DNA from: a virus
Length of the DNA stretch: 64,000 bases
Strand: one strand, 5' to 3'
IMG/VR virus record: IMGVR_UViG_3300045988_071280
Shown here: positions 1-64,000 of the stretch, piece after piece
Layout: each line of letters starts with the position of its first letter
Position numbering within the stretch: the stretch's first letter is position 1
The notes under the pieces: generated by a model
What the model saw: only the letters and a program-made list of their open reading frames with translations
What the model was told of the DNA's origin: nothing
Database searches by the model: none
Program-made: the position numbers and the translations under genes

Positions 1-3000
1 CCCATCTTTTTCTAATATCATCATTCCATCTCTACCAATCCAATTTTTTAGAGAAGGAATATCTTTTAAGAATTTAAATACTTTAGTATCTACTTCAATA
101 CCTTTAGATTTTAAATCTTTTTTAAATATTTCTCTTGATCTGTTTATAAAATCCTTGTAATAAGAATCATCTGTAGTAGATACTTGATAGATATTAGCCA
201 TATTTTCTATAAATGGATTTAATCTAAATACGCTATTACCTTTAGACATTTCCACTTTAGAATAATGAACTTCTTCTATAAATTTAAAATTAGGATCTTC
301 TAAACTTAATTCTCTAGCTATTTGAGAGACTTCCTTCCATCTAGTAGATAAGAGATTATTTATTGCGATAATATTATTATTTATAATCTCAGCTTTTTCT
401 TTCTTATTTTTAATTTTAGGTATAGAATCTAATAAAGAAACACCTAATCTTTCACCTATTTTATAATAAGATTTAAATAAATTTGATAATAGATTAGTAT
501 AATAAATCTGCTGACTATTAAAATTCTCTACTTCTATCTGAGTAGCAGATGCAGATTTAATATTCTTCCCATCAAATTTAATATCCTTAGATATTTTAAT
601 AAGAGATTGATTAGATTTATCTGCATATACAGTTGGAAGAAATTCTATATAATCAATTTGATCATCCATTAGATTTTTGAAATAATCTAATATTATAGAT
701 GATACTCCGTACTCAGAAACATTGAATTTATTCTTTTGTACTGTTGTTCCATTTGGAGATATAAATTCTGTTTTTAATCCAATTCCTTTTAAATATTCTG
801 GATTATTATAGAATATATTAGATTCGAATATATTAGATATATTAGAATGTTTTCTAACATTATTCTGATAATCTTTAGTAGTATATATAAACTCGTGTAT
901 GTTTTTAACTAAATTCATCAATCCTATAGATGGTACATTATCTCCGTCAGAGTTTTTATATGTACTTGGACTAGCTTCTCTATTTAATAAATTTATAGAA
1001 CTAACTGCGGCTTTAAATACACTTGATCTATCTCCTTTAGAATTTAAATTAACCTTTAATCTTGGTCTAGTTTTACTTGATGTAAAGAATTTATTAAAAG
1101 TAATATCCTTCATTGTTTTAAATTCTGGGAAGGATTTTTTTACTTTAGATTTAAATTCTCCTGGAGTAAGATTAACTTTATTAGAATCATATTCTTTATA
1201 TATAGAATCTAGAGTATCAATTGTTTTAAGTGTTCTATATAATAATCCCAAAAGATCTCCTTTTAGATTAGATTCGGATTCCGTTCTATATTGTGATTTT
1301 AATATAGAATATAATTGCCCAGAACTATTTATAAATGGAAGATCTGTGGATAACTGTAATAACTCTAACAACCTAAACCCATTCATAATAGATTCTGATA
1401 AAGTTTTGCCATTTATAATCGCACTAACTTGTTCTGGATTTGGGATTGTAATACTATCTAATAATTCTTTATTTAAATCTTTTCCAGTTATAGCATCTTC
1501 GTTAGCAATATTTAAATGATCATTAATAAATAATGTTCTAGATCCGATGGTAATAGAAATAGAATCATCTAAGACCTTAACTCTAAATTTATTTCGTAAT
1601 ACATTTAAAATAGTATTATCATAATCACCATTTCTAGCTATAGAATCAACGTATTCAGTTAAATTTCTTTCTTGTCTAAATAAAGAGGATTCATAAGTTA
1701 GATTTGAGAATGTATTTACTTCATACTCCCCACTCTCTGAATTATATTCATATGATATATATTCTGATCCATCCTGTTTATTCATATAGGCTAAGATATC
1801 CAAGAAATAGTTAAAACTTAAATCTCCTTGGTTATCTTTAATTATATTATATAAAGATTTAGCTTCTGGAGTAGAGTCGAAGATATATTTATATATAGAT
1901 AATAATGCCTTTTTGGTATCTAAATTAAAGTCTAAATTCTTCTTAAATTTATTTATTTTTGAGGGATCAGTTTTTCCATCCGTAACAAATAAGGAATTAA
2001 AAAATTCTATATAAGCTACTGTAGGATTTAATTTACCTAATTTTAATGAATTATATTTATTAGAAGATTTAATAACAGGATCTCCGATTCTAGATATGGC
2101 ATTATTAAATTCATTGACTGTCATATAAGATATTCCATCCCATTTCCCATCAGAATCTAATAAAGGAATATTTTGTATAATGGCTTTAGTTAAACTAGTA
2201 GTCTCTCTATTTATATCGGAATCCTCATTAACTCTAAAATGTTGTCTTAATGCATTTTTAGTAAATGGAAGATATTTAATTTCATTTCTATTAGTAGATT
2301 TAATTCCTAATTTAAATGGATCTATTGAAATTAATCCGTCTGTTAATAATACTATTAAATTATCAAAATTCTCTAAAGTTACTAAAGCGTTATATGCATT
2401 TAGATAATCTTGATTAGATTTAGATAAAGGAGTGTATAGAATATTATTGATTGAATTTAATTTTGATGTAGGATTATGTTGATCATAATATTCATTTAAT
2501 CTAGATATAATAGTAGTAAATTCTGTAATATTAAAAGATCCATCCTGATTATATAAAGGAATGATATCTTTTTCTCCTAAAAATTTTGTTATATGATTAA
2601 ATAATATTTGTTTATATTCTGCAATATTATTATTTAATTCTGAATAAGTTTGAACAATTTTTCCAGAATCCAGATTTAGAAAAGAATTTTTAAATATCTC
2701 CCTTTTAAATGTAGAAACAAATCTATTATATAAACTATTATTATTTTGAAATTTAGTAATTAAATCTCTATTAGTCTTTATTTCTTCGTTATAGGTAACG
2801 TTTTTCCTACTTCTATTTAATTGTTCTACATATTCCTTCGTAGCTAAATCTCTATCCTCCTCCGTCACAGATTCATCTTCTTCTACAGTCTTTACTTCAT
2901 TCTCTAATGTAGTTACTAGAGGATCTGGATTTTTATATTCTTCCGGAGGTAAAGTTTTTTCTATATTCTTAGTTAAAATTTTATCTAAGGAATTATTAAG

Positions 3001-3222
3001 TATTGTATTTAATTCCGTATTATAGGAAAATAATCTTATATATTCCTTTATTGCATCTACTAAATTTTCATCAGAATCAATGATAAAATCTTTTTGCAGA
3101 GAATTTTTAATATTCTGAAATTGTTGATCTGAAATAGTATCTCCCTGAAAATTAATCCAGGGAGATAGGTTTATTAAAAATTCTGGGCTTCTAGTGTTTG
3201 AATCAAAAAATTTACAAGCCAT
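1..3222 (-). CDS. giant virion-associated protein, N-terminal 1074 codons (ORF continues past the left edge)
   Basis: ATG at 3222-3220 (MACKFFDSNTRSPEF...), 2 nt after the stop of the 2935-aa ORF. No tta/cta/tca triplets in the minus-strand frame in the stretches I checked (1-360, 1501-1560, 3181-3222). It is missing from the track only because it has no in-window stop. Track ORFs 899-1519 and 2180-2407 are antisense shadows. Confidence 0.7.
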   Translation of the reverse strand, partial: MACKFFDSNTRSPEFLINLSPWINFQGDTISDQQFQNIKNSLQKDFIIDSDENLVDAIKEYIRLFSYNTELNTILNNSLDKILTKNIEKTLPPEEYKNPDPLVTTLENEVKTVEEDESVTEEDRDLATKEYVEQLNRSRKNVTYNEEIKTNRDLITKFQNNNSLYNRFVSTFKREIFKNSFLNLDSGKIVQTYSELNNNIAEYKQILFNHITKFLGEKDIIPLYNQDGSFNITEFTTIISRLNEYYDQHNPTSKLNSINNILYTPLSKSNQDYLNAYNALVTLENFDNLIVLLTDGLISIDPFKLGIKSTNRNEIKYLPFTKNALRQHFRVNEDSDINRETTSLTKAIIQNIPLLDSDGKWDGISYMTVNEFNNAISRIGDPVIKSSNKYNSLKLGKLNPTVAYIEFFNSLFVTDGKTDPSKINKFKKNLDFNLDTKKALLSIYKYIFDSTPEAKSLYNIIKDNQGDLSFNYFLDILAYMNKQDGSEYISYEYNSESGEYEVNTFSNLTYESSLFRQERNLTEYVDSIARNGDYDNTILNVLRNKFRVKVLDDSISITIGSRTLFINDHLNIANEDAITGKDLNKELLDSITIPNPEQVSAIINGKTLSESIMNGFRLLELLQLSTDLPFINSSGQLYSILKSQYRTESESNLKGDLLGLLYRTLKTIDTLDSIYKEYDSNKVNLTPGEFKSKVKKSFPEFKTMKDITFNKFFTSSKTRPRLKVNLNSKGDRSSVFKAAVSSINLLNREASPSTYKNSDGDNVPSIGLMNLVKNIHEFIYTTKDYQNNVRKHSNISNIFESNIFYNNPEYLKGIGLKTEFISPNGTTVQKNKFNVSEYGVSSIILDYFKNLMDDQIDYIEFLPTVYADKSNQSLIKISKDIKFDGKNIKSASATQIEVENFNSQQIYYTNLLSNLFKSYYKIGERLGVSLLDSIPKIKNKKEKAEIINNNIIAINNLLSTRWKEVSQIARELSLEDPNFKFIEEVHYSKVEMSKGNSVFRLNPFIENMANIYQVSTTDDSYYKDFINRSREIFKKDLKSKGIEVDTKVFKFLKDIPSLKNWIGRDGMMILEKDG

Positions 3223-3224
3223 AT

Positions 3225-6200
3225 TTAACAAATATTATATTTACTTCTTATCTTATTTATATCAGATAGTATTGTTTGTATATTTATATTAGATAAAATT
3301 AAATTTACTGTATCAGGGGTGATTTCAGATTTAGTTACATAGTTTATTAATAAATTATTATTATCATAAGTCAATAATACTTTTGTTATATTTTTTAACA
3401 TTTCTAAATCTTTAGGATCTGATACCACATCAAACATTTTCCCGAATGTCTGTGACAAAGATATATTATTTTCCTCAGAAATACTATCGTTTTGTTCTAT
3501 ATTTTCTATAGGTCTTGAATATATCTTTAATTCATTATTTTTATATTCTATATAATCTACTTCTGATATTTCGTCTACTTTTACAGGCTGAGTTTTTAAT
3601 ATAGTATTTACTACATCTATAGTGGAATTTATATTACTCTCCACATCTCTATCCATCGAACCTGTTATAGTTGCTAAGGAGATATTATTAACAAGTAGAT
3701 AATTTAAATCTATATTAGAAGTTGATAATTTATCTTTTATATTATTATATAATTCTGCTCTATAAACTTCTTTACTCTTTTGTTTTTCAACATCTTTATT
3801 AGATACCTCTCTATTATTATTCTCTACTCTTGCGATTCCGAAATCATTTGGAGAGGCTAAATCCTTAGATGGTTGAAATACAAATTGTGGAGTTTGAATA
3901 TCTCTATCTATATAATATTGTCCTTCTGGATTTCTTGCTTCATAAAAATATTCCCCTCCAGTATAATCAGTTTTCTTATCCGTTAATTCATAAACAGGAA
4001 ATGGGAAGATTCCGTTTTTAAATAAAGGATTATAATTAGGAGCTTCTACAGAACTAATGCTTCCGTCAGGTTGTTTATAATTTCTTCTTCCTAACATAGC
4101 AAATTCCATAAAATCAATTATATCTAAATCGGTAATTCCATCTTCTTTGTTCCAGTCTTGGAATATTCCCCCATTTTCCTCATTTATAATTGGAGAAGAT
4201 ACTAATAATTCAGGATGGAGTCTTTGATTTATTTTAAATTCTATAATCTTATTTATGAATTTAAGTACATCATTCCCATTAATAGAAGAAGAGTAATTCT
4301 CCATTTTCTTAATCTCTTCTGGAGTAGTTTCTATATGTAATCTCTCCATTATCCTCAGAACATGAGGTAGTCCAAATTTAACTTTGGCACTAGGAAGATC
4401 AAATGGGTTTTCCGCATTTCCTTCTTTAGTTGAAAGTGAGGATAGAGAATTAAATAATTTCTCAGCAATTTTGATATGTTTAGAGTCTGGCTTCCCATTA
4501 GCTTTTAAATAATTATAATAATTATATATAGATAACAATGTATCAAATCCTATAAAATCTCCAAAGTAAGATTTATAAAATTTACCATTATATTTAGCTA
4601 CTCCAGAATTCTTTTTATATGAATTTATAAATTCTCTATATTTAGATATAAAGGATTGAAATGTTTGTCCTTCCGGATTTAAAATGATCATTCTAATTTT
4701 ATCTCTTCTATCTGGATCATTATCATATTTTCCATTCATTTGGTCTATGTAATAATCTCCATACTGATCTTCTGAGATAATATTATCATCCTCATCAAAT
4801 ATATATTTACTATGTGTAGCAAATACTACTGCTTTGCCTTTGATATTATTCTTATTTATTTCAGCATTTAATCTCTCAGATTTAGATTTTAATATAGGTT
4901 CTAATCTAGATTTTTGAGTAGTATCTGCTTTATTATATTCTTCTAAAGTTTCATAATAATCATTATATAGAGTATTTAATCTCTCGTTACGTTGAATTAA
5001 TAACTCATTCCGATTAGATTTACCGTATCTAGTATTAGTTACTATATAAGGTTTGGAGAAGTAAATTCCTCTAAATTCGGATTCTTTAGATTCAAATGGA
5101 ACATGTGCAAATTTTTTCTTATCTGATCCTTTATATATAATACTATTAGTAATTCGTTCTAATTCGAAATCATCTCTAAGCTGGAAGTATTTATTAGATT
5201 TTCCACTTTCATCCAAAATGAAACTATTCATTACTTGTCCATAGAATTTTTGATATTCTACAAACCATGCTTTAGAAGCTCTTTGTTCTGGAGTATCAGA
5301 ATCTTTAATTCTAAAAGATTCATTATTAATATTTGGTAATTCTACTATATAAAGCTCTACAGTATTCTCTTCTGTAGAAGAATTTAATATAGGAATTTCA
5401 TATATAATTCTAATAACAGAATCTTCTTTTCCTATAGATTTATTAAAATATTTAGTTGCTTTTAATACAAACTTCCCGTTAGATAAATCTAATGTTCCAG
5501 TATTTCCAGATATGTCATTATATAAATTAGATAAATCTTGTTCAATATTATAATCTTTAAATAATTTATTTCTTCTGGATTTTGTGTAATTATATAATAT
5601 ACTCTTTACTTCTAATATCTTTTCATCAACTCTTTCGAATTGTGTAGGATTTAAGCCATCAATTTCTCCATTAAAGAATGCTCTATGTTCACTATTTGAA
5701 TCTAATCTTAGCATTATAGCGGAATCTTTAATGCTATAAGTAGTTATATCACCATTAATTTCTGCTTTAGGTTTAATTCTTGTTCTATAAGAATAACATA
5801 TAAAACTATCAGGAGAATGTTTCTCTGTTTTAGATTCTATTCTTTCTAATTGTTGAATTTCTCTATTAGCTTCTGGAGAATCACTAAATGCAGCGTCTAA
5901 AACTTTTCCTAATTCTACATTAGGCTGACGTGTTGAGATTGATGTAGTAGAAGATTCTTTCTTTTGAGGTTCTATAGTTTTATTCTCTAACGAAGAATTA
6001 AGAGCTTTCAATCTTAATTCTGAGAAAGATTTAGCAGCTTCATTATTTAATATAGAGGATTGTGTATAACTAATTCTTTCAGATCCTTTAGTAAGTTTAG
6101 TAGTTAACCCATTATTTATAATAATAGTACCTTCTTTAGATCTAGTTATAGCAGTATATAAATCTCTAGTAGCTTTTTCTACAAATTCTCCATGAGATCC

Positions 6201-9200
6201 GAAATTAAATTTCTTATCTACTATAAAGTATTTAGCTTCTGAACCTTGTACTTCTTCAAGTTTAAATTTCCTTATTTTTCCAGGATTCTTTTTTATATAA
6301 GTATCTATTAGCTTATATGTATCAGAATTTACATCATCATATATAAATCCTACTGGCTCTTCTGAGTCACGAACTAATTTATCTAAATCAAAGGTAGAAA
6401 TAGATCCAACAATTTTATCTCCGGAGAGTTTTACGTCATCTTCATAATATTTTAGACTAGGTATGTTCTCATAGTTAGATAACGCTATTTTTATTCCCTC
6501 TTCTAAATTAAATTCTCCTGTAGTATAGTAATTATCTACATTTCTAACTCTATCAGTTAATACTCTTAAAGAATCTAAGTTATCTTTTTTATGGATATTA
6601 GTAATTCTTAAAGATGTAGCTAAAGTAGGTGTGTATATTAAATTAGTATCTACATCTATCCCTAAATACGCTCCATCACTTCCAGCATAACCAGATTGTA
6701 ATAAATCACCGGAAGTAATTAATATCTTATCATTTTGTTGAGCCCATGAAGATAATAATTCTAATTCAAATTTAGATAATTGTGTAACTTCATCAATAAA
6801 TATCAATCTCTGATCTTGGAATATTCCAGATTTAAAATTAGAAGGAGTTAAATATTTAGGGTTTATTCTAACAACTAATTCCTTGTCTTGAGTTTCTAGT
6901 ATATCTATAACTCTCTCATTCTCTGGAATGGTTTTAGATTGAGAATCATTAAACTGTTTCTTGGCCTTTTCTATTATTTCTGGGGATACTAAAATAGAAT
7001 TTAATAACATATCAGCAGTAATTGCTGTTAGTTTTTTATTCTTAATAGCATCATTTATAGTATTTAATCCTTCCGTTTCAGAATAAGATTCTCCAGTAAT
7101 TGAATTTAATAAATTAACTGTTTGTTGTACCTTAGGTCCAGATATAACAGCACCTTGTTCTCCCAATAATTTATTAGCTAATTTAAATACTAAAGAATCA
7201 ACACCAGTAGTCTTACCTACTCCTGGAGCTCCATTTATAAATACTGTATTTTGTAGTCTAGATATATAATTCTTATATTTATCTCTAAGTGCTGGATTTG
7301 TAATACTATTCTCAAACTCCTTAGTTAACTCGGTAGAGTTGTTCATGAAGTTTATATCTATAATACAAGCTAACGCAATCCTTGCAGCATATTCTTGAGA
7401 AAATATAGGAATTATAAGTTGTTTATCTGATCCCAAGGATTCATTCACTATATCTCTTAATGCATTATTAAATGTAGATGCTTTTGTGGTTAATATAGTA
7501 TGATAATAGATAAATAAATCGGAGGGAGACATCTCAGTTATTTCAGAATTTAAAGAAGCCGGATTATTATAAGCTTCTTTCATTAATTTAGAATAATCAT
7601 AATTCTGAAATAATTTAGATATTAAATGTTCTTTAGATACTGTATTATTTTTAGATAACTTAGTAGCATTATCATAAATTCTATCTTCTACTTCTAGAAT
7701 AAGTTTCTCTAATGAAATATATTCTTCATCGGTTAAATCTGAATTATTTAAACTATCTAAATTATAATTAGATAATATATCATCCACTCCTTCAAATAAT
7801 TCAGGAGCTCTATTTTTAAATAATTTATCTTGATAATTCTTTATAAGAGCTTGTCTAGTTTTTATAGCTGTAAGCTTATGCTCTTTAAGTTTATTACCTT
7901 TATTTTGCTCAGATAATTTTTTATAAAATCCTAATTTATTCTTTATCCTCTCTAATTCTTGTATAACTTCAAACGCGGAATTAGATTCTATTTCTGGAAG
8001 TTTTTCTGATACTCCTAATTTTTCTCTTATATAATTTAAAGTAGAATTAAATCCATATCCCCCATTTTCAATAGTAGAAGATTGCATCGAAGATACTACT
8101 GATTGTAGTGCATTAATCACATTTATCGCAGTATCAAGTTGTTCTAATTTAACTTTTCCTTGCAAGACATAATCAGAAAGTGTATTAGTAGATTTTAATA
8201 AATCACTTTCATTTGATAATAATTCAAAGATATTAATATTTCCAGTAGATTCATCTATATTTAAATATATCTCAGATAATAAAGTATTTAAAGGATTCTC
8301 TACTAACTGAGAAGAATCTATCGAAGCTTCTGATAAAATATTTATTTCTGATAAAGATGATTTTGTTTTAGATTTATTTGAATCATTTATACTTTCTATA
8401 ATGATCCTTTTCTCTACATCATTTAAATTAGAATTTTTTAATAAATTCGCTACTTCAAACCAATCTTTTACGTTTTTTAACTCCTCCGATATTAGTAGTA
8501 TTTCCTCTAAATTATTAACTCCAATTTCTTCAAATCCCTCTTTTAAAGCAGCTTGAAAATCCGGAGATTGGGATTTTATATTTTGTAAATCATAATTAAC
8601 TAATTCCCCAAGACTCTCATCCACATAAGATAAAAGATTAGATACATAAGAAGAGTAATCTAATTCTACTTTATTATCAGATTTTAAATATGTTTTTATA
8701 TAAGAATATAAATCTTTAGTCAATTCTATTCCCTCATTTCTAGCACTTTCAATTAAATTCATCATTGATCTAGTTCTAAGTTGGGGAATTAGATTAAACT
8801 GTAATAATCCAGATAAATTAATAAGAATCTTTCTAATATTAGATATCGCTTCCTCTGGAGAATTTAAATTAGGAAGATTTAAATTATCTTGTATATAAGA
8901 TTTAACTACAGAATTAGAAACGTTCTCATTTAAAAATTCTTCTATAGATTCTCTTATTACGAAATTTTTATCTAAAGTAGGATTCGAGTTTAATTTATTG
9001 TTAATAGAATTAGATAAGGTATCTATTTTCTGATCTATATTAAATATTGTATCAAATATATTAGATATAAATTCTCCAGAATTCTTATATGTAGAGAAAA
9101 TACTACCTACATCAATTCCAGATCCATCCTGATTTATTGAATTAAAGAAGTTTTTAATTATATTCTGAGTATTTATATCAGATAAATCCGTATTTCTGTA

Positions 9201-12032
9201 TTCAAATATATAATCAATTCCTCTTTCTACCGGAACTCCTAATTCAAGTCCTAACTTTCTCGCTAAATCAAAATTACGTTTTGCATCTTCGTCAAGATTA
9301 AGCAAAGCCTCTTCATCTATTCCTGATAGATATCCTTTTATTTTATTTAATAATGGTAACTTAGATACTATATTTATAATATTATCACCATATTTCTGTG
9401 ATAATGACGTAAATATTTTATACGCTTTATCTAATTTCTCATTATTATCTTCTCTATAAGCTTTATATCTAGATTTAATTTCCTCTCTTTCAGATTCTGA
9501 TAAAGATCCATACGGTTTGCCGAGAATATTTTCTGTATATGTATATATATCAGAAGAATAAATTTTATTAGATATTTCGCTTATATTAAATAAAGCTCTT
9601 TTTAAATATTCTTCGGATTTTCCTCCTCGTAATAATATATCTTTCTCTGTTCTTTTTTGTTGAAGTTCTTCATTTATTATATTTAATCTATTCTCCAACT
9701 CTATTTTATTTGGAATTTCTTTATTAGGAGCATTTAATTGATTCTCTATATCTTTCTTTTCTAGAAGTAAGTTTCCTATTTCTTTTCCTAATTGATTATA
9801 ATCTCTAATAATATCTAATCTCCCATCAAATTTAATAAGATCTTCTACTCTCCTATCCCTTAATGCGGATAAAGATATTAATTCCTCGTCACTAAGGCGT
9901 AGATTTTCTTCATTAATAATAGCATCCCATTGATTTATTAATTGTAACGATAAGTCTATTACAGCATCATTTTGGGAAATATCTCCAGATTCTACAGGAG
10001 AGTAATTTATATTCTCTCCTTCTATTGTTCTATTAGTAGCAGAAAGATTTTTTGGAGCTACACCTTGTTGTCTTAATCTCTCTAATTCTGAGATTAATTT
10101 AGATTTACCTCCATTTCGTAATATGTAAAAGATATTATCAGTAGCTTGTTCCGGAACTCTTTTATTTATATCAGATAAATTATTAGCAGCTTTAAATATA
10201 GCCCCACCAATAGCACCTCCAAAACCAGCCATTAAGTATCTTTCTAATGGATTAGAGGATAAGAAATCAAAAGAAGCATCTTTTTGTGTACCAGAAATTC
10301 CTGTGAATATATCTGTAATAGCTTTAGACATATCCATAATAGCTTCTTCTGACATTTCCTCAATTCCCTCAGCTACAGCATTACTAGCTATTCCAGAACC
10401 TGAGATAATATTATTTATAGGTTCCTTTACTTTTTTAAATGTATTTATAGCTTTCTTTAATACAGAATTAAATGCAGCTTTATCTTTTGTATTATTTGCA
10501 GTATAATGTAATAATTCTCTATTTTCTTCGATAAACTTTTTTCCAGCATTTCTTATAGCAGCTCTTTCACTATCAAATCCCAATCCCTCTAAAGCTTTCT
10601 GTCCTATTTCTGTAGATTGTATCATCCAAGTAGTAGCACCCATAGCTAAGCCTGCAGTTAAGGCAGCTGTTCTTCTATCATATCCGGCATCTAAAGCATC
10701 ATTATAAACATCCATTGTAGAAGTTCCGGACATATAGAAATTAGCCATAAATCTACCTAAGAAATTATTTCTTATATTAGCTTTATTTATTGCATTTATA
10801 ACAGCAGGATCGTTACGAGTAATTGTATTATATAATCCTCTATTTTGAATTATACTACCATCAGAAATAGCTTGTATTATATCATCTCCATATTTAGCTT
10901 TTATAGCTTTTAGAGCAGCCCTTTCAGAATTTCCAATACCAAGCCAGTTTGGAATTTGAGCTAATAATCTTTGTTGGAATAATTGACTGCCAACGTCTGA
11001 GATTAATCTCCCAAAATTCTCAAAGGTTAATATTTTTTCTTGGGATTTATCAGATACACTAGTATTAAATTGATTGGCTTTGGCTTCTATAGTATTTAAT
11101 ATTCCATAATTAGGATTAGGATTATTATTAATAAACCCATCCATCATTTTATATAGAGTAATACCTAGCTTAGTACCTTCTCGAAGTACTAAAGCTCCAG
11201 CATAAGCCTGACCTACATATGGGATAAATAAAGGAGCGATACTAGCTATAGTTTGTGCTATAGTAGATCCGATACTAGATTCTTCTCCATCATTATCAAA
11301 AAAATCAAATTTATTCCACGTAGAATTTTCTCTAGTAATTACATCAAATGCACTTAATACTTGTTTACCGTGAACCTCTCGATTACCAAGAGTTTCATAA
11401 TAAGGCATTCCACTTTCATCTAATTTTATTTCTCCCTTTTTATGTTGTATTAATCTTCCTGTTTCTGGATCAGTTTCTTGTATATCTCTATCATATTGAG
11501 CTAAAACTATCGGAGTTTTAGTTACTGTTCCCCAAAATCCTAAATCCTCTGGAGTAATATCCATCCACCTATTATTCTCAGTATCAAAAATTTTATTTTG
11601 TTGAGCCATTTCTCTAGTAGACATACTAGTCATTTCTGTCCCTAGTATAGTATTTAATCCGGTGCTTTGAATAAAAGGATTTTTAGTCTTTATTATATCT
11701 AAAGAAATATCTTGTACAGGAGAAAGTTGAGATTTAAAAGGAGACATTATATCATATTGCACTTTGGGAAGATCCTCTTCTGTAAACTGTCCTATAGATA
11801 ATGTATTATATGAAGATAATGCTTTATTATAAAATGTATCAAATGCGTTATCATCAAATTTTCCATCGGGTGCAGTAAATGCCTGAACAATCTTTTCGTT
11901 TTGTTTATATTCATCCTTTGACTTCAATTCTATATCATTAGGAGTAACTCCGTTCTGTAAGAAGTCTATATAAGTTTTATCTTGGTTTGAGTAATATAAC
12001 CCAAACCAATCCTTTTTTTCTAAATTATCCAT
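3225..12032 (-). CDS. giant (2935 aa) putative virion/ejected protein with an embedded SF1 helicase core
   Basis: Uninterrupted 2935-aa ORF. Gly/Ala-rich hydrophobic segments in the N-terminal third (AGFGGAIGGAIF, LTAGLAMGATTWM). Central helicase motifs are listed in the separate domain feature. Lies in a block of giant ORFs downstream of the tail genes. Confidence 0.85.
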   Translation of the reverse strand: MDNLEKKDWFGLYYSNQDKTYIDFLQNGVTPNDIELKSKDEYKQNEKIVQAFTAPDGKFDDNAFDTFYNKALSSYNTLSIGQFTEEDLPKVQYDIMSPFKSQLSPVQDISLDIIKTKNPFIQSTGLNTILGTEMTSMSTREMAQQNKIFDTENNRWMDITPEDLGFWGTVTKTPIVLAQYDRDIQETDPETGRLIQHKKGEIKLDESGMPYYETLGNREVHGKQVLSAFDVITRENSTWNKFDFFDNDGEESSIGSTIAQTIASIAPLFIPYVGQAYAGALVLREGTKLGITLYKMMDGFINNNPNPNYGILNTIEAKANQFNTSVSDKSQEKILTFENFGRLISDVGSQLFQQRLLAQIPNWLGIGNSERAALKAIKAKYGDDIIQAISDGSIIQNRGLYNTITRNDPAVINAINKANIRNNFLGRFMANFYMSGTSTMDVYNDALDAGYDRRTAALTAGLAMGATTWMIQSTEIGQKALEGLGFDSERAAIRNAGKKFIEENRELLHYTANNTKDKAAFNSVLKKAINTFKKVKEPINNIISGSGIASNAVAEGIEEMSEEAIMDMSKAITDIFTGISGTQKDASFDFLSSNPLERYLMAGFGGAIGGAIFKAANNLSDINKRVPEQATDNIFYILRNGGKSKLISELERLRQQGVAPKNLSATNRTIEGENINYSPVESGDISQNDAVIDLSLQLINQWDAIINEENLRLSDEELISLSALRDRRVEDLIKFDGRLDIIRDYNQLGKEIGNLLLEKKDIENQLNAPNKEIPNKIELENRLNIINEELQQKRTEKDILLRGGKSEEYLKRALFNISEISNKIYSSDIYTYTENILGKPYGSLSESEREEIKSRYKAYREDNNEKLDKAYKIFTSLSQKYGDNIINIVSKLPLLNKIKGYLSGIDEEALLNLDEDAKRNFDLARKLGLELGVPVERGIDYIFEYRNTDLSDINTQNIIKNFFNSINQDGSGIDVGSIFSTYKNSGEFISNIFDTIFNIDQKIDTLSNSINNKLNSNPTLDKNFVIRESIEEFLNENVSNSVVKSYIQDNLNLPNLNSPEEAISNIRKILINLSGLLQFNLIPQLRTRSMMNLIESARNEGIELTKDLYSYIKTYLKSDNKVELDYSSYVSNLLSYVDESLGELVNYDLQNIKSQSPDFQAALKEGFEEIGVNNLEEILLISEELKNVKDWFEVANLLKNSNLNDVEKRIIIESINDSNKSKTKSSLSEINILSEASIDSSQLVENPLNTLLSEIYLNIDESTGNINIFELLSNESDLLKSTNTLSDYVLQGKVKLEQLDTAINVINALQSVVSSMQSSTIENGGYGFNSTLNYIREKLGVSEKLPEIESNSAFEVIQELERIKNKLGFYKKLSEQNKGNKLKEHKLTAIKTRQALIKNYQDKLFKNRAPELFEGVDDILSNYNLDSLNNSDLTDEEYISLEKLILEVEDRIYDNATKLSKNNTVSKEHLISKLFQNYDYSKLMKEAYNNPASLNSEITEMSPSDLFIYYHTILTTKASTFNNALRDIVNESLGSDKQLIIPIFSQEYAARIALACIIDINFMNNSTELTKEFENSITNPALRDKYKNYISRLQNTVFINGAPGVGKTTGVDSLVFKLANKLLGEQGAVISGPKVQQTVNLLNSITGESYSETEGLNTINDAIKNKKLTAITADMLLNSILVSPEIIEKAKKQFNDSQSKTIPENERVIDILETQDKELVVRINPKYLTPSNFKSGIFQDQRLIFIDEVTQLSKFELELLSSWAQQNDKILITSGDLLQSGYAGSDGAYLGIDVDTNLIYTPTLATSLRITNIHKKDNLDSLRVLTDRVRNVDNYYTTGEFNLEEGIKIALSNYENIPSLKYYEDDVKLSGDKIVGSISTFDLDKLVRDSEEPVGFIYDDVNSDTYKLIDTYIKKNPGKIRKFKLEEVQGSEAKYFIVDKKFNFGSHGEFVEKATRDLYTAITRSKEGTIIINNGLTTKLTKGSERISYTQSSILNNEAAKSFSELRLKALNSSLENKTIEPQKKESSTTSISTRQPNVELGKVLDAAFSDSPEANREIQQLERIESKTEKHSPDSFICYSYRTRIKPKAEINGDITTYSIKDSAIMLRLDSNSEHRAFFNGEIDGLNPTQFERVDEKILEVKSILYNYTKSRRNKLFKDYNIEQDLSNLYNDISGNTGTLDLSNGKFVLKATKYFNKSIGKEDSVIRIIYEIPILNSSTEENTVELYIVELPNINNESFRIKDSDTPEQRASKAWFVEYQKFYGQVMNSFILDESGKSNKYFQLRDDFELERITNSIIYKGSDKKKFAHVPFESKESEFRGIYFSKPYIVTNTRYGKSNRNELLIQRNERLNTLYNDYYETLEEYNKADTTQKSRLEPILKSKSERLNAEINKNNIKGKAVVFATHSKYIFDEDDNIISEDQYGDYYIDQMNGKYDNDPDRRDKIRMIILNPEGQTFQSFISKYREFINSYKKNSGVAKYNGKFYKSYFGDFIGFDTLLSIYNYYNYLKANGKPDSKHIKIAEKLFNSLSSLSTKEGNAENPFDLPSAKVKFGLPHVLRIMERLHIETTPEEIKKMENYSSSINGNDVLKFINKIIEFKINQRLHPELLVSSPIINEENGGIFQDWNKEDGITDLDIIDFMEFAMLGRRNYKQPDGSISSVEAPNYNPLFKNGIFPFPVYELTDKKTDYTGGEYFYEARNPEGQYYIDRDIQTPQFVFQPSKDLASPNDFGIARVENNNREVSNKDVEKQKSKEVYRAELYNNIKDKLSTSNIDLNYLLVNNISLATITGSMDRDVESNINSTIDVVNTILKTQPVKVDEISEVDYIEYKNNELKIYSRPIENIEQNDSISEENNISLSQTFGKMFDVVSDPKDLEMLKNITKVLLTYDNNNLLINYVTKSEITPDTVNLILSNINIQTILSDINKIRSKYNIC
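6110..7265 (-). other. RecD/Dda-like superfamily 1 helicase (P-loop NTPase) core within the 2935-aa ORF
   Basis: Motif I GAPGVGKT (7209-7232, aa 1601-1608). Motif II LIFIDEVTQ (DE at 6789-6794, aa 1747-1748). Motif III ILITSGDLLQSG. Motif V-like VQGSEAKYFIV. Motif VI YTAITRSKEGT (about 6128-6160). Confidence 0.75.
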
Positions 12033-12033
12033 A

Positions 12034-13908
12034 TTATTTAAATGCAGCTGGATTTAATCCTCCAGTTTGTTGTGTAATTTGATTAGTATTTCTTATTACA
12101 TTTTCATAATCTAAATTAGATTTAGCTGTTTGAGGAGCAGTTTTTCCAGTAAATAAGATTGACATTAACTCATCTTGTACAGGTAAGAATATAGAGGATT
12201 TATATATATCATCGTCGGATATGAGCCAATATTCTGGAGGTACGTAACCATTAGCTCTCAACATTTTATTTTCTAGATTAGATCTAACTCTAGCATACAT
12301 ATCTCTAGCCTTATCCTCTAAATCATTATTTAATCTCTTAGTAATACTATTTAATTGAGTTTCCTTTGCCACTTCTTCTGGAATTAGAGATGGGATAACC
12401 ATAAATTGATGCATATAAGATAATTGACTTTGTGCTGGTTCTCCGCCTCTAAGTATTAAATGATCTACATTATGTGCTCTGTATATATTTAATTTCTGAT
12501 CTTCTGTAACTGTAGGACCTATAGCAGAAATTTCTCTATCTGCATCTTCTAAACGCTTTAATGCTTTTAAATCTACTACTTTAGAACCTGTTTTAGGATC
12601 TGTTATATATGGTAACCATGTCATCGCTACTCTATCTCCTTCATATAATATCTTACTTAAATCATTCGGGTTTAAAGTAACTCCAGTTCCAACAGAAGCT
12701 CCTGAAATATCTACTAAAGAACCTAATCCTCCGTTAGTAATTATATCAGATAAATAATTCTCATTTAATACTTCTCCTTTAGCTCCTATTAATGGTCTAA
12801 TACTAGCTTTAGCATCAAAAGAATATTTATCTCCTACATTTACTACATATTTCTGATTTTTAGGATCTGATACATAGCTCATTAGAGGGTTAATATCAGT
12901 TAATCCTCCTTTACCTCCAGAACCACTTCCTGATTTACCTTCTATATTCTCATCTTTTAATGATTGAGAATAAGAATGATCAGTTCCGAAGATTAGGATA
13001 TTTTTAATACTTTCTATAGCATTTTCTCTAGGATCTCCAGTATTATTAATAGCAGCTCTTGCGATTAAAGTATTTTTAGATTGTTGGTCTAAATTATTCC
13101 ATATGTAATTTAAAGCAAGATTAGCATTTTTTCTTTGTGTAGCAACTTCCTCAGTTAATTTAAAAGTTCCATCAGGAGCGGTATTTAACTTCTCACTTAC
13201 AATAGCTTGTAATCCTTTTTCTAATTGATTAGCTCTAGCTTTATCAAAGTAATAATCAGAAGATTGTTTTTCTACTCCTATAGATTTAACAATCTCTTCT
13301 ATTCGTTTACTTATATCGTTTATATTTAAACTTCCAGCAACCGTTTGAGATAGGCTATTATCAAATATATAAGCTTTACTATTATTCCTTAGAGTTAAGA
13401 GATCATTATTAGTTAATACTCTATACTCTTCTCTACTTTCTGAGTATTGATCTGGAGTAATCATAACAAGTTCTCCATTAGAGTTTTGTGCGAATAAATT
13501 TCCAGAATAATCTATTGCTGCTTCTGAAAGTGTTCCTTTAGATAGTGCGTGTTCTTTTGCTTGATCAAATATCTGTTTATTATTCTGAATCTCGTTTAAT
13601 CTAGATACTAATCCTGTATATTGTCTAACGCTAATAGGTTGTCCTAAAAGATCTGTATCAGCAAAGATATTACCAACTTGTTCTGCGAAATAATTAACTT
13701 CATTAGTTAATCCTTTACCAACCATTTGACCTATAATATCTTTTAACTGTCTCTGAGAATTATCAATCTTAGTATCACCAGATTTAGCAGAAGAATTAGC
13801 TACAGCTGATGTCCCTTCTTCTCTTCCAATAGGTTGAAAGAAAGGAGAATACCCAACCCACGGGGCCAGTTGTCCTCCTTCTTGAAATTTTTTAATATTT
13901 AACTTCAT
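12034..13908 (-). CDS. virion-block protein, 624 aa, function unknown
   Basis: Long ORF starting 1 nt after the upstream stop. N-terminal KKFQEGG motif shared with neighbouring proteins. Internal GSGSGGKGG linker. Confidence 0.8.
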   Translation of the reverse strand: MKLNIKKFQEGGQLAPWVGYSPFFQPIGREEGTSAVANSSAKSGDTKIDNSQRQLKDIIGQMVGKGLTNEVNYFAEQVGNIFADTDLLGQPISVRQYTGLVSRLNEIQNNKQIFDQAKEHALSKGTLSEAAIDYSGNLFAQNSNGELVMITPDQYSESREEYRVLTNNDLLTLRNNSKAYIFDNSLSQTVAGSLNINDISKRIEEIVKSIGVEKQSSDYYFDKARANQLEKGLQAIVSEKLNTAPDGTFKLTEEVATQRKNANLALNYIWNNLDQQSKNTLIARAAINNTGDPRENAIESIKNILIFGTDHSYSQSLKDENIEGKSGSGSGGKGGLTDINPLMSYVSDPKNQKYVVNVGDKYSFDAKASIRPLIGAKGEVLNENYLSDIITNGGLGSLVDISGASVGTGVTLNPNDLSKILYEGDRVAMTWLPYITDPKTGSKVVDLKALKRLEDADREISAIGPTVTEDQKLNIYRAHNVDHLILRGGEPAQSQLSYMHQFMVIPSLIPEEVAKETQLNSITKRLNNDLEDKARDMYARVRSNLENKMLRANGYVPPEYWLISDDDIYKSSIFLPVQDELMSILFTGKTAPQTAKSNLDYENVIRNTNQITQQTGGLNPAAFK

Positions 13909-13909
13909 A

Positions 13910-16900
13910 TTATTTCTTAATTATTCCTCCGAATCTAAATACTTTAGGATATTGTCCAGATAATCCTAATTTTTGTAAATCTATATTCCTCTTTAATCCT
14001 TTAAGTTGTAACTCTTTTTGAGCGTTAATAATATTTTTATATTCTGGATCTAAGAATAATTTAGTAGGATCTTTCTTATATTCTTCTTTTTGATATAACG
14101 CATCTAATCTTCTCTGTAAATCTGATGCAGTAATAGAATCCTCTGTAGATAATCTAGCATTTTTATATTGAGAATCTAAAAGTTGTTCATTTACTTTTCT
14201 AGCATTATTTGTATTTATATACTGCTTAGTTTGTTCTGTTACATCATGTAAGAATGTATCCCAGATATTAGCATTTTGTCCTATCTTCTGAGCTTTTAAA
14301 TTCGCTAAAGTATTTAAATACTCCGTAGTAGCTAAACGATTTCTATTTGCAGCTTCCTCTCTTCTCATTAAATTATTAGCATTAACTTGGAATGCTTTTT
14401 CTCTAGACTGTTGTATAGCTTGTTCATTTGCTAAATCTCCTTGCAATCTTGCTTCTGCTGCATTTTTAGCTACTTCTAAATTATATGCTAATTGTCTGTC
14501 GGCATCTGAGGTTAGAGGTGTTCTAGTTAATCCTTCTAAATTTGCTGCTTGTTTATAATAAGCTTGTCTAACTCCTTCATTTCCTTGAATAGAATAATTT
14601 AAATCTGTAGGGAGATTTATTAAAGAAGGTCTTAGATTCTTTCTTAGTGTTTTATATATCTTATTATTAGCTGCTGTTTTTTGTATAGCAGAAGCTAAAG
14701 AAGATATAGTAGTTAGAGGAATACTTCCTAATGACGATTTAGTTGGAAGATAATTTTGAGATTCAACATTAGAACCAGTTGAAGATTTAGTGATAGGAGT
14801 ATTTAAAGAAGGTGTATTCATTGATTTTAAATTAAAATCAAAAGTATTATTATTTAAAACTTCGGAATCAATTCTTCTTATTCTAGAAGGCGATTTTCTA
14901 GTTACAACAACTTCTTCTAATATGTTAGTAGGTGTAACTCCTCCATCTTGATATTTAATAACTCCTCCATTTTTAAATTCTTTAACTTTTTTATTTGCTT
15001 CAATCCATTCTTTAGAGCCTAATTCATATTTATCTCTTTCTTTAAGAAGTTTATTTCGAATAAAAAAGTAATCTAAAGTACCTCCATCCTTATGTTTTTT
15101 AGGTAATCTATCTCCTACATCTTTACTTTTCTTCTTACTTACTGTTTTCTTTTTAGAGGAATGTTTAGATGCAGCTTGATATTCTTGAGCATTTATACGT
15201 TTTCTTAATGCTGCGTCCTCTTCTGCTTTAATTAAGAGATTTAATATTCTTTCATCGTTTTGATTACTAACACTTTCATTCGGAGTTGTAACTATTCTAG
15301 ATAAATTCTTATTTTCTTCTTTATATCCTAACTCGTTACGTCTTTTTGTTTCCTGACCTTTTAAATATGCTAATTGTCTACGTTTTTTAGCTTCTTCTAG
15401 TTTTTGCTTATTTTTGGCTATTTCTGCCTTTCCTTCATCGCTGTAAATATAAATTTTATCTTGTGCCTTTTTTACATCAGATTTAGTCATTCTACTAGCT
15501 CTCCCAGAAGGTTCTGCTAAACGACGCGTTGTTCCGAAAGGTGTAAATTGCATTTGTTCTAGTATAGAACTATTTAATTCCGCATCTGTAGGTCCTTTTG
15601 TTGGATTTACAACATTATGTATTAATTGCTCTTTTTGCTCAAGTATTTCAGATCTAGGAGCTCTTAAATTAATTTTTCCAGGAACTTTTTCAGTTAATTT
15701 TCCATAATATACTACAGTAGGAGCACCTAAAGTTTGTCCGAGATAAATATTATTATCCTCTAATTGTTTCTGGATATTGCCACGTCTATAATAAGCCTGT
15801 TCTGCTACTAATCCTTTCTGGAAGGATGAAAGTTTATTATTCTTAATCTTATCTAAAGTTTCTGGCGTTAATTCTCTTCCAGCTACTTTAGTTTCTTTTA
15901 CTTTTCCAACTCCACGTGTGAAAGGATTATACCATTTACCTTTAGGTATTTTTATATTACTTAAATCCTCATCAGTTAAATCCGTATATTGAGATTTTAA
16001 TTTAGTCTTGACAGTAGTTAATTTATCCTCTGTCGACATCTTATTAAATCCCTCTACCTCATTATTCTTAAATAAAACTTCTTTAGTTTTACCGTTAACA
16101 TTAACTTCTATAGGTTTAGATAATTCTCCTGCACCAGCTTTTTGAGTATATAACTTCTTCCCAGCAACATTTCTACCGATACCCGTTACAGCATTTAATC
16201 CATTAGCTAACAATCTCCAGTCATTTATAGTTAATTCTTCTCCTGACATTACTTTACCTAAAGCAGTAAGAGAAGTTCCTAATCCTAATGCAGTGAATGC
16301 TTTACGTAGTATTGGAGCTGCTGTTTTTATTGCTTTAGTTACTTTAGCTCCTTTAGCTATTGTTCCTAATCCGGGAATTAATGTTGCTGCATCCATTCCT
16401 AGATTTAGTATTAAATTTCCAGTATCACTCCATGACCAATCATCGTCACGTTTATAATCAGCAATAGCAGTAGAAATTGTAGATCCTAATCCCGTTGCAG
16501 CTCCCACAGCATTTCCTACTCCTAACGCAGCGGTAGAAGCTAAACCAGCTACATCTAATGCTAATGCAGTTAAATCTGCTTTATCTGCTGCACTTAATAA
16601 TTCTCCAGAGAATACGTCTGACATAGAAGCAGATTGTTTATCTTGTAGATCTGAGGAAATTGAATTTCTTAATATTCCACCTTCTTGATACATTCCTACT
16701 CCACTTGGTATATATCCGGTACCTGCATAGTTACTCATTGGAGTATATTTTAATCCTAAAAATGGTTTAATCTTGTTATCATATAAGCCATATTTAGAAT
16801 ATAAATCAGCCAAAAATTTACTTCCCAAGGTTAAATCTCTCCCTTCAACTGGATTTACATTAAGCTTATTTAAATTAATAGAAGAAATTCCTGGATAATT

Positions 16901-18370
16901 TGATGTCGGACTAAATTGTAAATAACCTTGATTATATTTAAATTCCCCAGGAATTATATCTCCAGTCTTTTTATTAATAGCATAAATCCCCGTCGATTTA
17001 TATGGTCTACCACTACTTAGATAACTCTCAACATTCTGAGGATTATTTATTCCAATAAATTCATAATCTTCAACAGCTTGATTATCTCCTATATAAGGAT
17101 TAAAATAATCAATACCATATTCTTCTCCTTCCGGAAGATTTAATAACTTAGCTAATTTATAGTAAGCATTATAACTCTGTTCTTTATCCCAATCTTTCTT
17201 ATATTTAATATTCTCAGCATTTTTTCTCCAACTATATACTTCTGGATTATATATATCATTTAAATATTTAACATTACTTCCTACATAATCCTTAATCTTT
17301 TCATAAGGTATATAATCAGTATCATACCATCCAGATTTTAACATATATGTAGCTGGGTTAGATTCAAACGGAAAATAGCCTCTTAATCCCACAAGATTCC
17401 CAGAAGAATCTTTTTCTCTTAATCCTTCTTTAGTGACTACTATATTTTTTCCGTTAAAATTATAACTTAGAGGAGCATTTTCTGGTAGATTATTTGTTTT
17501 CCTTATTTCATCCTCTTCTTTCTTAATCTGTTCTTCGGATTTAGTAGATCCTTGAGTAGAAGAATTTTGTTGGTTTGAATCTCCAAAAATATATTTCCAT
17601 ATATAATCACCAAAACGCTGATTATTCTTCTGTTCTTCCCAATCAAATTCTGAATTAGGATCCCCATTTCTACCTTGAGATAAATCTTCTATAAATTGAT
17701 CGTACTCCTGTATAGATTTAAAAGGAAGATTCTCATATCCCTTAAATGGAGTTTTATCTTCTGATGATAAATACTCATAAAATCTTCTTCTATTATTTTC
17801 TAAAGCCCTAATTACATCATCAATCCTTTCAGAAGTATTTTTCCTATTATATACTTCCTGATTAATCTTTCCTCCCCATACGGAATTAATTAATTCTCTA
17901 GGATTCCATGACACATCTATTTTATCAGGTTCTTGTAAAGTATTAGAATATTCAGTGAGATTTAAAAAGTTATTATCTATAGCTTTAGCTAAATAATCAC
18001 TACTATATTTATCACCTAAATTAAATCCTTCTGAGTTGTTATATTTAATATCAAATCCACTTGGAGTACTATTAATCTCTTGTATATCACCTTTACTTAG
18101 AGCATCTAAAAATCTATTATAAGAAGCATCTACTCCAGATCCTCTTCTTCTATAAGAGTTTTTTAAATTTCGGGAGTCATCAGAACTAACCCAATTCTGG
18201 AGTTTTTCTTTAGCTTCTTTTATATCGTATTTTTTACCGTTAATAGTAATTGTCTTTGTTTCCTGCTCTTTTTTATTATAAAGGTCTTGTAATTTTTGCT
18301 TCCTTTTATTATATTCTTCTATATTTGAAGGAGATTTACCTCCAGTTTCAAATTTAGGAACTTGTGCCAT
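13910..18370 (-). CDS. 1486-aa tape-measure/ejection-like protein
   Basis: N-terminal PKFETGG motif. Gly/Ala-rich hydrophobic stretches (LALDVAGLASTAALGVGNAVGAATGLGSTISTAIA; LGLGTSLTALG). K/E-rich helical segments. Further YQEGG, HKDGG, FKNGG, YQDGG and C-terminal FRFGG motifs. Confidence 0.8.
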   Translation of the reverse strand: MAQVPKFETGGKSPSNIEEYNKRKQKLQDLYNKKEQETKTITINGKKYDIKEAKEKLQNWVSSDDSRNLKNSYRRRGSGVDASYNRFLDALSKGDIQEINSTPSGFDIKYNNSEGFNLGDKYSSDYLAKAIDNNFLNLTEYSNTLQEPDKIDVSWNPRELINSVWGGKINQEVYNRKNTSERIDDVIRALENNRRRFYEYLSSEDKTPFKGYENLPFKSIQEYDQFIEDLSQGRNGDPNSEFDWEEQKNNQRFGDYIWKYIFGDSNQQNSSTQGSTKSEEQIKKEEDEIRKTNNLPENAPLSYNFNGKNIVVTKEGLREKDSSGNLVGLRGYFPFESNPATYMLKSGWYDTDYIPYEKIKDYVGSNVKYLNDIYNPEVYSWRKNAENIKYKKDWDKEQSYNAYYKLAKLLNLPEGEEYGIDYFNPYIGDNQAVEDYEFIGINNPQNVESYLSSGRPYKSTGIYAINKKTGDIIPGEFKYNQGYLQFSPTSNYPGISSINLNKLNVNPVEGRDLTLGSKFLADLYSKYGLYDNKIKPFLGLKYTPMSNYAGTGYIPSGVGMYQEGGILRNSISSDLQDKQSASMSDVFSGELLSAADKADLTALALDVAGLASTAALGVGNAVGAATGLGSTISTAIADYKRDDDWSWSDTGNLILNLGMDAATLIPGLGTIAKGAKVTKAIKTAAPILRKAFTALGLGTSLTALGKVMSGEELTINDWRLLANGLNAVTGIGRNVAGKKLYTQKAGAGELSKPIEVNVNGKTKEVLFKNNEVEGFNKMSTEDKLTTVKTKLKSQYTDLTDEDLSNIKIPKGKWYNPFTRGVGKVKETKVAGRELTPETLDKIKNNKLSSFQKGLVAEQAYYRRGNIQKQLEDNNIYLGQTLGAPTVVYYGKLTEKVPGKINLRAPRSEILEQKEQLIHNVVNPTKGPTDAELNSSILEQMQFTPFGTTRRLAEPSGRASRMTKSDVKKAQDKIYIYSDEGKAEIAKNKQKLEEAKKRRQLAYLKGQETKRRNELGYKEENKNLSRIVTTPNESVSNQNDERILNLLIKAEEDAALRKRINAQEYQAASKHSSKKKTVSKKKSKDVGDRLPKKHKDGGTLDYFFIRNKLLKERDKYELGSKEWIEANKKVKEFKNGGVIKYQDGGVTPTNILEEVVVTRKSPSRIRRIDSEVLNNNTFDFNLKSMNTPSLNTPITKSSTGSNVESQNYLPTKSSLGSIPLTTISSLASAIQKTAANNKIYKTLRKNLRPSLINLPTDLNYSIQGNEGVRQAYYKQAANLEGLTRTPLTSDADRQLAYNLEVAKNAAEARLQGDLANEQAIQQSREKAFQVNANNLMRREEAANRNRLATTEYLNTLANLKAQKIGQNANIWDTFLHDVTEQTKQYINTNNARKVNEQLLDSQYKNARLSTEDSITASDLQRRLDALYQKEEYKKDPTKLFLDPEYKNIINAQKELQLKGLKRNIDLQKLGLSGQYPKVFRFGGIIKK

Positions 18371-18386
18371 AGTTAATGATTAAAGT

Positions 18387-18421
18387 AAAAAAATGGAGTA
18401 TTATATTTAAATAATACCCCA
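18387..18421 (-). terminator. intrinsic terminator after the 92-aa gene
   Basis: Minus strand reads TGGGGTATTAT-TTAAAT-ATAATACTCCA (one mismatch) followed by T7. Lies between the stop at 18433 and the next ATG at 18370. Confidence 0.55.
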
Positions 18422-18432
18422 TCTAAGATAAT

Positions 18433-18711
18433 TTATTGTCTTTTCTTTACTACTAATTTTCCTCCTCGACGCGCCATTACAGGCTCAGTAGGAGCTTCTG
18501 CTTGAGCAGCTTGTCCCTGAGTCATTTCGACTAACGCTGAACATACCGCCAATGCAGCTTGACAATCCTGATTTTGAGTTGCCTGAGCAGCTAATTGAAG
18601 AATTTGTTGAAAGATTTGTTCTGGACTAGGTTGAGCCTGAGTAGCAGGTTCCGCGGGCATAGTTCCGCCCTCTTGTAAGATTTTTACTTTAAATTTTTCG
18701 TTTACTTTCAT
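18433..18711 (-). CDS. small A/Q-rich protein (92 aa), unknown function
   Basis: ORF with KILQEGG near the N-terminus and RRGGKLVVKKRQ at the C-terminus. Central part is visibly more GC-rich than its surroundings. Has its own promoter-like motif and hairpins on both sides. Confidence 0.7.
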   Translation of the reverse strand: MKVNEKFKVKILQEGGTMPAEPATQAQPSPEQIFQQILQLAAQATQNQDCQAALAVCSALVEMTQGQAAQAEAPTEPVMARRGGKLVVKKRQ

Positions 18712-18739
18712 TTCTTTAATATTTAACGTTAAACTTGTA

Positions 18740-18747
18740 CAAAGTTA
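18740..18747 (-). promoter_or_regulatory. Bacteroidota-type -7 promoter motif candidate (TAACTTTG)
   Basis: Matches TAnnTTTG on the minus strand, 29 nt upstream of the ATG at 18711 and directly after a hairpin. Confidence 0.35.
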
Positions 18748-18769
18748 GGATTTTGTATATAAAAATCCT
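18747..18769 (-). terminator. hairpin/terminator downstream of the lysozyme gene
   Basis: AGGATTTT / AAAATCCT 8-bp stem with a 7-nt loop in the 18712-18860 spacer. Confidence 0.4.
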
Positions 18770-18860
18770 ATTGTTTGGTAGTATTTAATAATTCTGAATT
18801 ATTTACCACCTTTTGAACCTTTACCTTTAGATTTGCTTTTAGATTTACAAGCCATAATGT

Positions 18861-19433
18861 TTAGGATTTAAATTTGTTAGATATATATGTATTTACCTCA
18901 TCTATTCTATTTAACCATCCTTTTAAAAATTTACTTTGAGAAGGTTTTCTATCTACTATTGATTGATAATATTCTTTTCTTTGGGAAATAAATTCTTGAA
19001 GCAGATTTTTAGAATTGCATAAATTCGCTAATCTAATTGTAGTTGGTCCAATTTTCCCATCTATATCTAAGGATTGTCCTAAATTTGAAATAGCTTTTTG
19101 AAGGCATTTAACACCATTAGAAACACCAGCATTAACGGAATGGTCTAATAGATGGGCTGAGATATAAATGTTGCTTATATCATCTATTTTACATTTATCA
19201 TAAAAATTATCTTTATAGAATTGTTCTACTAAATCTTCTAATTCTTTAACTGTTGTTATAATCTGTCCTCTTTTTAATGGTTTAAATTTATCAATAATCC
19301 TCCATCCTTCCCATTTAGGGAAATTAGCACGGGATATTCCACAATATGTCTCCTTCCCGGAGTCGTCGGGGTCAAATACATAACCTCCCTCGTTTTTTAG
19401 GATCATTGATATAAGAATGTGGGATTTATTCAT
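18861..19433 (-). CDS. GH108-family lysozyme with C-terminal peptidoglycan-binding (PG_binding_3-like) domain
   Basis: N-terminal ILKNEGGYVFDPDDSGKETYCGIS matches the GH108 EGGY..DP.D.GG.T..GI signature. C-terminal IDGKIGPTT is typical of the associated PG-binding domain. Confidence 0.75.
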   Translation of the reverse strand: MNKSHILISMILKNEGGYVFDPDDSGKETYCGISRANFPKWEGWRIIDKFKPLKRGQIITTVKELEDLVEQFYKDNFYDKCKIDDISNIYISAHLLDHSVNAGVSNGVKCLQKAISNLGQSLDIDGKIGPTTIRLANLCNSKNLLQEFISQRKEYYQSIVDRKPSQSKFLKGWLNRIDEVNTYISNKFKS

Positions 19434-19454
19434 TTAAATATATATTTATTAATA

Positions 19455-20126
19455 TTATTTAGTCTTTACATATTCCGGATCATTATTATCCTGAATTTTC
19501 ATGTATTTAAATACAGACTTACCTAATCTCTTATATGCGGAATCTGTTTTTAATTTCTCTGCTTTTTTAGCTTGGCGAATTAAGACTCTAGTATTCTTCC
19601 TAGAAAATATTCTCTCTCCACCTTTTATTTTATACTGTACTTTACCGTTAGTAGAAAGTATCTCCAATAAATCTTCTAAATCATCAATATCATTCTCTAT
19701 CTTGTCTTTAGGAGATTCATCCTCTAAATCTTCTAAATAATCTAATTTTTCTTCAAGTACTTCATCTAATCCCTCAAACTCTACACTTTCTCCAGATCGA
19801 ATTCCGGAATTATTAGATACCTCTAATACGAATAATACATTCTTTTCAGATATAATACTTGTATCATTAGGTTTCCCTTCTTTATTAGATATTACTTTAA
19901 ATTCTGGAGAGATGAAGATTATATCTAAATATAAAGGAGTATCTTTCATCCAATAATTTACTTCTTCTTGTACTTCTGGATATATAAATAGAAGCCCTTG
20001 ATTTTTAGATAAACTTTCTATATGCATAAATCCATGTTCTCTTTCCCAGTCATCTATAGCAGTATCACAGAGGTATTCTTTATTATGTACTTTAACTTTT
20101 ACAATTGATTTTTTTAATTCTGACAT
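19455..20126 (-). CDS. DUF192 (COG1430)-like domain protein with charged C-terminal tail
   Basis: EREHGFMHIESLSKNQGLLFIYP...NYWMKDTPLYLDIIFISPEFKVI...VLFVLEV...GIRSGESVEF follows the DUF192 pattern (G.M..L...GMLF...WMKNT..PLDI.F...VLE...G). Confidence 0.55.
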   Translation of the reverse strand: MSELKKSIVKVKVHNKEYLCDTAIDDWEREHGFMHIESLSKNQGLLFIYPEVQEEVNYWMKDTPLYLDIIFISPEFKVISNKEGKPNDTSIISEKNVLFVLEVSNNSGIRSGESVEFEGLDEVLEEKLDYLEDLEDESPKDKIENDIDDLEDLLEILSTNGKVQYKIKGGERIFSRKNTRVLIRQAKKAEKLKTDSAYKRLGKSVFKYMKIQDNNDPEYVKTK

Positions 20127-20135
20127 AATTATATA

Positions 20136-20948
20136 TTATTTAAAATAAGGATCCTCATCATCAGCATAATAATTCTTCATGTTATCTCTTAACAAATAAG
20201 ATCCTACTTTGGGATTAAATTTAATATCTTCTCTAATTTCCAAGGATTTTTCTCTTTTAGGAATAGTGTATTTTCCTGTAACTATAGAAGGAAAGTCGTA
20301 TGTATCATTTACTTTGATAGTATTATTATCCTTATCCCATTGAATGGTAAAATTCCCGAAAAGATCTAATCCTGTTGCAAAATGCTGATTCTTATCCGGA
20401 CGTTCTATATATTTAACAGTTAATCCTTCATTAACTACTTTCGGCTCTCCAGATTCTAGTACCTCTTTTCCAGTTCTATATATTTTTTCTAATCTAGATT
20501 TACTAGGTAATTCTGGAAATTTTTCTATATATTTATCATAATTACGTAGAATTTTACCTACATTTAAGGTATCTACCATAGATTGTACTCTACGGGCTAC
20601 AGGTTGTGGGATTCCTACATATTCAGTATTTTTAGGATCTTTATCTTTGTCAGCATTTATCCTAGCTTTGGAAGATTTTATTAATCTCGAATCCTTTCCT
20701 AAATTTAAATAATGTTTAAAGAAAGCCTCTTCAATAGGAGTTGCTAATTCCCTTTCTTCTCGGATTGGAACTGGAGTATTAGTATAATTTAAATATGGAA
20801 GACGTATGTAATAAGGAGCACTCCAATAACCATCAGCTGGATTGAGAAAATTATATACTCTCTCTGCTTGAGTTTGTTTTATATTACTTTTTCCTCCATT
20901 CTGATACTTTTGTATTAAATAAGAATTTACTCTATTTAAATTTAACAT
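20136..20948 (-). CDS. virion-block protein, 270 aa, unknown function
   Basis: ORF with the N-terminal QKYQNGGKS motif shared with neighbouring proteins. Confidence 0.75.
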   Translation of the reverse strand: MLNLNRVNSYLIQKYQNGGKSNIKQTQAERVYNFLNPADGYWSAPYYIRLPYLNYTNTPVPIREERELATPIEEAFFKHYLNLGKDSRLIKSSKARINADKDKDPKNTEYVGIPQPVARRVQSMVDTLNVGKILRNYDKYIEKFPELPSKSRLEKIYRTGKEVLESGEPKVVNEGLTVKYIERPDKNQHFATGLDLFGNFTIQWDKDNNTIKVNDTYDFPSIVTGKYTIPKREKSLEIREDIKFNPKVGSYLLRDNMKNYYADDEDPYFK

Positions 20949-20969
20949 AGCATTATATATAAAAGGCTA

Positions 20970-21005
20970 TATTTAAATAGAATATATTTCAATTCTATTT
21001 AAATA
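20970..21005 (-). repeat. perfect 14-bp inverted repeat (AT-only hairpin) between genes
   Basis: tatttaaatagaat (20970-20983) and attctatttaaata (20992-21005) with an 8-nt loop, between the stop at 21014 and the ATG at 20948. Confidence 0.6.
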
Positions 21006-21013
21006 TACCTACA

Positions 21014-22213
21014 TTATTCAGTTTCTTTAATTACTTTACCCTTATCGATAGTATTATGTAATATCTCCTTAACTAGTAACTTTCCTGCCTCAATAGCAGC
21101 TTCATCAGTATCTTCTTTATATAATTCCTCTAATTTCTCAGTGACTTCTAATCTAAGAATCAACTCTTCCCGTTCTATTTCCGCTACTTGAGATATCTTA
21201 TCCCCTTCCTTTAATATAACAGGAATACCTTTTCTAGATATATCTTCTGTATCTAAATGATGAAGTTCTTTATGTAATTTACCTTCTGGAATTATATTCT
21301 TTTCTCCAATCTTACCACCATCTTTATATTTAAGGATATTTTTCTGAGATTTAGCATATTTAATTCTAAAAGATTCTAGGAATTTAAATCCATCTCTTCC
21401 GAATCGGATATTATTTAATCCTCCCGATTGTTCTAGTTGTAATTTATTTGCGAACATATCAGAAGAACTTGCTGCTCTTGCTGATTTATCTGATGCATCT
21501 GTTAAGATATCATCTATAGTATCTTGATATCCCTGAGCTTTATCCATTTTTCTATTAGCTTTTTTTCTAGCTTTACTAGAATATAAACCATATTTTTTTC
21601 CACTTAATGTTCCAGCATCCGAAATAAATTTACCAGTTCCGGTATAAGAAGAGTTGTTCGCTATATTTTGATCTACAGTAAATGTTCTAGATTTTTTTCC
21701 GCCGAAATTATTAATCATTGCTGCTGGAGTAAGAGAAAGTAATTTACTCCCAAGAATAGCATCTGATTTAGTCATAGCATCATTATAATTACCAAATTTA
21801 CTTATAATATCAGATACAAGACCACCAACTTTCATAATTCCTCCTACTAAAGGATTTATCATCATTACTATATTAGAAGCAGAATCAAATGCTTTATCTC
21901 CAGCTTTTTTTAAATCCGCATATTTTCCTGTAGGTTCTTTTCTTCCTATAAGAGTAGAAGTAATATCTGCTGCTTGTCCTATAATATTCCCAGTAGATGC
22001 CGATTTACTTATTCCAGAATTATTATTTAAATTAGCACTAGCTACTGTACCTTTAAACTTATTCCATCCTCTACCTAAAGCTCCGGATCCGGTTTTTCCT
22101 AAAGTAGCATTTTGTAATGCCATTGTATTTAATTTAAGAGGTTCGCTAGCACTAACTGCACCAATTAATGGTTCGCTTGATGTGAGTACTCCTCCAATAT
22201 TAAATTTTTTCAT
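21014..22213 (-). CDS. virion-block protein, 399 aa, unknown function
   Basis: ORF with N-terminal MKKFNIGG motif and an internal LKYKDGGK. Gly/Ser/Ala-rich first half. Confidence 0.8.
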   Translation of the reverse strand: MKKFNIGGVLTSSEPLIGAVSASEPLKLNTMALQNATLGKTGSGALGRGWNKFKGTVASANLNNNSGISKSASTGNIIGQAADITSTLIGRKEPTGKYADLKKAGDKAFDSASNIVMMINPLVGGIMKVGGLVSDIISKFGNYNDAMTKSDAILGSKLLSLTPAAMINNFGGKKSRTFTVDQNIANNSSYTGTGKFISDAGTLSGKKYGLYSSKARKKANRKMDKAQGYQDTIDDILTDASDKSARAASSSDMFANKLQLEQSGGLNNIRFGRDGFKFLESFRIKYAKSQKNILKYKDGGKIGEKNIIPEGKLHKELHHLDTEDISRKGIPVILKEGDKISQVAEIEREELILRLEVTEKLEELYKEDTDEAAIEAGKLLVKEILHNTIDKGKVIKETE

Positions 22214-22223
22214 TTTAATTTAT

Positions 22224-25200
22224 TTAACAAAAACTTATTTCAAACATTGTTTGTAATGCGGTAATAATAACTCTCTTATCTCCACTATATTTAACTCTAA
22301 TCTTTATATACTTATCTCTAGGTCTAGTTTCTTCAATTTTTAATTTAATATTCCCTTTACTCCCTCTTTGATATTTAAAAGGTTCTAAAGTTACATTAAC
22401 AAAATCTTCTTGATATCTAGTATTACCTTTAATAATACCACAAGTAGACATATCCTTAATAGGTTGAATTCTTCTTAAACTATACTCAGATAATCTATCG
22501 TCATAAAATATAATAGCAGAACTTCCGATGTTATTATTATTACAATCTTTATTATCAATGAATTTTATATAATTATCTACTTCATTTTCTTCTTTCTCTC
22601 CCTTTTGTACTAAATATGAACCTTCTTTTAAATCTGGGACGTTAGAGAAATCATAAGCATCACCAATTACTTCAAATGAGACTAATTCTGGGAGGACATT
22701 ATTTGAGATGATAAAGAGATTTGTGAAAACTTTATGGTATCCAACATTTTTATTTACAACAAATTCGAATTCAAATGGGTCATATGATAGAGGTACTCCT
22801 TTTGAATCTCGCTCTTTATACCATGAAGTTGGGTAGATTTTTTCTTTGTTGTCAAATATTCCAGCTACTCCGTGTCTCCAGAAATAAGTAGGATTTTCCC
22901 AATATTCCTCAGATGTTCTTAAATATACAATATCATTATATCTATTACTAACATCTACTCCAATTTCTTCTATATTATCAGTTATTGATTCATTTCTTCC
23001 TCTAACTAATTCTGCCTGTATATTTAAAGAATAGTATATGGAAGATATATCAATATCTTCTCCTTTACTATATTTATTTCTTATATTAGAGTCTGATGAT
23101 TTTAAAACTAGATAAGTTGTAATATTCTTAATATTATCAGATGTACCTTCTTCATATGTAACTAATTTAAAATCATCATTATCTGGATAATCTTCCGAAT
23201 TATTAAAACTGTATTTAGAATATTTAATTCTGAATTTATCAGAGTCTAAATTTAATTTAATATGTAACTTCCCTATAATAATATCTTTAGTTATTCCAGA
23301 ATTTATTAAATTAGGAATCTCTACTCCGGAATAATTAACCCTTAATTTAGAATTATTTGGATCTTCTAAATTATATTTAGATAATATATTAGTATATTTA
23401 TTATCTTCAAAAACACTTCCTAAAACTATTCCGTAAGAACTCTTAGAATTTTTCCAAGAAGAGGCTACTCTAGAAGTAGATTTAGAATCTTCCTTATTAC
23501 TAGAAAAGTATACGTTAGAAATATTTTCTGACATTAATGGAATCCACGAATATCTTGTTGTCCATAATTGTAACTTCTCATTATAACATAGATTCCACTC
23601 TTTAGATGTTATCAGTTCTCCTACATTGTTGCTTTCTTTAACATCATCATAGAATGTAAACATTACATCAAATTTAAATTTGTTATAATGAGTTTTTACA
23701 TTTCTAACTCCAACAAGAGGTTCTCTTTCTCTTTCTAGTAAAGAAATATTATCATTTAAATATTTTTGTATCTTAAAGTCCGAAATTACTTCAAAAGTTC
23801 TTCCATTAGTTCTCCATATTTTCTTAGCTATAGTATCTACCCCATAAACAAAATTATCCGTTCTCAATATAGAATCTTTCCACTGAGAACCATACATTTT
23901 AGATAATAAAATTGGACGTTCTGGAAGAACATTGTTAGAATTTAAATATACAGGATTATTTAATTCTCCAGCTGTTTGAATTCTTTCGTTTACAGGAATT
24001 AATCCAGTTCCTCTTTCGAATACAACAATTAAATTTCCGAACCATTCTACAATTGAGGTTATATTACCATATTCATGATTATAATCTTTATAATTATTTA
24101 ACTGAAATACTCTATATGAATTTTTATATGCATCTGATATAAATATATCTGAATACATTATTCTATTTGAAAACTCATTTTTTATATAAGGAACATCTGG
24201 AACGACAAAATGATATTTATCAGAAGTAGAACTATTTAATCCTGAATTATATAAAGTACTTTCTGGAATTTTATATTCTCCAGAAGTATTAAATCTAGAT
24301 ATAGGATAGAATGTTCTAGGATGTCCATTGAGTGCAACTTCTGATACATTTGTTTCATCTTCACATCGTAATGCAAAATTTATATTAGACGCACAATTAA
24401 ATGTAACCCAATGTCCAATTCCCACTGCATTAACATCTCCTCTATTTATTAATTCCGCTTTTTCTAAATCAAGAGCTCCAGTATCAGATCCGGAATAATT
24501 ATTTTCCCATGTATTAGGATCTACTATAGTATCATTAGTTGGACTTTCAGGATCTTGAAAATTTCTACACATTCTATGAGTAAAGCTCCCATAATAACAA
24601 TCTCCTCTATAACATATCATAGAATCGTTAGTATATTCCCAAGCTTGTCGATCTGAAATAGAGTAATATGAAGATAAATCACTAAATCTAGATTTAAAAT
24701 AATCCTTCATTAAGGATTCATTATATCCAGGAATCATTACCTCAAATATCCTACAATTTCCAATAATTCCCTCAGTTCCTACATAAGGACCCCAAGACCC
24801 TCGTAAAAGATTTTTAGCTGTTCTACTAGTATCTTCTTTATAAAAATATTTAAATTTATAAGCAACTTCTGCTTCTCCAGCTCTAGATGAGAAATCAGTA
24901 GTTCCAGATGTTTTTAATTGTATATTATCATCTATATATGTAAGACTTACATCTTTTATAGTAGATATATCTGAAGTAGTATTATCTTTATATCCATCTA
25001 TATAATAATGTCTTTCATTATTTCCTTGAATAAAATATTTTTTGTTTGACTGTATAGAAGATTCCCTACATACAAATTTAGATCCATTAAATATTTGAGA
25101 GTAAAATTCTGAGTTTAATTCTGCTTCTGGAATTATAGAAGCATAAGATGTAGCAAAAGTTGTTGTTAATACTCTATCAGGATAATCGCTAGTTAGAATA

Positions 25201-27110
25201 CTTTTTCCATTATTATTTGCAATAAAAGATTCTGTAAAATATATAGTATCCTCAATTGGAAGTACCGGAAGATGAGAAAAGGATTCTAAACCAATTGTGA
25301 TTCCTTGACAATATACAGTTGGCACTCGCTTTTGTCTAACAAAGAAAAATCCTTTAGTATATTTTTTTAATTCTTCTATAACTTTTGGTTGAAATTTAAA
25401 TTTAATTCCTAAAGGAAGATAATTATTTCCTTCGTCAAGAGCACTACTTTCAGAAGATCTTTTCAATCTAACTACTCCTCTAGCATTTGAAAGTACGACA
25501 CTATCTCCAGAAATAAACCCTTCTTCATTTACTTCTATGTAAGATCTTATCTTCTCTCCAAAAGTATTTTCTTTATATATTTCAAATTCTTCAAATTCAG
25601 AATTATTTCTTAAGTCTCCCCCTCTTATATTAAATACTGGAGAAAGAGTATAATCATTTAATATATAAACAATTCCAAATCTATAAATATCTTCCCAATA
25701 TCCTAATCTATAATATATATTATATGGGTTGTAATATCCTCCTTGATTAAGAGAGTTTGTAGAAGTACCATACATTTTATATTCAGCATCTACTCTACCA
25801 ATAGAGTCTTCTGAATATATTTCGGGACAAATTCGTAAAGATAAATCAGCTAATTCTTTATATGGAACAGTTACTTTATCAATATTACCTAAAAATAATC
25901 TATTCTGAACTTGAGCTTGGGTTTTAGCTTTATCTATTATATTATAAGAAATATTTATATCATTAAGACTAATTTCAGAAACTGGCTCTAAACCAACTAT
26001 AGTTATATCACAAATAGTATTTATTACTACATATTTATCCTCTATTTTATATGCTTTAGTAATCTCTGTTCCATTTTCAGTTCCAGTACATCTTGTATAA
26101 TAAATACTTATATAATTATAAGAGGTGTCTATATTAGATAGTAAGAATTTAATTAATTTATGAGAATTTGTATCATATAATCCACCTTTTATAGTTTTAG
26201 CATCATCTAAATCTCCTAAGAATACTGAAACAATTCCACTTTCAGAAACAAAATCTGTTTCATTTCCATCAGAATCTACATATTTAAAATAAAATACATA
26301 ATTACCAACTTTCAACTCTCCTCCACTTTGTACTCCTTTAAATTCGAGAATTGGAATTTGATTTATAGACTTATATAAATTAACTTCCCCGTTTAAAGAA
26401 TCTTCATCATAGATATTTGTGTCATTATTTCCTTCTCTATCTACTACTTTATACATTCCGTTTTCTAAAGGAGTAAATCTAGAATTTATTAGTCTAGGAG
26501 TATTTAAATCATCATTTAATATTAGATTAACTGAACCATCATAAGATTCTTGTATCTCTATATCTATAGGGTGATTTAAATCAAAATTAAGATCTTTTGT
26601 AGTAAAATCTACTAACTCTCCTTTATAATTAGATATAATAAATTTTTCATCTCCATTATTTATACTTACTTCTTCATTATCAAAGTTTAAAGGATTTAAT
26701 CCAAATACTTCTCTGGGAGTATATTTTTTTAATGGGGAAGATAAAGTAGATGTTGTATAATTATACTTATTATCAATATCACCTGGTTGAGTTTCACTTA
26801 TTACATATTGAGTATCTATATTTTCTTCTGTAATATATATTGTAATAGGTTTAGAGAATTCTACAGTATAGTTGGTATCTGAATTTTTTTTATACTTTAA
26901 AACTTCTAAAATATCTAAAGTTGCTTCTATATTTTGATTGGAAGATTTTAATAAATATCTTCCACTAACATCATTTTTTAAATATCTATTACCAGAAATC
27001 CTTAAATTACGAAAAGGATTATATTCATAAGCTAAAAATCCTTCTGTTTGAATTACTTTATAATAAATATTAAACTTAATATCAAATGGTACTGATATAA
27101 AACTCTTCAT
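22224..27110 (-). CDS. large tail/virion structural protein, 1628 aa
   Basis: Uninterrupted 1628-aa ORF, N/Y/S-rich and beta-type in composition, adjacent to a second large structural ORF. No catalytic motif recognised. Confidence 0.8.
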   Translation of the reverse strand: MKSFISVPFDIKFNIYYKVIQTEGFLAYEYNPFRNLRISGNRYLKNDVSGRYLLKSSNQNIEATLDILEVLKYKKNSDTNYTVEFSKPITIYITEENIDTQYVISETQPGDIDNKYNYTTSTLSSPLKKYTPREVFGLNPLNFDNEEVSINNGDEKFIISNYKGELVDFTTKDLNFDLNHPIDIEIQESYDGSVNLILNDDLNTPRLINSRFTPLENGMYKVVDREGNNDTNIYDEDSLNGEVNLYKSINQIPILEFKGVQSGGELKVGNYVFYFKYVDSDGNETDFVSESGIVSVFLGDLDDAKTIKGGLYDTNSHKLIKFLLSNIDTSYNYISIYYTRCTGTENGTEITKAYKIEDKYVVINTICDITIVGLEPVSEISLNDINISYNIIDKAKTQAQVQNRLFLGNIDKVTVPYKELADLSLRICPEIYSEDSIGRVDAEYKMYGTSTNSLNQGGYYNPYNIYYRLGYWEDIYRFGIVYILNDYTLSPVFNIRGGDLRNNSEFEEFEIYKENTFGEKIRSYIEVNEEGFISGDSVVLSNARGVVRLKRSSESSALDEGNNYLPLGIKFKFQPKVIEELKKYTKGFFFVRQKRVPTVYCQGITIGLESFSHLPVLPIEDTIYFTESFIANNNGKSILTSDYPDRVLTTTFATSYASIIPEAELNSEFYSQIFNGSKFVCRESSIQSNKKYFIQGNNERHYYIDGYKDNTTSDISTIKDVSLTYIDDNIQLKTSGTTDFSSRAGEAEVAYKFKYFYKEDTSRTAKNLLRGSWGPYVGTEGIIGNCRIFEVMIPGYNESLMKDYFKSRFSDLSSYYSISDRQAWEYTNDSMICYRGDCYYGSFTHRMCRNFQDPESPTNDTIVDPNTWENNYSGSDTGALDLEKAELINRGDVNAVGIGHWVTFNCASNINFALRCEDETNVSEVALNGHPRTFYPISRFNTSGEYKIPESTLYNSGLNSSTSDKYHFVVPDVPYIKNEFSNRIMYSDIFISDAYKNSYRVFQLNNYKDYNHEYGNITSIVEWFGNLIVVFERGTGLIPVNERIQTAGELNNPVYLNSNNVLPERPILLSKMYGSQWKDSILRTDNFVYGVDTIAKKIWRTNGRTFEVISDFKIQKYLNDNISLLEREREPLVGVRNVKTHYNKFKFDVMFTFYDDVKESNNVGELITSKEWNLCYNEKLQLWTTRYSWIPLMSENISNVYFSSNKEDSKSTSRVASSWKNSKSSYGIVLGSVFEDNKYTNILSKYNLEDPNNSKLRVNYSGVEIPNLINSGITKDIIIGKLHIKLNLDSDKFRIKYSKYSFNNSEDYPDNDDFKLVTYEEGTSDNIKNITTYLVLKSSDSNIRNKYSKGEDIDISSIYYSLNIQAELVRGRNESITDNIEEIGVDVSNRYNDIVYLRTSEEYWENPTYFWRHGVAGIFDNKEKIYPTSWYKERDSKGVPLSYDPFEFEFVVNKNVGYHKVFTNLFIISNNVLPELVSFEVIGDAYDFSNVPDLKEGSYLVQKGEKEENEVDNYIKFIDNKDCNNNNIGSSAIIFYDDRLSEYSLRRIQPIKDMSTCGIIKGNTRYQEDFVNVTLEPFKYQRGSKGNIKLKIEETRPRDKYIKIRVKYSGDKRVIITALQTMFEISFC

Positions 27111-27111
27111 C

Positions 27112-30100
27112 TTAAGAACATTTTGAAGTACTAAATAGATTTGTTACATTCCCTATATCTCCTAGAATCTCTCCGTTTCCAAACGCTTGATCCCATCCAA
27201 GATAAAGATTACAATCAGAAAATAATTTAGAAGTGTCTGGATTACAACAGAGGTTAAAAGTATCTTCGGCATTTGCATAAGTAGTTAATAAAACTGTCGC
27301 AGAATTTGTATGTGGACCATTAATTGCAGTATTCTCATTTTTTTCTGATTGAGGAAAATAAAATCCTTTATCTTTAATACTTAATCTACTTATTGGAATA
27401 AATTCATTACCTCTCTTATAACTTAAATAATTATTTGGAGTAATACTTATATAAGATGTATATGAAGCAGAGGTATTATATAATTTAGAATATGTTGATA
27501 GATCTGAACTAAATATATTAGATTTAAATATATATGAAATAGGTATATTAAAAGATCTAGTTATCTCCATTTGTGAATAGTCATTGTTTGTTACTGGAGT
27601 ATTTATAATCTTACCATTGGATTTAAGTGACTTTTTATAATTAGATACTAAATCATTTATAGAAGTTGAGAGGGGAGAATTATTAACATTTATATTAGAA
27701 TTATATACTGTATCTAAAGAAATTTCCCCTTCTATAATACTATCGAAATTAGAATGATATTCTACATTACTTGGTATATATTTATTATATGTAAGTTCAC
27801 CCGCTTCTACTTCTTCTTTATATAAATTATTAAAGAATTTAGCAATAGAACTATTTGTACTACTTGGAGATAAATTATTTTGAAATACTAAAGGAAGTAC
27901 TCCTATAGGATAATTAGAATTTGCTGTATTTTTGTATAGAATTAAATAAGAATAAGGTCTATTCATTCCTATTTCATCTCTTAACAATTTAATACAACTT
28001 GTGACACTTCCACCTTCATTTTCTCTTAATAAAGTTGGAGAATATTCTCCATTTTTTGGAGATTTAGTACCTCCAGCAAATCCTATAATAGCTATTTTAT
28101 AATCTTGATTATTATATTTAAATAAACTTTGTATTCTATTAAGTATTTTTGATGTTGCGGCAGATACATTATGTAGTCCACTTATTATTCCAGAGTCTGG
28201 AGCACTCATCCATGAATCTCTAACTGAGGTATCAACAAATATATTAATAGGATTAGCAATACATACCCAATCATCACCATTAAGATCATCAAAGTAAGGT
28301 ATTCCAAAAGAAATATTATTCCCATTAAAACCCATAATATTTAAGGAATCTACAGCTTTAACGTACTTTATTTTATCTCCTTTAATCTCTTTTTGAGATA
28401 CTAAGGAGTGTACTTCCCTATTTAAATCAACAACTATTGTAAGTTTTCTATTATCCTTATTTCCATTTATAGAAATATCTGTAGTTTTTTGTAAATTAAT
28501 TTCACTATTTGTGGGTAAAGTAGGAATATTATTATTTTCTTCTAGAGTAACTTTAGTAAATTTTGGAGTTGTAGATTTAATAGATATATCAATATCTCCA
28601 TACTGAAAAAGATTTATAGTATTTAAAAAATATTCTCCAGTAATTGTTTTTTCTGTACTAAGTACCGTTGAATATTCATCTCCGGGATTAGTATCTCTAA
28701 TTAGCTCTGATTCTGTTTTTGGTCCAGTTATATTTAATTGCTTATTTATAGATTCCTGAGTTTCAGATAAAGATAACTCTCCAGATAACCTTTTAGTTTC
28801 ATAATTTTCTATTGGAAGAGTACTAAAATCTCTATTATAATCTGTTATCGGTTTTGAATATTCATTATTGAACCATCCATTAGTTACTAATGTATAAATA
28901 GCATTATACTCCTTAAAACGATAATTAGTAGATAGATATCCATCCTGATATTTACCAGTAGTTCCATATATAGAATCAAAAGTTAACTGTTGTTCAGATT
29001 TTTCTTTATATATATCTAATCCACATAGTCTACATATATAAAAATTATTAAATCTTAGTTTATTATATATAGAACTATTTATATATTGTTCTTGTGTAAA
29101 ACAATTATTATAAAAATAAGATTTATTTTCTCCTAACTGTGGTTTAATAAATATACATTTAGGCATTCCGTTAGATTCTTCCAAACATAAATTTTTTAAT
29201 TCAGTAAGTCCTTCGGAATCATTATTTCTAACTTTAACAATCGCATCCAAATATTCACTTTGTTTAGTTCTATCTAATAATAGGAAATATCCAGAATAAC
29301 CTATATCAGTGTAATTAGATTTAGATATAAATATTTTATTAAATTCATTTATATTATCTCCACACAAATTATTAAAATATTGTTCTGGATTATCTAATTT
29401 ATTTCCATCTTGATTAAAATATGGTTCTGCCTTAAATTCCTTTGAGAAGCAATCTACTGTGAAATTATATGATCCAGAAATGATTTTAGATAATGGATAT
29501 ATAAAAGAAGTTTTTGCGTGTATATCATAAAATTCTATATACATCACATTACATCTATTTAATCCATTTTTAGTTCCTCTTACAAGAAAATCTGTACTAA
29601 TCTCTACTTGTTTAAATTCATTATTATTATAATCTTTTATACTATTAGTAGAATATCTCCAAGTAGTAGATTCTTGATCTCCTGTAAGTTTTGAATAAGA
29701 TAATTCTAAATTATAAGTTAAATCTTCAAAATATTGAAATCTAGAATATGGTTTTATAGTAATTGTTTTAATATTACTCGGATCTAAGTTTAAGAATTTT
29801 CCATTTATTGTTATATTCGAGTTTGGAATGTCTTCTTTCACATTAGATGATACATTTTTAGATGTATATTGTGATTCACTTATTTCTAAACAGTTTCCAT
29901 CAATTTCCGTATCCGATCCATTAGATATTGTTATATTCTCTAATCCCTCAAATTCTACTCCATATGTATTATTATAACTATTGGATATACTAGAAACAGA
30001 AAACTCTAGATCATAAGAATCATTATCATTTTCTATCACATTTCCAAGATCAACAGAAAAAGAATCTATATCCTCTATTTCAAGTACTATAGCTAAATAT

Positions 30101-30834
30101 CCGTTTAATTTATCATTATAGATGCTAAATAATCCAGGATTTTTTACAGTATTTAAATCGGGATTTCCGTTAAATGCTTCATCTTTAGTATAGAAAAATT
30201 TTTGATGATTAATATTAAATGCAGAAGTTTGTTCTTCTATATATGTAACCATTCCATTCTCACCTATTTTAGCTAGGTGCATATGATATAAACGTCTCTC
30301 TCCACTATTTTCTGTTATATAATAATTTAAATGTTCATAAGAATCTTTAAAGTTCTTATAATCATCGTTATTATTTAATCCTTCTATATAAATAAGAAAT
30401 TTATCTCCCGGACGAAGAATATTTTTTTCTAAATCTCCAAAATCTACTTTTAAATAATTTATACGTAATCCTCCGTTTGAATTTGATACATCTGAGGTTT
30501 TTATAGATACATCTAAATTATCAGGAAGCTCATCAGATGTAATATTTCTTTCTGGAGAAGGAAATGATCCAATCTCACACTCATTAGTAAAAGGATTAAC
30601 AGATGCTATATATATAATCCCTCCATACTGCTTTATCCCAAGAGGAATAAAATCTTTCTTTAACGCACAAGATTCAACTCTCCCATTTCCAGAATCATTC
30701 TGTAATATAAACTCATTACCATCGAAAGTAATCAATGTCCCATTTAAACAATCTGTTAATACTGTATTCGGAACTACAGTATCATTCATATCCATTAATA
30801 ATCCTCCATTAAAGGAGTTTTGAGCTATTTCCAT
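27112..30834 (-). CDS. large tail/virion structural protein, 1240 aa
   Basis: Uninterrupted 1240-aa ORF. Its stop is 1 nt from the next start. Composition is like the neighbouring 1628-aa ORF. Confidence 0.8.
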   Translation of the reverse strand: MEIAQNSFNGGLLMDMNDTVVPNTVLTDCLNGTLITFDGNEFILQNDSGNGRVESCALKKDFIPLGIKQYGGIIYIASVNPFTNECEIGSFPSPERNITSDELPDNLDVSIKTSDVSNSNGGLRINYLKVDFGDLEKNILRPGDKFLIYIEGLNNNDDYKNFKDSYEHLNYYITENSGERRLYHMHLAKIGENGMVTYIEEQTSAFNINHQKFFYTKDEAFNGNPDLNTVKNPGLFSIYNDKLNGYLAIVLEIEDIDSFSVDLGNVIENDNDSYDLEFSVSSISNSYNNTYGVEFEGLENITISNGSDTEIDGNCLEISESQYTSKNVSSNVKEDIPNSNITINGKFLNLDPSNIKTITIKPYSRFQYFEDLTYNLELSYSKLTGDQESTTWRYSTNSIKDYNNNEFKQVEISTDFLVRGTKNGLNRCNVMYIEFYDIHAKTSFIYPLSKIISGSYNFTVDCFSKEFKAEPYFNQDGNKLDNPEQYFNNLCGDNINEFNKIFISKSNYTDIGYSGYFLLLDRTKQSEYLDAIVKVRNNDSEGLTELKNLCLEESNGMPKCIFIKPQLGENKSYFYNNCFTQEQYINSSIYNKLRFNNFYICRLCGLDIYKEKSEQQLTFDSIYGTTGKYQDGYLSTNYRFKEYNAIYTLVTNGWFNNEYSKPITDYNRDFSTLPIENYETKRLSGELSLSETQESINKQLNITGPKTESELIRDTNPGDEYSTVLSTEKTITGEYFLNTINLFQYGDIDISIKSTTPKFTKVTLEENNNIPTLPTNSEINLQKTTDISINGNKDNRKLTIVVDLNREVHSLVSQKEIKGDKIKYVKAVDSLNIMGFNGNNISFGIPYFDDLNGDDWVCIANPINIFVDTSVRDSWMSAPDSGIISGLHNVSAATSKILNRIQSLFKYNNQDYKIAIIGFAGGTKSPKNGEYSPTLLRENEGGSVTSCIKLLRDEIGMNRPYSYLILYKNTANSNYPIGVLPLVFQNNLSPSSTNSSIAKFFNNLYKEEVEAGELTYNKYIPSNVEYHSNFDSIIEGEISLDTVYNSNINVNNSPLSTSINDLVSNYKKSLKSNGKIINTPVTNNDYSQMEITRSFNIPISYIFKSNIFSSDLSTYSKLYNTSASYTSYISITPNNYLSYKRGNEFIPISRLSIKDKGFYFPQSEKNENTAINGPHTNSATVLLTTYANAEDTFNLCCNPDTSKLFSDCNLYLGWDQAFGNGEILGDIGNVTNLFSTSKCS

Positions 30835-30835
30835 A

Positions 30836-31435
30836 TTAAAATTCCGTTAAATCTTCTCTAGTTATATTATCAATTTTAGTAAACTCATATCCATCAAAAG
30901 ATCTTTTCAAGAAATATTCCGCATCTTTAGTAGAATAATTCTCAAAAAATACCTTATATCCAGGAATTCCGTATAATTTAACTCTAAAGAAATGGTCATA
31001 ATTTAAATTAAGCAAGCACTCATCGAGCACTCTATATAAGCATACATCCCCAAAATTAAACGTAATATTTCTTTTATTTAAATAAATAGATTTAAACTTC
31101 TCCTCAGTTAATCCAAAATAACAATACCCCCACCATTTAGTTCTACGCTGTCTATATAAAAACCTCATCTTAGTAATCATCTTACTAATAGCATATCTAA
31201 TTTTATGAGCAATACTTTGAAATGTAACTCTTCCAATGAGAAATTTAAACATCTTACCATCTATTTTACTAGATAAATAAACATCACTATTATTAGATAT
31301 TACATAATATAAATATCTATTCCCATATTTAATAATAGTAGTTAAATCTTCTATACTAAATTCCGGAAATCTTTCTTGTAATATCGGGAGATAATCCTTT
31401 AAATACTTAATCTTATTAGCCATACTTATTACCAC
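30836..31435 (-). CDS. hypothetical protein, 199 aa
   Basis: ORF overlapping the upstream gene by 20 nt and ending 1 nt before the next ATG. Confidence 0.65.
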   Translation of the reverse strand: MVISMANKIKYLKDYLPILQERFPEFSIEDLTTIIKYGNRYLYYVISNNSDVYLSSKIDGKMFKFLIGRVTFQSIAHKIRYAISKMITKMRFLYRQRRTKWWGYCYFGLTEEKFKSIYLNKRNITFNFGDVCLYRVLDECLLNLNYDHFFRVKLYGIPGYKVFFENYSTKDAEYFLKRSFDGYEFTKIDNITREDLTEF

Positions 31436-31877
31436 TATTTACATTATCAAAAAATTCTTTAGTTAAGGAGTAATTTAACATTACTCCTCTAGTTAAAGTT
31501 CCTTTCTTACCTTTCTCATAGAATAATTTAATTTGTGGGTATTTATACTCAGAATCAAAATAATTATACATTGTATTTGTAGAAGTCTTTAGATGATTTA
31601 AAAGTTCTTCTCCTTTAAGTATTTCAATCCCTAAAATCATTCTTTTTCTGGTTGTAAATACGAAAGTAGTACTATTTCTGATAATATCCAATATTACTAA
31701 ATATAAAAAGTAAATATAAATCCTACAACACCATAATCGGAGTTCTGCACCATTTTTATAATTCTTTTTAAGCATTTTTCTAGATACCTCTAACTTCTTT
31801 AAATCGAATTTTTCAAATAATTCAGGTGCGGAGAATGTATAACTAAGAGAAGATATTGTTGTATTATTATATTTCAT
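31416..31877 (-). CDS. hypothetical protein, 153 aa
   Basis: ORF whose ATG overlaps the upstream stop by 1 nt (31877). Confidence 0.65.
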   Translation of the reverse strand: MKYNNTTISSLSYTFSAPELFEKFDLKKLEVSRKMLKKNYKNGAELRLWCCRIYIYFLYLVILDIIRNSTTFVFTTRKRMILGIEILKGEELLNHLKTSTNTMYNYFDSEYKYPQIKLFYEKGKKGTLTRGVMLNYSLTKEFFDNVNSGNKYG

Positions 31878-32566
31878 TACTTCTCTGGTTTAAATGATTT
31901 TCCGTAAGATTTTCTATCAAAGCTAGTCATTACATCTAAAATCCTATTCATATCGTTTTGAGATACTTTTTCCGGAACTCTAGCTCTTTCACATAACCTA
32001 GCCCATTCTAATTTTATATTCTGAGCCATTTGATATGTATTAGGATCTCTAGTTCTAATAGCTTGTTTATATAAATCTGTATAAGCACAATATGCTGCAA
32101 TTGCTTCGGCCTCTTTAGAATTTATATAAGGAAACCCTTCCTCGTCTAGAATTTGTTTCCTATATAAAACCAATACATTCTTATAATCCTTATCAAATAA
32201 TAAAGTATTTTCCCTCATTTGGTAATTTAATAATACTCCATAATCATATAATAAGGATTTATTATATTTCCAGTATTCTATATACCGTTCTATGTAATTA
32301 GTAATAACTTGAGGCCAACGTTGTTTGTTAGATGTTTTTTGAGAGTCTATAAAATTCCCAAACACTGCTTCGATACTAGTAACATCACATGGGAGTTCTA
32401 ATTCCCCGTTTACAACGTCTCCAACAAATTCCTTTATCTCAGTTTGTTTATTTCCTATCTTATCATATGCAATCATTCCTGAGGATTCAAATTCTAATTG
32501 GTCTATATTTAAACCATAATTAGTTTGAATATATGTATATGCTGTGTGGAAGTTTAAATTCTTCAT
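31877..32566 (-). CDS. hypothetical head/neck-module protein, 229 aa
   Basis: ORF in the head-to-tail part of the module. No motif recognised. Confidence 0.65.
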   Translation of the reverse strand: MKNLNFHTAYTYIQTNYGLNIDQLEFESSGMIAYDKIGNKQTEIKEFVGDVVNGELELPCDVTSIEAVFGNFIDSQKTSNKQRWPQVITNYIERYIEYWKYNKSLLYDYGVLLNYQMRENTLLFDKDYKNVLVLYRKQILDEEGFPYINSKEAEAIAAYCAYTDLYKQAIRTRDPNTYQMAQNIKLEWARLCERARVPEKVSQNDMNRILDVMTSFDRKSYGKSFKPEK

Positions 32567-32571
32567 ATATA

Positions 32572-33255
32572 TTAAGCTTTAGCTACTTGATCATTTGGTA
32601 GGTTAGGTGCACTAAGGCTACGGTACCATCGTACCTTCTTTTCTGTAATCCTTCTCTTAATATCATTAGTCAAGAAGTTCATATTAGATACTTCTTCCGC
32701 ATTACAGCAAGTAAATTGTTCTAATTGTCTAGGATCTTTAAATACGGCTATTATAGATAGTGTTTTAATCAACGGAGCATTAAATATATAACAATCATAC
32801 ATCCCATTTCCATTAGGTGCTGTATCTATATAAATATAAGGCTTTCTTCCTAACCACCTATTATATTTATGATACTGATAAGATATATCTGTATAAATTT
32901 TAAACGGAGTATTTCTATCAACAGTTCCAAAATACTGAATTGCATCAACTCCTAAATCTGTAACAATTTGAGGTATTTCTACATGAGGAATATTAGTCTC
33001 TCTAACATTTAAATTAGAATTACATAAATTACAATTCTCTATAGGTTTACAATCTACCTCTAAACAATTAATAGATGTAACTAAATCCTTAACTGGGAGA
33101 AGTCCTTTTAAAGCATATTCTTTTATTATAGTTAACCTCTCATCTATTATATCATCCTCTAACTGTTCAACGGATAAGGATATATTAGATGTAATACCTC
33201 TTAATCCTGATAAAATATCGTTTAAAATCGCAGAGGCTAATTTATTTAATTCCAT
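32572..33255 (-). CDS. hypothetical head/neck-module protein, 227 aa
   Basis: ORF following a strong hairpin. No motif recognised. Confidence 0.65.
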   Translation of the reverse strand: MELNKLASAILNDILSGLRGITSNISLSVEQLEDDIIDERLTIIKEYALKGLLPVKDLVTSINCLEVDCKPIENCNLCNSNLNVRETNIPHVEIPQIVTDLGVDAIQYFGTVDRNTPFKIYTDISYQYHKYNRWLGRKPYIYIDTAPNGNGMYDCYIFNAPLIKTLSIIAVFKDPRQLEQFTCCNAEEVSNMNFLTNDIKRRITEKKVRWYRSLSAPNLPNDQVAKA

Positions 33256-33270
33256 ATAGTATAATATTTA

Positions 33271-33309
33271 AAAAGGCAGATAAGAATATTATTATCTTAC
33301 CTGCCTTTT
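33271..33309 (-). terminator. intrinsic terminator after the 380-aa Ig-domain protein gene
   Basis: AAAAGGCAG / CTGCCTTTT outer stem with an inner TAAGA/TCTTA stem; the T run is part of the 3' arm on the minus strand. Confidence 0.6.
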
Positions 33310-33332
33310 ATTAAATAATATATTTTCTTATA

Positions 33333-34475
33333 TTAAGCGGTTACAGTTACATTAACAGTTAATACTGTATCTGATCCTTTTTTATAAGTTACAGCTACAG
33401 CAGAATCTGTAGTAGCTTTACCTGTAATTTCTATTCCTTTAACAGTTACTTTATTAGTATCAGCAGAAGCTACAGTATTATATTCAGAAAGCTTAATATC
33501 TACATATTTCGTCTCTCCTACTTTTAATGTCATAGTTTGAGTAGCTGACCCTCCAGCTTCATTATCAGAAGCAACTTCGATATCATCCACAACTACTCCA
33601 GCAGCTTTTACAGCAGTTTCAAAATTGTCTGAGATAGTAGTATTAATCCAGAAAACAGCTTTAGTAATAGATACTAATTTTTCACCTACAGCACCCATAC
33701 CAGTATGATCTCTTTCACATTCATAATCAAATACATATTGATTATAAGAAGCTCCCGGTACAATCTTAGAATCATCATTATCCTGATTAAAGATACCAGT
33801 TCTGAGACTAGTCTGGATCTGTACATTTTTCAACATAGTCCAGTAAGTACCAACACCTTCTTTAGCAATTTGAGTATGGCTACCAGTTAAGATAGTTCTG
33901 TATACTGGTTCTTTAGGATAATAATTACCTAAAGCAGCAGTACTAAAATCTTCTAATTTCTGTACTTCTAGTACATTAAATAACTGGAACTCATTAGCAG
34001 AAGTTACAGTAATTTTAGCACCATCAAGATCAGCTTTAAACCGAAGATTGTTATAGAAATTACCTTGTTTATTTATAATTTCAGCTAATTTTAAAGCAAT
34101 ATTAGCAGCAGTATCGGTATTAACTACATCTAAATTAGCATAAAACATTCTCCGACGCCTATCATCCATAGTTTCAGCAAAATATGAATCAGCAGATCCG
34201 GAAAGCTGCATACCAATAGCTAATCTAATATGATTTATTACACCAGCAGTTGTGGGTTTAACAGCATCAGTAATAGTAATTTCAGATACAGATACCTGAG
34301 GATTTGAAGCTGATGTCTTATATATCTTCCCACCTTTAATATTTGCAGTTTTATAATCTCCTACACGAAGAACCCTAAAACCTTGTTCACCACTTATCTG
34401 ATTATCGAACTTATTAAGTCCACTAAGCGAATCTTTCGCACTATTAATAATTACTTCATTTACAAATTCAAACAT
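33333..34475 (-). CDS. virion surface protein with C-terminal Ig-like (Big_2-like) domain; possible capsid decoration/auxiliary protein
   Basis: The C-terminal 70 aa (TMTLKVGETKYVDIKLSEYNTVASADTNKVTVKGIEITGKATTDSAVAVTYKKGSDTVLTVNVTV) look like a bacterial Ig-like domain. The gene is followed by a strong terminator, as expected for an abundant product. Confidence 0.45.
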   Translation of the reverse strand: MFEFVNEVIINSAKDSLSGLNKFDNQISGEQGFRVLRVGDYKTANIKGGKIYKTSASNPQVSVSEITITDAVKPTTAGVINHIRLAIGMQLSGSADSYFAETMDDRRRRMFYANLDVVNTDTAANIALKLAEIINKQGNFYNNLRFKADLDGAKITVTSANEFQLFNVLEVQKLEDFSTAALGNYYPKEPVYRTILTGSHTQIAKEGVGTYWTMLKNVQIQTSLRTGIFNQDNDDSKIVPGASYNQYVFDYECERDHTGMGAVGEKLVSITKAVFWINTTISDNFETAVKAAGVVVDDIEVASDNEAGGSATQTMTLKVGETKYVDIKLSEYNTVASADTNKVTVKGIEITGKATTDSAVAVTYKKGSDTVLTVNVTVTA

Positions 34476-34486
34476 GTTTTTAAATT

Positions 34487-35221
34487 TTATTTGTTAGGGG
34501 AAATTGGTGGAGCTATTGTTTGATTAACTATAGGATTAGTATTTAATCTAGGATCTCTATGTCTCTCTAAAAATAATTTCACCATAATATTTATTATCTC
34601 ATAACATACATATTTAGGAAACTCTAAATCCTCCAGAATATCATCTTCGCTCTCTAAATCATTTGGAGTTAGGATTAATTCATTTGGATATTTAATATAA
34701 TCTATAGATATATCTGAAATACTTATATCTTTATTATCTCCATAAAACAATTTCATAACAACAGGAGTTCCGGTTTTAATTTGTCCGGAATCATCGTTAT
34801 ATATATAATAATAAGGTGTTTTATATGAAGGTTTAAAATAATAATTATTTAATATTCCAGGATATTTATCAGATGTTAATCTTCTCGCTCCCTTTTTAAT
34901 TACTGAATTAGAATCACATTTAGAATTAGGATTATTAAATGTAATTACACAATTTTTAAGATGAAAATAATCGCTAGGTAGAGTAAATAATATCTTATCT
35001 CCTTTATCTATTATACTTCCTCCAGATAAAGTTGCTGTCATATTTAATACTCTAAGATCATCATCCTCTTGTTGATTCATATCACAAAAGTTATATTTAG
35101 TATTTATATACTGAATAACACTTTTATAATAATAATAATTAAACTCGTCTAAGAGCATACTGGGAGCTTTTTGTTTTTCTAATTCTATAAGTACTGCTTG
35201 ATAGACTTGTTTTAAATTCAT
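34487..35221 (-). CDS. hypothetical head-module protein, 244 aa
   Basis: ORF tightly spaced between the flanking structural genes. Confidence 0.65.
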   Translation of the reverse strand: MNLKQVYQAVLIELEKQKAPSMLLDEFNYYYYKSVIQYINTKYNFCDMNQQEDDDLRVLNMTATLSGGSIIDKGDKILFTLPSDYFHLKNCVITFNNPNSKCDSNSVIKKGARRLTSDKYPGILNNYYFKPSYKTPYYYIYNDDSGQIKTGTPVVMKLFYGDNKDISISDISIDYIKYPNELILTPNDLESEDDILEDLEFPKYVCYEIINIMVKLFLERHRDPRLNTNPIVNQTIAPPISPNK

Positions 35222-35229
35222 ATTATGTA

Positions 35230-36240
35230 TTATTTACTAGCTTTACTAGTAGGTTTACTTTTATTTTCTAATGAAGTTTTTTCAGCATCTTCTAAATCTT
35301 TTAATATTTCAGAATCGGATTTAGAATCATCCAAAAAACTTTGTGTTGAAGATACTTCATTCCGCGCTTTTAAATCCTCAATTCTTTTATTATCCTCAGA
35401 AATAGCTTCTATAATTACATCTTTATCTTTTACAGAGATTTCTTGAATCTCTCTTAAAATCCTATCAGTAATAAGTTTGTTCTTAGGATTCTTCATAAAA
35501 TCAATACAAGAATCTGCATCTCTACCTATAATATCGTTATCATTATAAGTATATAATCCAGCTTTCTGTCTCAAAATACCTTTTTGCTTAGCATATGTAA
35601 ATGCAATTAGATATTTAGTATCATTACTTTCAAATAAAGAAATAATCTTATCAGCATCTTTCTTAGCAATTTCTGTTAAGAATTCTTCTATTTCCTCATC
35701 ATAAGCATCTTTTATATATTTACCTAAAAGCATTGCTCTAATTCTTAAAGCATCTCTTGAGGCGTTGTAGATATAATTTAATGCTTTATTTAATTTCCTT
35801 GAGGCCGTATTACGTTTCTTAGTATCCTCAATAATGCGTTCTACATAATAAACTGCTTGAGGTCCGATTTTCTCCTCTGGTCCTACTAACATTTTACCAC
35901 TTTCATCAAATTTCCCTCTATTATCAAAAATAAGATCAGAGAATTTAATAGCTTCCCATTGTTTTGCTTTTATAGGATTACTCAAATCAAATTCATCTCC
36001 ATCTTTAATAAAGAATCTATCAGTAGTACGAACGAAGTAATCCAAAGGATTATCATCCTTACCTAAGATAATATTTCCGGATGAATCTACATTTCTAACA
36101 CAAGAAGGATATTCTCTTGTTAATGGATTTTTAACTGGGGAAATTGACATCCCAGCATGATTAGGACCAAAACGGCTACGTAAATGTATTACCGTATCTA
36201 ATTCTTCTTTTAAAGCAGTTACACTTATACTCATATTCAT
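35230..36240 (-). CDS. hypothetical head-module protein, 336 aa, acidic/basic C-terminal tail
   Basis: ORF immediately downstream of the capsid-gene terminator. Confidence 0.7.
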   Translation of the reverse strand: MNMSISVTALKEELDTVIHLRSRFGPNHAGMSISPVKNPLTREYPSCVRNVDSSGNIILGKDDNPLDYFVRTTDRFFIKDGDEFDLSNPIKAKQWEAIKFSDLIFDNRGKFDESGKMLVGPEEKIGPQAVYYVERIIEDTKKRNTASRKLNKALNYIYNASRDALRIRAMLLGKYIKDAYDEEIEEFLTEIAKKDADKIISLFESNDTKYLIAFTYAKQKGILRQKAGLYTYNDNDIIGRDADSCIDFMKNPKNKLITDRILREIQEISVKDKDVIIEAISEDNKRIEDLKARNEVSSTQSFLDDSKSDSEILKDLEDAEKTSLENKSKPTSKASK

Positions 36241-36267
36241 TGATCATTAAATGTTTAAATTTAAAAT

Positions 36268-36290
36268 AAAGAGGGTTGTTAGCCCTCTTT
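36268..36290 (-). terminator. intrinsic terminator after the capsid gene
   Basis: Minus strand reads AAAGAGGG-CTAACAA-CCCTCTTT followed by ATTTTAAATTT, starting 8 nt after the TAA at 36298-36300. Confidence 0.7.
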
Positions 36291-36297
36291 ATATTTA

Positions 36298-36433
36298 TTA
36301 TAGCGGATTCTGTCTAAAGATAACAGAACGATAGGGTGCGTATACTGATACCCCACTATAACCCCAGTAAATCATACGACTGCCAGCTACAGGAGTACTT
36401 GCAGTTCCGCCTGAGATACCATCTAATCCCCCA
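36298..36433 (-). CDS. capsid gene exon 5
   Basis: Not in the ORF track (no ATG). It reads (V)GGLDGISGGTASTPVAGSRMIYWGYSGVSVYAPYRSVIFRQNPL* and starts right after the intron-terminal G at 36434. Confidence 0.7.
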
Positions 36434-39400
36434 CGTATTTTTCTTATATTTTCATATAAGCCAGACTATATCATTAACTTATATTCTATTACCGTCTATA
36501 AGTTACCTCCCGTTTCCATATTTAACAATATGTACTCTACTCATTTATTCTCTAATATATTTCTTATTAGATATATTTTCGATAGTCGTTGAACTTTGAA
36601 TAAATATTTAAATAATATTTAAGCCTTAGCTGCTGATTAACATGTAGTAATTAATATGGACAATACTATTTAGCCTTCCAGCAATTAGAGAGGTTTAATT
36701 TTTCTACATATCACTATGTAGCGGCGCTAGAGGAGTAGTTAACGCCAATTACATCAGTTTTTATCATATCACAGCCTTTGAATGTCCAAGATTCAATAGC
36801 TGGTTTTCCGTTAGCTAAATCCGGAGTAAGATCTAGAATAAATCCAAATGCTTGATCAGGATATTCTATATTTAAAGCCTTATCCGGCATAAAGGTTATC
36901 GTATTACCTTGATATTCATAGCTAACAAAAGTATTACCTACTTTAATACCATCAACCGTTTCACCTACTTTCTTCTTAACACCAGAAGATTTACTATACA
37001 TCAAAGTAGCAGTAGGAGTCCATTTTCCAATTTCATCCATTAAGTTATCACCAACCTGATTCCAAAGTAAAGAGTTACAGATTAATACATAATCATTGCC
37101 AGTTAAATTCTTTGCCTTAGAGGTTAAGAAACTTAATGCTTCTTTGAAGTGTGAAGTAAGTAATTGATCGAAAGAGATTAAGTATGCGTATCTTTCTATT
37201 TGAGGAATAATTCCATCGCCTATATACACTATTTATACTTTATATTACTATAAAGATTAGACTATATCTTTAACTTATCATTAATTTAAATACTTAAATA
37301 AATATCCTTTACAAGTTTTTCCTCTTCCTTTTAAAACTCTTCCACAACCTGGATATTGCTTACTACATTCTCCTACAGTTTTAAAAGTTTCTAATAATTC
37401 TCCATCTAAAGAATATCTTCCGACCATTCTTCCGGTATGAAGATACTTAGAAGATTCTTTATTTGGCATGGCTGGAATTTTTTCTATACTCCATTGATAA
37501 CCTTGCCAAGTTCTATTTAATTTAATTGCACTACTAATACCCTTTTTTCCTAAAGCTCTTTCAGCTTCTGCAAAAGAACTATATTCATTTAAATATTCCC
37601 CAGAAAGGGAATATTGATATACAGGAGTATTTTTTAATTGCTTACATTTAGCTCTAGAATAATTACCTTCTAATTCGTAAGATACATATTTATTATTTAT
37701 CAAATATCCAGCTTTTATTGCTCTAATAACATTTCCTGTTGCAGAATTTAATTCTTTAGCAGCATCAGTTATAGATTGATAAAATTTTTCATAATTTCCA
37801 TCTTTATCATATTGATAAACAGGAATTTTATGTTGATCAATAATAAAGTCTTTTGGATTTACTGATTTAAATTTTTCAGTTGTCCATAGATATTTAGCAC
37901 AAGGATGTTTTGTCATTATAGCAATACTTAATGTTGTATAATATCTATCTACAGCTCTTGAAGCATCTGCAATAGATTTATATTCATTTATATATTCTCC
38001 TTCTAAAGAATATTGATATACAGCTTTAGCATTTACTCCTCTATCTCCCCCATTTCCTCCTAAAGCAGTGTTATACACATCCTTTCTTTTTAAAAATTCT
38101 TCATTAACAATAATTGATTCTAAATAATAAGCATCTTCTTCATTATCAAAAACTTGGATAGTTTTTCTAATAAAGGCTTTTACTCCATATTTATTAACAG
38201 CAGCTTGAAATACTGTTTTACTGAATTTATATGTAGAAGGTTGATTTATAACAACCCCACATCCTAAATACCCATCAAAAATATCTGGATTTTCGGTTTG
38301 ATGTACTCCCACATATATTTTTTTATTAATTGTGTTAGTAGTTAGATATACTATATATTTCATATTTAAATTTTTATAAGTTAATTCCCATTTCCAGATA
38401 AAATCTGTACTCCTTGCGGATAGTCGTTGAACGTTCCTTTTGCGTTACTCAAAGAGCCTACTTATCAAAAGGCTTCGCTGCTGATTGTCTTTAAGTAGCA
38501 GATTAAAGATATTCCAGCAATTAAAGAATTTAATTTATCATACTGTTTCCAGTATGCGACCCATGTTTAACATAGACGTTTGTTAAAAGTCCCAGGTCTC
38601 TGCGTTTGCGGGTCCACGATTGTAGCTTTCCCGTTGGCATCCACGTTACTGCGTGCCCAAAGATCGTGTTTAGCTTTAACTTCTAAGAAATTCTCAATAA
38701 GAGTCTTTTCCATTGAAGTCATAGTAAACAATTTTTCACTTCCTTTAGTTTCCGTATCACTAATTTTCAAGAATACATCTTCATTAGCTAAATAAGCTTG
38801 AGATGCATCAATATCATTTCTATGTAAAGTCAAGTAATTACGATGAACCTCCATATTAGATTGATATTTTGTAGCGTTAGTACTTTATATCACTATAAAG
38901 ATTAGACTATATCTTAATCTTATTATATAAGATCTTCTCTGCTTCGGAATTAAATATTCCTACTCCATATTGGATAGTCGTTGAACGTTCTATATTGTAT
39001 TTAAATACTCATATAGCTTCGCTGCTGATTGTCTTTAAATAAGATGTTCCAGCAATTCAGAGAATGTTTCAATATTTATTACTAAATAAAGGGGCCTACA
39101 ATTTAACCCAAAGTCGTGATAATCAAACGGATGAGCATTTGATAAGAAGTGAGTAGTCATACCCGGCTGACATGCGGAAGTATCCAAATATGACTGATAA
39201 TCATTATCAATCAATCGAACAGTATATTCATAGAATTTATTACTCCTCCAAATTGGACGAGAAGTAACATAACACTGTTGATGTGATTTATCTATTACAA
39301 AAATATCATGTTTATCATAGTATTTTTCCTTAAACAGCATCTTAATTTCTGTCCCTCCAATTCCATCACCTTCGGGAACAGCGTAAAAAGGAATACGTTT

Positions 39401-40907
39401 AATGAACTATTCTATTTAAAGAATTTAGACTATATCATTTACTTATTTATGATATTTAAAGATATAATCCTTATAATATTTATCACCCATCTGAATATTT
39501 TTTAATTTACTAGATGGGATATTGTATTTTTCTCTTACATCTTTTATACTATCTAAAGTCTCTATATAATTTCCAAATGTATCATATATATCAATCGTTA
39601 TTCCTTTAGAATAATATTTATCCGGAATATTTATTACTTCTGTGGTTGATATATAATAATCCTTATACCATCCATTATTATATAATATCACATTCTTAAT
39701 TTTATTCCAAGAATGGAGCTTTATAACCTTCATCACCATCTTACCCTTAAATTGTCCTATATAAACTCCATCTTTATTATATACATGATATATTAAATTC
39801 TTATAATTTGCTCTAGTTTTTGGAATAAATTCATCAACCAATTTATTAGATATATAATACTTATCTAATACCAAAGATTGATTTTTAATAGCTTTATTTA
39901 TATCTAAATCTCCAAGATATTTAATACATTCATCCTTATCTAAGAACTCATTTAATAATTTCCCTTTTTTAGTATATAAATAAATAGTATTATTTAATTT
40001 ATTTAAAGAATATTTAATAACATCTATCTCCGGTTCTAATGACCAATAGGAATTAAGAAATTTAGATTTATTACTTATCGCGAATTGAAATTTTTTAGGA
40101 GATTCTCCATAAAAATCATATGCTTCTAAGGAATAATTCCATTTCTTCTCTAATTCTCCAGTTGTATTAAATTGATATAAAGGAGATATGTTATTTACAC
40201 TAGAACAATAATTATACGTATGATCGGAATTTAAAAAAGTATCATTAACTAATTCTAATTCCTTTTCATATGCCTCTTCTGGAGTATTAAATATATATAA
40301 TATAGTCCTCTCAAAAGCCTTCGTCCCATATTTTTTAACAGCATATTGGAACGGAGTTTTTGGATACATAAAAGTACTTGGTTGATTTATATAAACTCCA
40401 GATCCTAAATACCCATCAAAAATATCCGGATTTTCGGTTTGATGTATTCCGATATAAATTTTATTTAATTCTCCAACTTTAGATTTTAAATTTTTAGTAA
40501 GATATACAATATATTTCATAAGTAATTCAGTTTTTCAATCTTATTTATAAGATTTACAGGTTTCCCTTAGTCGTTGAACACTACTTTCATCAAAGTCATG
40601 CTGCTGATTGTCTCTAGTAGCAGTAAAGATTCCCAGCAATTTAAAGAATTTATTGTGAACCTCATTGATTCACATCCACGTCCCACTCAATAGCAAAAGC
40701 ATCAATACTCTTACGTCCGGGCTTAGGAATATCTTGATAAACCATATTTTCAATTCTCTCAGTTAAAGCTGATACAGTATGTCCGGGACATAAAGATGCA
40801 GCTAAACCTACTCTATGAGTAATTCGTCCCAAGAATTGGGAGAAATCATGAAAAGTTCTTGAGCCATTCATATTGGCTCGATTTGAAATGTATTCTGCTA
40901 CAAACAT
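36298..40907 (-). CDS. major capsid protein-like gene, split into 5 exons by 4 group I introns (joined CDS 1452 nt, 483 aa)
   Basis: Colinear ORF fragments are separated by spacers carrying group I P/Q/R/S cores. The exon sum 240+301+288+487+136 = 1452 nt gives one open frame. The capsid identity is inferred from size, from the position after portal and an acidic scaffold-like gene, and from the strong terminator; I did not confirm it from motifs. Confidence 0.6.
36434..36741 (-). mobile_element. group I intron 4 (ORF-less, 308 nt)
   Basis: P 36678-36686, Q 36629-36638, R 36583-36594, S 36464-36472 (plus-strand coordinates). P1 is GGCGT|TAAC...GCGCC with a U-G pair. P2 hairpin is CTACATA-GTGA-TATGTAG and P9 hairpin is CTTATAT-GAAA-ATATAAG. 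The intron ends ...ATACG. Confidence 0.75.
36742..37228 (-). CDS. capsid gene exon 4
   Basis: Corresponds to track ORF 36714-37229 minus its intron-encoded tail (NYSSSAAT*). The split codon GT|T joins it to exon 5. Confidence 0.7.
37229..38586 (-). mobile_element. group I intron 3 carrying a GIY-YIG homing endonuclease ORF
   Basis: P 38514-38522, Q 38477-38486, R 38421-38432, S 37260-37268. The HEG lies between R and S (P8 position). P2-like hairpin is CATACTG-GAAA-CAGTATG and P9 is CTTTATA-GTAA-TATAAAG. The intron ends AAATAG. The 5' junction is uncertain by about 3 nt. Confidence 0.7.
37281..38363 (-). CDS. intron-encoded GIY-YIG homing endonuclease with four NUMOD1/IENR1-like repeats
   Basis: KYIVYLTTNTINKKIYVGVHQT is the GIY...YIG motif. 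Four repeats of the type VYQYSLEGEYINEYKSIADASRA follow. The ORF lies inside the intron core. Confidence 0.85.
   Translation of the reverse strand: MKYIVYLTTNTINKKIYVGVHQTENPDIFDGYLGCGVVINQPSTYKFSKTVFQAAVNKYGVKAFIRKTIQVFDNEEDAYYLESIIVNEEFLKRKDVYNTALGGNGGDRGVNAKAVYQYSLEGEYINEYKSIADASRAVDRYYTTLSIAIMTKHPCAKYLWTTEKFKSVNPKDFIIDQHKIPVYQYDKDGNYEKFYQSITDAAKELNSATGNVIRAIKAGYLINNKYVSYELEGNYSRAKCKQLKNTPVYQYSLSGEYLNEYSSFAEAERALGKKGISSAIKLNRTWQGYQWSIEKIPAMPNKESSKYLHTGRMVGRYSLDGELLETFKTVGECSKQYPGCGRVLKGRGKTCKGYLFKYLN
38587..38874 (-). CDS. capsid gene exon 3
   Basis: Track ORF 38567-38854 extended upstream to the 3' splice site (ACG|CT) and trimmed at ...RPGT. Phase is 2+285+1. Confidence 0.65.
38875..39105 (-). 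mobile_element. group I intron 2 (ORF-less, 231 nt)
   Basis: P 39049-39057, Q 39021-39030, R 38975-38986, S 38905-38913. P1 is GGGT|TAAATTGTAG-GCCC with a U-G pair. P9 is CTTTATA-GTGA-TATAAAG. The intron ends CTAACG. The split codon T|CT keeps the frame. Confidence 0.75.
39106..39406 (-). CDS. capsid gene exon 2
   Basis: Track ORF 39035-39340 extended upstream to FIKRIPFYAVPEGDGIGGTEIK and trimmed at ...YHDFG. 301 nt, phase 0 in and phase 1 out. Confidence 0.65.
39407..40667 (-). mobile_element. group I intron 1 carrying a GIY-YIG homing endonuclease ORF
   Basis: P 40633-40641, Q 40600-40609, R 40568-40579, S 39428-39436. P1 is GTGAAT|C-AATGA-GGTTCAC with a U-G pair. The HEG lies between R and S. 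The 3' end is placed after G39407 because it is the only in-frame G after the TAG at 39407-39409. Confidence 0.7.
39443..40519 (-). CDS. intron-encoded GIY-YIG homing endonuclease with NUMOD1/IENR1-like repeats
   Basis: KYIVYLTKN...KIYIGIHQTENPDIFDGYLG. Four degenerate repeats follow (LYQFNTTGELEKKW..., IYLYTKKGKLLNEF...). The stop is 6 nt from the S element. Confidence 0.85.
   Translation of the reverse strand: MKYIVYLTKNLKSKVGELNKIYIGIHQTENPDIFDGYLGSGVYINQPSTFMYPKTPFQYAVKKYGTKAFERTILYIFNTPEEAYEKELELVNDTFLNSDHTYNYCSSVNNISPLYQFNTTGELEKKWNYSLEAYDFYGESPKKFQFAISNKSKFLNSYWSLEPEIDVIKYSLNKLNNTIYLYTKKGKLLNEFLDKDECIKYLGDLDINKAIKNQSLVLDKYYISNKLVDEFIPKTRANYKNLIYHVYNKDGVYIGQFKGKMVMKVIKLHSWNKIKNVILYNNGWYKDYYISTTEVINIPDKYYSKGITIDIYDTFGNYIETLDSIKDVREKYNIPSSKLKNIQMGDKYYKDYIFKYHK
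40668..40907 (-). CDS. capsid gene exon 1
   Basis: Track ORF 40662-40907 trimmed by two codons (Q, stop), which belong to the intron P1 loop. Confidence 0.65.
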
Positions 40908-40925
40908 TTTAAATTAAATTTAGAT

Positions 40926-41993
40926 CTAATCCTTTAGGTTAAGAAAACTTTTTAAATCTGAATTTTCTGTTTTATTATCTTTACCTGTTGATAGATTAGA
41001 TGTGTTATTACTACGTTTTTTATTTTTAAGTTTATTTAATTTCTCTAGTCTATTCTTTAGGTACTCTTCATCGTTAAGTACATTATTATAATGTTCATGG
41101 ATAGCTTCAATTAGTTCATCTCCATGAGTAGCATAAAATGCTAATTTAAATAATGTATCTGGATTATCTAAATCACTTGCAAGTTTTGTCCTTCCCGTAA
41201 TCTGGGGTTTAGTTATATAATCCATTGTACTATCTATATCTGATTCTTCAAGGTCAAAACCTCCAATAGTCTTAATATTTTTTCCAGCCTCTCTAAGAGT
41301 ACCTATTATCTTATTTAATTCTTCCTCAGATAACTGAGAATCTTGTTCTTCTTTCTGTTTAGCTTCGGCAGCTAATCTTTCTTCTTCTGCTTTATATATC
41401 TCACGTAATTTATTAACCTTTTTCTCAAAAGATTCAGAATTTTCTTTAGCTTTATTTACTTCATCAACTAATTCATCTTCTGTTAAAATATCTCCGTAAT
41501 TATTTTTCATATATAAAGCATATATATCCTCATCTGATAATTCATCTACCTTATAAACGGCTCCTTCATTTGCTAAATATTCCTCAATTCCTTTCTGTTT
41601 GTAATAATTTACTAAAGATTCAGAGTTAAGGTTATTTTCACGCATAAATGTAAGAAGATTTATCTCATCGTCGTCTAGGTTATAATCATCTTCTTCTAAA
41701 TTAAGAAGTTCTATTTGTTCTTCTCTACTTAACTCAGTAAATGGGACACTGTGAATTACTCCAGTTTCAGTATCCTCTATTTTTATATTATTAAAATCTA
41801 TTCCTCTAGATTTAAGAACAGACTCTAATAAAGATTGTTCGTCTATAACAAGAGAAGTATTCTCCTTTGTATTAACTTCCTCTTGGGAAGTATCTTTTTT
41901 ATCATCCACATTCTCCTCAGATGATTTTTGAGGAGTAGATTCTTCGTCTAATGAGTTGAAGATATCTAAATCATTTTCATATTCCATATACAA
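40926..41993 (-). CDS. acidic coiled-coil protein, possible scaffolding/head-assembly protein
   Basis: 355 aa, strongly D/E-rich with helical K/E repeats, ending 18 nt upstream of the capsid gene start. The function is inferred from position and composition only. Confidence 0.35.
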   Translation of the reverse strand: MYMEYENDLDIFNSLDEESTPQKSSEENVDDKKDTSQEEVNTKENTSLVIDEQSLLESVLKSRGIDFNNIKIEDTETGVIHSVPFTELSREEQIELLNLEEDDYNLDDDEINLLTFMRENNLNSESLVNYYKQKGIEEYLANEGAVYKVDELSDEDIYALYMKNNYGDILTEDELVDEVNKAKENSESFEKKVNKLREIYKAEEERLAAEAKQKEEQDSQLSEEELNKIIGTLREAGKNIKTIGGFDLEESDIDSTMDYITKPQITGRTKLASDLDNPDTLFKLAFYATHGDELIEAIHEHYNNVLNDEEYLKNRLEKLNKLKNKKRSNNTSNLSTGKDNKTENSDLKSFLNLKD

Positions 41994-41999
41994 TATTTA

Positions 42000-42290
42000 T
42001 TACAGAAGTTCTATATATTCCCCAAACTCTGCTAAAGACTTCTTTCTAATATTAAAAGGAGTAGAGGAAATAGTTTCTTTAAGAGAATTTTTATATTTAT
42101 CATCTAATTCAAATGATTCTGATTCTACATTCTCTTCTAAAATTTTCATAATCTCTAAATCTCTTTTAATTGTAGATAAAGTTAAAGCTTTTTGGCTCGG
42201 AACTTCATAACAAAATAACATCAAACTTACATAATTAGCTGGACGTTGTGCATCCACTTTAATGTCAATAGGCTTATTTTCAATAATCAT
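42000..42290 (-). CDS. hypothetical protein, 96 aa
   Basis: ORF preceded by a TAnnTTTG motif 29 nt upstream. Confidence 0.6.
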   Translation of the reverse strand: MIIENKPIDIKVDAQRPANYVSLMLFCYEVPSQKALTLSTIKRDLEIMKILEENVESESFELDDKYKNSLKETISSTPFNIRKKSLAEFGEYIELL

Positions 42291-42318
42291 AGTTCATTAA
42301 TTTTTAGTTATTCATCCA

Positions 42319-42326
42319 CAAAAGTA
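42319..42326 (-). promoter_or_regulatory. Bacteroidota-type -7 promoter motif candidate (TACTTTTG)
   Basis: Matches TAnnTTTG on the minus strand, 29 nt upstream of the ATG at 42290. The spacing is the same as at 18740-18747. Confidence 0.35.
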
Positions 42327-42365
42327 GATAATATTTGTATGTAATACAATAAATAAATAAAAATT

Positions 42366-42983
42366 TTATTTTTTAATTTTATACGATTGTATCTTTATCT
42401 TATCTTTAAAACAATCAGATGTTGCAGTAATTTTACTAATATAATGATTCCGGAATCCTATTATATTATATCCAAATTCTTTTCTTTTCTTAAAATTATA
42501 CCAATATATAATATCTCTATAGTCTATTATAGTTATATTTATATCAAAATCTAAAGAATCTATAGTAAGATACAATTTCTCATTATTAATTTCTAGAGTT
42601 TCATGTAATGTAATACAATCAATAGATTTAATTATCGGAATACAAGTGTCTTTTATTATTTCAATATTATTTAATATAGTATCTCTAATTACTTTAGTTG
42701 TGTTTATATTAGCTTTAATTACATTGTCTAATTGTTTAATTTTTAAATCTTTTTTCTCTAATTCCGATTTAAGTAAAGAATCCTTTGATAAAATTATTCT
42801 TTTAAATTGTTTCTCTGTTACGATATGTACTTGTTGAAGAGAATCTATTGTACATAATTCTGAGGTATGAATATCTTTTAAATCTCTAATTTCTCTAGAT
42901 TGTTTATCTACCAGTTTTATTAAATATATTAAGGATATGATAAAGATTCCTAATGTAATATATTTAATTAGTATTGTTTTCAT
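42366..42983 (-). CDS. N-terminally membrane-anchored coiled-coil protein (i-spanin-like)
   Basis: N-terminal TM segment ILIKYITLGIFIISLIYLIKLV followed by charged helical sequence. Overlaps the upstream membrane-protein gene by 20 nt. Confidence 0.3.
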   Translation of the reverse strand: MKTILIKYITLGIFIISLIYLIKLVDKQSREIRDLKDIHTSELCTIDSLQQVHIVTEKQFKRIILSKDSLLKSELEKKDLKIKQLDNVIKANINTTKVIRDTILNNIEIIKDTCIPIIKSIDCITLHETLEINNEKLYLTIDSLDFDINITIIDYRDIIYWYNFKKRKEFGYNIIGFRNHYISKITATSDCFKDKIKIQSYKIKK

Positions 42984-43218
42984 TATTATTAGATTTATTT
43001 ATATTCTTTCTCCATATAGATGTAATAGTGTCAGCTCCTAATAGAGTAGTACTACATATGAAGAGCATATCTACTATTTCTGGGGATTCTATCACTTTTA
43101 TTGTGCACCATACACATATAAATAAACAAACTACCCACCCAAAAAATCCACATACTCTCTTAGAACTTAATCCAGAATGAGCTGTGAACATCTTAATAAA
43201 GAAATTATTACAGTTCAT
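42964..43218 (-). CDS. small two-TM membrane protein (holin-like)
   Basis: 84 aa with two hydrophobic segments (VCGFFGWVVCLFICVWCTI; IVDMLFICSTTLLGADTITSIW) and a polar N/K-rich C-terminus. Confidence 0.35.
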   Translation of the reverse strand: MNCNNFFIKMFTAHSGLSSKRVCGFFGWVVCLFICVWCTIKVIESPEIVDMLFICSTTLLGADTITSIWRKNINKSNNNENNTN

Positions 43219-43219
43219 C

Positions 43220-43363
43220 TTATTTATTTAATAAAGTATTTAATTTAGATAGTATAAGAGTTAATAATTCATTATTCTCTTTTACATAATCTAATATACA
43301 TAGTATTTGTTGGGATTGAGGACATTTATCACATCCTTTACATTCCCTTAAAGAATCTTCCAT
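43220..43363 (-). CDS. small Cys-containing protein, 47 aa (not in the ORF track)
   Basis: MEDSLRECKGCDKCPQSQQILCILDYVKENNELLTLILSKLNTLLNK*. The ATG is 4 nt after the upstream stop and the stop is 1 nt before the next ATG. Confidence 0.35.
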   Translation of the reverse strand: MEDSLRECKGCDKCPQSQQILCILDYVKENNELLTLILSKLNTLLNK

Positions 43364-43367
43364 ATTA

Positions 43368-44138
43368 TTAAGCGTCTATTGTTAAATATTCTATAACCAT
43401 TCTAGGATTATTATAATCTATATTAACTTGTATACCTCCAATTTGTAGTCCAGTAGAATCTAATGGAATAGCATTAACATTTCCAAAATCCCATAAAAGT
43501 ACTCTTATACTATTTGATTCATTGATATGATATAACTTATTATTTATATATTCTATTGTGAAAATATTAGCTTCTCCCATATTTCCTCCATATATTATAG
43601 GATGATTAATTGGATCAGCATTTCCATTAACGTCTTGTACTACTATTTTAATTGTTGAGTTAGTAGTATCTGTACTTCTTAATATACTTAAATACTTTTT
43701 ATCATTAGTATCTGATACTAAAAGAGTTAATAAACAATTATAAGAATTTTCAGAACTTCCAATAGCAGTAATAGTATATCTAAAAGAAACTCTCCAATTA
43801 TTTTTTCGATTCTCGAATAGATTAGCTATTAATATAGATGAATAATCTTTCATAAACATAGCTCCATAACTATTATGCTGAATTAATCCTAATTCTTGAA
43901 TAAATGAAGTAACAGAAGATGTAGTTGTATTAGATACTCCATCATATAAAAAAATCTGAGATAATATTTTAATTATATCATTATCTGCTGGAAAATCATA
44001 TAAACTATAACTACTAAGTGGAGTAGGATCGGCTCCAGAAAGAATAGCTCCATCTTTATGTATAAAATTCATATTTGTACTACTAGGAGATCCTAATCTA
44101 TTAGCAGCATCTTTAAGAGTTAAAAAATCCTTACTCAT
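43368..44138 (-). CDS. fibre-tip/receptor-binding candidate, 256 aa, with shared N-terminal motif
   Basis: The N-terminal 55 aa (MSKDFLTLKDAANRLG...ADPTPLSSYSLYDF) are homologous to the N-terminus of the 351-aa ORF at 45591-46646. Confidence 0.55.
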   Translation of the reverse strand: MSKDFLTLKDAANRLGSPSSTNMNFIHKDGAILSGADPTPLSSYSLYDFPADNDIIKILSQIFLYDGVSNTTTSSVTSFIQELGLIQHNSYGAMFMKDYSSILIANLFENRKNNWRVSFRYTITAIGSSENSYNCLLTLLVSDTNDKKYLSILRSTDTTNSTIKIVVQDVNGNADPINHPIIYGGNMGEANIFTIEYINNKLYHINESNSIRVLLWDFGNVNAIPLDSTGLQIGGIQVNIDYNNPRMVIEYLTIDA

Positions 44139-44142
44139 ATTT

Positions 44143-44457
44143 CTAAGTTTTAGTTCCGAATACTATCCAATCTATAGTTTTTGGATCTTTTCCTCCACTA
44201 TACAATTCTATATATGTCTTTGTTACACCCATAACATTACAAGAATATCCAGCTTCGTTATTTCCCCGAAATGAACATACAGCAGTTCTTGGTATATAAT
44301 CTCCTTGTAACGATACTCTAGTTTCAGTATGTCCCTCACATAAAGTACTTCCCATCTCGAATACTAAAGGACCTAATGTCATAACTACATGACCTGGTCT
44401 AGTTATATCATGTTGAGTCTCTAATATATTATCTAATTCCGTTATAAACTCCGCCAT
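44143..44457 (-). CDS. small lectin-like paralogue 3 (104 aa)
   Basis: Starts MAEFITELD. Shares ...NNEAGY...GGKDPKT..W.VFG with the two neighbouring paralogues. Confidence 0.6.
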   Translation of the reverse strand: MAEFITELDNILETQHDITRPGHVVMTLGPLVFEMGSTLCEGHTETRVSLQGDYIPRTAVCSFRGNNEAGYSCNVMGVTKTYIELYSGGKDPKTIDWIVFGTKT

Positions 44458-44774
44458 AATTGATTATTTACTGATAATCCTATTATTAAAAATGTTACAG
44501 TTTTATCATCTTTCCCTCCAAGAGAAAATGTTACTCCTGTAGTATTTAAACTAGATATACTTATAGCATATCCTTGTTCATCATTATTTTTTAATGAAGC
44601 CATTCCGGTAATTATCCCACTAAATCCTTTTAATGGTACAGAAACAACATCATACCCAGGACAAGTAGTAGTTCCATAAGCGATTCGTAGTCCTTTATAA
44701 TTTATATATGTAACAGGATCTACCATTTCCACGGAATAGTCCTCTAAATTATCTTCTGTTAAAAATTCAGCCAT
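44442..44774 (-). CDS. small lectin-like paralogue 2 (110 aa)
   Basis: Starts MAEFLTEDN. Contains ...NNDEQGY...GGKDDKT..FLIIG. Overlaps the next paralogue by 16 nt. Confidence 0.6.
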   Translation of the reverse strand: MAEFLTEDNLEDYSVEMVDPVTYINYKGLRIAYGTTTCPGYDVVSVPLKGFSGIITGMASLKNNDEQGYAISISSLNTTGVTFSLGGKDDKTVTFLIIGLSVNNQLWRSL

Positions 44775-44776
44775 AT

Positions 44777-45070
44777 TTAATCACTTTCTCCTATTATTAA
44801 ATAATAAAATTCTTTAGGATCTTTCCCTCCGAGTATGAAAGTAGCCGAGGTATTAGTATAAGAGGATAAATTTACTGTATAACCTGCTTCATTATTATTT
44901 TTTAAACAACAGAATACTCCATATACTGATTTAAATCCGGAATAAGTAATTGTTATACCTCTACTAGTTATAGAAGAATATCCTCCAACCATTCTGAGTC
45001 CTAAACCTTCAATCCCTCCAGATCCAGTAGAATCTAAAGCTCTATCGTCTACAGTTAGATATTCTGCCAT
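44777..45070 (-). CDS. small lectin-like paralogue 1 (97 aa)
   Basis: Starts MAEYLTVDD. Contains ...NNNEAGY...GGKDPKE.YYLIIG. Confidence 0.6.
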   Translation of the reverse strand: MAEYLTVDDRALDSTGSGGIEGLGLRMVGGYSSITSRGITITYSGFKSVYGVFCCLKNNNEAGYTVNLSSYTNTSATFILGGKDPKEFYYLIIGESD

Positions 45071-45071
45071 A

Positions 45072-45212
45072 TTATATTATTTTAGCTCTTTGTTTTAATC
45101 GATGTATATCATCTTCTAAAGATTGGATTTTGTCTTTTATTATATTTAATTCTAAGGAATCTTTTTTGATAAAGATTCTATGTAAAAATGTTTTAATTTT
45201 ATTTAATAACAT
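45072..45212 (-). CDS. small helical protein, 46 aa (not in the ORF track)
   Basis: MLLNKIKTFLHRIFIKKDSLELNIIKDKIQSLEDDIHRLKQRAKII*. The stop is 1 nt before the next ATG (45070). Confidence 0.35.
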   Translation of the reverse strand: MLLNKIKTFLHRIFIKKDSLELNIIKDKIQSLEDDIHRLKQRAKII

Positions 45213-45222
45213 ATTAATTAAA

Positions 45223-45560
45223 TTAATATCCTATAGCTAACCAAAAAAATTCACTTCTGGTATTTACTGGAGCAGTTCCTACTAATTCCACTGTTAACGA
45301 GGAATTTGTGAAGGATTTAATAGTTAAAACATCTCCTTTAGACCAATAACCATAATAGTTATTAGGAGTGAGTTGCACCATACAGCATTTAGTAGGAAAT
45401 GTTTTTGGATATGATACTGTTGCAGTCATACTTCCAGTATTAAAGTTACTAAGTCCTGACTGTATCAATATCCCCCCCCCTGTAAGGTATCTGCTTTTGT
45501 AGGAGCTGTTTTAGAGAATAAGGTATTTAAATTATCTTTGGTTATAAATTCCTTTGCCAT
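45223..45560 (-). CDS. H-type-lectin-like paralogue 4, interrupted by a G9 tract (in frame only with G10 or a -1 shift)
   Basis: The ATG at 45560 gives MAKEFITKDNLNTLFSKTAPTKADTLQGGGY* (stop 45465-45467). The body (track ORF 45223-45468) lies in the -1 frame and ends ...SEFFWLAIGY. With one extra G the two parts form a 112-aa protein the same size as its paralogues. Confidence 0.65.
45472..45480 (-). repeat. homopolymeric G9 tract (C9 on the plus strand) inside a coding region
   Basis: Counted directly as tat-ccccccccc-tgt. Very unexpected in such AT-rich DNA. Confidence 0.9.
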
Positions 45561-45590
45561 TTATTAATATTTTATTTAATTATTATATAT

Positions 45591-46646
45591 TTATGTTAAT
45601 TTTTTATATGTATTTCCACTTGTATTTAATTCTGTCCACCATATATCTCCTTTATAATTAATTAGTTCTGGCTGTATTCCAACATTTCCAAAATTCTTTA
45701 CTATAGTACCGCTATATATCTCACATAAACAAGGATATTTAAGAGTAGCAGATTGAGATACATTTATACACTTATTGCCTCCGTATATTAAGCATCTAAC
45801 AAAAAATTCAGTCATCGGAGTGTATGATAAAGAAAGACTTGATGTTTGAGAAGAATGATAATCCCATGTACTACTAGTCCTTATATAGCTATTATTAGTC
45901 TCTGCGTTAGCAAATGTAGCATAATTACCATTAGATTCTTTAGTAAGAACTTGAGAATACATAGTAGGACTAACATCCGCTCCTTTAGTATAAGAATATG
46001 AATCATTAGTCTCATTTACATATAACCTAGCTACACATCTATACGTTCCTCCAACATCAAAATACGCATAATGATAAGTGCCAACCTTCTCTACAAAAGA
46101 AAAAGTTCTCGGATATTTAAAATTACTACCAGTATAAGCAGCTATAGTAGTAAGAGTATTATTAGATGTATTTAATTTATATATTCTAAATTGCGTATTA
46201 GCATTTGAAGAAGATCCACTACAACAAAATAGATAATTACCTGATAAAGCCGAAGTAGCTATATTATACCAATATCCAGTAGAACCACTTAGAGATATAG
46301 ATGTGGTAACCATTGTACCATTAACCACAACTCCGAAAGTGATATTTTTAAAATCAGAAGCTGCATAAACAAATGGAATTCTTTCATCATCAGGATCTGC
46401 TACAACACCTATACGACAATAGACACTTCTGGAAGAAAGAAAATCGTTTAGAACCTGCATATTATCTACTTTCCTATTTACATCGTCATACGCAACGAAA
46501 TCAGTATTAGCATAGCTAGTAAGTAAATCAGGATCCGCCTTTAATAAAAGAATATTTTGCTTTGATATATATTCAGTACCTCCAGTTACTGGTATACCTT
46601 GTAATTTCTCTATTGCCTGGTCAATTGTTATAAATTCCTTACTCAT
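45591..46646 (-). CDS. fibre-tip/receptor-binding candidate, 351 aa, with shared N-terminal motif
   Basis: Starts MSKEFITIDQAIEKLQG...ADPDLLTSYANTDF, homologous to the N-terminus of the 256-aa ORF. The remainder is S/T/N/Y-rich and beta-type. Confidence 0.6.
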   Translation of the reverse strand: MSKEFITIDQAIEKLQGIPVTGGTEYISKQNILLLKADPDLLTSYANTDFVAYDDVNRKVDNMQVLNDFLSSRSVYCRIGVVADPDDERIPFVYAASDFKNITFGVVVNGTMVTTSISLSGSTGYWYNIATSALSGNYLFCCSGSSSNANTQFRIYKLNTSNNTLTTIAAYTGSNFKYPRTFSFVEKVGTYHYAYFDVGGTYRCVARLYVNETNDSYSYTKGADVSPTMYSQVLTKESNGNYATFANAETNNSYIRTSSTWDYHSSQTSSLSLSYTPMTEFFVRCLIYGGNKCINVSQSATLKYPCLCEIYSGTIVKNFGNVGIQPELINYKGDIWWTELNTSGNTYKKLT

Positions 46647-46701
46647 AACAATTCCAATAACGAGATTTTATTTTTTAATAATCTATTTAGATTCTTTTCA
46701 T

Positions 46702-46710
46702 CCCCCCCCC
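46702..46710 (-). repeat. homopolymeric G9 tract (C9 on the plus strand), intergenic
   Basis: Counted directly as cat-ccccccccc-tat. Lies 34 nt after the fibre stop (46744) and 56 nt upstream of the ATG at 46646. Confidence 0.9.
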
Positions 46711-46743
46711 TATTTATAGAGGATTTTAAAGATATTTTATATA

Positions 46744-49119
46744 TCATATTTTCCATACTTTCTTTAAATTACTTATTTCTTGTTCTAAATATTTTATTTT
46801 TTCCTCAAATTCTTTCTGAGATTTAATTCTTAAATTATATTCCTCTTTTAAAGCCTCTTGAAGAAGGATTGTATATCTCTCATATGAAAATGTTAAAATA
46901 GAATTATTTATTTCTCTTACAAGCTCTGGATAATATTTATTCCAGTATTGAGCTGAGGTTCCTATACATAAATCATTCTCGTCCATCCAATTATATTTAA
47001 ATCCGGGAGAATTTAGTACTAGAGGTAATATATTAGATAAATTCTCTATATTATGTTTATATCTAATATCAGATACAGAAGTTGTCCCAGCTCCGTTTGT
47101 ATGAACAGTATGTTTTGTGAAAGTGATTTCATCAAGACTGTTAATTTTAGCCATTATTGATTCAGGTGTTTCTCCTGAAGAATTCATTAATGTATCTACA
47201 TCGGCTCTTAAACTAAGAATATCTTGTTGTAATGGAACTAAATCAGATAGATAAGATATTTCATTATCTCCCCATGTAATCCTTCTATTAAAAGTGCTAG
47301 GTATATTAAATACATTATTAGTTCCCTCCCCATTTGGAATCCATACTCGAAGATCGGTATCCATACCTAATATTGACCAGTTTATTTCTTTTGTAGAAGA
47401 TGCAGATAATTTAAGCATTCCATTTATCTCACAATCTCCTTTTAATCTTATGTACCTACAATATACTTTTTCAGAATAGACTCCGTATATATCAGAACTT
47501 AATAAAGTATCAAAATATATAGGATCTCTAATACCTTCTAAACATCCCAATCTTAATCTCGGAGATAAGGGTGCGACTTCATCATTTATACCTAAATAAG
47601 ATTTATCTAAACATTCTCCAGTTTCGGGGTTTGTTTCTCTAATACTATGTAAATACAAAGAATCCCAATTTCTAAAATATAAAACATCTCCAACTTCCGG
47701 AAGTTTTTCTAACTCTCTCTTCCTTTCCTCATCAGTAGTTTCATCTAAATACTCTTCTAAATCCTTATCTAAAACATTTTTATCAATAGTAGCAACTATA
47801 TTACATCCAGAAATTGTAAAAGTATCCTCATCATAAATCCATTCTAATTCTTCAATCTTAATCCTACCTTTAGATATTATTTTAGTAGTAGGAATTAAAG
47901 TGCTTACATCAATCTCTTCCTCAGAATCTTCTGGTATTTCTACATTATATCCATAAGAATACTTCTCAAAATATAAATAATCTCCTATTTTTATATTATA
48001 AATCCCATTTATAGATATCTCGTATTTAATAGGAATAACTTCCTCTGTTTCTCCTCCAGATTCTTCTTCATTAGGAACTATTTCAGATATACTAGATACA
48101 ATTCCTTGTGGTTCAAAGAAATAATTAGTATTTAATCCTTTAGTAATAAAATCCTTCTCTTTAGATGAACCATCCCCAAACGGGCCTTTAGCAGAATTTC
48201 TCACTATTAAATTATCTACTTCTAAAGTCCATTCGGAATTTATATTCGCTAATCTATATCCAGCCATTCCTTCTATGAAATAATCTGATATTATCCCAGA
48301 ATTAAGAACAGCTTCATCTTTTACATACATATTCCCATCTACTTCAAAATTATAGTTATAAGTTGGAGGATATCCTATAGATATATAATTCCCATTTATA
48401 TATGTAATACCTTCTTTAGAATTAAATTTAATACCAGAAGTATTAGTATCTAAAGTTACTCCACTATTATTAACTATTATATCTAAATAATCATTCTGAT
48501 TTTTTATCTGCATCCCATTTGATCCTATTACATTAAAATCTCTAGGTCCATGAAGATTATTTTCTAAATTAATAGTTACTTTATCCTTAACTATTCCTCC
48601 GGAATTAAGACTTAAATATAATTCTACTAAAGTCCCATTATCATTATAATAATGAACTTTATCATCTGAATTAAAATAAACAAAATCAATAGGTAAAATT
48701 GCAGTATTATCTTGATTATTAATAATAACTTTTAAATTTCTTTGAGCAGTTCTAATCTGTTCTAGAGTAAGATCTTGATTATAATTAATAGCTAAATAAT
48801 CCTCAGAATTCTCTACATCATCTCTTTTAGATAGTACTGGATATAATATTCCATTTATTTGAAAATAAATAGCATCTTCCGATTCCACAAAATACCATCC
48901 ATCCGCAGTTCCTATATCATTTTTATTCTGAACAATATTTATACTCTTATCATTACCATCAGTCTTAGATATCTTTCCGTTAGAAATAAGATCCAAGAAA
49001 GCATTTCCGAATCTAACTTTTACATTACCTTTTCCATTAAGAATTATATCAGTATCAGCAGATCCAACCATTAAATATGGCTTTCCTAGAATCTTTTCTA
49101 CTTTAATAAGTTCTCCCAT
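46744..49119 (-). CDS. tail fibre (791 aa) with C-terminal S74-type intramolecular chaperone domain
   Basis: The C-terminus SDIRYKHNIENL...FKYNWMDENDLCIGTSAQYW...FSYERYTILLQEALKE matches the auto-cleaving chaperone (endosialidase CIMCD) pattern S-D-x-R-x-K...G..AQ. Confidence 0.75.
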   Translation of the reverse strand: MGELIKVEKILGKPYLMVGSADTDIILNGKGNVKVRFGNAFLDLISNGKISKTDGNDKSINIVQNKNDIGTADGWYFVESEDAIYFQINGILYPVLSKRDDVENSEDYLAINYNQDLTLEQIRTAQRNLKVIINNQDNTAILPIDFVYFNSDDKVHYYNDNGTLVELYLSLNSGGIVKDKVTINLENNLHGPRDFNVIGSNGMQIKNQNDYLDIIVNNSGVTLDTNTSGIKFNSKEGITYINGNYISIGYPPTYNYNFEVDGNMYVKDEAVLNSGIISDYFIEGMAGYRLANINSEWTLEVDNLIVRNSAKGPFGDGSSKEKDFITKGLNTNYFFEPQGIVSSISEIVPNEEESGGETEEVIPIKYEISINGIYNIKIGDYLYFEKYSYGYNVEIPEDSEEEIDVSTLIPTTKIISKGRIKIEELEWIYDEDTFTISGCNIVATIDKNVLDKDLEEYLDETTDEERKRELEKLPEVGDVLYFRNWDSLYLHSIRETNPETGECLDKSYLGINDEVAPLSPRLRLGCLEGIRDPIYFDTLLSSDIYGVYSEKVYCRYIRLKGDCEINGMLKLSASSTKEINWSILGMDTDLRVWIPNGEGTNNVFNIPSTFNRRITWGDNEISYLSDLVPLQQDILSLRADVDTLMNSSGETPESIMAKINSLDEITFTKHTVHTNGAGTTSVSDIRYKHNIENLSNILPLVLNSPGFKYNWMDENDLCIGTSAQYWNKYYPELVREINNSILTFSYERYTILLQEALKEEYNLRIKSQKEFEEKIKYLEQEISNLKKVWKI

Positions 49120-49141
49120 AAAAGTACTTTATTATATTTTA

Positions 49142-49149
49142 CAAATATA
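49142..49149 (-). promoter_or_regulatory. Bacteroidota-type -7 promoter motif candidate (TATATTTG)
   Basis: Matches TAnnTTTG on the minus strand, 23 nt upstream of the fibre ATG at 49119 and just downstream of a terminator. Confidence 0.3.
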
Positions 49150-49187
49150 ATAATTCTAGGCAAAGAATCCAATAATTAGTATATAAT

Positions 49188-49210
49188 AAAAAAAAGAAGA
49201 GAATCTCTTC
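49188..49210 (-). terminator. intrinsic terminator
   Basis: Minus strand reads GAAGAG-ATT-CTCTTC followed by T8, between the stop at 49231 and the fibre start. Confidence 0.5.
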
Positions 49211-49230
49211 TCTTCTTTCATTTTTGATAG

Positions 49231-49926
49231 TTAATCTCTATCTTCCTTATGTTTATGTTTTAAATGCTTCATATAATGATAGAAAGCTTTTCCCTCTGGG
49301 ATAGCTTTATCACGTAACCATAAATATGTAAGCTTAGCACACATTTGAATATCGTCTTTACATAAATCCTTAAATAAATGATAACAGATATTTAATGCAT
49401 AATGCCAATCGTGTTCATTAAAATCCTCAAACTCAACTCCGAATTTTTTAGCGACTTGTTTTGATTCCTCATATTCAAATTCAGCTTCTTTTACTTTATA
49501 ATCTTCTATAACACACTCAAGAGCTTCTTCACATAAATCTTTTGTGAAATGAGGACCATTAATCATTTCATAGAGTTTAAATTTAATTATATGATACATT
49601 TCAGGACATTCTTCTTTTAAAGATTCCATCGCATCAATAAATTTATCCTCTAAATCTTCGAATAATTCAGAATCGTCATCTTCATCATCTTCGAATAATC
49701 TAGATCTTTTATGTTTATATTTATATTCTTCCTCGTCCTTCTTAAACTTTTTATTAGTTCCTACATATTCCTCATCACTTCCCTCATTTTCATCATCTTC
49801 TCTAAATCCTCTATACTTCTTAGATTCTTTAGCTTCGTATGGATAATGTTTCTTATGGGATTTCTTTTTACTTCCCATCTCCGACATCTCCCGCAGTAAT
49901 TTCTTCATTCCTTCTATTGATTCCAT
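49231..49926 (-). CDS. highly charged protein, 231 aa, unknown function
   Basis: K/E/D-rich N-terminal half and a Cys/His/aromatic-containing C-terminal half. The first listed ATG overlaps the upstream ORF by 59 nt, so the real start may be an internal Met (M14 or M17). Confidence 0.6.
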   Translation of the reverse strand: MESIEGMKKLLREMSEMGSKKKSHKKHYPYEAKESKKYRGFREDDENEGSDEEYVGTNKKFKKDEEEYKYKHKRSRLFEDDEDDDSELFEDLEDKFIDAMESLKEECPEMYHIIKFKLYEMINGPHFTKDLCEEALECVIEDYKVKEAEFEYEESKQVAKKFGVEFEDFNEHDWHYALNICYHLFKDLCKDDIQMCAKLTYLWLRDKAIPEGKAFYHYMKHLKHKHKEDRD

Positions 49927-50428
49927 TGCTTATAATTTTAGTAAGTTCTTCAATTTTCTTTTCTAAAGCTAATATCCTATTATCATCAGAAGAAATTCGT
50001 CCAAGTGAGGGATCGTCTCCTAATAATTCTTGTTCTACTTTTTCACATTCTTCTACTATTTTATTATATCTATCTAAAGATTTAAGTTGATTAGTAGCGT
50101 CAGTTTTCCTTACTCTAATTTCCTGTAATACATCCTCTTTAGTGATACATACAGTACGTGTATCAGCTCTAGCTATAGACATATCCCTAGTTACAGTAAA
50201 TGGGAATTGAACACCATTAAATAATGCGGTAATAGTTAAACTTTGAACCGGTTGATTAATTCCGGTCTTCTGCATAAGAGTTTGGTATACATTATTTAAA
50301 TTCTCCTTAGGAGGTTCATTAACAATAACTGTTTGAACTAATCCTTTTATATAAGTTAAATCCTTTTTAAATTGATTATAATCAATTAAATATAAAATAT
50401 CACCTGGTTTTAATTCTCCGAAATTCAT
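49868..50428 (-). CDS. hypothetical protein, 186 aa
   Basis: ORF with a coiled-coil-like C-terminal half. Confidence 0.6.
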   Translation of the reverse strand: MNFGELKPGDILYLIDYNQFKKDLTYIKGLVQTVIVNEPPKENLNNVYQTLMQKTGINQPVQSLTITALFNGVQFPFTVTRDMSIARADTRTVCITKEDVLQEIRVRKTDATNQLKSLDRYNKIVEECEKVEQELLGDDPSLGRISSDDNRILALEKKIEELTKIISNGINRRNEEITAGDVGDGK

Positions 50429-50457
50429 AAGATATTATTTTATTTAAATATTAAACA

Positions 50458-50886
50458 TTACGCACTAGGAGTAGCTGCTACAGCAAACTCTAATGCTACA
50501 TTTCTTGAAAATTTATTAAATGCTCCATCTGGACATCCACCACAAGTATTAGTAAACGTTTCAGCATCATTTAAAGTAGTTGTGGTAGTTATAGTAGGAA
50601 GAGTACCTACAGGAGGAGGAGTAGTTAATTCTAGAGGAATAGTTATAGTATACTTCTTCACAGTAGTTTTAAGAACTGAACAAGAAACAGGTCTATAAGT
50701 TATCGTGTGCACTAGCGAATAATTTAATAGAAACACATTAGAAGTACCTACTCTAGTTATAACAGGATCTTCGATAGTAATTGTACTGGAAAATCCTTCT
50801 CTACATATCAAAGATGGGAATCTTTCTACTACTTGGAGATAAGTAACTCCTTCATTAACGAATCCTTTATTATTTATTACACTCAT
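50458..50886 (-). CDS. hypothetical protein, 142 aa, T/P-rich linker, C-terminal AATPSA
   Basis: ORF preceded by a terminator hairpin. Its C-terminal ending resembles that of the upstream 316-aa ORF (TTVTPA). Confidence 0.6.
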   Translation of the reverse strand: MSVINNKGFVNEGVTYLQVVERFPSLICREGFSSTITIEDPVITRVGTSNVFLLNYSLVHTITYRPVSCSVLKTTVKKYTITIPLELTTPPPVGTLPTITTTTTLNDAETFTNTCGGCPDGAFNKFSRNVALEFAVAATPSA

Positions 50887-50903
50887 AACAGTATTATATT
50901 AAA

Positions 50904-50925
50904 TAAGGGAGATTTCTCTCCCTTA
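50904..50925 (-). terminator. hairpin/terminator
   Basis: TAAGGGAGA / TCTCCCTTA 9-bp stem with a 4-nt loop, between the stop at 50943 and the ATG at 50886. Confidence 0.5.
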
Positions 50926-50942
50926 CGATGTTAATATTTAAA

Positions 50943-51893
50943 TTAAGCAGGAGTTACAGTTGTTGAAGCTGCACATCCGCAACCATTATTGCATCCGCAT
51001 CCGTTATTATATCCATAAGGATAAGCTTGGTAAGCAGGAATTGGTCTCGGAGGAATTATACATTCGAGATAGTCCAATTTAGCGGTAATAGGACTAATTA
51101 AAGCCTGTAAAGCATTATATTGCTGTAAAGTCTGAACACTGTTATTCAATTCAGCATTTCTAGTTTGAAGAGCTTCAATCTTGTAATCACACATCATGTC
51201 TTTAATAGACTGGAATCCTTGGTTAATAGCTATAGTCTGAGCATCTATTTTAGATCCTACATTAGCGAAACCTTGATTCATGTTATTGTTTATATTACAA
51301 GTTTGTTCCTGACAACGTAATTGTTCCTGATAACCTAAACTAGTTAAATTTAAATTAACAGCATCTATTGATCTCTGAGTAGAGCAGCAGCATTGATTAA
51401 TAGCTTGTTCAATAGAACATCCAGTAGATTGAATAGTACTTAAAATAGCACTATTAGATGCACAAATCTGATTGATTATATCTTTTTGACCAAGACCTAC
51501 AGTCTGACTAACTTGATTAATAGCATTCTGTATTGCGTTAGTATCACAATTCAACTGATTAGCTAAATTCTGTACAAAGTTTACATTATCTCTAGATGCA
51601 GAGTTGATAGCGGTTAATAGATACTCATTAGACAATGCTGATTGTACTTCCGGAGTTCCTAAACCTGCACCAAATCCGTTACGTCCGAATCCACCAAAGC
51701 CACCATTACAGAAAGCTAAGATAAAGATAAGCCAAACAGCCCATTGACCTCCCCAACCATCGTTATTATTTCCGTCTTTAGATAAAGCTAAAAGACCTGC
51801 TAAATCATTTATTCCATTAGTACTTCTTCCAGCTTCTGGAATAAAATTAAAAATATTAGGCATTCCACTGCCCATTTCGGTAAAATTTGCCAT
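50943..51893 (-). CDS. Cys- and Q/N-rich membrane-associated protein, 316 aa, unknown function
   Basis: One hydrophobic Gly-rich segment (WAVWLIFILAFCNGGFGGFGRNGFGAGLG), a long Q/N-rich helical region with 12+ Cys, and a C-terminal GCGCNNGCGC. Confidence 0.65.
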   Translation of the reverse strand: MANFTEMGSGMPNIFNFIPEAGRSTNGINDLAGLLALSKDGNNNDGWGGQWAVWLIFILAFCNGGFGGFGRNGFGAGLGTPEVQSALSNEYLLTAINSASRDNVNFVQNLANQLNCDTNAIQNAINQVSQTVGLGQKDIINQICASNSAILSTIQSTGCSIEQAINQCCCSTQRSIDAVNLNLTSLGYQEQLRCQEQTCNINNNMNQGFANVGSKIDAQTIAINQGFQSIKDMMCDYKIEALQTRNAELNNSVQTLQQYNALQALISPITAKLDYLECIIPPRPIPAYQAYPYGYNNGCGCNNGCGCAASTTVTPA

Positions 51894-51919
51894 AGATTAA
51901 ATAAGTTTAAATTAGACAT

Positions 51920-51968
51920 AAAAAAACTATCTTTGCGCTCCGATTGTTTTCATAGCACAAAGATAGTT
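51920..51968 (-). terminator. long-stem hairpin followed by a T run
   Basis: AACTATCTTTG / CAAAGATAGTT 11-bp stem with a 22-nt loop, then TTTTT on the minus strand. The 5' arm also contains TATCTTTG (TAnnTTTG). Confidence 0.45.
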
Positions 51969-52036
51969 AGTATATGATTCATTTAAACGTATTTTCTATC
52001 TGTAGCTCACACATGTGATATTTTAATTTAAATTCT

Positions 52037-52297
52037 TTATCGTAATTCTTTATCGTAATTCTTTAGATATTCACATTTATTTACAGCTCTTATTATAGTA
52101 GAATGATGTTTATTATAAATTTTAGATAAACGATAGAAGGAAATACCGTATTTAACGTGTAAGAAATAGAATAAGATACTTCTAGCATCTGTATGAGATC
52201 TAAGCTTTCTATTATCTCTTAATTCTTCTATCGTGATATTAAATATATTAGATATTATACTTTCTAATTTGTTTATTATTTCTTCCATAGATATCAT
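52037..52297 (-). CDS. DnaA domain IV-like helix-turn-helix protein, 86 aa
   Basis: ITIEELRDNRKLRSHTDARSILFYFLHVKYGISFYRLSKIYNKHHSTIIRAVNKCEYL aligns by eye with the DnaA C-terminal DNA-binding domain (R..R....AR.IAMYL......S...IG..FG.RDHSTV.HA..KIE). Confidence 0.6.
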   Translation of the reverse strand: MISMEEIINKLESIISNIFNITIEELRDNRKLRSHTDARSILFYFLHVKYGISFYRLSKIYNKHHSTIIRAVNKCEYLKNYDKELR

Positions 52298-52395
52298 GTT
52301 TAAGATTTTTATATATTCCTTAGTATCAATAAGTATATATAAGCTGTCATGTCTATGGAATGATACTTATTTAGTAAATATAATATATAAGGTTA

Positions 52396-55300
52396 TTATA
52401 TCAATTTCTGTATTAATGAGGTCAAATCGTTTAATCTAGTATTTAAAGAATCAATTTCTTCTTTAAATCTCTTCTTTTCCTCTTCTCTTAATCTATGTTC
52501 TTCTTTTAAGGCCTTTTGTAATACTACTGTATAACGTTCGTAAGAGAAGGTTTTTGTTCCATCTTCCATCTCATGTACTAATGTTGGGATTTTATCTTCC
52601 CAATATTGTGCTGAGGTACCGATAGAAGTAGTTTTTTCATCTTTCCAGTTATATGTAAATTCTGGAGCATTGAGGACTTTATTTAAAGTATCATCTGGTA
52701 GAGATTTAAGATTAGATTTAAATCTTATATCTGATGTAGACTGTAACCCTGCTCCGGCTGAACATACTACGTGTTTACTGAAAGTAATTTCAGACTGGGA
52801 GTTAATTTTTGACATAATAGTAGCAGCTGTCTCAGCACTTGGAATAGAAGGCTTACCTGAGATTTCCGACCATGAATATGATGGTTTTGTAGAGGCTTTT
52901 GCCCACGCATACACATCAGATGCTGGCATAGATGAGGGGAAATCAGTAATCTGAGATTTAGTATGTGTGTGAGATGATGGAGTGAATGTTGAAGGCTTAC
53001 CACCGATAGCATCCCAAGTTAATTCGTCAGCAAATGCAACACGTTTCCAAGAGTTCCAGGTAGAAAGTATACCAGTTCTAAAATAAAGGCCCTTTGTAGG
53101 TACACCCCCATTCCCATTATATCCTACAAGTTCCCAGGAAGAATAGTTCGAACTCCATCCATGTACATGAATACCTCCCCAATAATCAGAGGTAGGCATT
53201 ATGTTATTAGTAAATATAGCTTTCAATATATTACTCCCTACATTATTCGGGTACAGTGCAGTATTTCTGGTATCCTCTATTAGTAATGAGGAATGAGTAT
53301 GAAAACTAGTAGCTGCCCCAATAGCAGCAGGAGTGATATTCACAGTTTTAGCTGCATTAGGAGCATAGGTAGTATTAGTAGATCCGTTGAATTGGATAGT
53401 CAATGATGCTATATTATATGTATCTAAAATAGTATAGTCTGTACCACTCCTTCTATGGATCAGATTATTAGCCCCTGACTCCAATCTAGTAAATCCTTGA
53501 GCAGTTCCAATAATTACATTTCTAGATCCATATGCATTTAAATACATATCTTCTGAATTACTAGCACTAGCTCCTATATATCCACATCTTACATCTCCTT
53601 TATAAAAGTCCATGTAAGCTTCTTTATTAGATGAGGTATTCTTTAAAGATAATACAGGACCAGGTGTTGTTCTGGTAAGAGTCCCTCCTGATAATGGAAG
53701 ATATTTATCTAAATCAGATTTATAAGGTATTTCACCAATTAAAGTTCCTGAATTAGTTCTAATTTCTGGTCCATTTTTTAAACAAAATACTTTATCGTTT
53801 ACTCCATCTGATAAAAAAGTACCAAGTGAGCCTGATTCAAATCCAACACCACCCTTAATACTGTTACCAATAGAAAAAATAAGATCGACCGCAGGTGCAG
53901 AACTTGGTGAATTAATTCTTAATACAATTCTATCACTACCACTTAGTACCCCTCCACTTAAAGGTAAAAAATCAGATGTAGAAGGAATTTGAGATACTTT
54001 AGCTAATTCCTCGTCATTAATAAAAACATGACCTCCAGGGGAAATTTTTAACATACTGGTAGCTGATGTATTATTAGGATTACTAAGAGATAGTATTCCG
54101 TTATCTCCTGATACTGTAGTTTCAAGAGTATAATTATTTCTATATATCCTTATATAATTATAGACATCCTGAGAAGAGCTTCCTATATTCAAACTTCCTG
54201 TTAATGTGCCTCCACTCAAAGGTAAATAATTACTTAAATGGGTTGTAGTAGCTAACTCTTTCCAAGATGTATGTGCTGTAGGATCTTCCAAAGAATTAGA
54301 TCCTCCTCTCACAAACCACCTATTAGTACTATATGTACCATAAATTTGACTAGATCCATGATATGCTCCCGGAATAACAACGAGAGATCCTGCCTCTTGT
54401 ATAGGATATCCTCTATCAGTAGTAGCATCACCACTTTTTATTTGAGCTGCCATCATCGGAAGATGGTTAAATGAACTATTTATGCTTATAGTATCAAGAT
54501 TCCTGGAAAAATTATATCCGTCAAATACTGTATATAACGTACCTCCCCTATCATGTACTAAATTAAACAGTCCTGATCTTATTCTAGTAGTTCCGTGTTC
54601 AGCTCCTATATGAGTGTATTGTGAATCCTCAGTACCTCCGTTACTGAATACAAGAAGAGAGTAATTAGTAGCTCTGTCAAGAATTCTGGCTATACTCAGG
54701 TCATTATAAATATCTACAGGAATATTATTAAATTTAGAACCTCCAATAATCAAATGGGCATTAGTAGTTACGTATATTCCTTCAACAGCACCAGATGTCG
54801 TATTAAACAGTATTCCTTGGTTATTAGCTAATATAGGTCTCCCATCTTCTCCTATAGTCATATAACCTCTACCACTATAAGGATAGTATACAGTACTCAG
54901 CTTATTTATATCTGATTTAAATGCAACTTGTTCAAACCAGTTTATTTTTCCATTATTTCCTCCACCTATAATTACACTACGATTATTACTAACAGGACTT
55001 ATACTAATATACGCATGAGTATCTCCTGCTGCAAATCCTATAGAAGAAGAAGTAGCGGGACCTAAACCACTATCTCCACTATTAGATCTAAATGGGACTA
55101 TCCATGAAGTAGAATCATTTACTCCCCATATAGATTCTCTGAAATTATTTAAAAATAAAGTTCCAAAACTATCAGAAAGAGTATATTTTATTCTAGTAGC
55201 TTTAGGAGTCCCTATAATATTCCCCTCTAAAGTGTAATTTAATAAAAGTTCTTCTACATTTAAGTTACTAGTATCATAGACTATGTACTCAGCACCATTC

Positions 55301-58300
55301 TTATAATGTTTTATATCATTGTCTCCTATAGTATGAATCGTAGTCTGTGAATTCTGATCATTTCCAGAAGTAATTATTCCCGATTTAATATTTCCATTAG
55401 CATCAGTATACCCTAATCTAGTAACATAATTATTCCCGGAATTATCTATATTTAATAACGCAGTATTACCTAAATCACCTCCTATTAAAGTTTCATAATC
55501 CCCGAAGCTTCCTAGATATAAAGAAGTACCATTAGTACTATCTCCCATAAATAAAGCCCATGCATTTTCTCCAGTATCAGTCTTATTTACTAACGCAGAA
55601 ATTGGAGAAAAATATAAAGGACCAGTTAAAGCATTTATAGATCCAGCACTTAGAGGTAAATAATGACCAACTAAAGACTCTACGGTAGCAAAGGGTTTTC
55701 CATCTTCATCACAGAAATTTCCCCACATTGGAAAATCAACATGTAGTGGAGTATATGTTGAATTAAGATTATATATAACACTTCCGTTAGATTCTACAGT
55801 CTCACTAAGTTCTAATGTATTCTGTGGAACTCCAGATACATCACTACTTGAAGTGATAATAAATCCTCCTTTTGTATAAACTAATGTCACTTTCTTATTA
55901 GGATCGTCTGGATTAACGGCTACAAGACTATCGTATCCATCTATAGAAGTAATAGTATTAGTATTACTATCCCAAGTTAAATAGTTCTTATTTAATTTAG
56001 AATAATCCGCAAATAGTATTTGAGAACGATCTGAGGTTCTAAATCCTGTAGGAATTATTATATTAGAGCTAAATGCTAATTCCGGAGATGATGTATTAAT
56101 TATAGCACGTTCAGGAGATGGGATAAGTGTTATAGTATCATCATCCATAGTAAATACAAAACCGACACCTTGATTGGAAATTCTAACCCCTTCCCTTTGG
56201 AATCCTATATAATACTGTGAGTTACCTATAATAATAGGATTGCCAAAGGTAAAAGCTTTGTGAGTATCAGTATATATAAGTAATTCAGAATTTTCATCAG
56301 GTGTCAGATTATCAGAAGATATAATAAAGCTAAAGTATGTCTGTATATCTTGCTCAGTTGTATAATTTTTTATTCCGACAATACCTAAATCACCACCACT
56401 GTTTATTATTCTAATAAAATTAGTGTCGCCTTCTAACTCAGCAAAATTTAAACTACCCCTATCAGCATAAATCATATTAGAAGAATAAATCAATTTCTTA
56501 TCAGGATTATACTGCAAGAATTTCCTATCTTCTATATTTGTATCTAAATAAGCTGATTCATATCCATCATCTCTTTTAAAAGCTGGAGCCCAAATCTCTT
56601 TATCAAATACATATTTAGTAGCAGAAGGGCTTGATTTAAATAAAATATCATCTAAAACCCTCAAACTTAAATATTTATCATTAGTATCTCCATATTGTAG
56701 ATATAAATCATTATCAACTCTTTTAAATATAAGATCGGTATCTTTCTCAGATAAATTCTGTAATGCAAATCTTAATGCTAATTGAATTGGAACCGTGCTC
56801 GTAGTTTGTGCTCTTTTAAATGTAGAATTCCAGGTTAAGAAAGCACCATCTACCATATCAGGTTCATTGTCCCGAAGCATTAAAGGGAATTGATTTCCCT
56901 CAGTTCCGCATTTAAACCTATCATCGGATTCATCAAAAATAATAAAATAATTTGGAAGTTTTCCTCTATCAATCTCCAATCCAGAGATTCCTTTAGTAAC
57001 GCCTTCACCTTGTTCCCCACTATTTAAAGTAAGGATGTTATCAGTTACTTTTACTTCTTCCGTATCTATAATAAAAGCATCTCCACCAAATACTATATCT
57101 TCTTTAATAGTTAAATTCCTAACTATTAAATCCCCATATTCTGTATCATCCTCATTTCTAACACTAAATCCTTCTTTTTCATTCTTTAATATCTGATCTC
57201 CTATTTTCCATGTTTTGGAAGGAGTACCTTCGTATGTAAGAGGATTACCATTAATATCTTTTAACCCTTGTATTATATTGAAATCAGTTGAGGTAATAGA
57301 TCCTGCAATAGTTGATGTAGCCATTGGGAGAGAATAATACTTATCCTCGTAACTATTTAAAAAAGGATTATATGATTGGTAATGTATAATTGCTTGTGTT
57401 GCGGATGTAGTTTCAGTATCAGTTAATTCTGTTAAATATTTAACTATATTATCTAATTTCCCTTTATCGGATGATGACATTACTCCAGCCTTTTCTGGAG
57501 TTGCGGATTTAAATACTATCTGTACCAGTTCTTCTGTTCCTGTTTGAGGATTATTGGATGTTAGATTTAATACAACAGAATTAGAATTATATGTATTATC
57601 AGATATAGCTTGAATAATAGAAGAGATATTTCCTAATTTATTCTTCTCCATTGCTGTAATTAATCCAGCAGTTGATGAAGTGGCAGCATCTAATACTAAA
57701 TATTTAGATGTTAATTGTTTAGATATAGGATCGTATATAGGAAATATTATCTGTAATTCTTGTCCTGTATATTCTTTAGTAGTATCTCCAGTATAATAAC
57801 TTTTTAAAGAGTCTATGTAATCCTTATACTTAGGAGACATTAGTCCTGATATAGCCGAAGAAGTATCTGGAAAACTAAGTATCTTAGAACTAGATTGTCC
57901 AATTGTAGGATCTTTAGTAGTTACTTTAATAGAAGCTCTATTGTTACTATCTAAATATTCTACATCCTCAACATAATTATAAATCTGATTTATTTTAAAT
58001 ATTTGAGATGTATCTAATAAATCCTTTCCAGGAGCTACATCTACTTTTGATTCTAATAACTTCTGTACTTCTTCTTTTGTATATATCTCATTATTAACAG
58101 TATTTAATAATCTAGAGAGATTTAAACAAGCCTCTTTAGACATTAAACCATTCTGATTTATATTCGCTTCTCGAATTGGTAAAGATTCAGTTCCATCACT
58201 ACTAACTATATCTAATACTAAAGTATCAGCTCCGGAAAAAGATATCTCTTTTACATATTTAGTAATTGAATCTAATTTAGTCTTATCTTCTTTACTAAAT

Positions 58301-58830
58301 AATCCAGGAGTAGTTTGTGTAGCAACTGGAAGTGTAACACCATCTCCGGAAGAATTTAATATCTGAATATTATCAGAATTTATTCTCATACTTAAATGGA
58401 TAGTAGAAATATCTACCAAAGCTCCATCATTATATCTATATTCTGTAGAGTCTTTTTTATTAAAAAACTCATATCCATCTTTTAATTGTACTCTATCCCA
58501 ATATTTAAGAGTATCCCTCCAAGTACAGTGATAATATTTATCCTCTACTCTTAGTATATAAGATATCCCATTCTTCGCGTTACCTGGGATATTATCTACT
58601 ATATCCTCTACTGGACTTAAATGAGTAGGTTCTGTTACATCATTTAATTGAAGAATGTCTGTAGATATAATAACATCCGGAGATTGTTTAATAACAAGTT
58701 TTTTGGTAATAGGATTAAATTCTATTTCCTTAATTCTAAAATCCTCTACCCTTTTATCAAAACAAGATTCAGGCGTTATATTATATACTTTACTTTCACA
58801 TCCACTGGAATTTTGTGCTTTGGTAATCAT
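52396..58830 (-). CDS. long tail fibre (2144 aa) with C-terminal S74-type intramolecular chaperone domain
   Basis: Six copies of A.....G[LVS][FMI][ST]..[DE]K.KL[DG] near the N-terminus. Four [YF]LPLS[GA]G motifs. The C-terminus SDIRFKSNL...FTYNWKDEKTTSIGTSAQYW...FSYERYTVVLQKALKE is paralogous to that of the 791-aa fibre. Confidence 0.8.
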   Translation of the reverse strand: MITKAQNSSGCESKVYNITPESCFDKRVEDFRIKEIEFNPITKKLVIKQSPDVIISTDILQLNDVTEPTHLSPVEDIVDNIPGNAKNGISYILRVEDKYYHCTWRDTLKYWDRVQLKDGYEFFNKKDSTEYRYNDGALVDISTIHLSMRINSDNIQILNSSGDGVTLPVATQTTPGLFSKEDKTKLDSITKYVKEISFSGADTLVLDIVSSDGTESLPIREANINQNGLMSKEACLNLSRLLNTVNNEIYTKEEVQKLLESKVDVAPGKDLLDTSQIFKINQIYNYVEDVEYLDSNNRASIKVTTKDPTIGQSSSKILSFPDTSSAISGLMSPKYKDYIDSLKSYYTGDTTKEYTGQELQIIFPIYDPISKQLTSKYLVLDAATSSTAGLITAMEKNKLGNISSIIQAISDNTYNSNSVVLNLTSNNPQTGTEELVQIVFKSATPEKAGVMSSSDKGKLDNIVKYLTELTDTETTSATQAIIHYQSYNPFLNSYEDKYYSLPMATSTIAGSITSTDFNIIQGLKDINGNPLTYEGTPSKTWKIGDQILKNEKEGFSVRNEDDTEYGDLIVRNLTIKEDIVFGGDAFIIDTEEVKVTDNILTLNSGEQGEGVTKGISGLEIDRGKLPNYFIIFDESDDRFKCGTEGNQFPLMLRDNEPDMVDGAFLTWNSTFKRAQTTSTVPIQLALRFALQNLSEKDTDLIFKRVDNDLYLQYGDTNDKYLSLRVLDDILFKSSPSATKYVFDKEIWAPAFKRDDGYESAYLDTNIEDRKFLQYNPDKKLIYSSNMIYADRGSLNFAELEGDTNFIRIINSGGDLGIVGIKNYTTEQDIQTYFSFIISSDNLTPDENSELLIYTDTHKAFTFGNPIIIGNSQYYIGFQREGVRISNQGVGFVFTMDDDTITLIPSPERAIINTSSPELAFSSNIIIPTGFRTSDRSQILFADYSKLNKNYLTWDSNTNTITSIDGYDSLVAVNPDDPNKKVTLVYTKGGFIITSSSDVSGVPQNTLELSETVESNGSVIYNLNSTYTPLHVDFPMWGNFCDEDGKPFATVESLVGHYLPLSAGSINALTGPLYFSPISALVNKTDTGENAWALFMGDSTNGTSLYLGSFGDYETLIGGDLGNTALLNIDNSGNNYVTRLGYTDANGNIKSGIITSGNDQNSQTTIHTIGDNDIKHYKNGAEYIVYDTSNLNVEELLLNYTLEGNIIGTPKATRIKYTLSDSFGTLFLNNFRESIWGVNDSTSWIVPFRSNSGDSGLGPATSSSIGFAAGDTHAYISISPVSNNRSVIIGGGNNGKINWFEQVAFKSDINKLSTVYYPYSGRGYMTIGEDGRPILANNQGILFNTTSGAVEGIYVTTNAHLIIGGSKFNNIPVDIYNDLSIARILDRATNYSLLVFSNGGTEDSQYTHIGAEHGTTRIRSGLFNLVHDRGGTLYTVFDGYNFSRNLDTISINSSFNHLPMMAAQIKSGDATTDRGYPIQEAGSLVVIPGAYHGSSQIYGTYSTNRWFVRGGSNSLEDPTAHTSWKELATTTHLSNYLPLSGGTLTGSLNIGSSSQDVYNYIRIYRNNYTLETTVSGDNGILSLSNPNNTSATSMLKISPGGHVFINDEELAKVSQIPSTSDFLPLSGGVLSGSDRIVLRINSPSSAPAVDLIFSIGNSIKGGVGFESGSLGTFLSDGVNDKVFCLKNGPEIRTNSGTLIGEIPYKSDLDKYLPLSGGTLTRTTPGPVLSLKNTSSNKEAYMDFYKGDVRCGYIGASASNSEDMYLNAYGSRNVIIGTAQGFTRLESGANNLIHRRSGTDYTILDTYNIASLTIQFNGSTNTTYAPNAAKTVNITPAAIGAATSFHTHSSLLIEDTRNTALYPNNVGSNILKAIFTNNIMPTSDYWGGIHVHGWSSNYSSWELVGYNGNGGVPTKGLYFRTGILSTWNSWKRVAFADELTWDAIGGKPSTFTPSSHTHTKSQITDFPSSMPASDVYAWAKASTKPSYSWSEISGKPSIPSAETAATIMSKINSQSEITFSKHVVCSAGAGLQSTSDIRFKSNLKSLPDDTLNKVLNAPEFTYNWKDEKTTSIGTSAQYWEDKIPTLVHEMEDGTKTFSYERYTVVLQKALKEEHRLREEEKKRFKEEIDSLNTRLNDLTSLIQKLI

Positions 58831-59017
58831 TATTTAAAAAATATTCAATGATAGAATTAAATAGTGAATCTTTTACGCAATCTATTTCATTATATTTAAG
58901 GAATAAAACTTCTTCAACTATAAAACTTTCATCTATATAATTACCATACTGATATTCTTCTATTAAGGAGTGATAGTCCTTAATTGCTTTTTCTAGTAAT
59001 TGGTCTATTTTATTCAT
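58796..59017 (-). CDS. hypothetical protein, 73 aa
   Basis: ORF overlapping the fibre start by 35 nt. No motif recognised. Confidence 0.45.
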   Translation of the reverse strand: MNKIDQLLEKAIKDYHSLIEEYQYGNYIDESFIVEEVLFLKYNEIDCVKDSLFNSIIEYFLNNDYQSTKFQWM

Positions 59018-59058
59018 ATATTATATATTAAATTTATTATTCTATTTAATTCTAAATT

Positions 59059-59637
59059 TTATTTCCACTCTTCTGGAATATCTAATATACCAGAACAATC
59101 TTTAAAACAATCAGTAAAAAATTTAGCATCTGGACAGTATGTAAATAAATCCTCTGGTATAAAAGATAGTTTCCTACATCGTTCAAAACAACTCTCAAAA
59201 CTAGTAGCTTTTGTACAATTATATAAAAGTCTATTAGGAATAAAATTTAGAGAATGGCATCCAAAGAAGCAATAAGAAAAGATTCTAACATTATAACAAT
59301 TTCTAAATAAATCTTCTGGTATAGATTGTAGATTTTCACATTCGTAAAAGCAATATTCAAAAGAATTTAATTCGTTATTAATCTTTACTGCTATTTTATG
59401 TTCCCCTACATCTTTAAAAGTAGTATATACTTTCTCTGTTTGATTATGTAACAAATCTTTTCCTTTAGAATCTGTTATATATTTAAAATACCAACCTCTA
59501 CTAGTCAATAATACTTTCTGATTTGGACGTTCTGTTATATAAATTAAAATAGTAGCATCTTCCGGAATAGAAGTATAAGAATCTTCGCATTTACAACTTT
59601 GTGATCCTAATATAGTAACTACCTCTGATTTCTTCAT
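59059..59637 (-). CDS. BspA-type leucine-rich-repeat-like protein, 192 aa
   Basis: The C-terminal half has about four 24-aa repeats of the form F..CF..C..L..IPE.LF..C. Confidence 0.45.
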   Translation of the reverse strand: MKKSEVVTILGSQSCKCEDSYTSIPEDATILIYITERPNQKVLLTSRGWYFKYITDSKGKDLLHNQTEKVYTTFKDVGEHKIAVKINNELNSFEYCFYECENLQSIPEDLFRNCYNVRIFSYCFFGCHSLNFIPNRLLYNCTKATSFESCFERCRKLSFIPEDLFTYCPDAKFFTDCFKDCSGILDIPEEWK

Positions 59638-60437
59638 TACTTTCTACAATTACAAGAACTAAATCCAGTAGAGTATTTAAGGTAATCATTATTACAAAAT
59701 CCTCCACAAACCTGAATCTCTTCTATAATTCTCTCGGCTTCATAATAACTACATTTATCTATTAATCTATGGATTAATTCTAAAGCTATAAATACCATAT
59801 TCCTATCTCTAAATACTTGAGAAATATTATTATCATTTTTTATATTACATCTAGTATATAATTTATTATAATAGATATATTTTAATTTATTCTCGTAACA
59901 ATATTCTAAATTCCCTAAAAGAAATGTCTCTTCCTCAATCCCTATTATATTAGAATTAGACTGATTATTATATAAATCCATTATAGATATCTTCTTTTCA
60001 GTATAACTTCCGGATATAATAGTTATTTCATAAATCTCTACTTCTCCATTTGAAAGTTCTTTCGCGGAATAGAATATTTCTCCTTCCATATTTAAACTAG
60101 ATGGAGATACTCCATGAACCCATTCGTAATTAGGTAACGCTAAATGATCTATTATATGCCATCCGTCTATTTTAGTAGAATAGTTTAATTTATAATCAGT
60201 ATATTCCTGATCTGAATGACATACATAATAAAAATCTGATACTTTAGGATCATCTATAGTATTTAGAGTAATTAAATCAATAAATACAATATCTTTTGTT
60301 CTTAAATAATTAGCGGATATCTGAGATACTTCTGGATAGATACTACTAGTACTTATACCAGTAGTATCCTTTAATGTAAATCCAGATATTCCGTATTCAG
60401 TTAATGAAATACTTAAATTTAATGAAATATTTTTCAT
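59637..60437 (-). CDS. hypothetical protein, 266 aa, Cys-rich C-terminus
   Basis: ORF overlapping the portal stop by 4 nt and the next ATG by 1 nt (TAATG). Confidence 0.65.
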   Translation of the reverse strand: MKNISLNLSISLTEYGISGFTLKDTTGISTSSIYPEVSQISANYLRTKDIVFIDLITLNTIDDPKVSDFYYVCHSDQEYTDYKLNYSTKIDGWHIIDHLALPNYEWVHGVSPSSLNMEGEIFYSAKELSNGEVEIYEITIISGSYTEKKISIMDLYNNQSNSNIIGIEEETFLLGNLEYCYENKLKYIYYNKLYTRCNIKNDNNISQVFRDRNMVFIALELIHRLIDKCSYYEAERIIEEIQVCGGFCNNDYLKYSTGFSSCNCRK

Positions 60438-61465
60438 TTTCCAAAATTTACTTCGTTATTTCTAGGATTATTATCAAATAATTGTGCCCATTCAATATTA
60501 GCTTTCTTTTCTTCGATCTTATTCCTCTCTTTATCATTCTCATCTTTAGATTTAGCAGTAAACCATTTAATAGAGGAATCTTGTTCTTTTTGTTTTAGAT
60601 TTTCTACTTCTTTAATAGATTTTTGCAATTCCTCTTGAAGTTGCTGTATCTGTTGTTGAGCTTCTTTAAGAGCTTGATCATATTGCTGTATTTGTTGTTG
60701 AGCTTGTTGTATTTGATTATTCTCCTCTTTTTGACGTTTAATTGCATCTAATGTTATTTGTTTATATTCTGTGATACTCTTACATCCAATAGCTTGTACT
60801 AATACATCAGCTGTTAATTGTCCTGATTTAATTAACTCAAGATTATATGCTTTTATAGTTTCTAAGTCTTGTAGAGCGGATTGAGTATCAGCAATATTTA
60901 TATCAAAGTCTGTTACTGTATAATGTTCTGGAAGTGCTGTGAAAATAGCTTTTTGTTTCTCTCCAAGAATTATAGTTCCTTGAAATCCATCTTTATATAC
61001 TACTTTAGCTATATTTAAACTATCTAAGAATAATTCTCTTAAAGCTAATGCCATGTTAGAGAAGTATATTTTTGTGACAATTAGTGATTGATTAATTCCG
61101 GTTCTAACATTAGTAACAGCATCTCTGGTTTCAACTCCTCCAATAGCTTCTCTAAATGCTCCTGTTATATTAGATGCAAGTTGCTCTATTTTTTCTATAG
61201 CTAGATCTAGAGCTTGCATGGATTGGTAGGATAAACTCATATCATATGTATTAAATACAGCATTTGGCATAGATTGTCCAGCCTCACTTTGGGAAGTATC
61301 TAATGCTGCGAATCCTTGTTTTACATACGCCATGAATTTAAGTAATCTGTTTGTTTCATCTTCCTCGTCTAAGAATGTGGGGATTTTAGAGAAATCTACT
61401 GCAATACCTTTTGTTCCACTTACTGCAATGGCATTATTTCGAAGGAAAAATAGTATATTATACAT
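60434..61465 (-). CDS. portal gene exon 2
   Basis: An in-frame TAA at 61469-61471 forces the 3' splice site to lie after G61466 (or G61463). The exon then begins (M)YNILFFLRNNAIAVSG. Confidence 0.65.
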   Translation of the reverse strand: MYNILFFLRNNAIAVSGTKGIAVDFSKIPTFLDEEDETNRLLKFMAYVKQGFAALDTSQSEAGQSMPNAVFNTYDMSLSYQSMQALDLAIEKIEQLASNITGAFREAIGGVETRDAVTNVRTGINQSLIVTKIYFSNMALALRELFLDSLNIAKVVYKDGFQGTIILGEKQKAIFTALPEHYTVTDFDINIADTQSALQDLETIKAYNLELIKSGQLTADVLVQAIGCKSITEYKQITLDAIKRQKEENNQIQQAQQQIQQYDQALKEAQQQIQQLQEELQKSIKEVENLKQKEQDSSIKWFTAKSKDENDKERNKIEEKKANIEWAQLFDNNPRNNEVNFGK

Positions 61466-63788
61466 CATTTATGTTCAATGTGGTTCGTTACTCCACATCC
61501 GGGAATTTACCCAGCTATATGTTTCCATATAGATCAGACTATATCATACATAATTGATCTAGTATAAGGTCTAAAAGATTTTTAGAAAAACATTCAGTTG
61601 ATGTTTCATGTTCCCAATGTTTAGGCAAATATAAATTATTTTTAATTAGTCTTTTTAATTTAGTTTCTAATGTTTTACAATCTATAGGATTTTCAAAAGA
61701 AATAGTTTTAATTACTTCTATTTCATAGCCAAGATTTTTATACTCTTTAAATCTTCTAATTTGTCCGTTTTCTAAAGTATAAGATATTCCCAATTTATAA
61801 AAACTTTCTTCTTCATTATATAATCGTATAAGATAAAATGTATCACTACATTTCCAGTTTTTACATTTTGGACATCCCCTACCCATAAATATATAATCAT
61901 TATCTATAGATACTTCTCCATGTTCTGGACATATTAAAATAGATTTACCTCCGTGTCTACTAGTTTCAGTAATTTTAAAATCATACTTGTCTCCATAAAT
62001 AAATTTAAGTTGATTGTAAAAATACTGTTTTCTATCAACCGCTGCCTCAATCGTAGGCATAAATCCTTTAGATATCAAATTTCCAGGAGTTACAGAAACT
62101 AAGCCAAATTGTGTTTCAAACAGCATTTTTGAGTTCATTCCACTATATTCAGATGCAGGCTTTATATTATTATATATATGCTCTTGTTTTTCTTTCAATA
62201 GATTCATGAAATATTCAGTTTTGTTTATGGCTGCCTTTATTCCAGGAGTATAAAGTAAAACTTGTTTTGCTGTATTAAACGACATTACTCCATATTTGTC
62301 CTTTACTAAAATTGGTTTAGAAAGTCCTTTAAACCTACTTACCACTTCGATATCTTTATTATATAAAGACTCTACTTCCTTTTTAAATTGTTCTTCTGTG
62401 TACTTCATTCTTTTTCAAATTACTTATTAAATTATGTTTCCGTGCTTCGAACTCACTTGAGTCCTATAATTAGTCGTTGAACCTTCCTTTAAAATATTTA
62501 AAGGCTTGGCTGCTGATTAGCATAGATAAATTATCTTTAGCTTCCCAGCAATTCTCGGAATTTACCCAGGACCTGTATATTAATCCTGTAAATCTGCTGT
62601 AGCTAATACTAAACTAAACGGGATATTTTGTCTCGTTGTCATAAATAACCCATTAACAGATAATGTACATTCCTTAGGATTATCCATAGATCTAACTACA
62701 TTTAAATCTACATCCCTAACAATATAAATATCACTAGCAATTTTAACTACAGAGTATCTATGCATTACACCATCTTTTCCTGTCTCTATATATTCTACCT
62801 CATATACAGTAATTAATCTATTATTATATCCATACATTCCAGTATTCCCATCCCAAACAGGAGTTACCTCTAGTCCCCCTAATATTCCGGTAGCAAATTC
62901 CGAATCCTCTGTAGTAGCAGCATTTATTGGTCCGGTAGATCTTATTATATACTTCTGATTATCAGTATAATATGCCTTCTCTAATTCATCTCTTAACTTA
63001 GTTTTATCAGCTTCTGTTAATTCTGAATTATATTTAGATAGGATCTGATCTACTGTCATGTAATATCTACAAACAGCTCTAGGAGATTTATTTAAATAAT
63101 AACTATTAGGATTTTTCTCCACAAAAGTATTAATAGGATTTAATCCTTCTATATCCACATTATTCCCACTTCTAGAAGGTTGTGTTTTAAAATAAAGTGT
63201 TCCGGAGATTAATAAATCCGTCATTAATAATCTAGCTTTTATATCTAAATCAATACTTTTAGATTGAGATAAATATGTTATAATATTCTGTGCTGCTATT
63301 TCATATTCAGAAATAAAATTTTTATCTATATCTTCTTTTAATAACTGTAGAGACTTTTCAGTTAGAGGATCTTTTGTTATAGGAGTATTCTGATCTCCGA
63401 ATTTAGAGAGAATAGTATTATATAAATTACTCATATATAATTCCCTAACTCCATCTAATACTTTAAGCTGTCTCTCTCTATTTATTAAAGATAATGTCTT
63501 TTGATCTTTACATGTAATTTGCATATTTAATGGAGCATCTAGAAACTTCCCAACTAAATAATCTATGTGCTTTTTTATAAGTGGTATAAATTGTATTTGT
63601 GTCGGAGTTCCTATTCCATAATTTTCTTCGAAATGCTTATATTGATCTAAATCCATCTTCCCGTGATAGTAGTTATAAGCTTTTCTTATTGCTACTTTAT
63701 CATATACGAGATCAGAAATAGCTTGGTTGGCCTTCTGAATTTGATAGTCTTTTGATCCTCGTTTGTACTCGACGCTCATCCAAATCAA
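60434..63788 (-). CDS. portal-like protein gene, split by one group I intron (about 745 aa when joined)
   Basis: Two colinear ORFs (402 and 344 aa) are separated by a 1.1-kb spacer with a group I core. The size, the AIRKAYNYYHG-type N-terminal region and the Q-rich coiled-coil C-terminus fit a portal. The identity is inferred, not confirmed. Confidence 0.6.
61466..62582 (-). mobile_element. group I intron carrying a homing-endonuclease-like ORF
   Basis: P 62544-62553, Q 62509-62518, R 62471-62482, S 61537-61545. P1 is CAGGAT|TAATATACAG-GTCCTG with a U-G pair, extendable by ATTTA/TAAAT. P9 is CTATATG-GAAA-CATATAG, followed by an extra hairpin ATGTGG/CCACAT. The intron starts with TAA, which is the track ORF stop. 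Confidence 0.75.
61539..62408 (-). CDS. intron-encoded putative homing endonuclease: zinc ribbon plus GIY-YIG-superfamily (T5orf172-like) C-terminal domain
   Basis: CPEHG...GCPKC zinc-ribbon-like motif, then TFYLIRLYNEEESFYKLGISYT...RRFKEY...E.KLKRLI...TECF. Located between R and S. The TAG stop lies inside the S element. Confidence 0.55.
   Translation of the reverse strand: MKYTEEQFKKEVESLYNKDIEVVSRFKGLSKPILVKDKYGVMSFNTAKQVLLYTPGIKAAINKTEYFMNLLKEKQEHIYNNIKPASEYSGMNSKMLFETQFGLVSVTPGNLISKGFMPTIEAAVDRKQYFYNQLKFIYGDKYDFKITETSRHGGKSILICPEHGEVSIDNDYIFMGRGCPKCKNWKCSDTFYLIRLYNEEESFYKLGISYTLENGQIRRFKEYKNLGYEIEVIKTISFENPIDCKTLETKLKRLIKNNLYLPKHWEHETSTECFSKNLLDLILDQLCMI
62583..63788 (-). CDS. portal gene exon 1
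   Basis: Track ORF 62580-63788 without its stop codon. The last codons ...ADLQD end at the U of the P1 U-G pair. Confidence 0.65.
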
Positions 63789-63966
63789 TTTTTTGTCCTA
63801 CGAAGTATCTAGTTAGATTTAAACCTCGAAGGTGTAGTTCTTTCTTTATTTTTTCTAAAAACTTCTCTTTACTATCACATTGGATATATATACATAAAGG
63901 AGTTAAGTAATCTTCTGTTATATACATTTTAAGTATATAACCGTCCTCTGTTTTAATTATATCCAT
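63712..63966 (-). CDS. hypothetical protein, 84 aa
   Basis: ORF overlapping the listed portal start by 77 nt. The portal may really start at an internal Met. Confidence 0.45.
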   Translation of the reverse strand: MDIIKTEDGYILKMYITEDYLTPLCIYIQCDSKEKFLEKIKKELHLRGLNLTRYFVGQKIDLDERRVQTRIKRLSNSEGQPSYF

Positions 63967-64000
63967 TGGTTTATTATATATCGCTCCATATAATTCTAAT

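Follow-up and report, generated by a model that had tools for sequence, protein, structure and literature searches.

Why should several genes in one stretch of a phage genome, coding for proteins with little else in common, begin with the same short peptide? This question is raised by the window, the whole 64,000-nucleotide stretch of viral DNA analyzed here (IMG/VR record IMGVR_UViG_3300045988_071280). A preliminary description had pointed out the pattern [FYL]-x-x-G-G near the starts of a run of virion proteins and had proposed that it marks either a maturation cleavage site or a packaging/ejection signal.

Phage type and gene context

Judged by its gene content, the window comes from a divergent crAss-like phage. 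Its muzzle protein matches the Pfam family crAss_MUZ (E = 2.6e-26), and the window also holds a CrAss_Ring_2 match (2.4e-9, Pfam) and a weak CrAss_Ring_1 match. In a relative, the ortholog of a gene that is split in the window matches Crass_capsid (4.2e-14, Pfam), and a P22_portal match on a relative's ortholog reaches 2.9e-6, which is below Pfam's cut-off. Muzzle, tail-barrel rings, capsid, and portal of a Crassvirales-type virion thus all appear to be represented. The muzzle gene marks the upstream end of the gene block considered here.

22224..27110, minus strand: muzzle protein, 1628 aa
12034..22213, minus strand: putative cargo/ejection-protein block, placed as gp45-gp46 of crAss001
3225..12032, minus strand: 2935-aa giant that follows the block and lacks the N-terminal motif

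In transcription order, the block encodes proteins of 399 and 270 aa, a DUF192 protein (223 aa), a GH108 lysozyme (190 aa), and proteins of 92, 1486, and 624 aa. Gly/Ala-rich hydrophobic segments are present in the 399-aa and 1486-aa proteins. In crAss001, the cargo comprises gp45/C1, gp46/C2, and the RNA-polymerase proteins gp47/49/50, and it is stored in capsid and tail cargo zones, with the N-terminal part of gp45 lying in the tail (PMC10172136). By position, the 2935-aa giant may be the counterpart of the RNA-polymerase-associated cargo of crAss001, and synteny with that phage suggests that the motif-bearing proteins are probably virion cargo that is injected into the host. Pairwise similarity between the block proteins of the window and crAss001 cargo was not detectable.

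A shared N-terminal motif

The five N-terminal motifs reported in the preliminary description were verified exactly as claimed, in both residues and coordinates.

22190..22207, minus strand: KFNIGG, residues 3-8 of the 399-aa protein, whose gene directly follows that of the muzzle
20892..20909, minus strand: KYQNGG, residues 14-19 of the 270-aa protein
18664..18681, minus strand: ILQEGG, residues 11-16 of the 92-aa protein
18338..18355, minus strand: KFETGG, residues 6-11 of the 1486-aa protein
13873..13890, minus strand: KFQEGG, residues 7-12 of the 624-aa protein

Two details of that description have to be amended. The five proteins are not consecutive, as the motif-less DUF192 and GH108 lysozyme genes separate the 270-aa and 92-aa genes, and the motif does not lie at the same distance from the start, its hydrophobic residue falling anywhere from position 4 to position 15. 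Seven genes lie between those of the muzzle and the 2935-aa giant, and five of their products have [FYL]xxGG within the first 20 residues. Among all 49 called window proteins, the pattern occurs in the first 25 residues of five, against a chance expectation of 0.58 of 49 by composition-matched resampling or 0.73 with local N-terminal composition (P = 2e-4 to 4e-4), and all five sit in the gene run that immediately follows the muzzle. A tighter pattern, [KR]-hydrophobic-[QKENAM]-x-GG, is found in 4/7 block genes versus 0/41 others in the window, in 2/6 versus 1/110 in the relative MT835470, and in 3/5 versus 0/128 in the relative MT835492.

The suspicion that coincidence was unlikely was therefore borne out: the motif is over-represented relative to composition-matched shuffles (P about 3e-4), is concentrated in the block in both relatives as well, and is kept in orthologs. 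The shared N-terminal motif is real, stronger than first claimed, and specific to the internal/ejection-protein block. The copies share the consensus [K/R]-[L/F/Y/M]-[Q/K]-x-G-G, after which x-hydrophobic frequently comes. We found no description of this motif in the searchable literature.

Selection on the peptide

Four of the five window copies are encoded by GGA GGA/GGT, which contains GGAGG, and one might ask whether the Gly-Gly is a chance resemblance or a Shine-Dalgarno-like element read through as protein, with the true starts lying downstream. Such an artifact is extremely improbable. The 92-aa copy is written GGC GGA and lacks GGAGG, yet it is the sole copy with an ATG a few bases after it; the other four have no start codon at the usual 5 to 10 nt downstream. 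Internal copies exist, the shuffle tests speak against chance, and conservation spans hundreds of 50%-identity clusters. The Gly codons of the motif differ freely among orthologs (GGG GGT, GGT GGT, GGC GGA, GGC GGG), and in TAG-recoded relatives the motif Q (e.g., in the 92-aa protein) is written as the reassigned codon TAG; selection therefore acts on the peptide rather than on the mRNA, and these coding sequences indicate that the motif is selected at the protein level. On the strength of the shuffle enrichment, the conservation in the 624-aa family, and the varying Gly codons, we rejected the Shine-Dalgarno/chance artifact.

Conservation across homologs

Orthologs at 25-53% identity keep the motif while the flanking sequence diverges. 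The pattern is clearest for the 624-aa protein, for which 60 family members with 20-28% identity were aligned: the only invariant columns are M1, G11, G12, A131, and P433, and Q9 is at least 90% conserved. A wider search with an E-value limit of 1e-3 matched 710 clusters defined at 50% identity; of the 150 best representatives, 119 have the motif within their first 40 residues. Within this family, Q stands at P4 in 105/131 members and L/Y/F/M at P5 in 104/131, whereas P1' is highly variable and occasionally Pro, and the N-terminal copies are preceded by only 0-10 residues. All 15 of 15 fused homologs keep the motif exactly at the internal junction, where a basic linker precedes it. For at least one family, that of the 624-aa protein, these alignments show the motif to be the best-conserved element.

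In the other families, conservation ranges from strict to patchy. Hydrophobic-Q-[EQD]-GG is invariant in all nine members of the 92-aa family. Orthologs of the 1486-aa protein begin with KLQSGG, KLQDGG, KYQTGG, KFQTGG, KYQQGG, or KYQKGG; this copy is degenerate in two TAG-recoded relatives and lost in MT835492 and L034. The N-terminal copy of the 399-aa protein reads KFYDGG or KFQEGG in close strains and KLQWGG or KFKLGG more distantly, is degenerate in MT835470 and L040 (KFQWGN, KMQFGK), and is missing from the orthologs in L038 and L045. The 270-aa protein, which has tblastn matches in close relatives only, carries KYQSGG in close strains; in L031 and L033 it is replaced by proteins of 424-437 aa with a similar N-terminus and without the motif.

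Internal and C-terminal copies

Beyond the N-termini, the preliminary description listed further copies, which fared unevenly.

21314..21331, minus strand: KYKDGG, internal copy of the 399-aa protein, directly upstream of its C-terminal domain
21017-21313, minus strand: conserved C-terminal 'N-I-I-P-E-G-x-L-H' domain of the 399-aa protein
16676..16693, minus strand: MYQEGG, residues 560-565 of the 1486-aa protein, ~40 residues upstream of a Gly/Ala-rich hydrophobic segment
14939..14977, minus strand: FKNGG-VIK-YQDGG, internal tandem at residues 1132-1144 of the 1486-aa protein
13925..13939, minus strand: FRFGG, followed by IIKK and the stop codon, C-terminus of the 1486-aa protein

KYKDGGK of the 399-aa protein holds up as a copy, since a hydrophobic-x-x-GG-[KST] element before the C-terminal domain is kept in nearly all of 35 diverse homologs, some of which have two to three tandem copies there. 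MYQEGG likewise occupies the same alignment position in 11/11 aligned members of the 1486-aa family, some with a tandem double copy (NGGILKFQEGG). The FKNGG/YQDGG pair is common to close relatives, and the TGA-recoded L038, L040, and L045 align a single YKKGG-type copy; FRFGG is also present in close relatives, but its position is not conserved beyond them, and in several relatives a copy lies no more than about 50 residues from the C-terminus. Two proposed copies had to be dropped: in RRGGK at the C-terminus of the 92-aa protein the GG is not conserved (relatives have G, T, E, or S after the first G), and YKIKGGE of the DUF192 protein does not match the pattern. LRNGGK in the 2935-aa protein is a putative copy that is not established.

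The surviving copies indicate that the motif is retained at internal module boundaries. In the MT835470 and L034 homologs of the 399-aa protein, insertions are bracketed by the motif, and modules have apparently been shuffled between proteins. Both observations would suit a passive linker or turn, that is, a flexible hinge owed to shared ancestry or module shuffling and recognized by no specific reader. We consider this improbable: a hinge would not keep its Q at least 90% conserved or the spacing of a hydrophobic residue constant, nor would it outdo the rest of a 600-aa protein in conservation, and the extreme N-terminus leaves nothing to hinge.

Predicted structure

AlphaFold models place the motif in low-confidence tails and linkers that are predicted to be disordered. 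In the 624-aa protein, residues 1-48 have a pLDDT of about 40 and the body has many blocks above 90; the copy before the C-terminal domain of the 399-aa protein is likewise unstructured (pLDDT about 50). A disordered tail beside a confident body is what one expects of a linear motif that a partner recognizes, and conservation, lack of predicted structure, and diverging flanks together mark this peptide as a short linear motif.

The partner could be met only after delivery into the host envelope, where the motif would act either as a self-association element (a Gly-Gly turn plus hydrophobic residues) building a trans-envelope channel or as a host-envelope binding site. The tagged proteins are the smaller, membrane-type ones, including the 399-aa and 1486-aa proteins with their Gly/Ala-rich segments, and the RNA-polymerase giants are untagged; the extended consensus hydrophobic-x-x-G-G-x-hydrophobic is compatible with a beta-turn, and several copies per protein would favor multivalent assembly. 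We nevertheless think such a post-ejection function unlikely, because AlphaFold predicts no local structure at the motif and because the consistent placement at the extreme N-terminus would go unexplained.

Possible cleavage and the search for a protease

The main rival to a recognition tag is a proteolytic maturation site cut after Q-x-G-G by a Gly-Gly-directed protease, a reading that we regard as possible if somewhat doubtful. The enzyme could be supplied by the phage (e.g., the zincin-like domain reported for RNA-polymerase-associated cargo in crAss-like phages, or an unrecognized cysteine protease) or by the host, and it would remove short leaders and separate the modules of large ejection proteins, during assembly or after ejection. 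An invariant GG with a nearly invariant Q would suit such a site, as would a position 0-10 residues from the initiator Met, resembling a short propeptide, the strict retention after a basic linker at the junction of the fused homologs, and the copies, some in tandem, that precede successive modules in the 1486-aa and 399-aa families. Canonical crassvirus C1 proteins begin each roughly 62-aa repeat with hydrophobic-x-x-GGG, and p-crAssphage gp45, annotated as a zincin protease fusion, itself starts MDVLKFLQGG. Moreover, Q-x-G-G is the SUMO tail cut by clan CE proteases, the shared N-terminal motifs of internal virion proteins in T4, phiKZ-like phages, and 80alpha are reportedly protease sites, and, to our knowledge, nearly all precedents for such shared motifs involve proteolysis. 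Cleavage of crAss polyproteins has been proposed, and virion proteins are reported to carry a zincin-like protease domain (bioRxiv 10.1101/2020.03.07.982082).

Against cleavage stands the protease search. The preliminary description had recognized no protease gene in the window, and Pfam found no protease family over all window proteins. The same holds for the 87 proteins of 90-1200 aa in the 117-kb record MT835470, for its early genes among the 25 top-ranked families listed in each of two scans, although divergent proteases could be missed; of its four proteins of >1200 aa, three have scanned orthologs in the window and the 2275-aa giant does not. Pfam detected neither a prohead protease family in the window or the scanned MT835470 proteins nor proteases of families C5, C39, C48, C57, and C63. 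A sole, unvalidated candidate speaks for cleavage: a HEFAH motif in a protein of 804 aa from the RNA-polymerase module of MT835470, to which Pfam assigns no peptidase match. The site itself also fits imperfectly, its hydrophobic residue lying at P5 rather than at P4 as in adenain and bacteriocin sites and its P1' tolerating many residues, including Pro. In crAss001, gp45 was modeled by Bayfield et al. as one chain from tail to capsid across an internal FAEGG, and gp45 peptides were detected on both sides of that copy (PMC10172136). Gel bands of crAss001 virions, known by size alone, include 85 and 100 kDa, compared with 90.8 kDa predicted for gp45, and sizes near full-length cargo proteins (PMC6235969). 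Published MALDI peak lists favor neither side, since the N-terminal gp45 peptide appears in them in neither cleaved nor uncleaved form.

A proposed tag for ejected proteins

In all likelihood the motif serves these proteins as a common address or processing tag. The explanation that we tentatively prefer is that internal, ejected virion proteins are recognized by it, much as T4 proteins are by their capsid-targeting sequence. It would sit in the smaller cargo proteins, in flexible N-terminal tails and in the linkers between modules, and be read by one common partner in the virion machinery, most likely a repeated site inside the procapsid, the portal, or the tail barrel. Binding to this reader may load unrelated proteins into the particle, hold them N-terminus first for ejection through the tail, or both; large multi-module proteins would carry one tag per module, and the tag could be cut off after GG once used, as is the T4 capsid-targeting sequence.

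Several observations favor the recognition tag, namely, its enrichment and clustering in the block, its conservation in orthologs, the crAss-type particle context with tail-barrel rings and muzzle, and the lack of a Pfam-detected protease family. The five tagged proteins share nothing else, having neither mutual similarity nor a common Pfam or PHROG family. However, the giant RNA-polymerase-type cargo proteins lack the tag, which could therefore serve for loading all cargo only if tagged proteins carried the giants in with them, and individual N-terminal copies are lost in some lineages. A pure address would be needed only once per polypeptide, yet fusions that are old and diverse keep a copy at the junction, and multi-module proteins keep internal copies; for tags at fusion junctions and one per module, cleavage fits at least as well. 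The original proposal of a cleavage site or a packaging/ejection signal thus stands in the sense that a selected, block-specific protein motif fits either, whereas its double-glycine analogies fail.

A more specific, and in our judgment rather unlikely, version is a "tag per module" code in the crAss-like phages of this clade, in which each independently folding ejection piece would be prefixed by hydrophobic-Q-x-G-G for a dedicated reader. That reader might be an unrecognized Gly-Gly-specific protease cutting polyproteins in the particle or periodic docking pockets of the portal and the paralogous tail-barrel rings.

With the crAss001 structure (PMC10172136) came the question of how crassviruses select, store, and order an internal protein cargo of several megadaltons. 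A short and strongly conserved tag on cargo other than the polymerases would offer a concrete handle on it: the tag predicts cargo proteins in uncultured genomes, points to Q and GG as the residues to mutate, and defines peptides for binding to portal, ring, and muzzle proteins. It also yields an exact mass-spectrometry prediction, that mature N-termini begin right after GG or do not. If the tag suffices for loading, foreign proteins could be packaged in crAss-like particles; should cleavage be its purpose, an unrecognized protease would have to exist in a phage group without Pfam-detected ones in these genomes. The tag-per-module code, if true, would be the first defined cargo-sorting/maturation signal in the most abundant human gut virus group.

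Comparison with known systems

Double-glycine sites include those of the adenovirus protease ((M/L/I)-x-G-G|x), bacteriocin leaders (C39 peptidases), ubiquitin (LRGG), and SUMO (Q-x-G-G), and clan CE proteases of adenovirus, ASFV, and poxviruses mature internal virion proteins at such sites. The resemblance noted in the preliminary description extends to a Gly-Gly core with conserved residues ahead of it, but the register differs: P4 is Q and the hydrophobic residue lies at P5, unlike in the adenain, bacteriocin, and LRGG sites. The copies show neither a hydrophobic P4 nor a leader with hydrophobic residues at -4, -7, -12, and -15, the stretches ahead of them being 0-10 residues long, and Pfam found no clan CE or C39 protease that might cut them among the window proteins and the scanned proteins of MT835470. 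The closest match is the SUMO-type Q-x-G-G tail, a resemblance in sequence only, since the 0-10 residues before the N-terminal copies leave no beta-grasp domain of the SUMO/ubiquitin kind upstream of GG.

Closer in distribution are the phiKZ-like giant phages, with their propeptide cleavage motif S/A/G-x-E, and Staphylococcus phage 80alpha, in which host Prp cleaves an N-terminal motif common to capsid and scaffold proteins. There, too, a short motif marks many head-internal proteins, often N-terminally and sometimes splitting polyproteins, but the sequences and proteases are different, and those motifs are proven by mass spectrometry whereas that of the window is known from sequence. Encapsulin cargo-loading peptides are also short, Gly-containing, and placed in a disordered terminus, from which they dock cargo inside an HK97-fold shell; they are usually C-terminal (e.g., GSLxIGSLK), whereas the motif here is N-terminal with a different consensus, and a capsid-protein receptor for it would be hypothetical.

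The T4 capsid-targeting sequence (CTS), reportedly described by Mullaney and Black in 1996 for the internal proteins IPI, IPII, IPIII, and Alt, is an N-terminal address peptide of roughly 10 residues on unrelated proteins that are packed into the head and coinjected with DNA. A short N-terminal peptide on unrelated proteins is likewise present in the window, at residues 3-19 in five proteins. In T4 the CTS attaches to the scaffolding core, and the prohead protease gp21 cuts it away at L/I-x-E; the window instead has hydrophobic-Q-x-G-G, Pfam turned up no prohead protease, and cleavage is putative. The window motif also differs in recurring internally and at fusion junctions, and it belongs to a crAss-type podovirus with tail-barrel storage.

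The particle type is shared with crAss001, whose corresponding block also lies between the muzzle gene and the RNA-polymerase giants. Its structural description mentions neither the motif nor cleavage (PMC10172136), yet its gp45 has FDTGG at residues 17-21 and further aromatic-x-x-GG copies, and the gp45 homologs of DAC15 and IAS virus have YLLGG and FALGG at residue 21. In crAss001, the N-terminal copy is confined to gp45, gp46 having a degenerate FVSGA. The 624-aa protein of the window is weakly fold-similar to crAss-like proteins of roughly 600 aa. What sets the window's own clade apart from crAss001 is a tag on several proteins, together with DUF192 and lysozyme genes in the block.

Identity of the phage and its virion genes

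The window has a G+C content of ~28%, and its minus strand carries nearly all genes. Besides the muzzle and ring matches listed below, a portal-like gene gave a sub-threshold Pfam match to P22_portal, and the MT835470 orthologue of a split window gene matched Crass_capsid.

Virion-related and interrupting genes of the window
1-3224, minus strand: start of a further giant gene (MACKFFDSNTRS...), a stop-free frame throughout that continues beyond the window
22224-27110, minus strand: muzzle gene, 1628-aa ORF (Pfam crAss_MUZ, 2.6e-26); the muzzle pair spans 22224-30834
31877-32566: ring protein ORF (weak Pfam CrAss_Ring_1 match)
32572-33255: ring protein ORF (Pfam CrAss_Ring_2 match)
36714-37229, 38567-38854, 39035-39340 and 40662-40907, minus strand: apparent pieces of the major capsid protein gene, together aligning to one 473-aa Crass_capsid protein of MT835470
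37281-38363, minus strand: ORF of ~360 aa between capsid pieces, with NUMOD1 homing-endonuclease domains
39443-40519, minus strand: second ORF of ~360 aa between capsid pieces
62580-63788 and 60434-61468, minus strand: two pieces of the portal-like gene, matching the N- and C-terminal halves of one 733-aa MT835470 protein
61539-62408, minus strand: 289-aa ORF between the portal pieces, no Pfam match

Together, the muzzle, ring, portal, and capsid matches indicate that the window represents a divergent crAss-like phage with muzzle and tail-barrel architecture. The major capsid protein gene appears from the alignment to be split into four pieces within 36714-40907, and the two ORFs between them resemble homing endonucleases carried by introns or inteins. 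The 733-aa portal-like protein of MT835470 has a weak P22_portal match of its own. By position, the gene at 1-3224, which the ORF lister misses because it is open-ended, would be the counterpart of the 2275-aa MT835470 protein that comes after a 2967-aa giant; their N-termini are alike (MACTNF... and MACKFF...).

Among public records, the phage is closest to MT835470 and MT835492, both human-gut contigs that lack annotation, and to many IMG/VR contigs of 80-185 kb; a near-DNA search against phage records gave no match for the window. As the phage is very abundant, a homologue search with the 1486-aa protein yielded nothing but near-identical sequences, on hundreds of contigs. The 92-aa protein gave 9 matches, a related-locus search with query P0141 gave no locus, and PHROGs had no family for any of the five motif-bearing proteins.

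In the crAss001 particle, the cargo proteins gp45 (C1) and gp46 (C2) and three RNA-polymerase-associated giants are stored in capsid and tail zones (PMC10172136). The motif-bearing genes of the window are placed exactly like those for gp45 and gp46, flanked by the muzzle gene on one side and a giant-protein gene on the other, and this synteny suggests that the block proteins are virion cargo. Pairwise similarity between window and crAss001 proteins was undetectable.

A motif enriched at the N-termini of cargo-block proteins

Translation confirmed the positions of the N-terminal [FYL]-x-x-G-G motifs that the preliminary description had reported in the 399-, 270-, 92-, 1486-, and 624-aa proteins, and a resampling control bore out the enrichment: the pattern lies within 25 residues of the start in 5 of 49 window proteins versus 0.58-0.73 expected (P = 2-4e-4, composition-preserving resampling). 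The stricter form, [KR]-hydrophobic-[QKENAM]-x-GG, occurs in 4/7 block genes versus 0/41 others in the window, 2/6 versus 1/110 in MT835470, and 3/5 versus 0/128 in MT835492. The 1486-aa protein alone holds five copies of the motif versus 1.2 expected (P = 0.004).

Some details of that description did not hold. The five genes are not consecutive, since two motif-free genes interrupt the run, and the motif is not at the same distance from the start, its hydrophobic residue falling anywhere from position 4 to 15.

Motif-free genes inside the cargo block
18861-19433, minus strand: GH108 lysozyme with a PG_binding_3 domain
19455-20126, minus strand: DUF192 gene

Among the additional copies proposed, the second G of the C-terminal RRGGK in the 92-aa protein varies among relatives, YKIKGGE in the DUF192 protein is out of register, and conservation was not shown for LRNGGK in the 2935-aa giant. 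The sequence right after GG is KSPSNIEEYNK in the 1486-aa protein, QLAPWVGYSPFFQPIGR in the 624-aa protein, TMPAEPATQ... in the 92-aa protein, and VLTSSEPLIG... in the 399-aa protein.

Conservation of the motif across relatives

In orthologues at 25-53% identity, the motif is kept and the neighboring sequence has changed.

Motif variants in four tagged families
624 family: KLQQGG, KLQGGG, KFQFGG, KFAEGG, RYQTGG
1486 family: KLQSGG, KLQDGG, KYQTGG, KFQTGG, KYQQGG
92 family: KLQEGG, KLQDGG, FMQQGG, KFQEGG
399 family: KLQWGG, KFKLGG, KFYDGG, KFQEGG

The 624-aa query matched 710 clusters (E <= 1e-3) among 1.84 billion cluster representatives, and 119 of the best 150 of these carry hydrophobic-x-x-GG in their first 40 residues, the usual N-terminus being MKI..K[LFYM]Q.GG..PF.VYTP. 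Counted from GG, K occupies position -4 in 88/131 members, L, Y, F, or M position -3 in 104/131, and Q position -2 in 105/131. When 60 members sharing 20-28% identity were aligned, just five columns proved invariant (M1, G11, G12, A131, and P433), and Q9 reached >=90%, so that no feature of the family is conserved more strongly than the motif.

Within the same structural genes, TAG is a sense codon in one lineage of relatives (L034 and MT835492) and TGA in another (L038-L056); the block of the window itself follows the standard code. In the 92-aa family of the TAG-recoded phages, the motif Q is encoded by TAG, supporting both a TAG-to-Q reassignment and selection for Q. An artefact is very improbable, and the idea of a Shine-Dalgarno sequence that happens to be translated was rejected: GGAGG does encode four of the window copies, but the regions upstream of the motif genes lack a Shine-Dalgarno sequence, the two Gly codons vary freely across orthologues, the Q is a reassigned TAG in recoded relatives, and copies also occur internally.

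Position of the motif relative to protein modules

An AlphaFold2 model of the 624-aa protein, built from a 60-sequence alignment, has a confident body with many blocks of pLDDT >90, and its residues 1-48 have pLDDT ~40. The most conserved element of the family thus falls within a predicted disordered tail, as linear motifs recognised by another molecule typically do. No PDB entry matches the fold of the body, which resembles uncharacterised phage proteins of ~600 aa and shows a weaker likeness to some crAss-like proteins.

In 15 homologues of ~1150-1275 aa, the 624-type domain forms the C-terminal half, and in all 15 the internal junction retains the motif (...HPK..K[MLYF]Q.GGVAPF.VYTP); about half also begin with it, and several others have a degenerate version at the start. 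All 11 aligned members of the 1486 family have a copy near residue 561, in some cases as a tandem double (e.g., NGGILKFQEGG). Nearly all of 35 diverse homologues in the 399 family have a copy right before the conserved C-terminal domain, with extra copies upstream (KFKDGGSLNIN ... GFKKGGTLNIN ... EFKEGGSFNVIPEG) and others after it, and where the MT835470 and L034 homologues contain inserted domains, copies lie on both sides.

Conserved C-terminal domain of the 399-aa protein
21017-21313, minus strand: IPEG domain (N-[VLI]-I-P-E-G-x-L-H ... K-G-I-P-V ... A-E-I-E ... A-A-I-E-A-G-K-L)

The IPEG domain is >50% identical across many metagenomic phages (homologues P0281-P0370) and has no Pfam, PDB-sequence, or fold match. 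The copies at junctions and before domains make the motif, with the extended consensus hydrophobic-x-x-G-G-x-hydrophobic, a punctuation mark ahead of modules.

Recognition tag or cleavage site

We tentatively favor a primary function as a recognition tag, in which one shared partner, located in the procapsid, portal, or tail barrel, would read the motif and so load and position the ejection proteins, much as the T4 capsid-targeting sequence and encapsulin cargo peptides do. The predicted disorder of the tails, the unrelatedness of the tagged proteins, and the failure to detect a protease are consistent with this, as are the placement of the N-terminal part of crAss001 gp45 in the tail barrel and the modelling of gp45 as a single chain through an internal copy (PMC10172136).

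Cleavage after the motif by a Gly-Gly-specific protease is possible, although we give it less weight. Fusion junctions retain the motif, each module has its own tag, and SUMO-type Q-x-G-G tails share the same core; moreover, the shared N-terminal motifs that have been studied experimentally mostly involve proteolysis. Against cleavage stand the undetected protease and the unbroken gp45 model. The analogies first drawn with adenain, bacteriocin leaders, and LRGG are in the wrong register, for here, counting back from the putative cut, Q occupies P4 and the hydrophobic residue falls at P5. Both readings fit and would be mutually compatible, because the T4 tag both targets and gets cleaved. A role in post-ejection assembly or host binding is unlikely, and a passive linker somewhat more so.

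The protease searches with Pfam recovered no maturation-protease family among the window proteins, the 47 late proteins of MT835470, or the 25 top-ranked families listed for its early proteins, the MT835470 scans covering 87 proteins in total. The window's only peptidase-named match, Peptidase_S74, corresponds to a chaperone domain found in tail fibres of the endosialidase type, and a weak Peptidase_M16 match among the MT835470 late proteins (E = 0.004) is very probably spurious. HEFAH occurs in an 804-aa protein of the MT835470 polymerase module, which has no Pfam peptidase match. The idea that the IPEG domain (IPEGxLHxxxH) is a Gly-Gly metallopeptidase is unsupported, with a single invariant His, a low-confidence AlphaFold model, and no structural match. 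Published work proposes that crAss polyproteins undergo cleavage, possibly with the involvement of a zincin-like domain present in orthologues of phi14:2 gp65 (bioRxiv 10.1101/2020.03.07.982082). In the published crAss001 MALDI lists, we did not find gp45 N-terminal peptide masses, cleaved or uncleaved.

DUF192 was also considered as a reader or protease. Its gene is kept at its block position in nearly all relatives, with a conserved C-terminal extension of ~100 residues (KGGERIFSR...) in the protein; the cargo-block annotations of the canonical crassviruses examined list no such gene. The PDB matches of the DUF192 protein are two uncharacterised entries only, and a literature search on it found nothing.

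Comparison with canonical crassviruses and other phages

Among canonical CRASSVIRALES proteins of crAss001, DAC15, IAS virus, p-crAssphage, and crAss002, crAss001 gp45 has FDTGG at residues 17-21 as well as FAEGG and FAYGG, DAC15 gp59 has YLLGG at residue 21 and four more aromatic-x-x-GG copies (P = 0.0005 versus shuffles), and IAS virus shows FALGG, likewise at residue 21. In p-crAssphage, gp45 starts MDVLKFLQGG and is annotated as RNA-polymerase-associated with a fused zincin protease; gp47 and gp48 of this phage and crAss002 gp30 each have several copies, including a C-terminal one in gp48 and gp30. In C1-type proteins (DAC15 gp59 at locus L036, and loci L060, L061, and L001), hydrophobic-x-x-GGG opens each ~62-aa tandem module (GGGIHIKKxNRGKFTxYCGGxVTxxCIxRG...RKRAxFAxNARKW), which, by its conserved Cys residues, may be a small metal-binding unit. 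The motif is absent from C2-type proteins (gp46) and from the polymerase giants; the full multi-protein N-terminal set thus characterizes the window's clade, and the element itself is more widespread. The full set was seen in uncultured phages only; Flavobacterium phage FpV4, a cultured phage with a muzzle-like match, lacks it and is therefore not a model system.

Outside the MT835470 block, a Lys/Arg-rich 275-aa protein (106500-107327, minus strand) starts MATKFQQGG and has repeated KCGGK / FKCGGMAKKRIKK elements like those of p-crAssphage gp48 (YKCGGRR, YRCGGHR), and is possibly another internal protein with the tag. In the window, three tandem paralogues of 104, 110, and 97 aa (44143-45070, minus strand), with MAEF/MAEY starts and no family match, have hydrophobic-x-x-GGKD ~20 residues before the C-terminus (LYSGGKD, FSLGGKD, FILGGKD).

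The tag, its distribution, and its tag-per-module layout are unmentioned in the crAss001 structure paper (PMC10172136) and a 2025 Zeta crAss-like phage paper, and full-text literature searches gave no other paper describing it. In phage T7 (L057), the small ejected proteins gp6.7 and gp7.3 have SAFGGKK at and KARAGGKK near their C-termini, respectively, loosely like the basic C-termini with GG described here (FRFGGIIKK, FRCGGKK), a likeness that may be coincidence. N-terminal tags common to internal virion proteins are already a known kind of feature, and through this one the question of crassvirus cargo sorting becomes a matter of specific, cheap experiments.

What the first reader, a model, noticed from the sequence alone, without database searches (positions are those of the whole stretch)
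36298..40907. Capsid-like gene broken into five exons by four group I introns
Four track ORFs (40662-40907, 39035-39340, 38567-38854, 36714-37229) plus an unlisted terminal piece (36298-36433) are colinear fragments of one gene. Each spacer carries the canonical group I core on the minus strand: P AATTGCTGG, Q AATCAGCAGC (TGCTG/CAGCA form P4), R GTTCAACGACTA and S A[AT]GATATAGTC (GACTA/TAGTC form P7). I placed 5' splice sites at a U that forms a U-G pair in a P1 hairpin and 3' sites after a G. This gives exons of 240+301+288+487+136 = 1452 nt, one uninterrupted 483-aa frame with consistent codon phases (0, 1, 1, 2). Four introns within 4.6 kb of a single essential structural gene is an unusually high density, and it makes capsid production dependent on four ribozyme reactions.
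Basis: partly seen in the sequence, partly recalled or inferred. Interest (0 to 1): 0.7.

Follow-up and report, generated by a model that had tools for sequence, protein, structure and literature searches.

The report
Four self-splicing introns split capsid gene
The major capsid gene of this crAss-like gut phage really is cut into five pieces by four self-splicing group I introns, but this layout has already been described for the phage group, so it is a well-mapped example and not a discovery.

Summary
The finding is real. On the minus strand, 40907-36298 is one crAss-type major capsid protein (MCP) gene interrupted by four group I introns.

- **Intron evidence:** Rfam RF00028 scores two introns above its gathering score (87 and 70 bits). 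The other two are split by homing-endonuclease ORFs and give partial hits.
- **Splice sites:** Each has a U.G pair in P1, a terminal G, and 10-13 bp of combined P1+P10 guide pairing. The joined protein aligns there without gaps to uninterrupted homologues.
- **Junction 3 is misplaced.** The 5' splice site is 38594|38593, not 38587. The product is about 481 aa, not 483.
- **Odd 3' end of intron 3:** the only split that reproduces the relatives' RPVYIGDG needs a terminal A. The canonical in-frame alternative drops one codon. This junction is identical in the window and 17 other contigs.
- **Prior work:** Yutin et al. 2021 describe Zeta-group crAss-like phages with up to 14 introns per genome, and an MCP split into five fragments.
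- **Relatives:** close relatives carry up to eight MCP introns at nine or more sites.
- **Portal gene:** a fifth intron sits in the window's portal gene.

Verdict: a new member of a known kind, of modest interest.

The parts
40668..40907 (-). MCP exon 1 (240 nt, aa 1-80, ATG at 40907)
   Evidence: ORF. It aligns without gaps to uninterrupted homologues up to ...DVDVN|FIKR. Against close relatives, 96 codons differ synonymously and 1 non-synonymously.
39407..40667 (-). Group I intron 1 (1261 nt), carrying an endonuclease ORF. It has no P2 and no P7.1/P7.2.
   Evidence: Partial RF00028 hit of 33.7 bits at 40706-40507. Exact P, Q, R and S elements. P1 is GUGAAU 40673-40668 with GUUCAC 40660-40655. 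The 6-bp P10 is UUCAUU/AAUGAG, and the terminal base is G39407. P3, P4, P5, P6, P7 and P9 were verified as complementary. Two candidate P8 helices exist: a local hairpin at 40554-40537, and a long-range pair 40524-40518 with 39446-39440 that brackets the ORF.
39443..40519 (-). Intron 1 ORF, 358 aa: homing-endonuclease-like, with a GIY-YIG-like N-terminus
   Evidence: PHROG phrog_314 'homing endonuclease', E = 9e-14. It is 31% identical to the intron 3 ORF overall (E = 8e-41), and visibly more similar over about the first 100 residues. No Pfam or NCBIfam hit.
39106..39406 (-). MCP exon 2 (301 nt)
   Evidence: Against close relatives, 413 codons differ synonymously and 128 non-synonymously.
38875..39105 (-). 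Group I intron 2 (231 nt, no ORF; subgroup IA-like with P7.1/P7.2)
   Evidence: RF00028 87.4 bits over the full model 1-253. P1 is GGGU 39109-39106 with GCCC 39095-39092. The 6-bp P10 is CUACAA/UUGUAG, and the terminal base is G38875. P2-P9 were verified.
38594..38874 (-).
   Evidence: The alignment to intron-less L002 stops at 38594. Relative P0006 stops matching right after ...RP. P1 GACCU 38598-38594 pairs with GGGUC 38562-38558.
37230..38593 (-). Group I intron 3 (1364 nt), carrying an endonuclease ORF in the P8 loop. The exact 3' end is uncertain, between 37230 and 37227.
   Evidence: RF00028 partial hits of 42.1 bits (38538-38383) and 27.7 bits (37272-37240). The ORF-less 298-nt version of the same intron in L020 scores 76.2 bits over the full model. 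P1, P2, P3, P4, P5, P7, P7.2, P8 (38383-38376 with 37278-37271) and P9 were verified. The 3' junction is non-canonical.
37281..38363 (-). Intron 3 ORF, 360 aa: I-TevI-like (GIY-YIG) endonuclease with three NUMOD1 DNA-binding repeats
   Evidence: Pfam NUMOD1 79 bits against a cut-off of 22.8, three stretches. TIGR01453 'group I intron endonuclease' 30.7 bits, below its cut-off of 56, but covering profile positions 4-213 of 215. phrog_314, E = 2.5e-28.
36742..37229 (-). MCP exon 4 (488 nt if it starts at G37229, giving Val-Tyr-Ile; 485 nt if it starts at U37226)
   Evidence: Uninterrupted relatives read AGA CCC GTT TAT ATT = RPVYI. The 4-bp P10 GUGU/ACAU abuts P1. Against close relatives, 376 codons differ synonymously and 103 non-synonymously.
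36434..36741 (-). Group I intron 4 (308 nt, no ORF)
   Evidence: RF00028 70.0 bits over the full model. P1 is GGCGU 36746-36742 with GCGCC 36727-36723. P10 is 7 bp, and the terminal base is G36434. P2, P3, P4, P7, P8 and P9 were verified.
36298..36433 (-). MCP exon 5 (136 nt including the TAA stop at 36300-36298)
   Evidence: It aligns to the C-termini of homologues...GVGGLDG...YAPYRSVIFRQ.
36266..36292 (-). Terminator-like hairpin followed by a T-run, 5 nt after the MCP stop codon
   Evidence: 10-bp stem ATAAAGAGGG...CCCTCTTTAT followed by TTTAAATTTA. The only other minus-strand terminator-like match in the region is the P1 hairpin of intron 2.

Best explanation
**What it is.** Minus strand 40907-36298 is the major capsid protein (HK97-type, crAss family) gene of a large crAss-like (Crassvirales) gut phage. 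The phage is most likely of the intron-rich Zeta group. The gene is transcribed as one precursor.

**How it works.** Four group I ribozymes must each remove themselves by the standard two-step reaction:
1. A free guanosine attacks after the U of the U.G pair in P1.
2. The freed 5' exon then attacks after the intron's last nucleotide, positioned by P10.

This yields a 1446-nt mRNA that encodes a 481-aa capsid protein.

**Mobility.** Introns 1 and 3 carry paralogous I-TevI-like (GIY-YIG/NUMOD) homing endonuclease genes in the P8 region. Introns 2 and 4 are ORF-less copies. The introns are mobile selfish elements that come and go at nine or more hot spots in this gene among near-identical phages. 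They are tolerated because splicing is exact.

**Shown versus inferred.**
- Shown: gene identity, the ribozyme cores, the guide pairings, colinearity with intron-less homologues, purifying selection on all exons, and presence/absence polymorphism.
- Inferred: that splicing happens, that it is autonomous, and the exact 3' junction of intron 3.
For: - **Rfam RF00028:** 87.4 and 70.0 bits for introns 2 and 4. Partial hits for the ORF-split introns 1 and 3. The ORF-less homologue of intron 3 in L020 scores 76.2 bits.
- **Core elements:** exact P, Q, R and S elements occur once per spacer; Q has 5 copies against 0.03 expected.
- **Helices:** P1-P9 verified as complementary in all four introns.
- **Guide pairing:** each intron's guide sequence best fits its own exon pair, with P1+P10 of 13, 10, 9 and 13 bp. 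The null 99th percentile is 9 bp, and cross-combinations give 7 bp or less.
- **Capsid identity:** the joined protein hits Crass_capsid at 42.3 bits across junctions 2 and 3. It aligns end to end with the uninterrupted P0001 (482 aa, 73% identity) and many 470-476-aa homologues.
- **Selection:** synonymous codon differences outnumber non-synonymous ones in every exon against close relatives.
- **Polymorphism:** relatives carry or lack introns at the same sites.
- **Endonucleases:**
- **Phage context:** crAss ring proteins and a portal gene in the window. Relatives' contigs reach 183 kb.
- **Literature:** PMC7886860.
Against: - No RNA data, so splicing is inferred from sequence only.
- Intron 3 has no split that combines U(-1), a terminal G and the homologues' protein sequence. 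At least one rule is bent there, or a codon is lost.
- Intron 1 has only a 33.7-bit partial Rfam hit. It lacks P2 and P7.1/P7.2, and its P8 is ambiguous.
- The Zeta-group assignment rests on contig sizes and intron load, not on a phylogeny.
Confidence: 0.9

Rival explanations
1. One reading: splicing at 38587|37228 gives a 483-aa protein with a two-residue insertion (RPGTLYIGDG).
For: GACUU 38591-38587 can also pair with the guide GGGUC, giving 5 bp with two G.U pairs. The intron would end in G37229, and the frame stays open.
Against: - All 16 aligned homologues lack the two extra residues.
- Near-identical relatives without this intron read RPVYIGDG.
- The 297/298-nt variants of the same intron start GGGAAAUUUU or GGGAAAAUUUU. 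They have no GACUU and a different length, so the read-through is not conserved.
- There is no P10.
- The homologous L001 intron splices right after CCU.
Confidence: 0.04
2. Intron 3 splices canonically (U38594, terminal G37227) and the mature capsid protein simply lacks Val275. It would be 480 aa and read RPYIGDG.
For: This is the only in-frame solution that keeps both U(-1) and a terminal G (frame analysis of the sequence). The G-binding G-C pair of P7 is the same as in the other introns, which argues that a terminal G is still required.
Against: - No homologue lacks this residue.
- G37227 would sit inside the GUGU/ACAY helix, which abuts P1 exactly as P10 does in introns 1, 2 and 4.
- The 3' exon UAUAUA has no P10 partner.
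Confidence: 0.3
3. The gene is a decaying pseudogene, or an assembly chimera, in a defective phage. The fragments are not expressed as one protein.
For: Canonical rules applied to intron 3 (U38594 with terminal G37229) would give a frameshift and a UAG stop (sequence; P10 test). There is no expression data.
Against: - Every exon shows an excess of synonymous change.
- The same exon/intron layout recurs in many independent assemblies from different samples.
- All frames are intact and the gene ends with a terminator-like hairpin.
- No second MCP gene was seen among the ORFs examined in the window.
Confidence: 0.03
4. The pieces are joined at the protein level (inteins or trans-splicing) or used as separate polypeptides, and not by RNA splicing.
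For: crAss-like phages of the same groups do carry inteins in other genes (PMC7886860).
Against: - The exons lie in different frames, and each exon ORF runs into a stop codon shortly after its splice site.
- Pfam found no Hint or intein domain in the two spacer ORFs.
- Each spacer has a complete group I core.
Confidence: 0.01

Closest known systems
Intron-rich MCP genes of Zeta-group (and Delta-group) crAss-like phages (Yutin et al. 2021, Nat Commun 12:1044, PMC7886860; repeated in the Crassvirales review PMC10136315)
   Same: The same gene (crAss MCP), the same kind of phage (145-192 kb human-gut genomes) and the same architecture. The paper describes the 'MCP ORF split into five fragments' by four spacers with group I intron endonuclease domains, and up to 14 introns per genome. 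Close relatives of the window lie on gut contigs of 144-183 kb, with ENA accession numbers of the same style as that study's contigs.
   Different: That work found introns through their endonuclease protein domains and did not map ribozyme structures or splice sites. Here two of the four introns have no ORF (three of four spacers had domains in their example). The junctions are mapped to the nucleotide, and one junction is non-canonical. I could not test whether the window is one of their genomes.
Phage T4 td / nrdB / sunY group IA2 introns with I-TevI / I-TevII (from my own knowledge; review PMC2988022 appeared but was not read)
   Same: Subgroup IA-like cores with P7.1/P7.2, GIY-YIG-type endonuclease ORFs looped out of the ribozyme, insertion in conserved essential genes, and homing with presence/absence polymorphism among related phages.
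   Different: T4 has one intron per gene, and in metabolic genes. Here there are four in a single structural gene (up to eight in relatives), with ORF-plus and ORF-less versions at the same site.
Staphylococcus phage Twort orf142 with three group I introns (Landthaler and Shub 1999, from memory) and Cluster J mycobacteriophage capsid/tail gene introns (PMC3706429; title only, seen)
   Same: Several self-splicing group I introns in one phage gene (Twort), and an intron interrupting a capsid gene (Cluster J, per that paper's title).
   Different: Fewer introns per gene, unrelated phages and hosts, and splicing there was reported from experiments (Twort from memory; Cluster J per its title).
PhiPA3 intron endonuclease gp210 (PMC11620839; abstract seen)
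   Same: [quoted passage not shown] Its abstract reports that the endonuclease helps the phage compete with a co-infecting virus. That offers a possible benefit for the endonuclease-bearing MCP introns here.
   Different: A different phage and gene. No competition data exist for crAss-like phages, so the link is only a hypothesis.

Membership tests
Group I catalytic intron (Rfam RF00028) | Covariance-model score at or above the gathering score (50 bits) | tested here: met
   Met outright for intron 2 (87.4 bits) and intron 4 (70.0 bits). Intron 3 is split by its ORF into hits of 42.1 and 27.7 bits, and its ORF-less homologue in L020 scores 76.2 bits. Intron 1 has only a 33.7-bit partial hit, so on this criterion alone it is inconclusive.
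Group I catalytic intron (Rfam RF00028) | Conserved core: P3-P8 and P4-P6 domains with P/Q/R/S elements, and a P7 helix with a G-C guanosine-binding pair | tested here: met
   All four introns have exact P, Q, R and S elements. P3, P4, P7 (GACUA/UAGUC), P8 and P9 were verified as complementary in each.
Group I catalytic intron (Rfam RF00028) | 5' splice site after a U that forms a U.G wobble in P1 with an internal guide sequence | tested here: met
   P1 has 7, 4, 5 and 6 bp, each with a terminal U.G, in introns 1-4. Each guide matches its own exons best. Intron-plus alleles at site 274 have CCU where intron-less alleles have CCC.
Group I catalytic intron (Rfam RF00028) | The last intron nucleotide is G (omega-G), and the 3' exon is aligned by P10 | tested here: inconclusive
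   Met for introns 1, 2 and 4: terminal G with a P10 of 6, 6 and 7 bp. For intron 3, the junction that homology and P10 predict has a terminal A (A37230). A terminal-G solution costs one codon or the reading frame.
Group I catalytic intron (Rfam RF00028) | Guanosine-dependent self-splicing activity | not testable with these tools
   This needs in vitro transcription and splicing, or RNA-seq. No spliced copy was found in the assemblies searched.
Crassvirus major capsid protein (Pfam PF23898) | Profile score above the curated cut-off and full-length colinearity with family members | tested here: met
   42.3 bits against a cut-off of 27. 144 homologues, most of those listed carrying a precomputed PF23898 hit, and many cover 99-100% of the query. 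The alignment is gap-free at junctions 1, 2 and 4, and at junction 3 after correction.
GIY-YIG (I-TevI-like) intron homing endonuclease (TIGR01453; NUMOD1 PF07453) | GIY-YIG catalytic domain plus NUMOD-type DNA-binding modules, encoded inside the intron | tested here: inconclusive
   Intron 3 ORF: NUMOD1 at 79 bits, above the cut-off of 22.8. TIGR01453 reaches only 30.7 bits against a cut-off of 56. Intron 1 ORF: only phrog_314 (E = 9e-14) and paralogy to the intron 3 ORF. There is no PDB sequence match. Endonuclease activity was not testable.
Zeta group of crAss-like phages (Yutin et al. 2021) | Placement in the Zeta clade by phylogeny of conserved genes, and a 145-192 kb genome | not tested
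   Indirect evidence only. Near-identical relatives sit on contigs of 144-183 kb. The intron load is very high. GenBank phages have almost no homologues: 2 tblastn hits. No phylogeny was made.

The most novel reading that the evidence does not exclude
**The claim.** Intron 3, and its copies in 17 other contigs, would be a natural group I intron that ligates exons after a terminal adenosine instead of the near-universal omega-G, or that cleaves after a G instead of the U of the U.G pair.

**Why it is not excluded.**
- The only exon join that reproduces the conserved RPVYIGDG of intron-less relatives is CCU|...A|GUG, or equivalently CCUG|...G|UG.
- That join is the one positioned by a P10 helix abutting P1.
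- The junction sequence is invariant in an essential gene that is under purifying selection.

**A second point.** The same clade shows an MCP gene with eight group I introns and micro-exons of 18-21 nt. That is more than the five fragments reported so far.
Probability: 0.35. Interest if true: 0.55.

Novelty: new member of a known kind. Interest (0 to 1): 0.33.

Why it matters
**For annotation.** It gives a correct 481-aa capsid protein for a genome on which gene callers produce only fragments. All the close relatives in the protein database appear as 283-391-aa pieces.

**For intron biology.**
- It gives nucleotide-level splice sites and ribozyme structures for a phage clade whose intron load has so far been inferred mainly from endonuclease domains.
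- ORF-less introns, half of those here, are missed by that approach. Published intron counts for these phages are therefore probably underestimates.
- The clade offers a natural series of alleles with zero to eight introns in one essential late gene. That series could be used to test whether such introns cost the phage anything, or help it compete through their endonucleases.

**The one surprise.** The 3' junction of intron 3 appears to break the terminal-G rule. This can be tested directly by RT-PCR.

Tried and rejected
- **Nucleotide search (megablast) of the 4.8 kb region against GenBank phages.** Only a 38-nt match, to the 3' core of a similar intron next to an 'endonuclease' gene in bajarodcaudo virus 1. 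No close annotated relative exists.
- **Protein-against-DNA search (tblastn) of the joined protein against GenBank phages.** Two unannotated gut phage records at 40-46% identity.
- **PDB sequence search with the intron 3 endonuclease.** Nothing meaningful.
- **NCBIfam and Pfam on the intron 1 ORF and the portal-intron ORF.** No hits.
- **tRNA scan of the window.** None found, so there is no sign of suppressor-tRNA recoding here, and none is needed for this gene.
- **Search for an assembled spliced transcript or an intron-less allele with the window's exon flanks** (pattern CGCAGAGACCT-N0-3-TATATAGGCGA). No match in viral contigs or metagenome contigs.
- **Search for a canonical variant of the intron 3 tail** (an extra G, or a terminal G). 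Every true homologue has the same AAAUAGUGUAUAUAGG. Matches of other lengths were unrelated sequences.
- **Sigma-70 promoter scan.** Fewer matches than in shuffled sequence, so it is uninformative for this phage.
- **Rejected readings.** The reasons are under the rival explanations.
Full report
**1.

All four listed ORFs are present on the minus strand.
- P AATTGCTGG.
- Q AATCAGCAGC: 5 exact copies in 64 kb against 0.03 expected.
- R GTTCAACGACTA.
- S GATATAGTC.

The fifth copy of each lies in another intron near 62 kb.

Rfam RF00028 scores 39115-38883 at 87.4 bits and 36751-36443 at 70.0 bits, against a gathering score of 50. The two long spacers are interrupted by ORFs, so they give partial hits:
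- Intron 3: 38538-38383 (42.1 bits) plus 37272-37240 (27.7 bits).
- Intron 1: 40706-40507 (33.7 bits).

An ORF-less 298-nt copy of intron 3 in a relative (L020) scores 76.2 bits over the whole model.

**2. What the gene is**

The joined protein matches Pfam Crass_capsid (PF23898) at 42.3 bits, above the cut-off of 27. The match covers residues 95-381 and so runs across two junctions. It also matches a PHROG major head protein family.

A search of the large protein collection gave 144 homologues, most of those listed carrying a precomputed PF23898 hit. They include P0001, which is uninterrupted (482 aa, 73% identity, 100% coverage), and dozens of 470-476-aa proteins at about 45% identity. The closest relatives (72-79% identity) appear only as 283-391-aa fragments, because their genes are interrupted too.

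The neighbourhood is crAss-like. Tail ring proteins 1 and 2 lie at 31877-33255, and a P22-type portal gene lies at 63788-60434. A terminator-like hairpin (36292-36266) follows the stop codon.

**3. Splice sites**

I checked each junction in three ways:
- protein alignment to uninterrupted homologues;
- DNA alignment to the intron-less gene in L002;
- the P1 and P10 guide pairings.

There is no gap against any homologue. Each has U at -1 in a U.G pair and a terminal G. P1+P10 pairing is 13, 10 and 13 bp. In a cross-test, each intron's guide fits its own exon pair best (other pairs give 7 bp or less; the null 99th percentile is 9 bp).

- Relatives that are 93-97% identical and uninterrupted at this point read AGA CCC GTT TAT ATT, which is RPVYI.
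- The guide GGGUC (38562-38558) sits directly before P2 and pairs better with GACCU (38598-38594).
- The homologous intron in L001 splices right after CCU, with an 8-bp P10.
- Variants of the window's intron start GGGACUUUU, GGGAAAUUUU or GGGAAAAUUUU.

So the 5' splice site is 38594|38593.

*The 3' side of intron 3 is odd.* Reproducing RPVYIGDG requires exon 4 to start at G37229, which makes the last intron base A37230. The helix GUGU/ACAU supports this start. It is ACAC in the 298-nt variants, so G.U becomes G-C. It abuts P1 exactly as P10 does in the other three introns. Three other readings are possible:
- A one-base shift of both sites gives the same product but puts a G at -1.
- The canonical pair U38594 with terminal G37229 gives a frameshift and a UAG stop.
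- The only canonical in-frame choice, terminal G37227, deletes Val275, which no homologue lacks.

A systematic scan found a homology-consistent U/terminal-G split at every other resolvable junction type except the 242-nt site-180 variant (L023-L028), where the alignment was poorer, and this site-274 intron type. The junction sequence AAAGUAUAAAUAGUGUAUAUAGG is identical in the window, ten IMG/VR contigs and seven metagenome contigs. No variant with an extra G or a terminal G was found. I cannot resolve this without RNA data.

My working model is exons of 240+301+281+488+136 = 1446 nt, giving 481 aa, with phases 0, 1, 0, 2.

**4. Anatomy of the introns**

P1 to P9 were checked for complementarity at stated coordinates.
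- Introns 2, 3 and 4 have P2. Hairpins between P7 and P3' (P7.1/P7.2) are clear in intron 2, only P7.2 verified in intron 3 (P7.1 paired 2 of 4), and untested in intron 4. Those features mark subgroup IA, like the T4 introns. This classification is by inspection only.
- Intron 1 lacks P2 and P7.1/P7.2.
- In intron 3 the 360-aa ORF fills the P8 loop (P8 is 38383-38376 with 37278-37271).
- In intron 1 the 358-aa ORF lies after a local P8-like hairpin and is also bracketed by a long-range 7-bp pair. Its P8 is therefore ambiguous.

The two ORFs are paralogues, 31% identical overall and more similar over about the first 100 residues.
- The intron 3 ORF has three NUMOD1 repeats, and a sub-threshold but near full-length match to TIGR01453, 'group I intron endonuclease'.
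- Both ORFs match PHROG 314, 'homing endonuclease'.

**5. Evidence that the gene is live and the introns are mobile**

Against close relatives, codons with synonymous differences outnumber those with non-synonymous differences in every exon. In exon 1 the counts are 96 against 1.

Exon maps of 28 related loci show introns present or absent at nine or more sites: after aa 80, 180, 274 (two types, 2 nt apart), 280, 385, 437, 455 and about 462. A further site lies near aa 395 in P0002. Most sites exist in both ORF-containing and ORF-less versions. For example, site 180 has introns of 231, 242 or 1101 nt, and site 437 of 308 or about 1370 nt. That is the pattern expected of the homing cycle.

The window's intron 3 is the only ORF-bearing copy among the carriers whose intron length I checked. 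A 164-kb gut contig (OGFG01000016.1) is 97-98.7% identical to the window around exons 4 and 5. It has about 2 kb where the window's 308-nt intron 4 lies.

**6. How it most likely works**

The precursor mRNA must undergo four independent guanosine-initiated self-splicing reactions before a capsid protein can be made. The general mechanism is as reviewed in PMC3679873. The introns persist because they splice accurately, and because their endonucleases copy them into intron-less alleles during co-infection.

Whether they also benefit the phage is untested here. One possible benefit is endonuclease-mediated interference with co-infecting relatives, as reported for PhiPA3 (PMC11620839).

**7. Comparison with what is known**

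Yutin et al. 2021 (PMC7886860) report the following:
- Delta-group crAss-like phages typically have group I introns in MCP, PolB and primase.
- Zeta-group genomes (145-192 kb) have up to 14 introns and 3 inteins.
- As their example, a Zeta MCP is 'split into five fragments', with three of four spacers encoding intron-type domains.

A 2023 review and a 2025 Zeta-phage paper repeat this without RNA-level analysis.

The window is therefore another instance of a published phenomenon. This analysis adds nucleotide-level junctions, ribozyme structures, the recognition of ORF-less introns (which a domain search cannot see), and the anomalous junction. The Zeta assignment is inferred from relatives' contig sizes of 144-183 kb. 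It was not tested by phylogeny.

**8. Verdict**

One splice site is misplaced, and the claim of rarity is overstated for this clade. It is a new member of a known kind, of modest interest. Two things raise the interest slightly: the possibly non-canonical terminal nucleotide of intron 3, and relatives with eight introns in the same gene.

Noticed in passing
window 62582-61466 (minus strand); flanking ORFs 63788-62580 and 61468-60434: A fifth group I intron (about 1117 nt) splits the portal gene. It has exact P, Q, R and S elements, P1 CAGGAU/GUCCUG (62588-62583 with 62572-62567), a terminal G at 61466, and a P10 UGUAUA/UAUACA after a one-base offset. Joining 63788-62583 to 61465-60434 gives a 745-aa protein. 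Its P22_portal match then spans the junction: residues 386-684 at 34.9 bits, against 26.5 bits for the C-terminal half alone.
   Followed up: partly
window 62408-61539 (minus strand): The portal intron carries a 289-aa ORF with no Pfam or NCBIfam hit. By eye, its C-terminal part looks GIY-YIG-like (FYLIRLYN...FYKLGIS). Its stop codon TAG lies inside the S element GAUAUAGUC, so the end of the ORF overlaps the P7 strand of the ribozyme.
   Followed up: partly
L028 4482-10287 (IMGVR_UViG_3300045988_084568): A 93-100% identical MCP gene in a relative carries eight group I introns and so has nine exons. Six score 68-103 bits on RF00028. Two are ORF-bearing and give partial hits. The exons include micro-exons of about 18 nt (aa 275-280, between two adjacent introns) and about 21 nt (aa 456-462). 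This exceeds the five fragments described in the literature I read.
   Followed up: partly
window 37233-37270; GenBank PQ006092.1 56415-56453: The only nucleotide-search (megablast) match of the region in GenBank phages is a 38-nt, 97% identical stretch. It covers the 3' core (S element plus P9) of intron 3 and lies next to an annotated 'endonuclease' in bajarodcaudo virus 1, from rodent faeces. The same intron family therefore probably occurs in an otherwise unrelated record.
   Followed up: no
L003 1-114 and L004 1-72 (relatives, about 8 kb upstream of their MCP genes): A reverse-transcriptase gene (Pfam RVT_1) sits in the structural block of relatives. This fits the diversity-generating retroelement reported for Zeta crAss-like phage Lera (PMC12386605). 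I did not look for it in the window.
   Followed up: no
window 40554-40537 compared with 38934-38916: Intron 1 contains a local hairpin (AAUCUUAU...AUAAGAUU) nearly identical to the P8 of intron 2. It lies upstream of the endonuclease ORF. A second, long-range P8-like pair brackets the ORF. This may be a trace of how the ORF was inserted.
   Followed up: no

Follow-up and report, generated by a model that had tools for sequence, protein, structure and literature searches.

A crassvirus operon of six genes with a common N-terminal tag, proposed to encode alternative fibre-anchored binding heads, one of them behind a G9 tract

The window, the whole stretch of 64 kb that was analysed, was assigned to a crassvirus by a crAss_MUZ match (E 2.6e-26) and has a G+C content of 28%. 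As outlined in Table 1, six adjacent genes, all on the minus strand, form a tightly packed operon behind the gene of a 791-aa fibre which ends in a Peptidase_S74 domain. The operon also holds a 46-aa ORF without the tag motif of its neighbours, which is kept in relatives (near-identical in L007) and for which family searches returned no matches. The cassette adjoins small membrane-protein-like ORFs and lysis-region ORFs.

Table 1 Features of the fibre and tag-gene region, in the order of transcription.
Feature	Position	Strand	Description
791-aa fibre gene	46744..49119	-	Peptidase_S74 at residues 683-735 (about 46915-47073)
Spacer, 97 nt	46647..46743	-	From the 791-aa gene stop to the 351-aa gene ATG; holds the second G9 (46702-46710)
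351-aa gene	45591..46646	-	Module at residues 1 to ~57 (46476-46646, MSKEFITIDQ...), beta-rich body
Frameshift-split gene (MAKEFITKDN...)	45223..45560	-	Putative 27-aa anchor and Gp53-like_C knob, G9 between them
G9 homopolymer	45472..45480	-	Exactly at the anchor/knob junction of the frameshifted gene
46-aa ORF	45072..45212	-	Within the operon, no tag motif; kept in relatives
97-aa gene (MAEYLTVDD...)	44777..45070	-	Paralogue of putative anchor and knob
110-aa gene (MAEFLTEDN...)	44442..44774	-	Paralogue of putative anchor and knob; 16-nt overlap with the next gene
104-aa gene (MAEFITELD...)	44143..44457	-	Paralogue of putative anchor and knob
256-aa gene	43368..44138	-	Module at residues 1-57 (43968-44138, MSKDFLTLKD...), body predicted as LamG/ConA-like lectin jelly roll

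All six proteins have one strand-plus-helix tag, M-[AS]-(K)-[ED]-F-[IL]-T-x-x-D, at their start. An earlier note on this DNA had pointed to a common N-terminal motif on six adjacent genes, and the ORF translations bore out each of the six N-termini it quoted. When all six frames of the window were translated, the pattern M[AS]K?[ED][FY][IL]T matched exactly six times, each match being the start of one of the six genes, as against a mean of 0.02 matches (maximum 1) in 200 mononucleotide shuffles that preserve base composition; since the pattern was drawn up from the six N-termini themselves, this test is post hoc. By our own arithmetic from residue frequencies, one unrelated N-terminus would fit the large-protein pattern with an a-priori chance of about 4e-5. 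The likeness spans about 15 residues, with EF[IL]T and x(x)D[NDQ] followed by a helix-like stretch. As the codons vary synonymously between the six genes (GCA/GCT/GCG, GAA/GAG, ACA/ACC/ACT/ACG and ATA/TTA/CTA), the tag is evidently conserved at the protein level and not as a DNA or ribosome-binding signal.

In both large proteins the tag opens a 57-aa module whose last residues are DDDI[IV]K. Their residues 1-56 align with 39% identity (E 5e-8) and nothing further does, in agreement with the N-terminal homology and subsequent divergence described in the earlier note. The AF2 models of both proteins show a confidently folded module. For the 351-aa protein, residues 1-70 reached pLDDT values of 82-92, while the body was modelled poorly (mean 56) and gave propeller matches in Foldseek at TM ~0.3 as well as a weak Kelch_6 match, so far as such a weak model goes, it may be beta-propeller-like. 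This protein has more than 120 homologues at 77-98% identity, some of them with other N-termini. The model of the 256-aa protein (pLDDT 85.3, pTM 0.82) retrieved lectin-like domains of BoNT Hc, legume lectins, CBM66 and the CBM2 of the phage J-1 Dit from the PDB at E ~1e-5, and LamG-domain phage proteins and tail fibres from BFVD; this confident model predicts that the body is a LamG/ConA-like lectin jelly roll. In the AF2 monomers of both large proteins the first strand (residues 5-7) bridges within the module's own fold, so that in these two the tag may not be free to act as a docking peptide.

The remaining four proteins are small paralogues in which the tag is followed almost at once by a knob of roughly 85 aa. 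The 97-, 110- and 104-aa proteins and the frameshift product align with NNxEAGY, GGKD and LIIG in common, and when the first three were compared with the frameshift family by hhalign, the result was E 8.3e-5 at a probability of 61%. Overall the paralogues are only 24-44% identical, yet the tag is nearly invariant. Residues 29-112 of the fused 112-aa frameshift product match the whole of Pfam PF21882 (Gp53-like_C, putative tail fibre protein gp53-like C-terminal domain; E 8.4e-13, 49.1 bits, cutoff 24.9), and the match spans the shift site. For the 97-, 110- and 104-aa proteins the Gp53-like_C match was below Pfam significance, and they are tied to the frameshift Gp53-like_C family only at profile level. 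In the matching PHROG families this domain ends fibres of ~200-530 aa, whereas here it stands nearly alone behind a putative 27-aa anchor. The starts of the frameshifted gene and the 351-aa gene are identical in 17 of 21 nt, which suggests recent exchange. In relatives, the GGKD codons of the 110-aa gene read as a run of G's, with G7 in L009 and G11 in L022, where the product is truncated.

As read, the frameshifted gene consists of a 31-aa ORF (45465-45560) that stops just past the G9 and an 81-aa ORF (45223-45468). One added G (G10) would fuse both into the 112-aa product, i.e. the allele of the window is OFF and one G short. Apart from the two G9 tracts of Table 1, no run of G or C in the window exceeds 5 nt. 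Among relatives the tract length varied from G5 to G12, with ON and both OFF frames present: intact 112-aa orthologues were found in L007, L008 and L013-L019, and the same OFF length in the independent assemblies L002-L004. Two contigs end at the G tract. Among the cluster members read, 112-aa forms occurred on at least 60 contigs and 68-, 81- and 82-aa forms on several hundred, all within the same 90% clusters. OFF was the commonest state, and most OFF alleles were one G short. Individual ON/OFF calls may be assembly errors, because some IMG contigs carry 1-nt homopolymer deletions elsewhere, in T7 and A4 runs. Between the window and L001, both OFF, the knob frame gave pS 0.456 and pN 0.058 (pN/pS ~0.13), which argues for purifying selection on this frame even between OFF alleles.

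The least probable of the readings considered here, and to our judgement a highly improbable one, takes the frameshifted gene for a dead pseudogene or an artefact of sequencing and the G tracts for functionless. In its favour, sequencing errors are frequent in homopolymers, as the T7 and A4 deletions illustrate, OFF is the prevailing state and the second G9 is truly a non-coding relic (see below). Against this stand the open knob frame with its low pN/pS between OFF alleles that differ at 46% of synonymous sites, and one exact 68-aa downstream product found on 351 contigs. Furthermore, at least 8 G are retained at one position in most related lineages although the DNA is poor in G+C, the OFF length recurs independently while L007 and L008 are ON again, and G tracts recur just past the anchor in other genes of the same anchor family. 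From these sequence comparisons the tract at 45472-45480 behaves as a contingency switch for one gene; programmed slippage instead of stochastic switching would also fit the prevalence of alleles one G short. Slippage would alter the tract length, the knob would thus be produced in only part of the population, and selection would hold the downstream frame intact. Hypermutable polyG tracts are reported for Campylobacter phage genes (Sorensen et al. 2021, Cell Rep 35:109214, as cited in PMC10877375) and contingency loci for T2/T4 (bioRxiv 10.1101/2025.10.21.683753). There, as here, a homopolymer in the 5' part of the gene, slippage and ON/OFF subpopulations are met. Unlike these loci, the present one belongs to a very A+T-rich crassvirus lineage with another host, its putative switching is read from sequences, its tract lies exactly at the anchor/knob junction and recurs in several genes of one anchor family, and its OFF alleles are mostly of one type.

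Upstream of the cassette, the C-terminal region of the 791-aa fibre was matched by Pfam PF13884 (E 8.8e-7, 29.6 bits, cutoff 22), the self-cleaving intramolecular-chaperone domain Peptidase_S74, and by PHROG tail-fibre families. The predicted mature C-terminus is ...HTNGAGTTSV, directly before SDIRYK. About 140 C-terminal residues are common to this fibre, the 2144-aa fibre and fibres of other loci. No T4gp10-like branching domain was found by Pfam in the 791-aa fibre, the 2144-aa fibre or nearby proteins. The spacer below the fibre gene contains stop codons in the window and aligns with the coding 5' end of a 354-aa gene in L007 and L013, whose start overlaps the fibre stop; judged by this alignment, it is what is left, in decayed form, of an earlier N-terminal module with the type sequence ...NNILGSSINGGGGGSEFVTKIQ. 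The second G9, 56 nt upstream of the 351-aa gene ATG, lies in this relic. Consequently, of the two genes with G9 tracts claimed in the earlier note only the frameshifted one stands, the other tract being intergenic, and the switchable cassette proposed there narrows down to a single gene, the one whose relatives range from G5 to G12 in ON and OFF states.

A profile search, of the kind suggested for the N-terminus in the earlier note, unveiled ~50 protein clusters with the module on unrelated bodies. When run exhaustively, it returned 55 cluster representatives at E < 1e-3, in ~50 of which the module comprises residues 1-57 of proteins of 180-500 aa; the bodies behind it are unrelated and include Laminin_G_3-like, BACON and DUF285. 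For example, P0147 has the same first 57 residues as the 256-aa protein and an unrelated body. In relatives, swaps were seen on both sides of the junction, i.e. the same N-terminus with unrelated bodies and the same body with different N-termini. The 57-aa module is a widespread and previously undescribed family whose bodies are freely exchanged. Residues 1-7 belong to its most conserved positions, while the rest of the family is at ~30-40% identity. In 11 of 13 readable contexts the module gene comes after a fibre gene with an S74 end, either directly or at a short distance (window, Dulem virus 41, L002, L007/L013, L011/L023, L020/L023 remnant, L025/L029, L030/31, L032/33, L055 and L056), and in several of these the fibre stop and the module-gene start overlap, often as ATGA. 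Two module genes are without a fibre context, one lying by conjugative-element and IS genes and one by bacterial genes. The L025/L029 context is myovirus-like (L029 has a T4_gp19 tube and a tape measure), and between L025 and the crassvirus of the window no detectable protein similarity extends beyond the fibre and the module protein. This linkage in a myovirus-like contig favours the fibre over the capsid as the partner of the module.

Taken together, these observations point, tentatively and with slightly less than even confidence, to alternative binding heads which share a tag, are anchored to the fibre and include one that is switched by a G9 tract. The shared tag probably serves all six as their anchor on the tail fibre. 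Exchangeable heads for receptor binding or adhesion on a common N-terminal element, as the earlier note had envisaged, are what the Gp53-like_C knob, the lectin body, the N-terminus/body swaps and the operon with the S74 fibre suggest. We infer that the tag would anchor each protein to the fibre, most likely at or near the tip bared by S74 cleavage, in analogy to gp38, the tip adhesin of T2/T6/S16-type phages, which caps the proteolytically processed gp37 and combines a conserved N-terminal attachment domain with a variable C-terminal specificity domain (Trojet et al. 2011, PMC3157838). The gp38 gene, too, is a ~260-aa gene immediately below the distal fibre gene, and the C-terminus of gp37 is removed by proteolysis where the present fibres have S74 domains. 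The conserved N-terminus with a variable C-terminus was counted for fibre anchoring because it has the polarity of gp38 adhesins and the reverse of that of Tfa. There is, however, no sequence or fold similarity between gp38 and the present proteins, of which one is predicted to carry a LamG jelly roll and not a polyglycine sandwich, and up to six proteins would use one site here. Nor was the lock-and-key pairing of the gp37 tip with the gp38 N-terminus seen: fibre-tip type and module subtype did not co-vary among the loci compared, and one tip (..HTNGAGTTSV) precedes three different module subtypes, which argues against a gp38-style lock and key. The S74 region, mostly expected to be cleaved off, is the only part common to all fibres that precede module genes.

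A similar build is found in the anchor-branch receptor-binding systems of the Klebsiella phages KP32, KP34, Menlow and PhiK64-1 (Latka et al. 2019, PMC6872550) and of the coliphages K1-5, K1E and G7C and the Salmonella phage SP6 (PMC6872550), whose conserved N-terminal docking peptide has been validated experimentally (PMC13352976). As here, adjacent genes beside the primary fibre gene encode unrelated binding proteins with a short common N-terminal peptide, in some cases of only 7 residues (e.g. MALxxLV), and bodies are frequently exchanged by recombination. Unlike these systems, the present locus has an unrelated peptide sequence and no T4gp10-like branching domain or adaptor that could be found, it belongs to a crassvirus with a slippery G tract in one member, and its bodies are small knobs, a predicted lectin jelly roll and a possible propeller instead of beta-helical depolymerases.

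A serious rival, above all for the four ~100-aa proteins, are capsid head fibres as in crAss001, where the N-termini of gp21 (97 aa, residues 1-38) and gp29 (122 aa, residues 1-58) sit in hexon pockets (PMC10172136). The shared N-terminus would then plug the pockets at the hexon centres, and knobs and lectins would decorate the head for weak glycan adhesion. We consider this unlikely, though it is the strongest of the alternatives. The window is from the same virus order, the sizes (97-112 aa) and anchor lengths (~30 and ~57 aa) are strikingly like those of gp21 and gp29, here as in crAss001 proteins of ~100-120 aa with a small distal domain have their anchor, or putative anchor, in the first 26-58 residues, and the locus lies in the same genome part, between tail-fibre genes and lysis/capsid genes. 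Many hexon sites would, moreover, suit six competing proteins better than few fibre tips, and uncharacterised head-fibre analogues are expected in other crassvirus groups (Bayfield et al. 2023, PMC10172136). However, no homology to gp21, gp29 or the tail fibre gp22, whose N-terminus is docked in the hub (Bayfield et al. 2023, PMC10172136), was detectable for the window proteins by sequence or profile, and each crAss001 protein has its own N-terminus and site whereas one tag serves six proteins here. The module gene is tied to S74 fibre genes, often with translational coupling, in very different phages including the myovirus-like contig without recognisable capsid homology to the window; so conserved a tag fits poorly with capsid proteins that have diverged past recognition, and Pfam describes Gp53-like_C as a tail-fibre C-terminal domain.

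Somewhat less probable still is that the tag reflects ancestry only, kept through duplication, module shuffling and its own fold or oligomerisation, so that there is no common docking site and the six proteins may attach differently or act independently. The paralogy of the four small proteins, the one module of the two large ones, the likeness of two of the gene starts in 17 of 21 nt, the bridging of residues 5-7 inside the module and the missing co-variation of tip and module would all agree with it. What this leaves unaccounted for is a tag that is nearly invariant across the divergent small paralogues, is among the best conserved parts of the module family and is common to two families without other detectable similarity, next to a sharp module boundary with free body exchange, the usual signature of an attachment domain. 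We regard it as very unlikely that the proteins stay outside the virion, be it as fibre chaperones or caps, or as lectins inside the infected cell that might, for example, time lysis, exclude superinfection or help release from debris. Genes just below fibre genes often encode assembly chaperones, the cassette borders on membrane-protein-like and lysis-region ORFs, and two module genes lie outside phage fibre contexts; but the fibres already have an intramolecular S74 chaperone, Tfa-type chaperones are built the other way round, varying at the N-terminus and conserved at the C-terminus (PMC9608196), the bodies are of carbohydrate-binding-type folds or a tail-fibre knob, and one fibre tip precedes unrelated bodies, unlike with a tip-specific chaperone.

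Returning to the anchoring of the tag-bearing proteins to the fibre, the six genes would constitute a single late crassvirus operon for alternative virion-surface binding heads on a common N-terminal attachment element. With a common anchor, sites of one kind would have to be contested or shared among the six proteins, and this may give each virion several glycan-binding specificities.

As listed in the table below, seven ORFs, all on the minus strand, are located 3' of the 791-aa fibre ORF (46744-49119), in agreement with the earlier note, which had placed the genes downstream of this fibre. With internal spacers of no more than 30 nt and an overlap of 16 nt between the 110-aa and 104-aa genes, the cassette constitutes one operon. 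The common N-terminal motif that had been claimed for six of the genes was recovered with the pattern M[AS]K?[ED][FY][IL]T, which has exactly six matches when the window is translated in all six frames, every one at the start of a cassette gene, against a mean of 0.02 matches in shuffled sequence. Its codons differ synonymously between the genes, indicating that the protein is what is conserved; together with the unrelated upstream regions these differences rule out a DNA or ribosome-binding signal as the cause of the motif. Furthermore, the two larger proteins of 351 and 256 aa, proposed to be homologous at the N-terminus and divergent thereafter, indeed share homology in residues 1-56 only. 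The 46-aa ORF has a helical, coiled-coil-like appearance judging from its sequence.

Open reading frames of the cassette and their positions in the window
Feature	Position	Strand	Description
351-aa ORF	45591-46646	-	N-terminus MSKEFITIDQ
Split gene, 31-aa and 81-aa ORFs	45223-45560	-	N-terminus MAKEFITKDN
46-aa ORF without the motif	45072-45212	-	Conserved, within the cassette, sequence MLLNKIKTFLHRIF...
97-aa ORF	44777-45070	-	N-terminus MAEYLTVDD
110-aa ORF	44442-44774	-	N-terminus MAEFLTEDN
104-aa ORF	44143-44457	-	N-terminus MAEFITELD
256-aa ORF	43368-44138	-	N-terminus MSKDFLTLKD

The matches of a 1628-aa ORF (22224-27110) to the crassvirus muzzle family PF25731 (E 2.6e-26) and of a 344-aa ORF to the C-terminal part of the P22-like portal (P22_portal, E 2.9e-6) indicate that the window originates from a crassvirus. 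It is a very divergent one, in which the crAss001 proteins match nothing by phmmer. Both the 791-aa and the 2144-aa fibre end in a Peptidase_S74 intramolecular-chaperone domain, the single Pfam match of either protein. Ten neighbouring proteins were not recognised by PHROGs, and in the one relative from the annotated phage collection, Dulem virus 41, the cassette genes are annotated as hypothetical. Four short ORF fragments (81, 101, 95 and 171 aa; 36714-40907, minus strand) are parted by two ORFs of ~360 aa, one of which (37281-38363) contains NUMOD1 domains (E 2e-22); the arrangement resembles a capsid-region structural gene interrupted by two introns or homing-endonuclease insertions. The portal gene, too, seems to be split, its 402-aa and 344-aa ORFs being parted by a 289-aa ORF without family match (60434-63788, minus strand). 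The 2144-aa fibre is followed by an 86-aa ORF (52037-52297, minus strand) in which a Bac_DnaA_C helix-turn-helix was recognised (E 6.8e-10), and at the place of this ORF related contigs (L020 76-162; L023 2336-2413) contain a remnant module gene, MSYEFLTRSQAASKLSTSITGGG, which carries a G8-G9 tract, overlapping the fibre stop.

Addition of one G to the G9 tract of the split gene fuses its two halves, a 27-aa anchor and a knob, to a 112-aa protein. This product matches Gp53-like_C, a tail-fibre C-terminal domain (Pfam PF21882), with 49.1 bits (cutoff 24.9, E 8.4e-13); the alignment of product residues 29-112 with profile positions 4-84 of 84 spans the shift site, and tail-fibre families of PHROG match the same region. 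The 97-aa, 110-aa and 104-aa proteins, for which Pfam gives no match, are mutual paralogues and are related to the split gene at the profile level (hhalign of the three against the frameshift-gene family: E 8.3e-5, probability 61%, 55 columns), with whose product they have NNxxGY and LIIG/LAIG motifs in common. A word-index search with the small-protein profile gave no match outside this phage lineage, and word-index protein searches with the 351-aa and 256-aa proteins returned close relatives only. The confident AF2 model of the 256-aa protein (pLDDT 85) consists of a small N-terminal module and a beta-sandwich, which in a structure search resembles ConA/LamG-type lectin domains, carbohydrate-binding modules and phage LamG proteins. 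For the 351-aa protein the N-terminal module was modelled confidently (pLDDT 82-92); its all-beta body was modelled poorly and gave weak propeller matches. Searches of PDB sequences with the frameshift product, its profile and the module profile yielded chance hits only. Several related contigs (L020, L021, L023 8001-8770; L007 7423-8195) have homologues of the 256-aa gene that are cut short by a 1-nt deletion in a T7 or A4 run, owing either to genuine decay or switching or to assembly errors in homopolymers; the truncation in L007 recurs in the independent assembly L008.

The profile of N-termini that had been proposed earlier was built from the two larger proteins and searched against 1.84 billion representatives, unveiling 55 proteins (E < 1e-3). 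Approximately 50 of them, with lengths of 180-500 aa, carry the module at residues 1-57, followed by mutually unrelated bodies (Laminin_G_3-like, BACON, DUF285 and others). The module has the consensus MSKxFLTxxxAxxKLG...FITK..L...G.D...L.KY...DFV.DDDI.K, with residues 1-7 among its most conserved positions, and nothing matching it was found in Pfam or in PDB sequences. For example, residues 1-57 of the related protein P0147 are as in the 256-aa protein and precede a different body, and close relatives have a different N-terminus, MAEEFATIAQTNNILGSSINGGGGGSEF, in front of the 351-type body; exchange thus occurs on either side of the module/body junction. The pattern FLTxxEAxxKLG had suggested an HTH_17/excisionase-like helix-turn-helix, a reading which was rejected because 24 members gave no Pfam match at E <= 1 and also because the two predicted helices are parted by a variable 12-residue loop. 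Family members outside phage-fibre contexts were observed as well (L027 225-893 and L028 722-1390; L053 300-1151): one such gene contains a G8 tract and has an IS1595-like transposase and genes of a conjugative element (DUF3945, DUF4099, Toprim) as neighbours, and another has a BACON body and lies beside pullulanase and Peptidase_C11 genes.

With 28% G+C, the 64 kb contain only two G/C runs longer than 5, both of them G9 tracts. The tract at 45472-45480 is located exactly between the 27-aa anchor and the knob (codons 27-30 of the 112-codon gene), and a G tract of varying length, from G5 to G12, is present there in every relative examined. Alleles in frame for the 112-aa protein (ON) were found in L007, L008, L013-L019, L041 and L043 and the others are out of frame (OFF) in both directions, whereby single ON/OFF calls may be errors, since some IMG contigs have single-base deletions in T7 and A4 runs elsewhere. 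In a large protein collection the same 90% clusters hold 112-aa and truncated 68-, 81- and 82-aa products; among the cluster members read, dozens of contigs have the 112-aa forms and hundreds have truncated ones, with a single 68-aa sequence recurring identically on 351 contigs. Comparison of the OFF knob frames of the window and Dulem virus 41 gave a pS of 0.456 and a pN of 0.058, corresponding to purifying selection, and pN/pS of the knob frame between OFF alleles ranged from 0.11 to 0.37. The gene combines three features of a contingency locus, namely a long homopolymer in the 5' part of the ORF, polymorphic length with ON and OFF alleles, and selection on the out-of-frame part. Two contigs stop exactly at this tract, the one hint of reversible switching within one population.

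A strictly programmed -1 frameshift was considered as well, since divergent lineages with G9 and with G12 have one frame in common and the OFF alleles mostly lack a single G. We did not make it our main reading, because some alleles are in frame and some are in the second of the two wrong frames; it may nevertheless be an added layer on the length switch. As the OFF alleles are mostly 'one G short', slippage during transcription or translation may also, or instead, lead to the full-length product. At the tract of Dulem virus 41 (L001 8243-8249) and of the related contig L002 (7174-7180) ATG TTG follows immediately, which is why gene callers begin the Dulem-type knob ORF there (81-82 aa). Tracts just behind the anchor were also found in the 354/364-aa gene (G8-G10, ON or OFF), in the 110-aa gene of relatives, whose GGKD codons form G7 and G11 tracts, in the remnant gene that follows the long fibre of relatives, and in a distant LamG member (G8).

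The second G9 tract of the window (46702-46710) aligns with an L007-type gene coding for ...ILGSSINGGGGGSEFVTKIQ, but holds stops, and is a relic from the installation of a new N-terminal module. A function as promoter or phase switch of the 351-aa gene found no support; the tract aligns with decayed coding sequence. The proposal of a switchable cassette with two G9-linked genes is supported for one gene with a length-variable tract, the other tract being a non-coding relic. In the related contig L012 (6100-6260) the fibre stop and the relic G9 run directly into the knob, the 351-aa gene and the anchor being deleted; with respect to this deletion between both tracts, the tracts may also serve as deletion or recombination points.

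The best-supported reading of these sequences is that the six proteins would be exchangeable binding heads on the virion surface that share an N-terminal attachment element, a slippery tract switching one of the six. Attachment and virion location are what we infer throughout, and the most likely partner of the attachment element would be the S74 fibre. In 11 of the 13 contexts with readable upstream DNA the module gene comes after a fibre gene with an S74-region end, the fibre stop and the start codon of the module gene often overlapping; the L025/L029 context has a lipoprotein gene between fibre and module gene. L029 encodes a T4_gp19-type tube and a tape measure and is thus myovirus-like, and its relative L025 has only the fibre and the module protein as detectable common proteins with the window, which is the main reason to favour the fibre over the capsid or the tail hub. 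Against the fibre as partner count the lack of pairing between fibre tips and modules, as one tip type (..HTNGAGTTSV, the predicted mature end before the S74 cut) is followed by three different module subtypes, the restriction of sequence common to the compared fibres to the C-terminal ~140 aa, the negative search for a gp10-like branching domain, and two module genes in non-fibre contexts.

The strongest rival to the fibre is the capsid, on which the proteins would be held in analogy to the crAss001 head fibres gp21 (97 aa) and gp29 (122 aa), whose residues 1-38 and 1-58, respectively, are inserted in hexon pockets (PMC10172136). The authors of that study expect unrecognised analogues in other crassviruses. 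With the crAss001 proteins, phmmer gave nothing at E <= 1 among the window ORFs, and hhalign of the small proteins against gp21 a probability of 0.1%. A gene-by-gene mapping onto crAss001 was abandoned, as phmmer of its virion proteins against all window ORFs was empty. Homology to the hub-docking N-terminus of crAss001 gp22 was likewise rejected: its MFFTQEDY looks similar, but the hhalign probability was 0.2%. The gp22 homologue of Dulem virus 41, judged by eye, begins MTKQDLEQIRRYF and lacks the motif. A Tfa-type chaperone role, finally, is unlikely, because the polarity is reversed with respect to Tfa, which has a variable fibre-binding N-terminal and a conserved C-terminal oligomerisation domain (PMC9608196), and because the fibres have their own chaperone.

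Functionally, the S74-linked cassette would resemble the gp38 adhesins, which cap processed gp37 in T2/T6-type phages (PMC3157838), and the multi-RBP systems of Klebsiella, K1-5 and SP6 phages, whose conserved docking peptides comprise as few as seven residues (PMC6872550). Like gp38 genes, the module genes are placed, in 11 of the 13 contexts, directly or nearly directly 3' of a distal fibre gene with a removable C-terminus (here S74, with predicted cleavage), and their products have the same layout of conserved N-terminal attachment and variable C-terminal specificity domain. In contrast to gp38, glycine-rich motifs or a polyglycine sandwich are not found; the module has no PDB sequence match and the 256-aa body is a LamG jelly roll. 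Lock-and-key covariation of fibre tip and module subtype as in gp38 was not found either. Anchor-branch RBPs are characterised by at least two adjacent genes with a short common N-terminal peptide on divergent bodies, an arrangement present here with six genes. The likeness to branched RBPs drawn in the earlier note holds for this common peptide and not for the T4gp10-like branching domain, which Pfam, less sensitive than the HHpred searches of published studies, did not find in the fibres and neighbouring proteins. For want of homology, of a branching domain and of lock-and-key pairing, the cassette qualifies for neither family.

Docking peptides (PMC6872550), tip adhesins (PMC3157838) and polyG switches (Sorensen 2021, as cited in PMC10877375; bioRxiv 10.1101/2025.10.21.683753) are all known from phages. 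Among the papers searched, none links crassviruses with homopolymer switches in fibre genes. New are the family defined by the 57-aa module, which is consistently linked to S74 fibres in different types of phage, the presence of six genes with one tag in a single crassvirus operon, and the placement of G tracts at the anchor/head junction. Annotators are cautioned against taking the 'frameshifted' gene for a pseudogene.

Crassviruses count among the gut's most abundant phages, and surface polysaccharides of Bacteroidales hosts are phase-variable; to our knowledge, little is known about how crassviruses recognise hosts and persist alongside them. It is possible, if rather doubtful, that gut crassviruses and other S74-fibre phages use one universal N-terminal anchor family with interchangeable glycan-binding heads, and that hypermutable G tracts directly behind it in several genes generate stochastic adhesin combinations in each burst. 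The tracts concerned would be those of the knob gene, the 354/364-aa gene, the 110-aa gene, the gene following the long fibre in relatives and the distant LamG member. Such stochastic combinations would be bet-hedging on the side of the phage, mirroring the phase variation of Bacteroidales surface polysaccharides. If the reading of the cassette is right, one anchor with many heads (knob, lectin, propeller-like) would form a plug-in system which explains rapid host-range shuffling and could be used in predicting or engineering specificity, and the 57-aa module would mark adhesins in many uncultured phages, providing a search handle for receptor-binding genes annotated as 'hypothetical'. The G-tract switch would furthermore be a second, independent case of phage-encoded phase variation of a binding protein after the Campylobacter phages, now in a crassvirus lineage.
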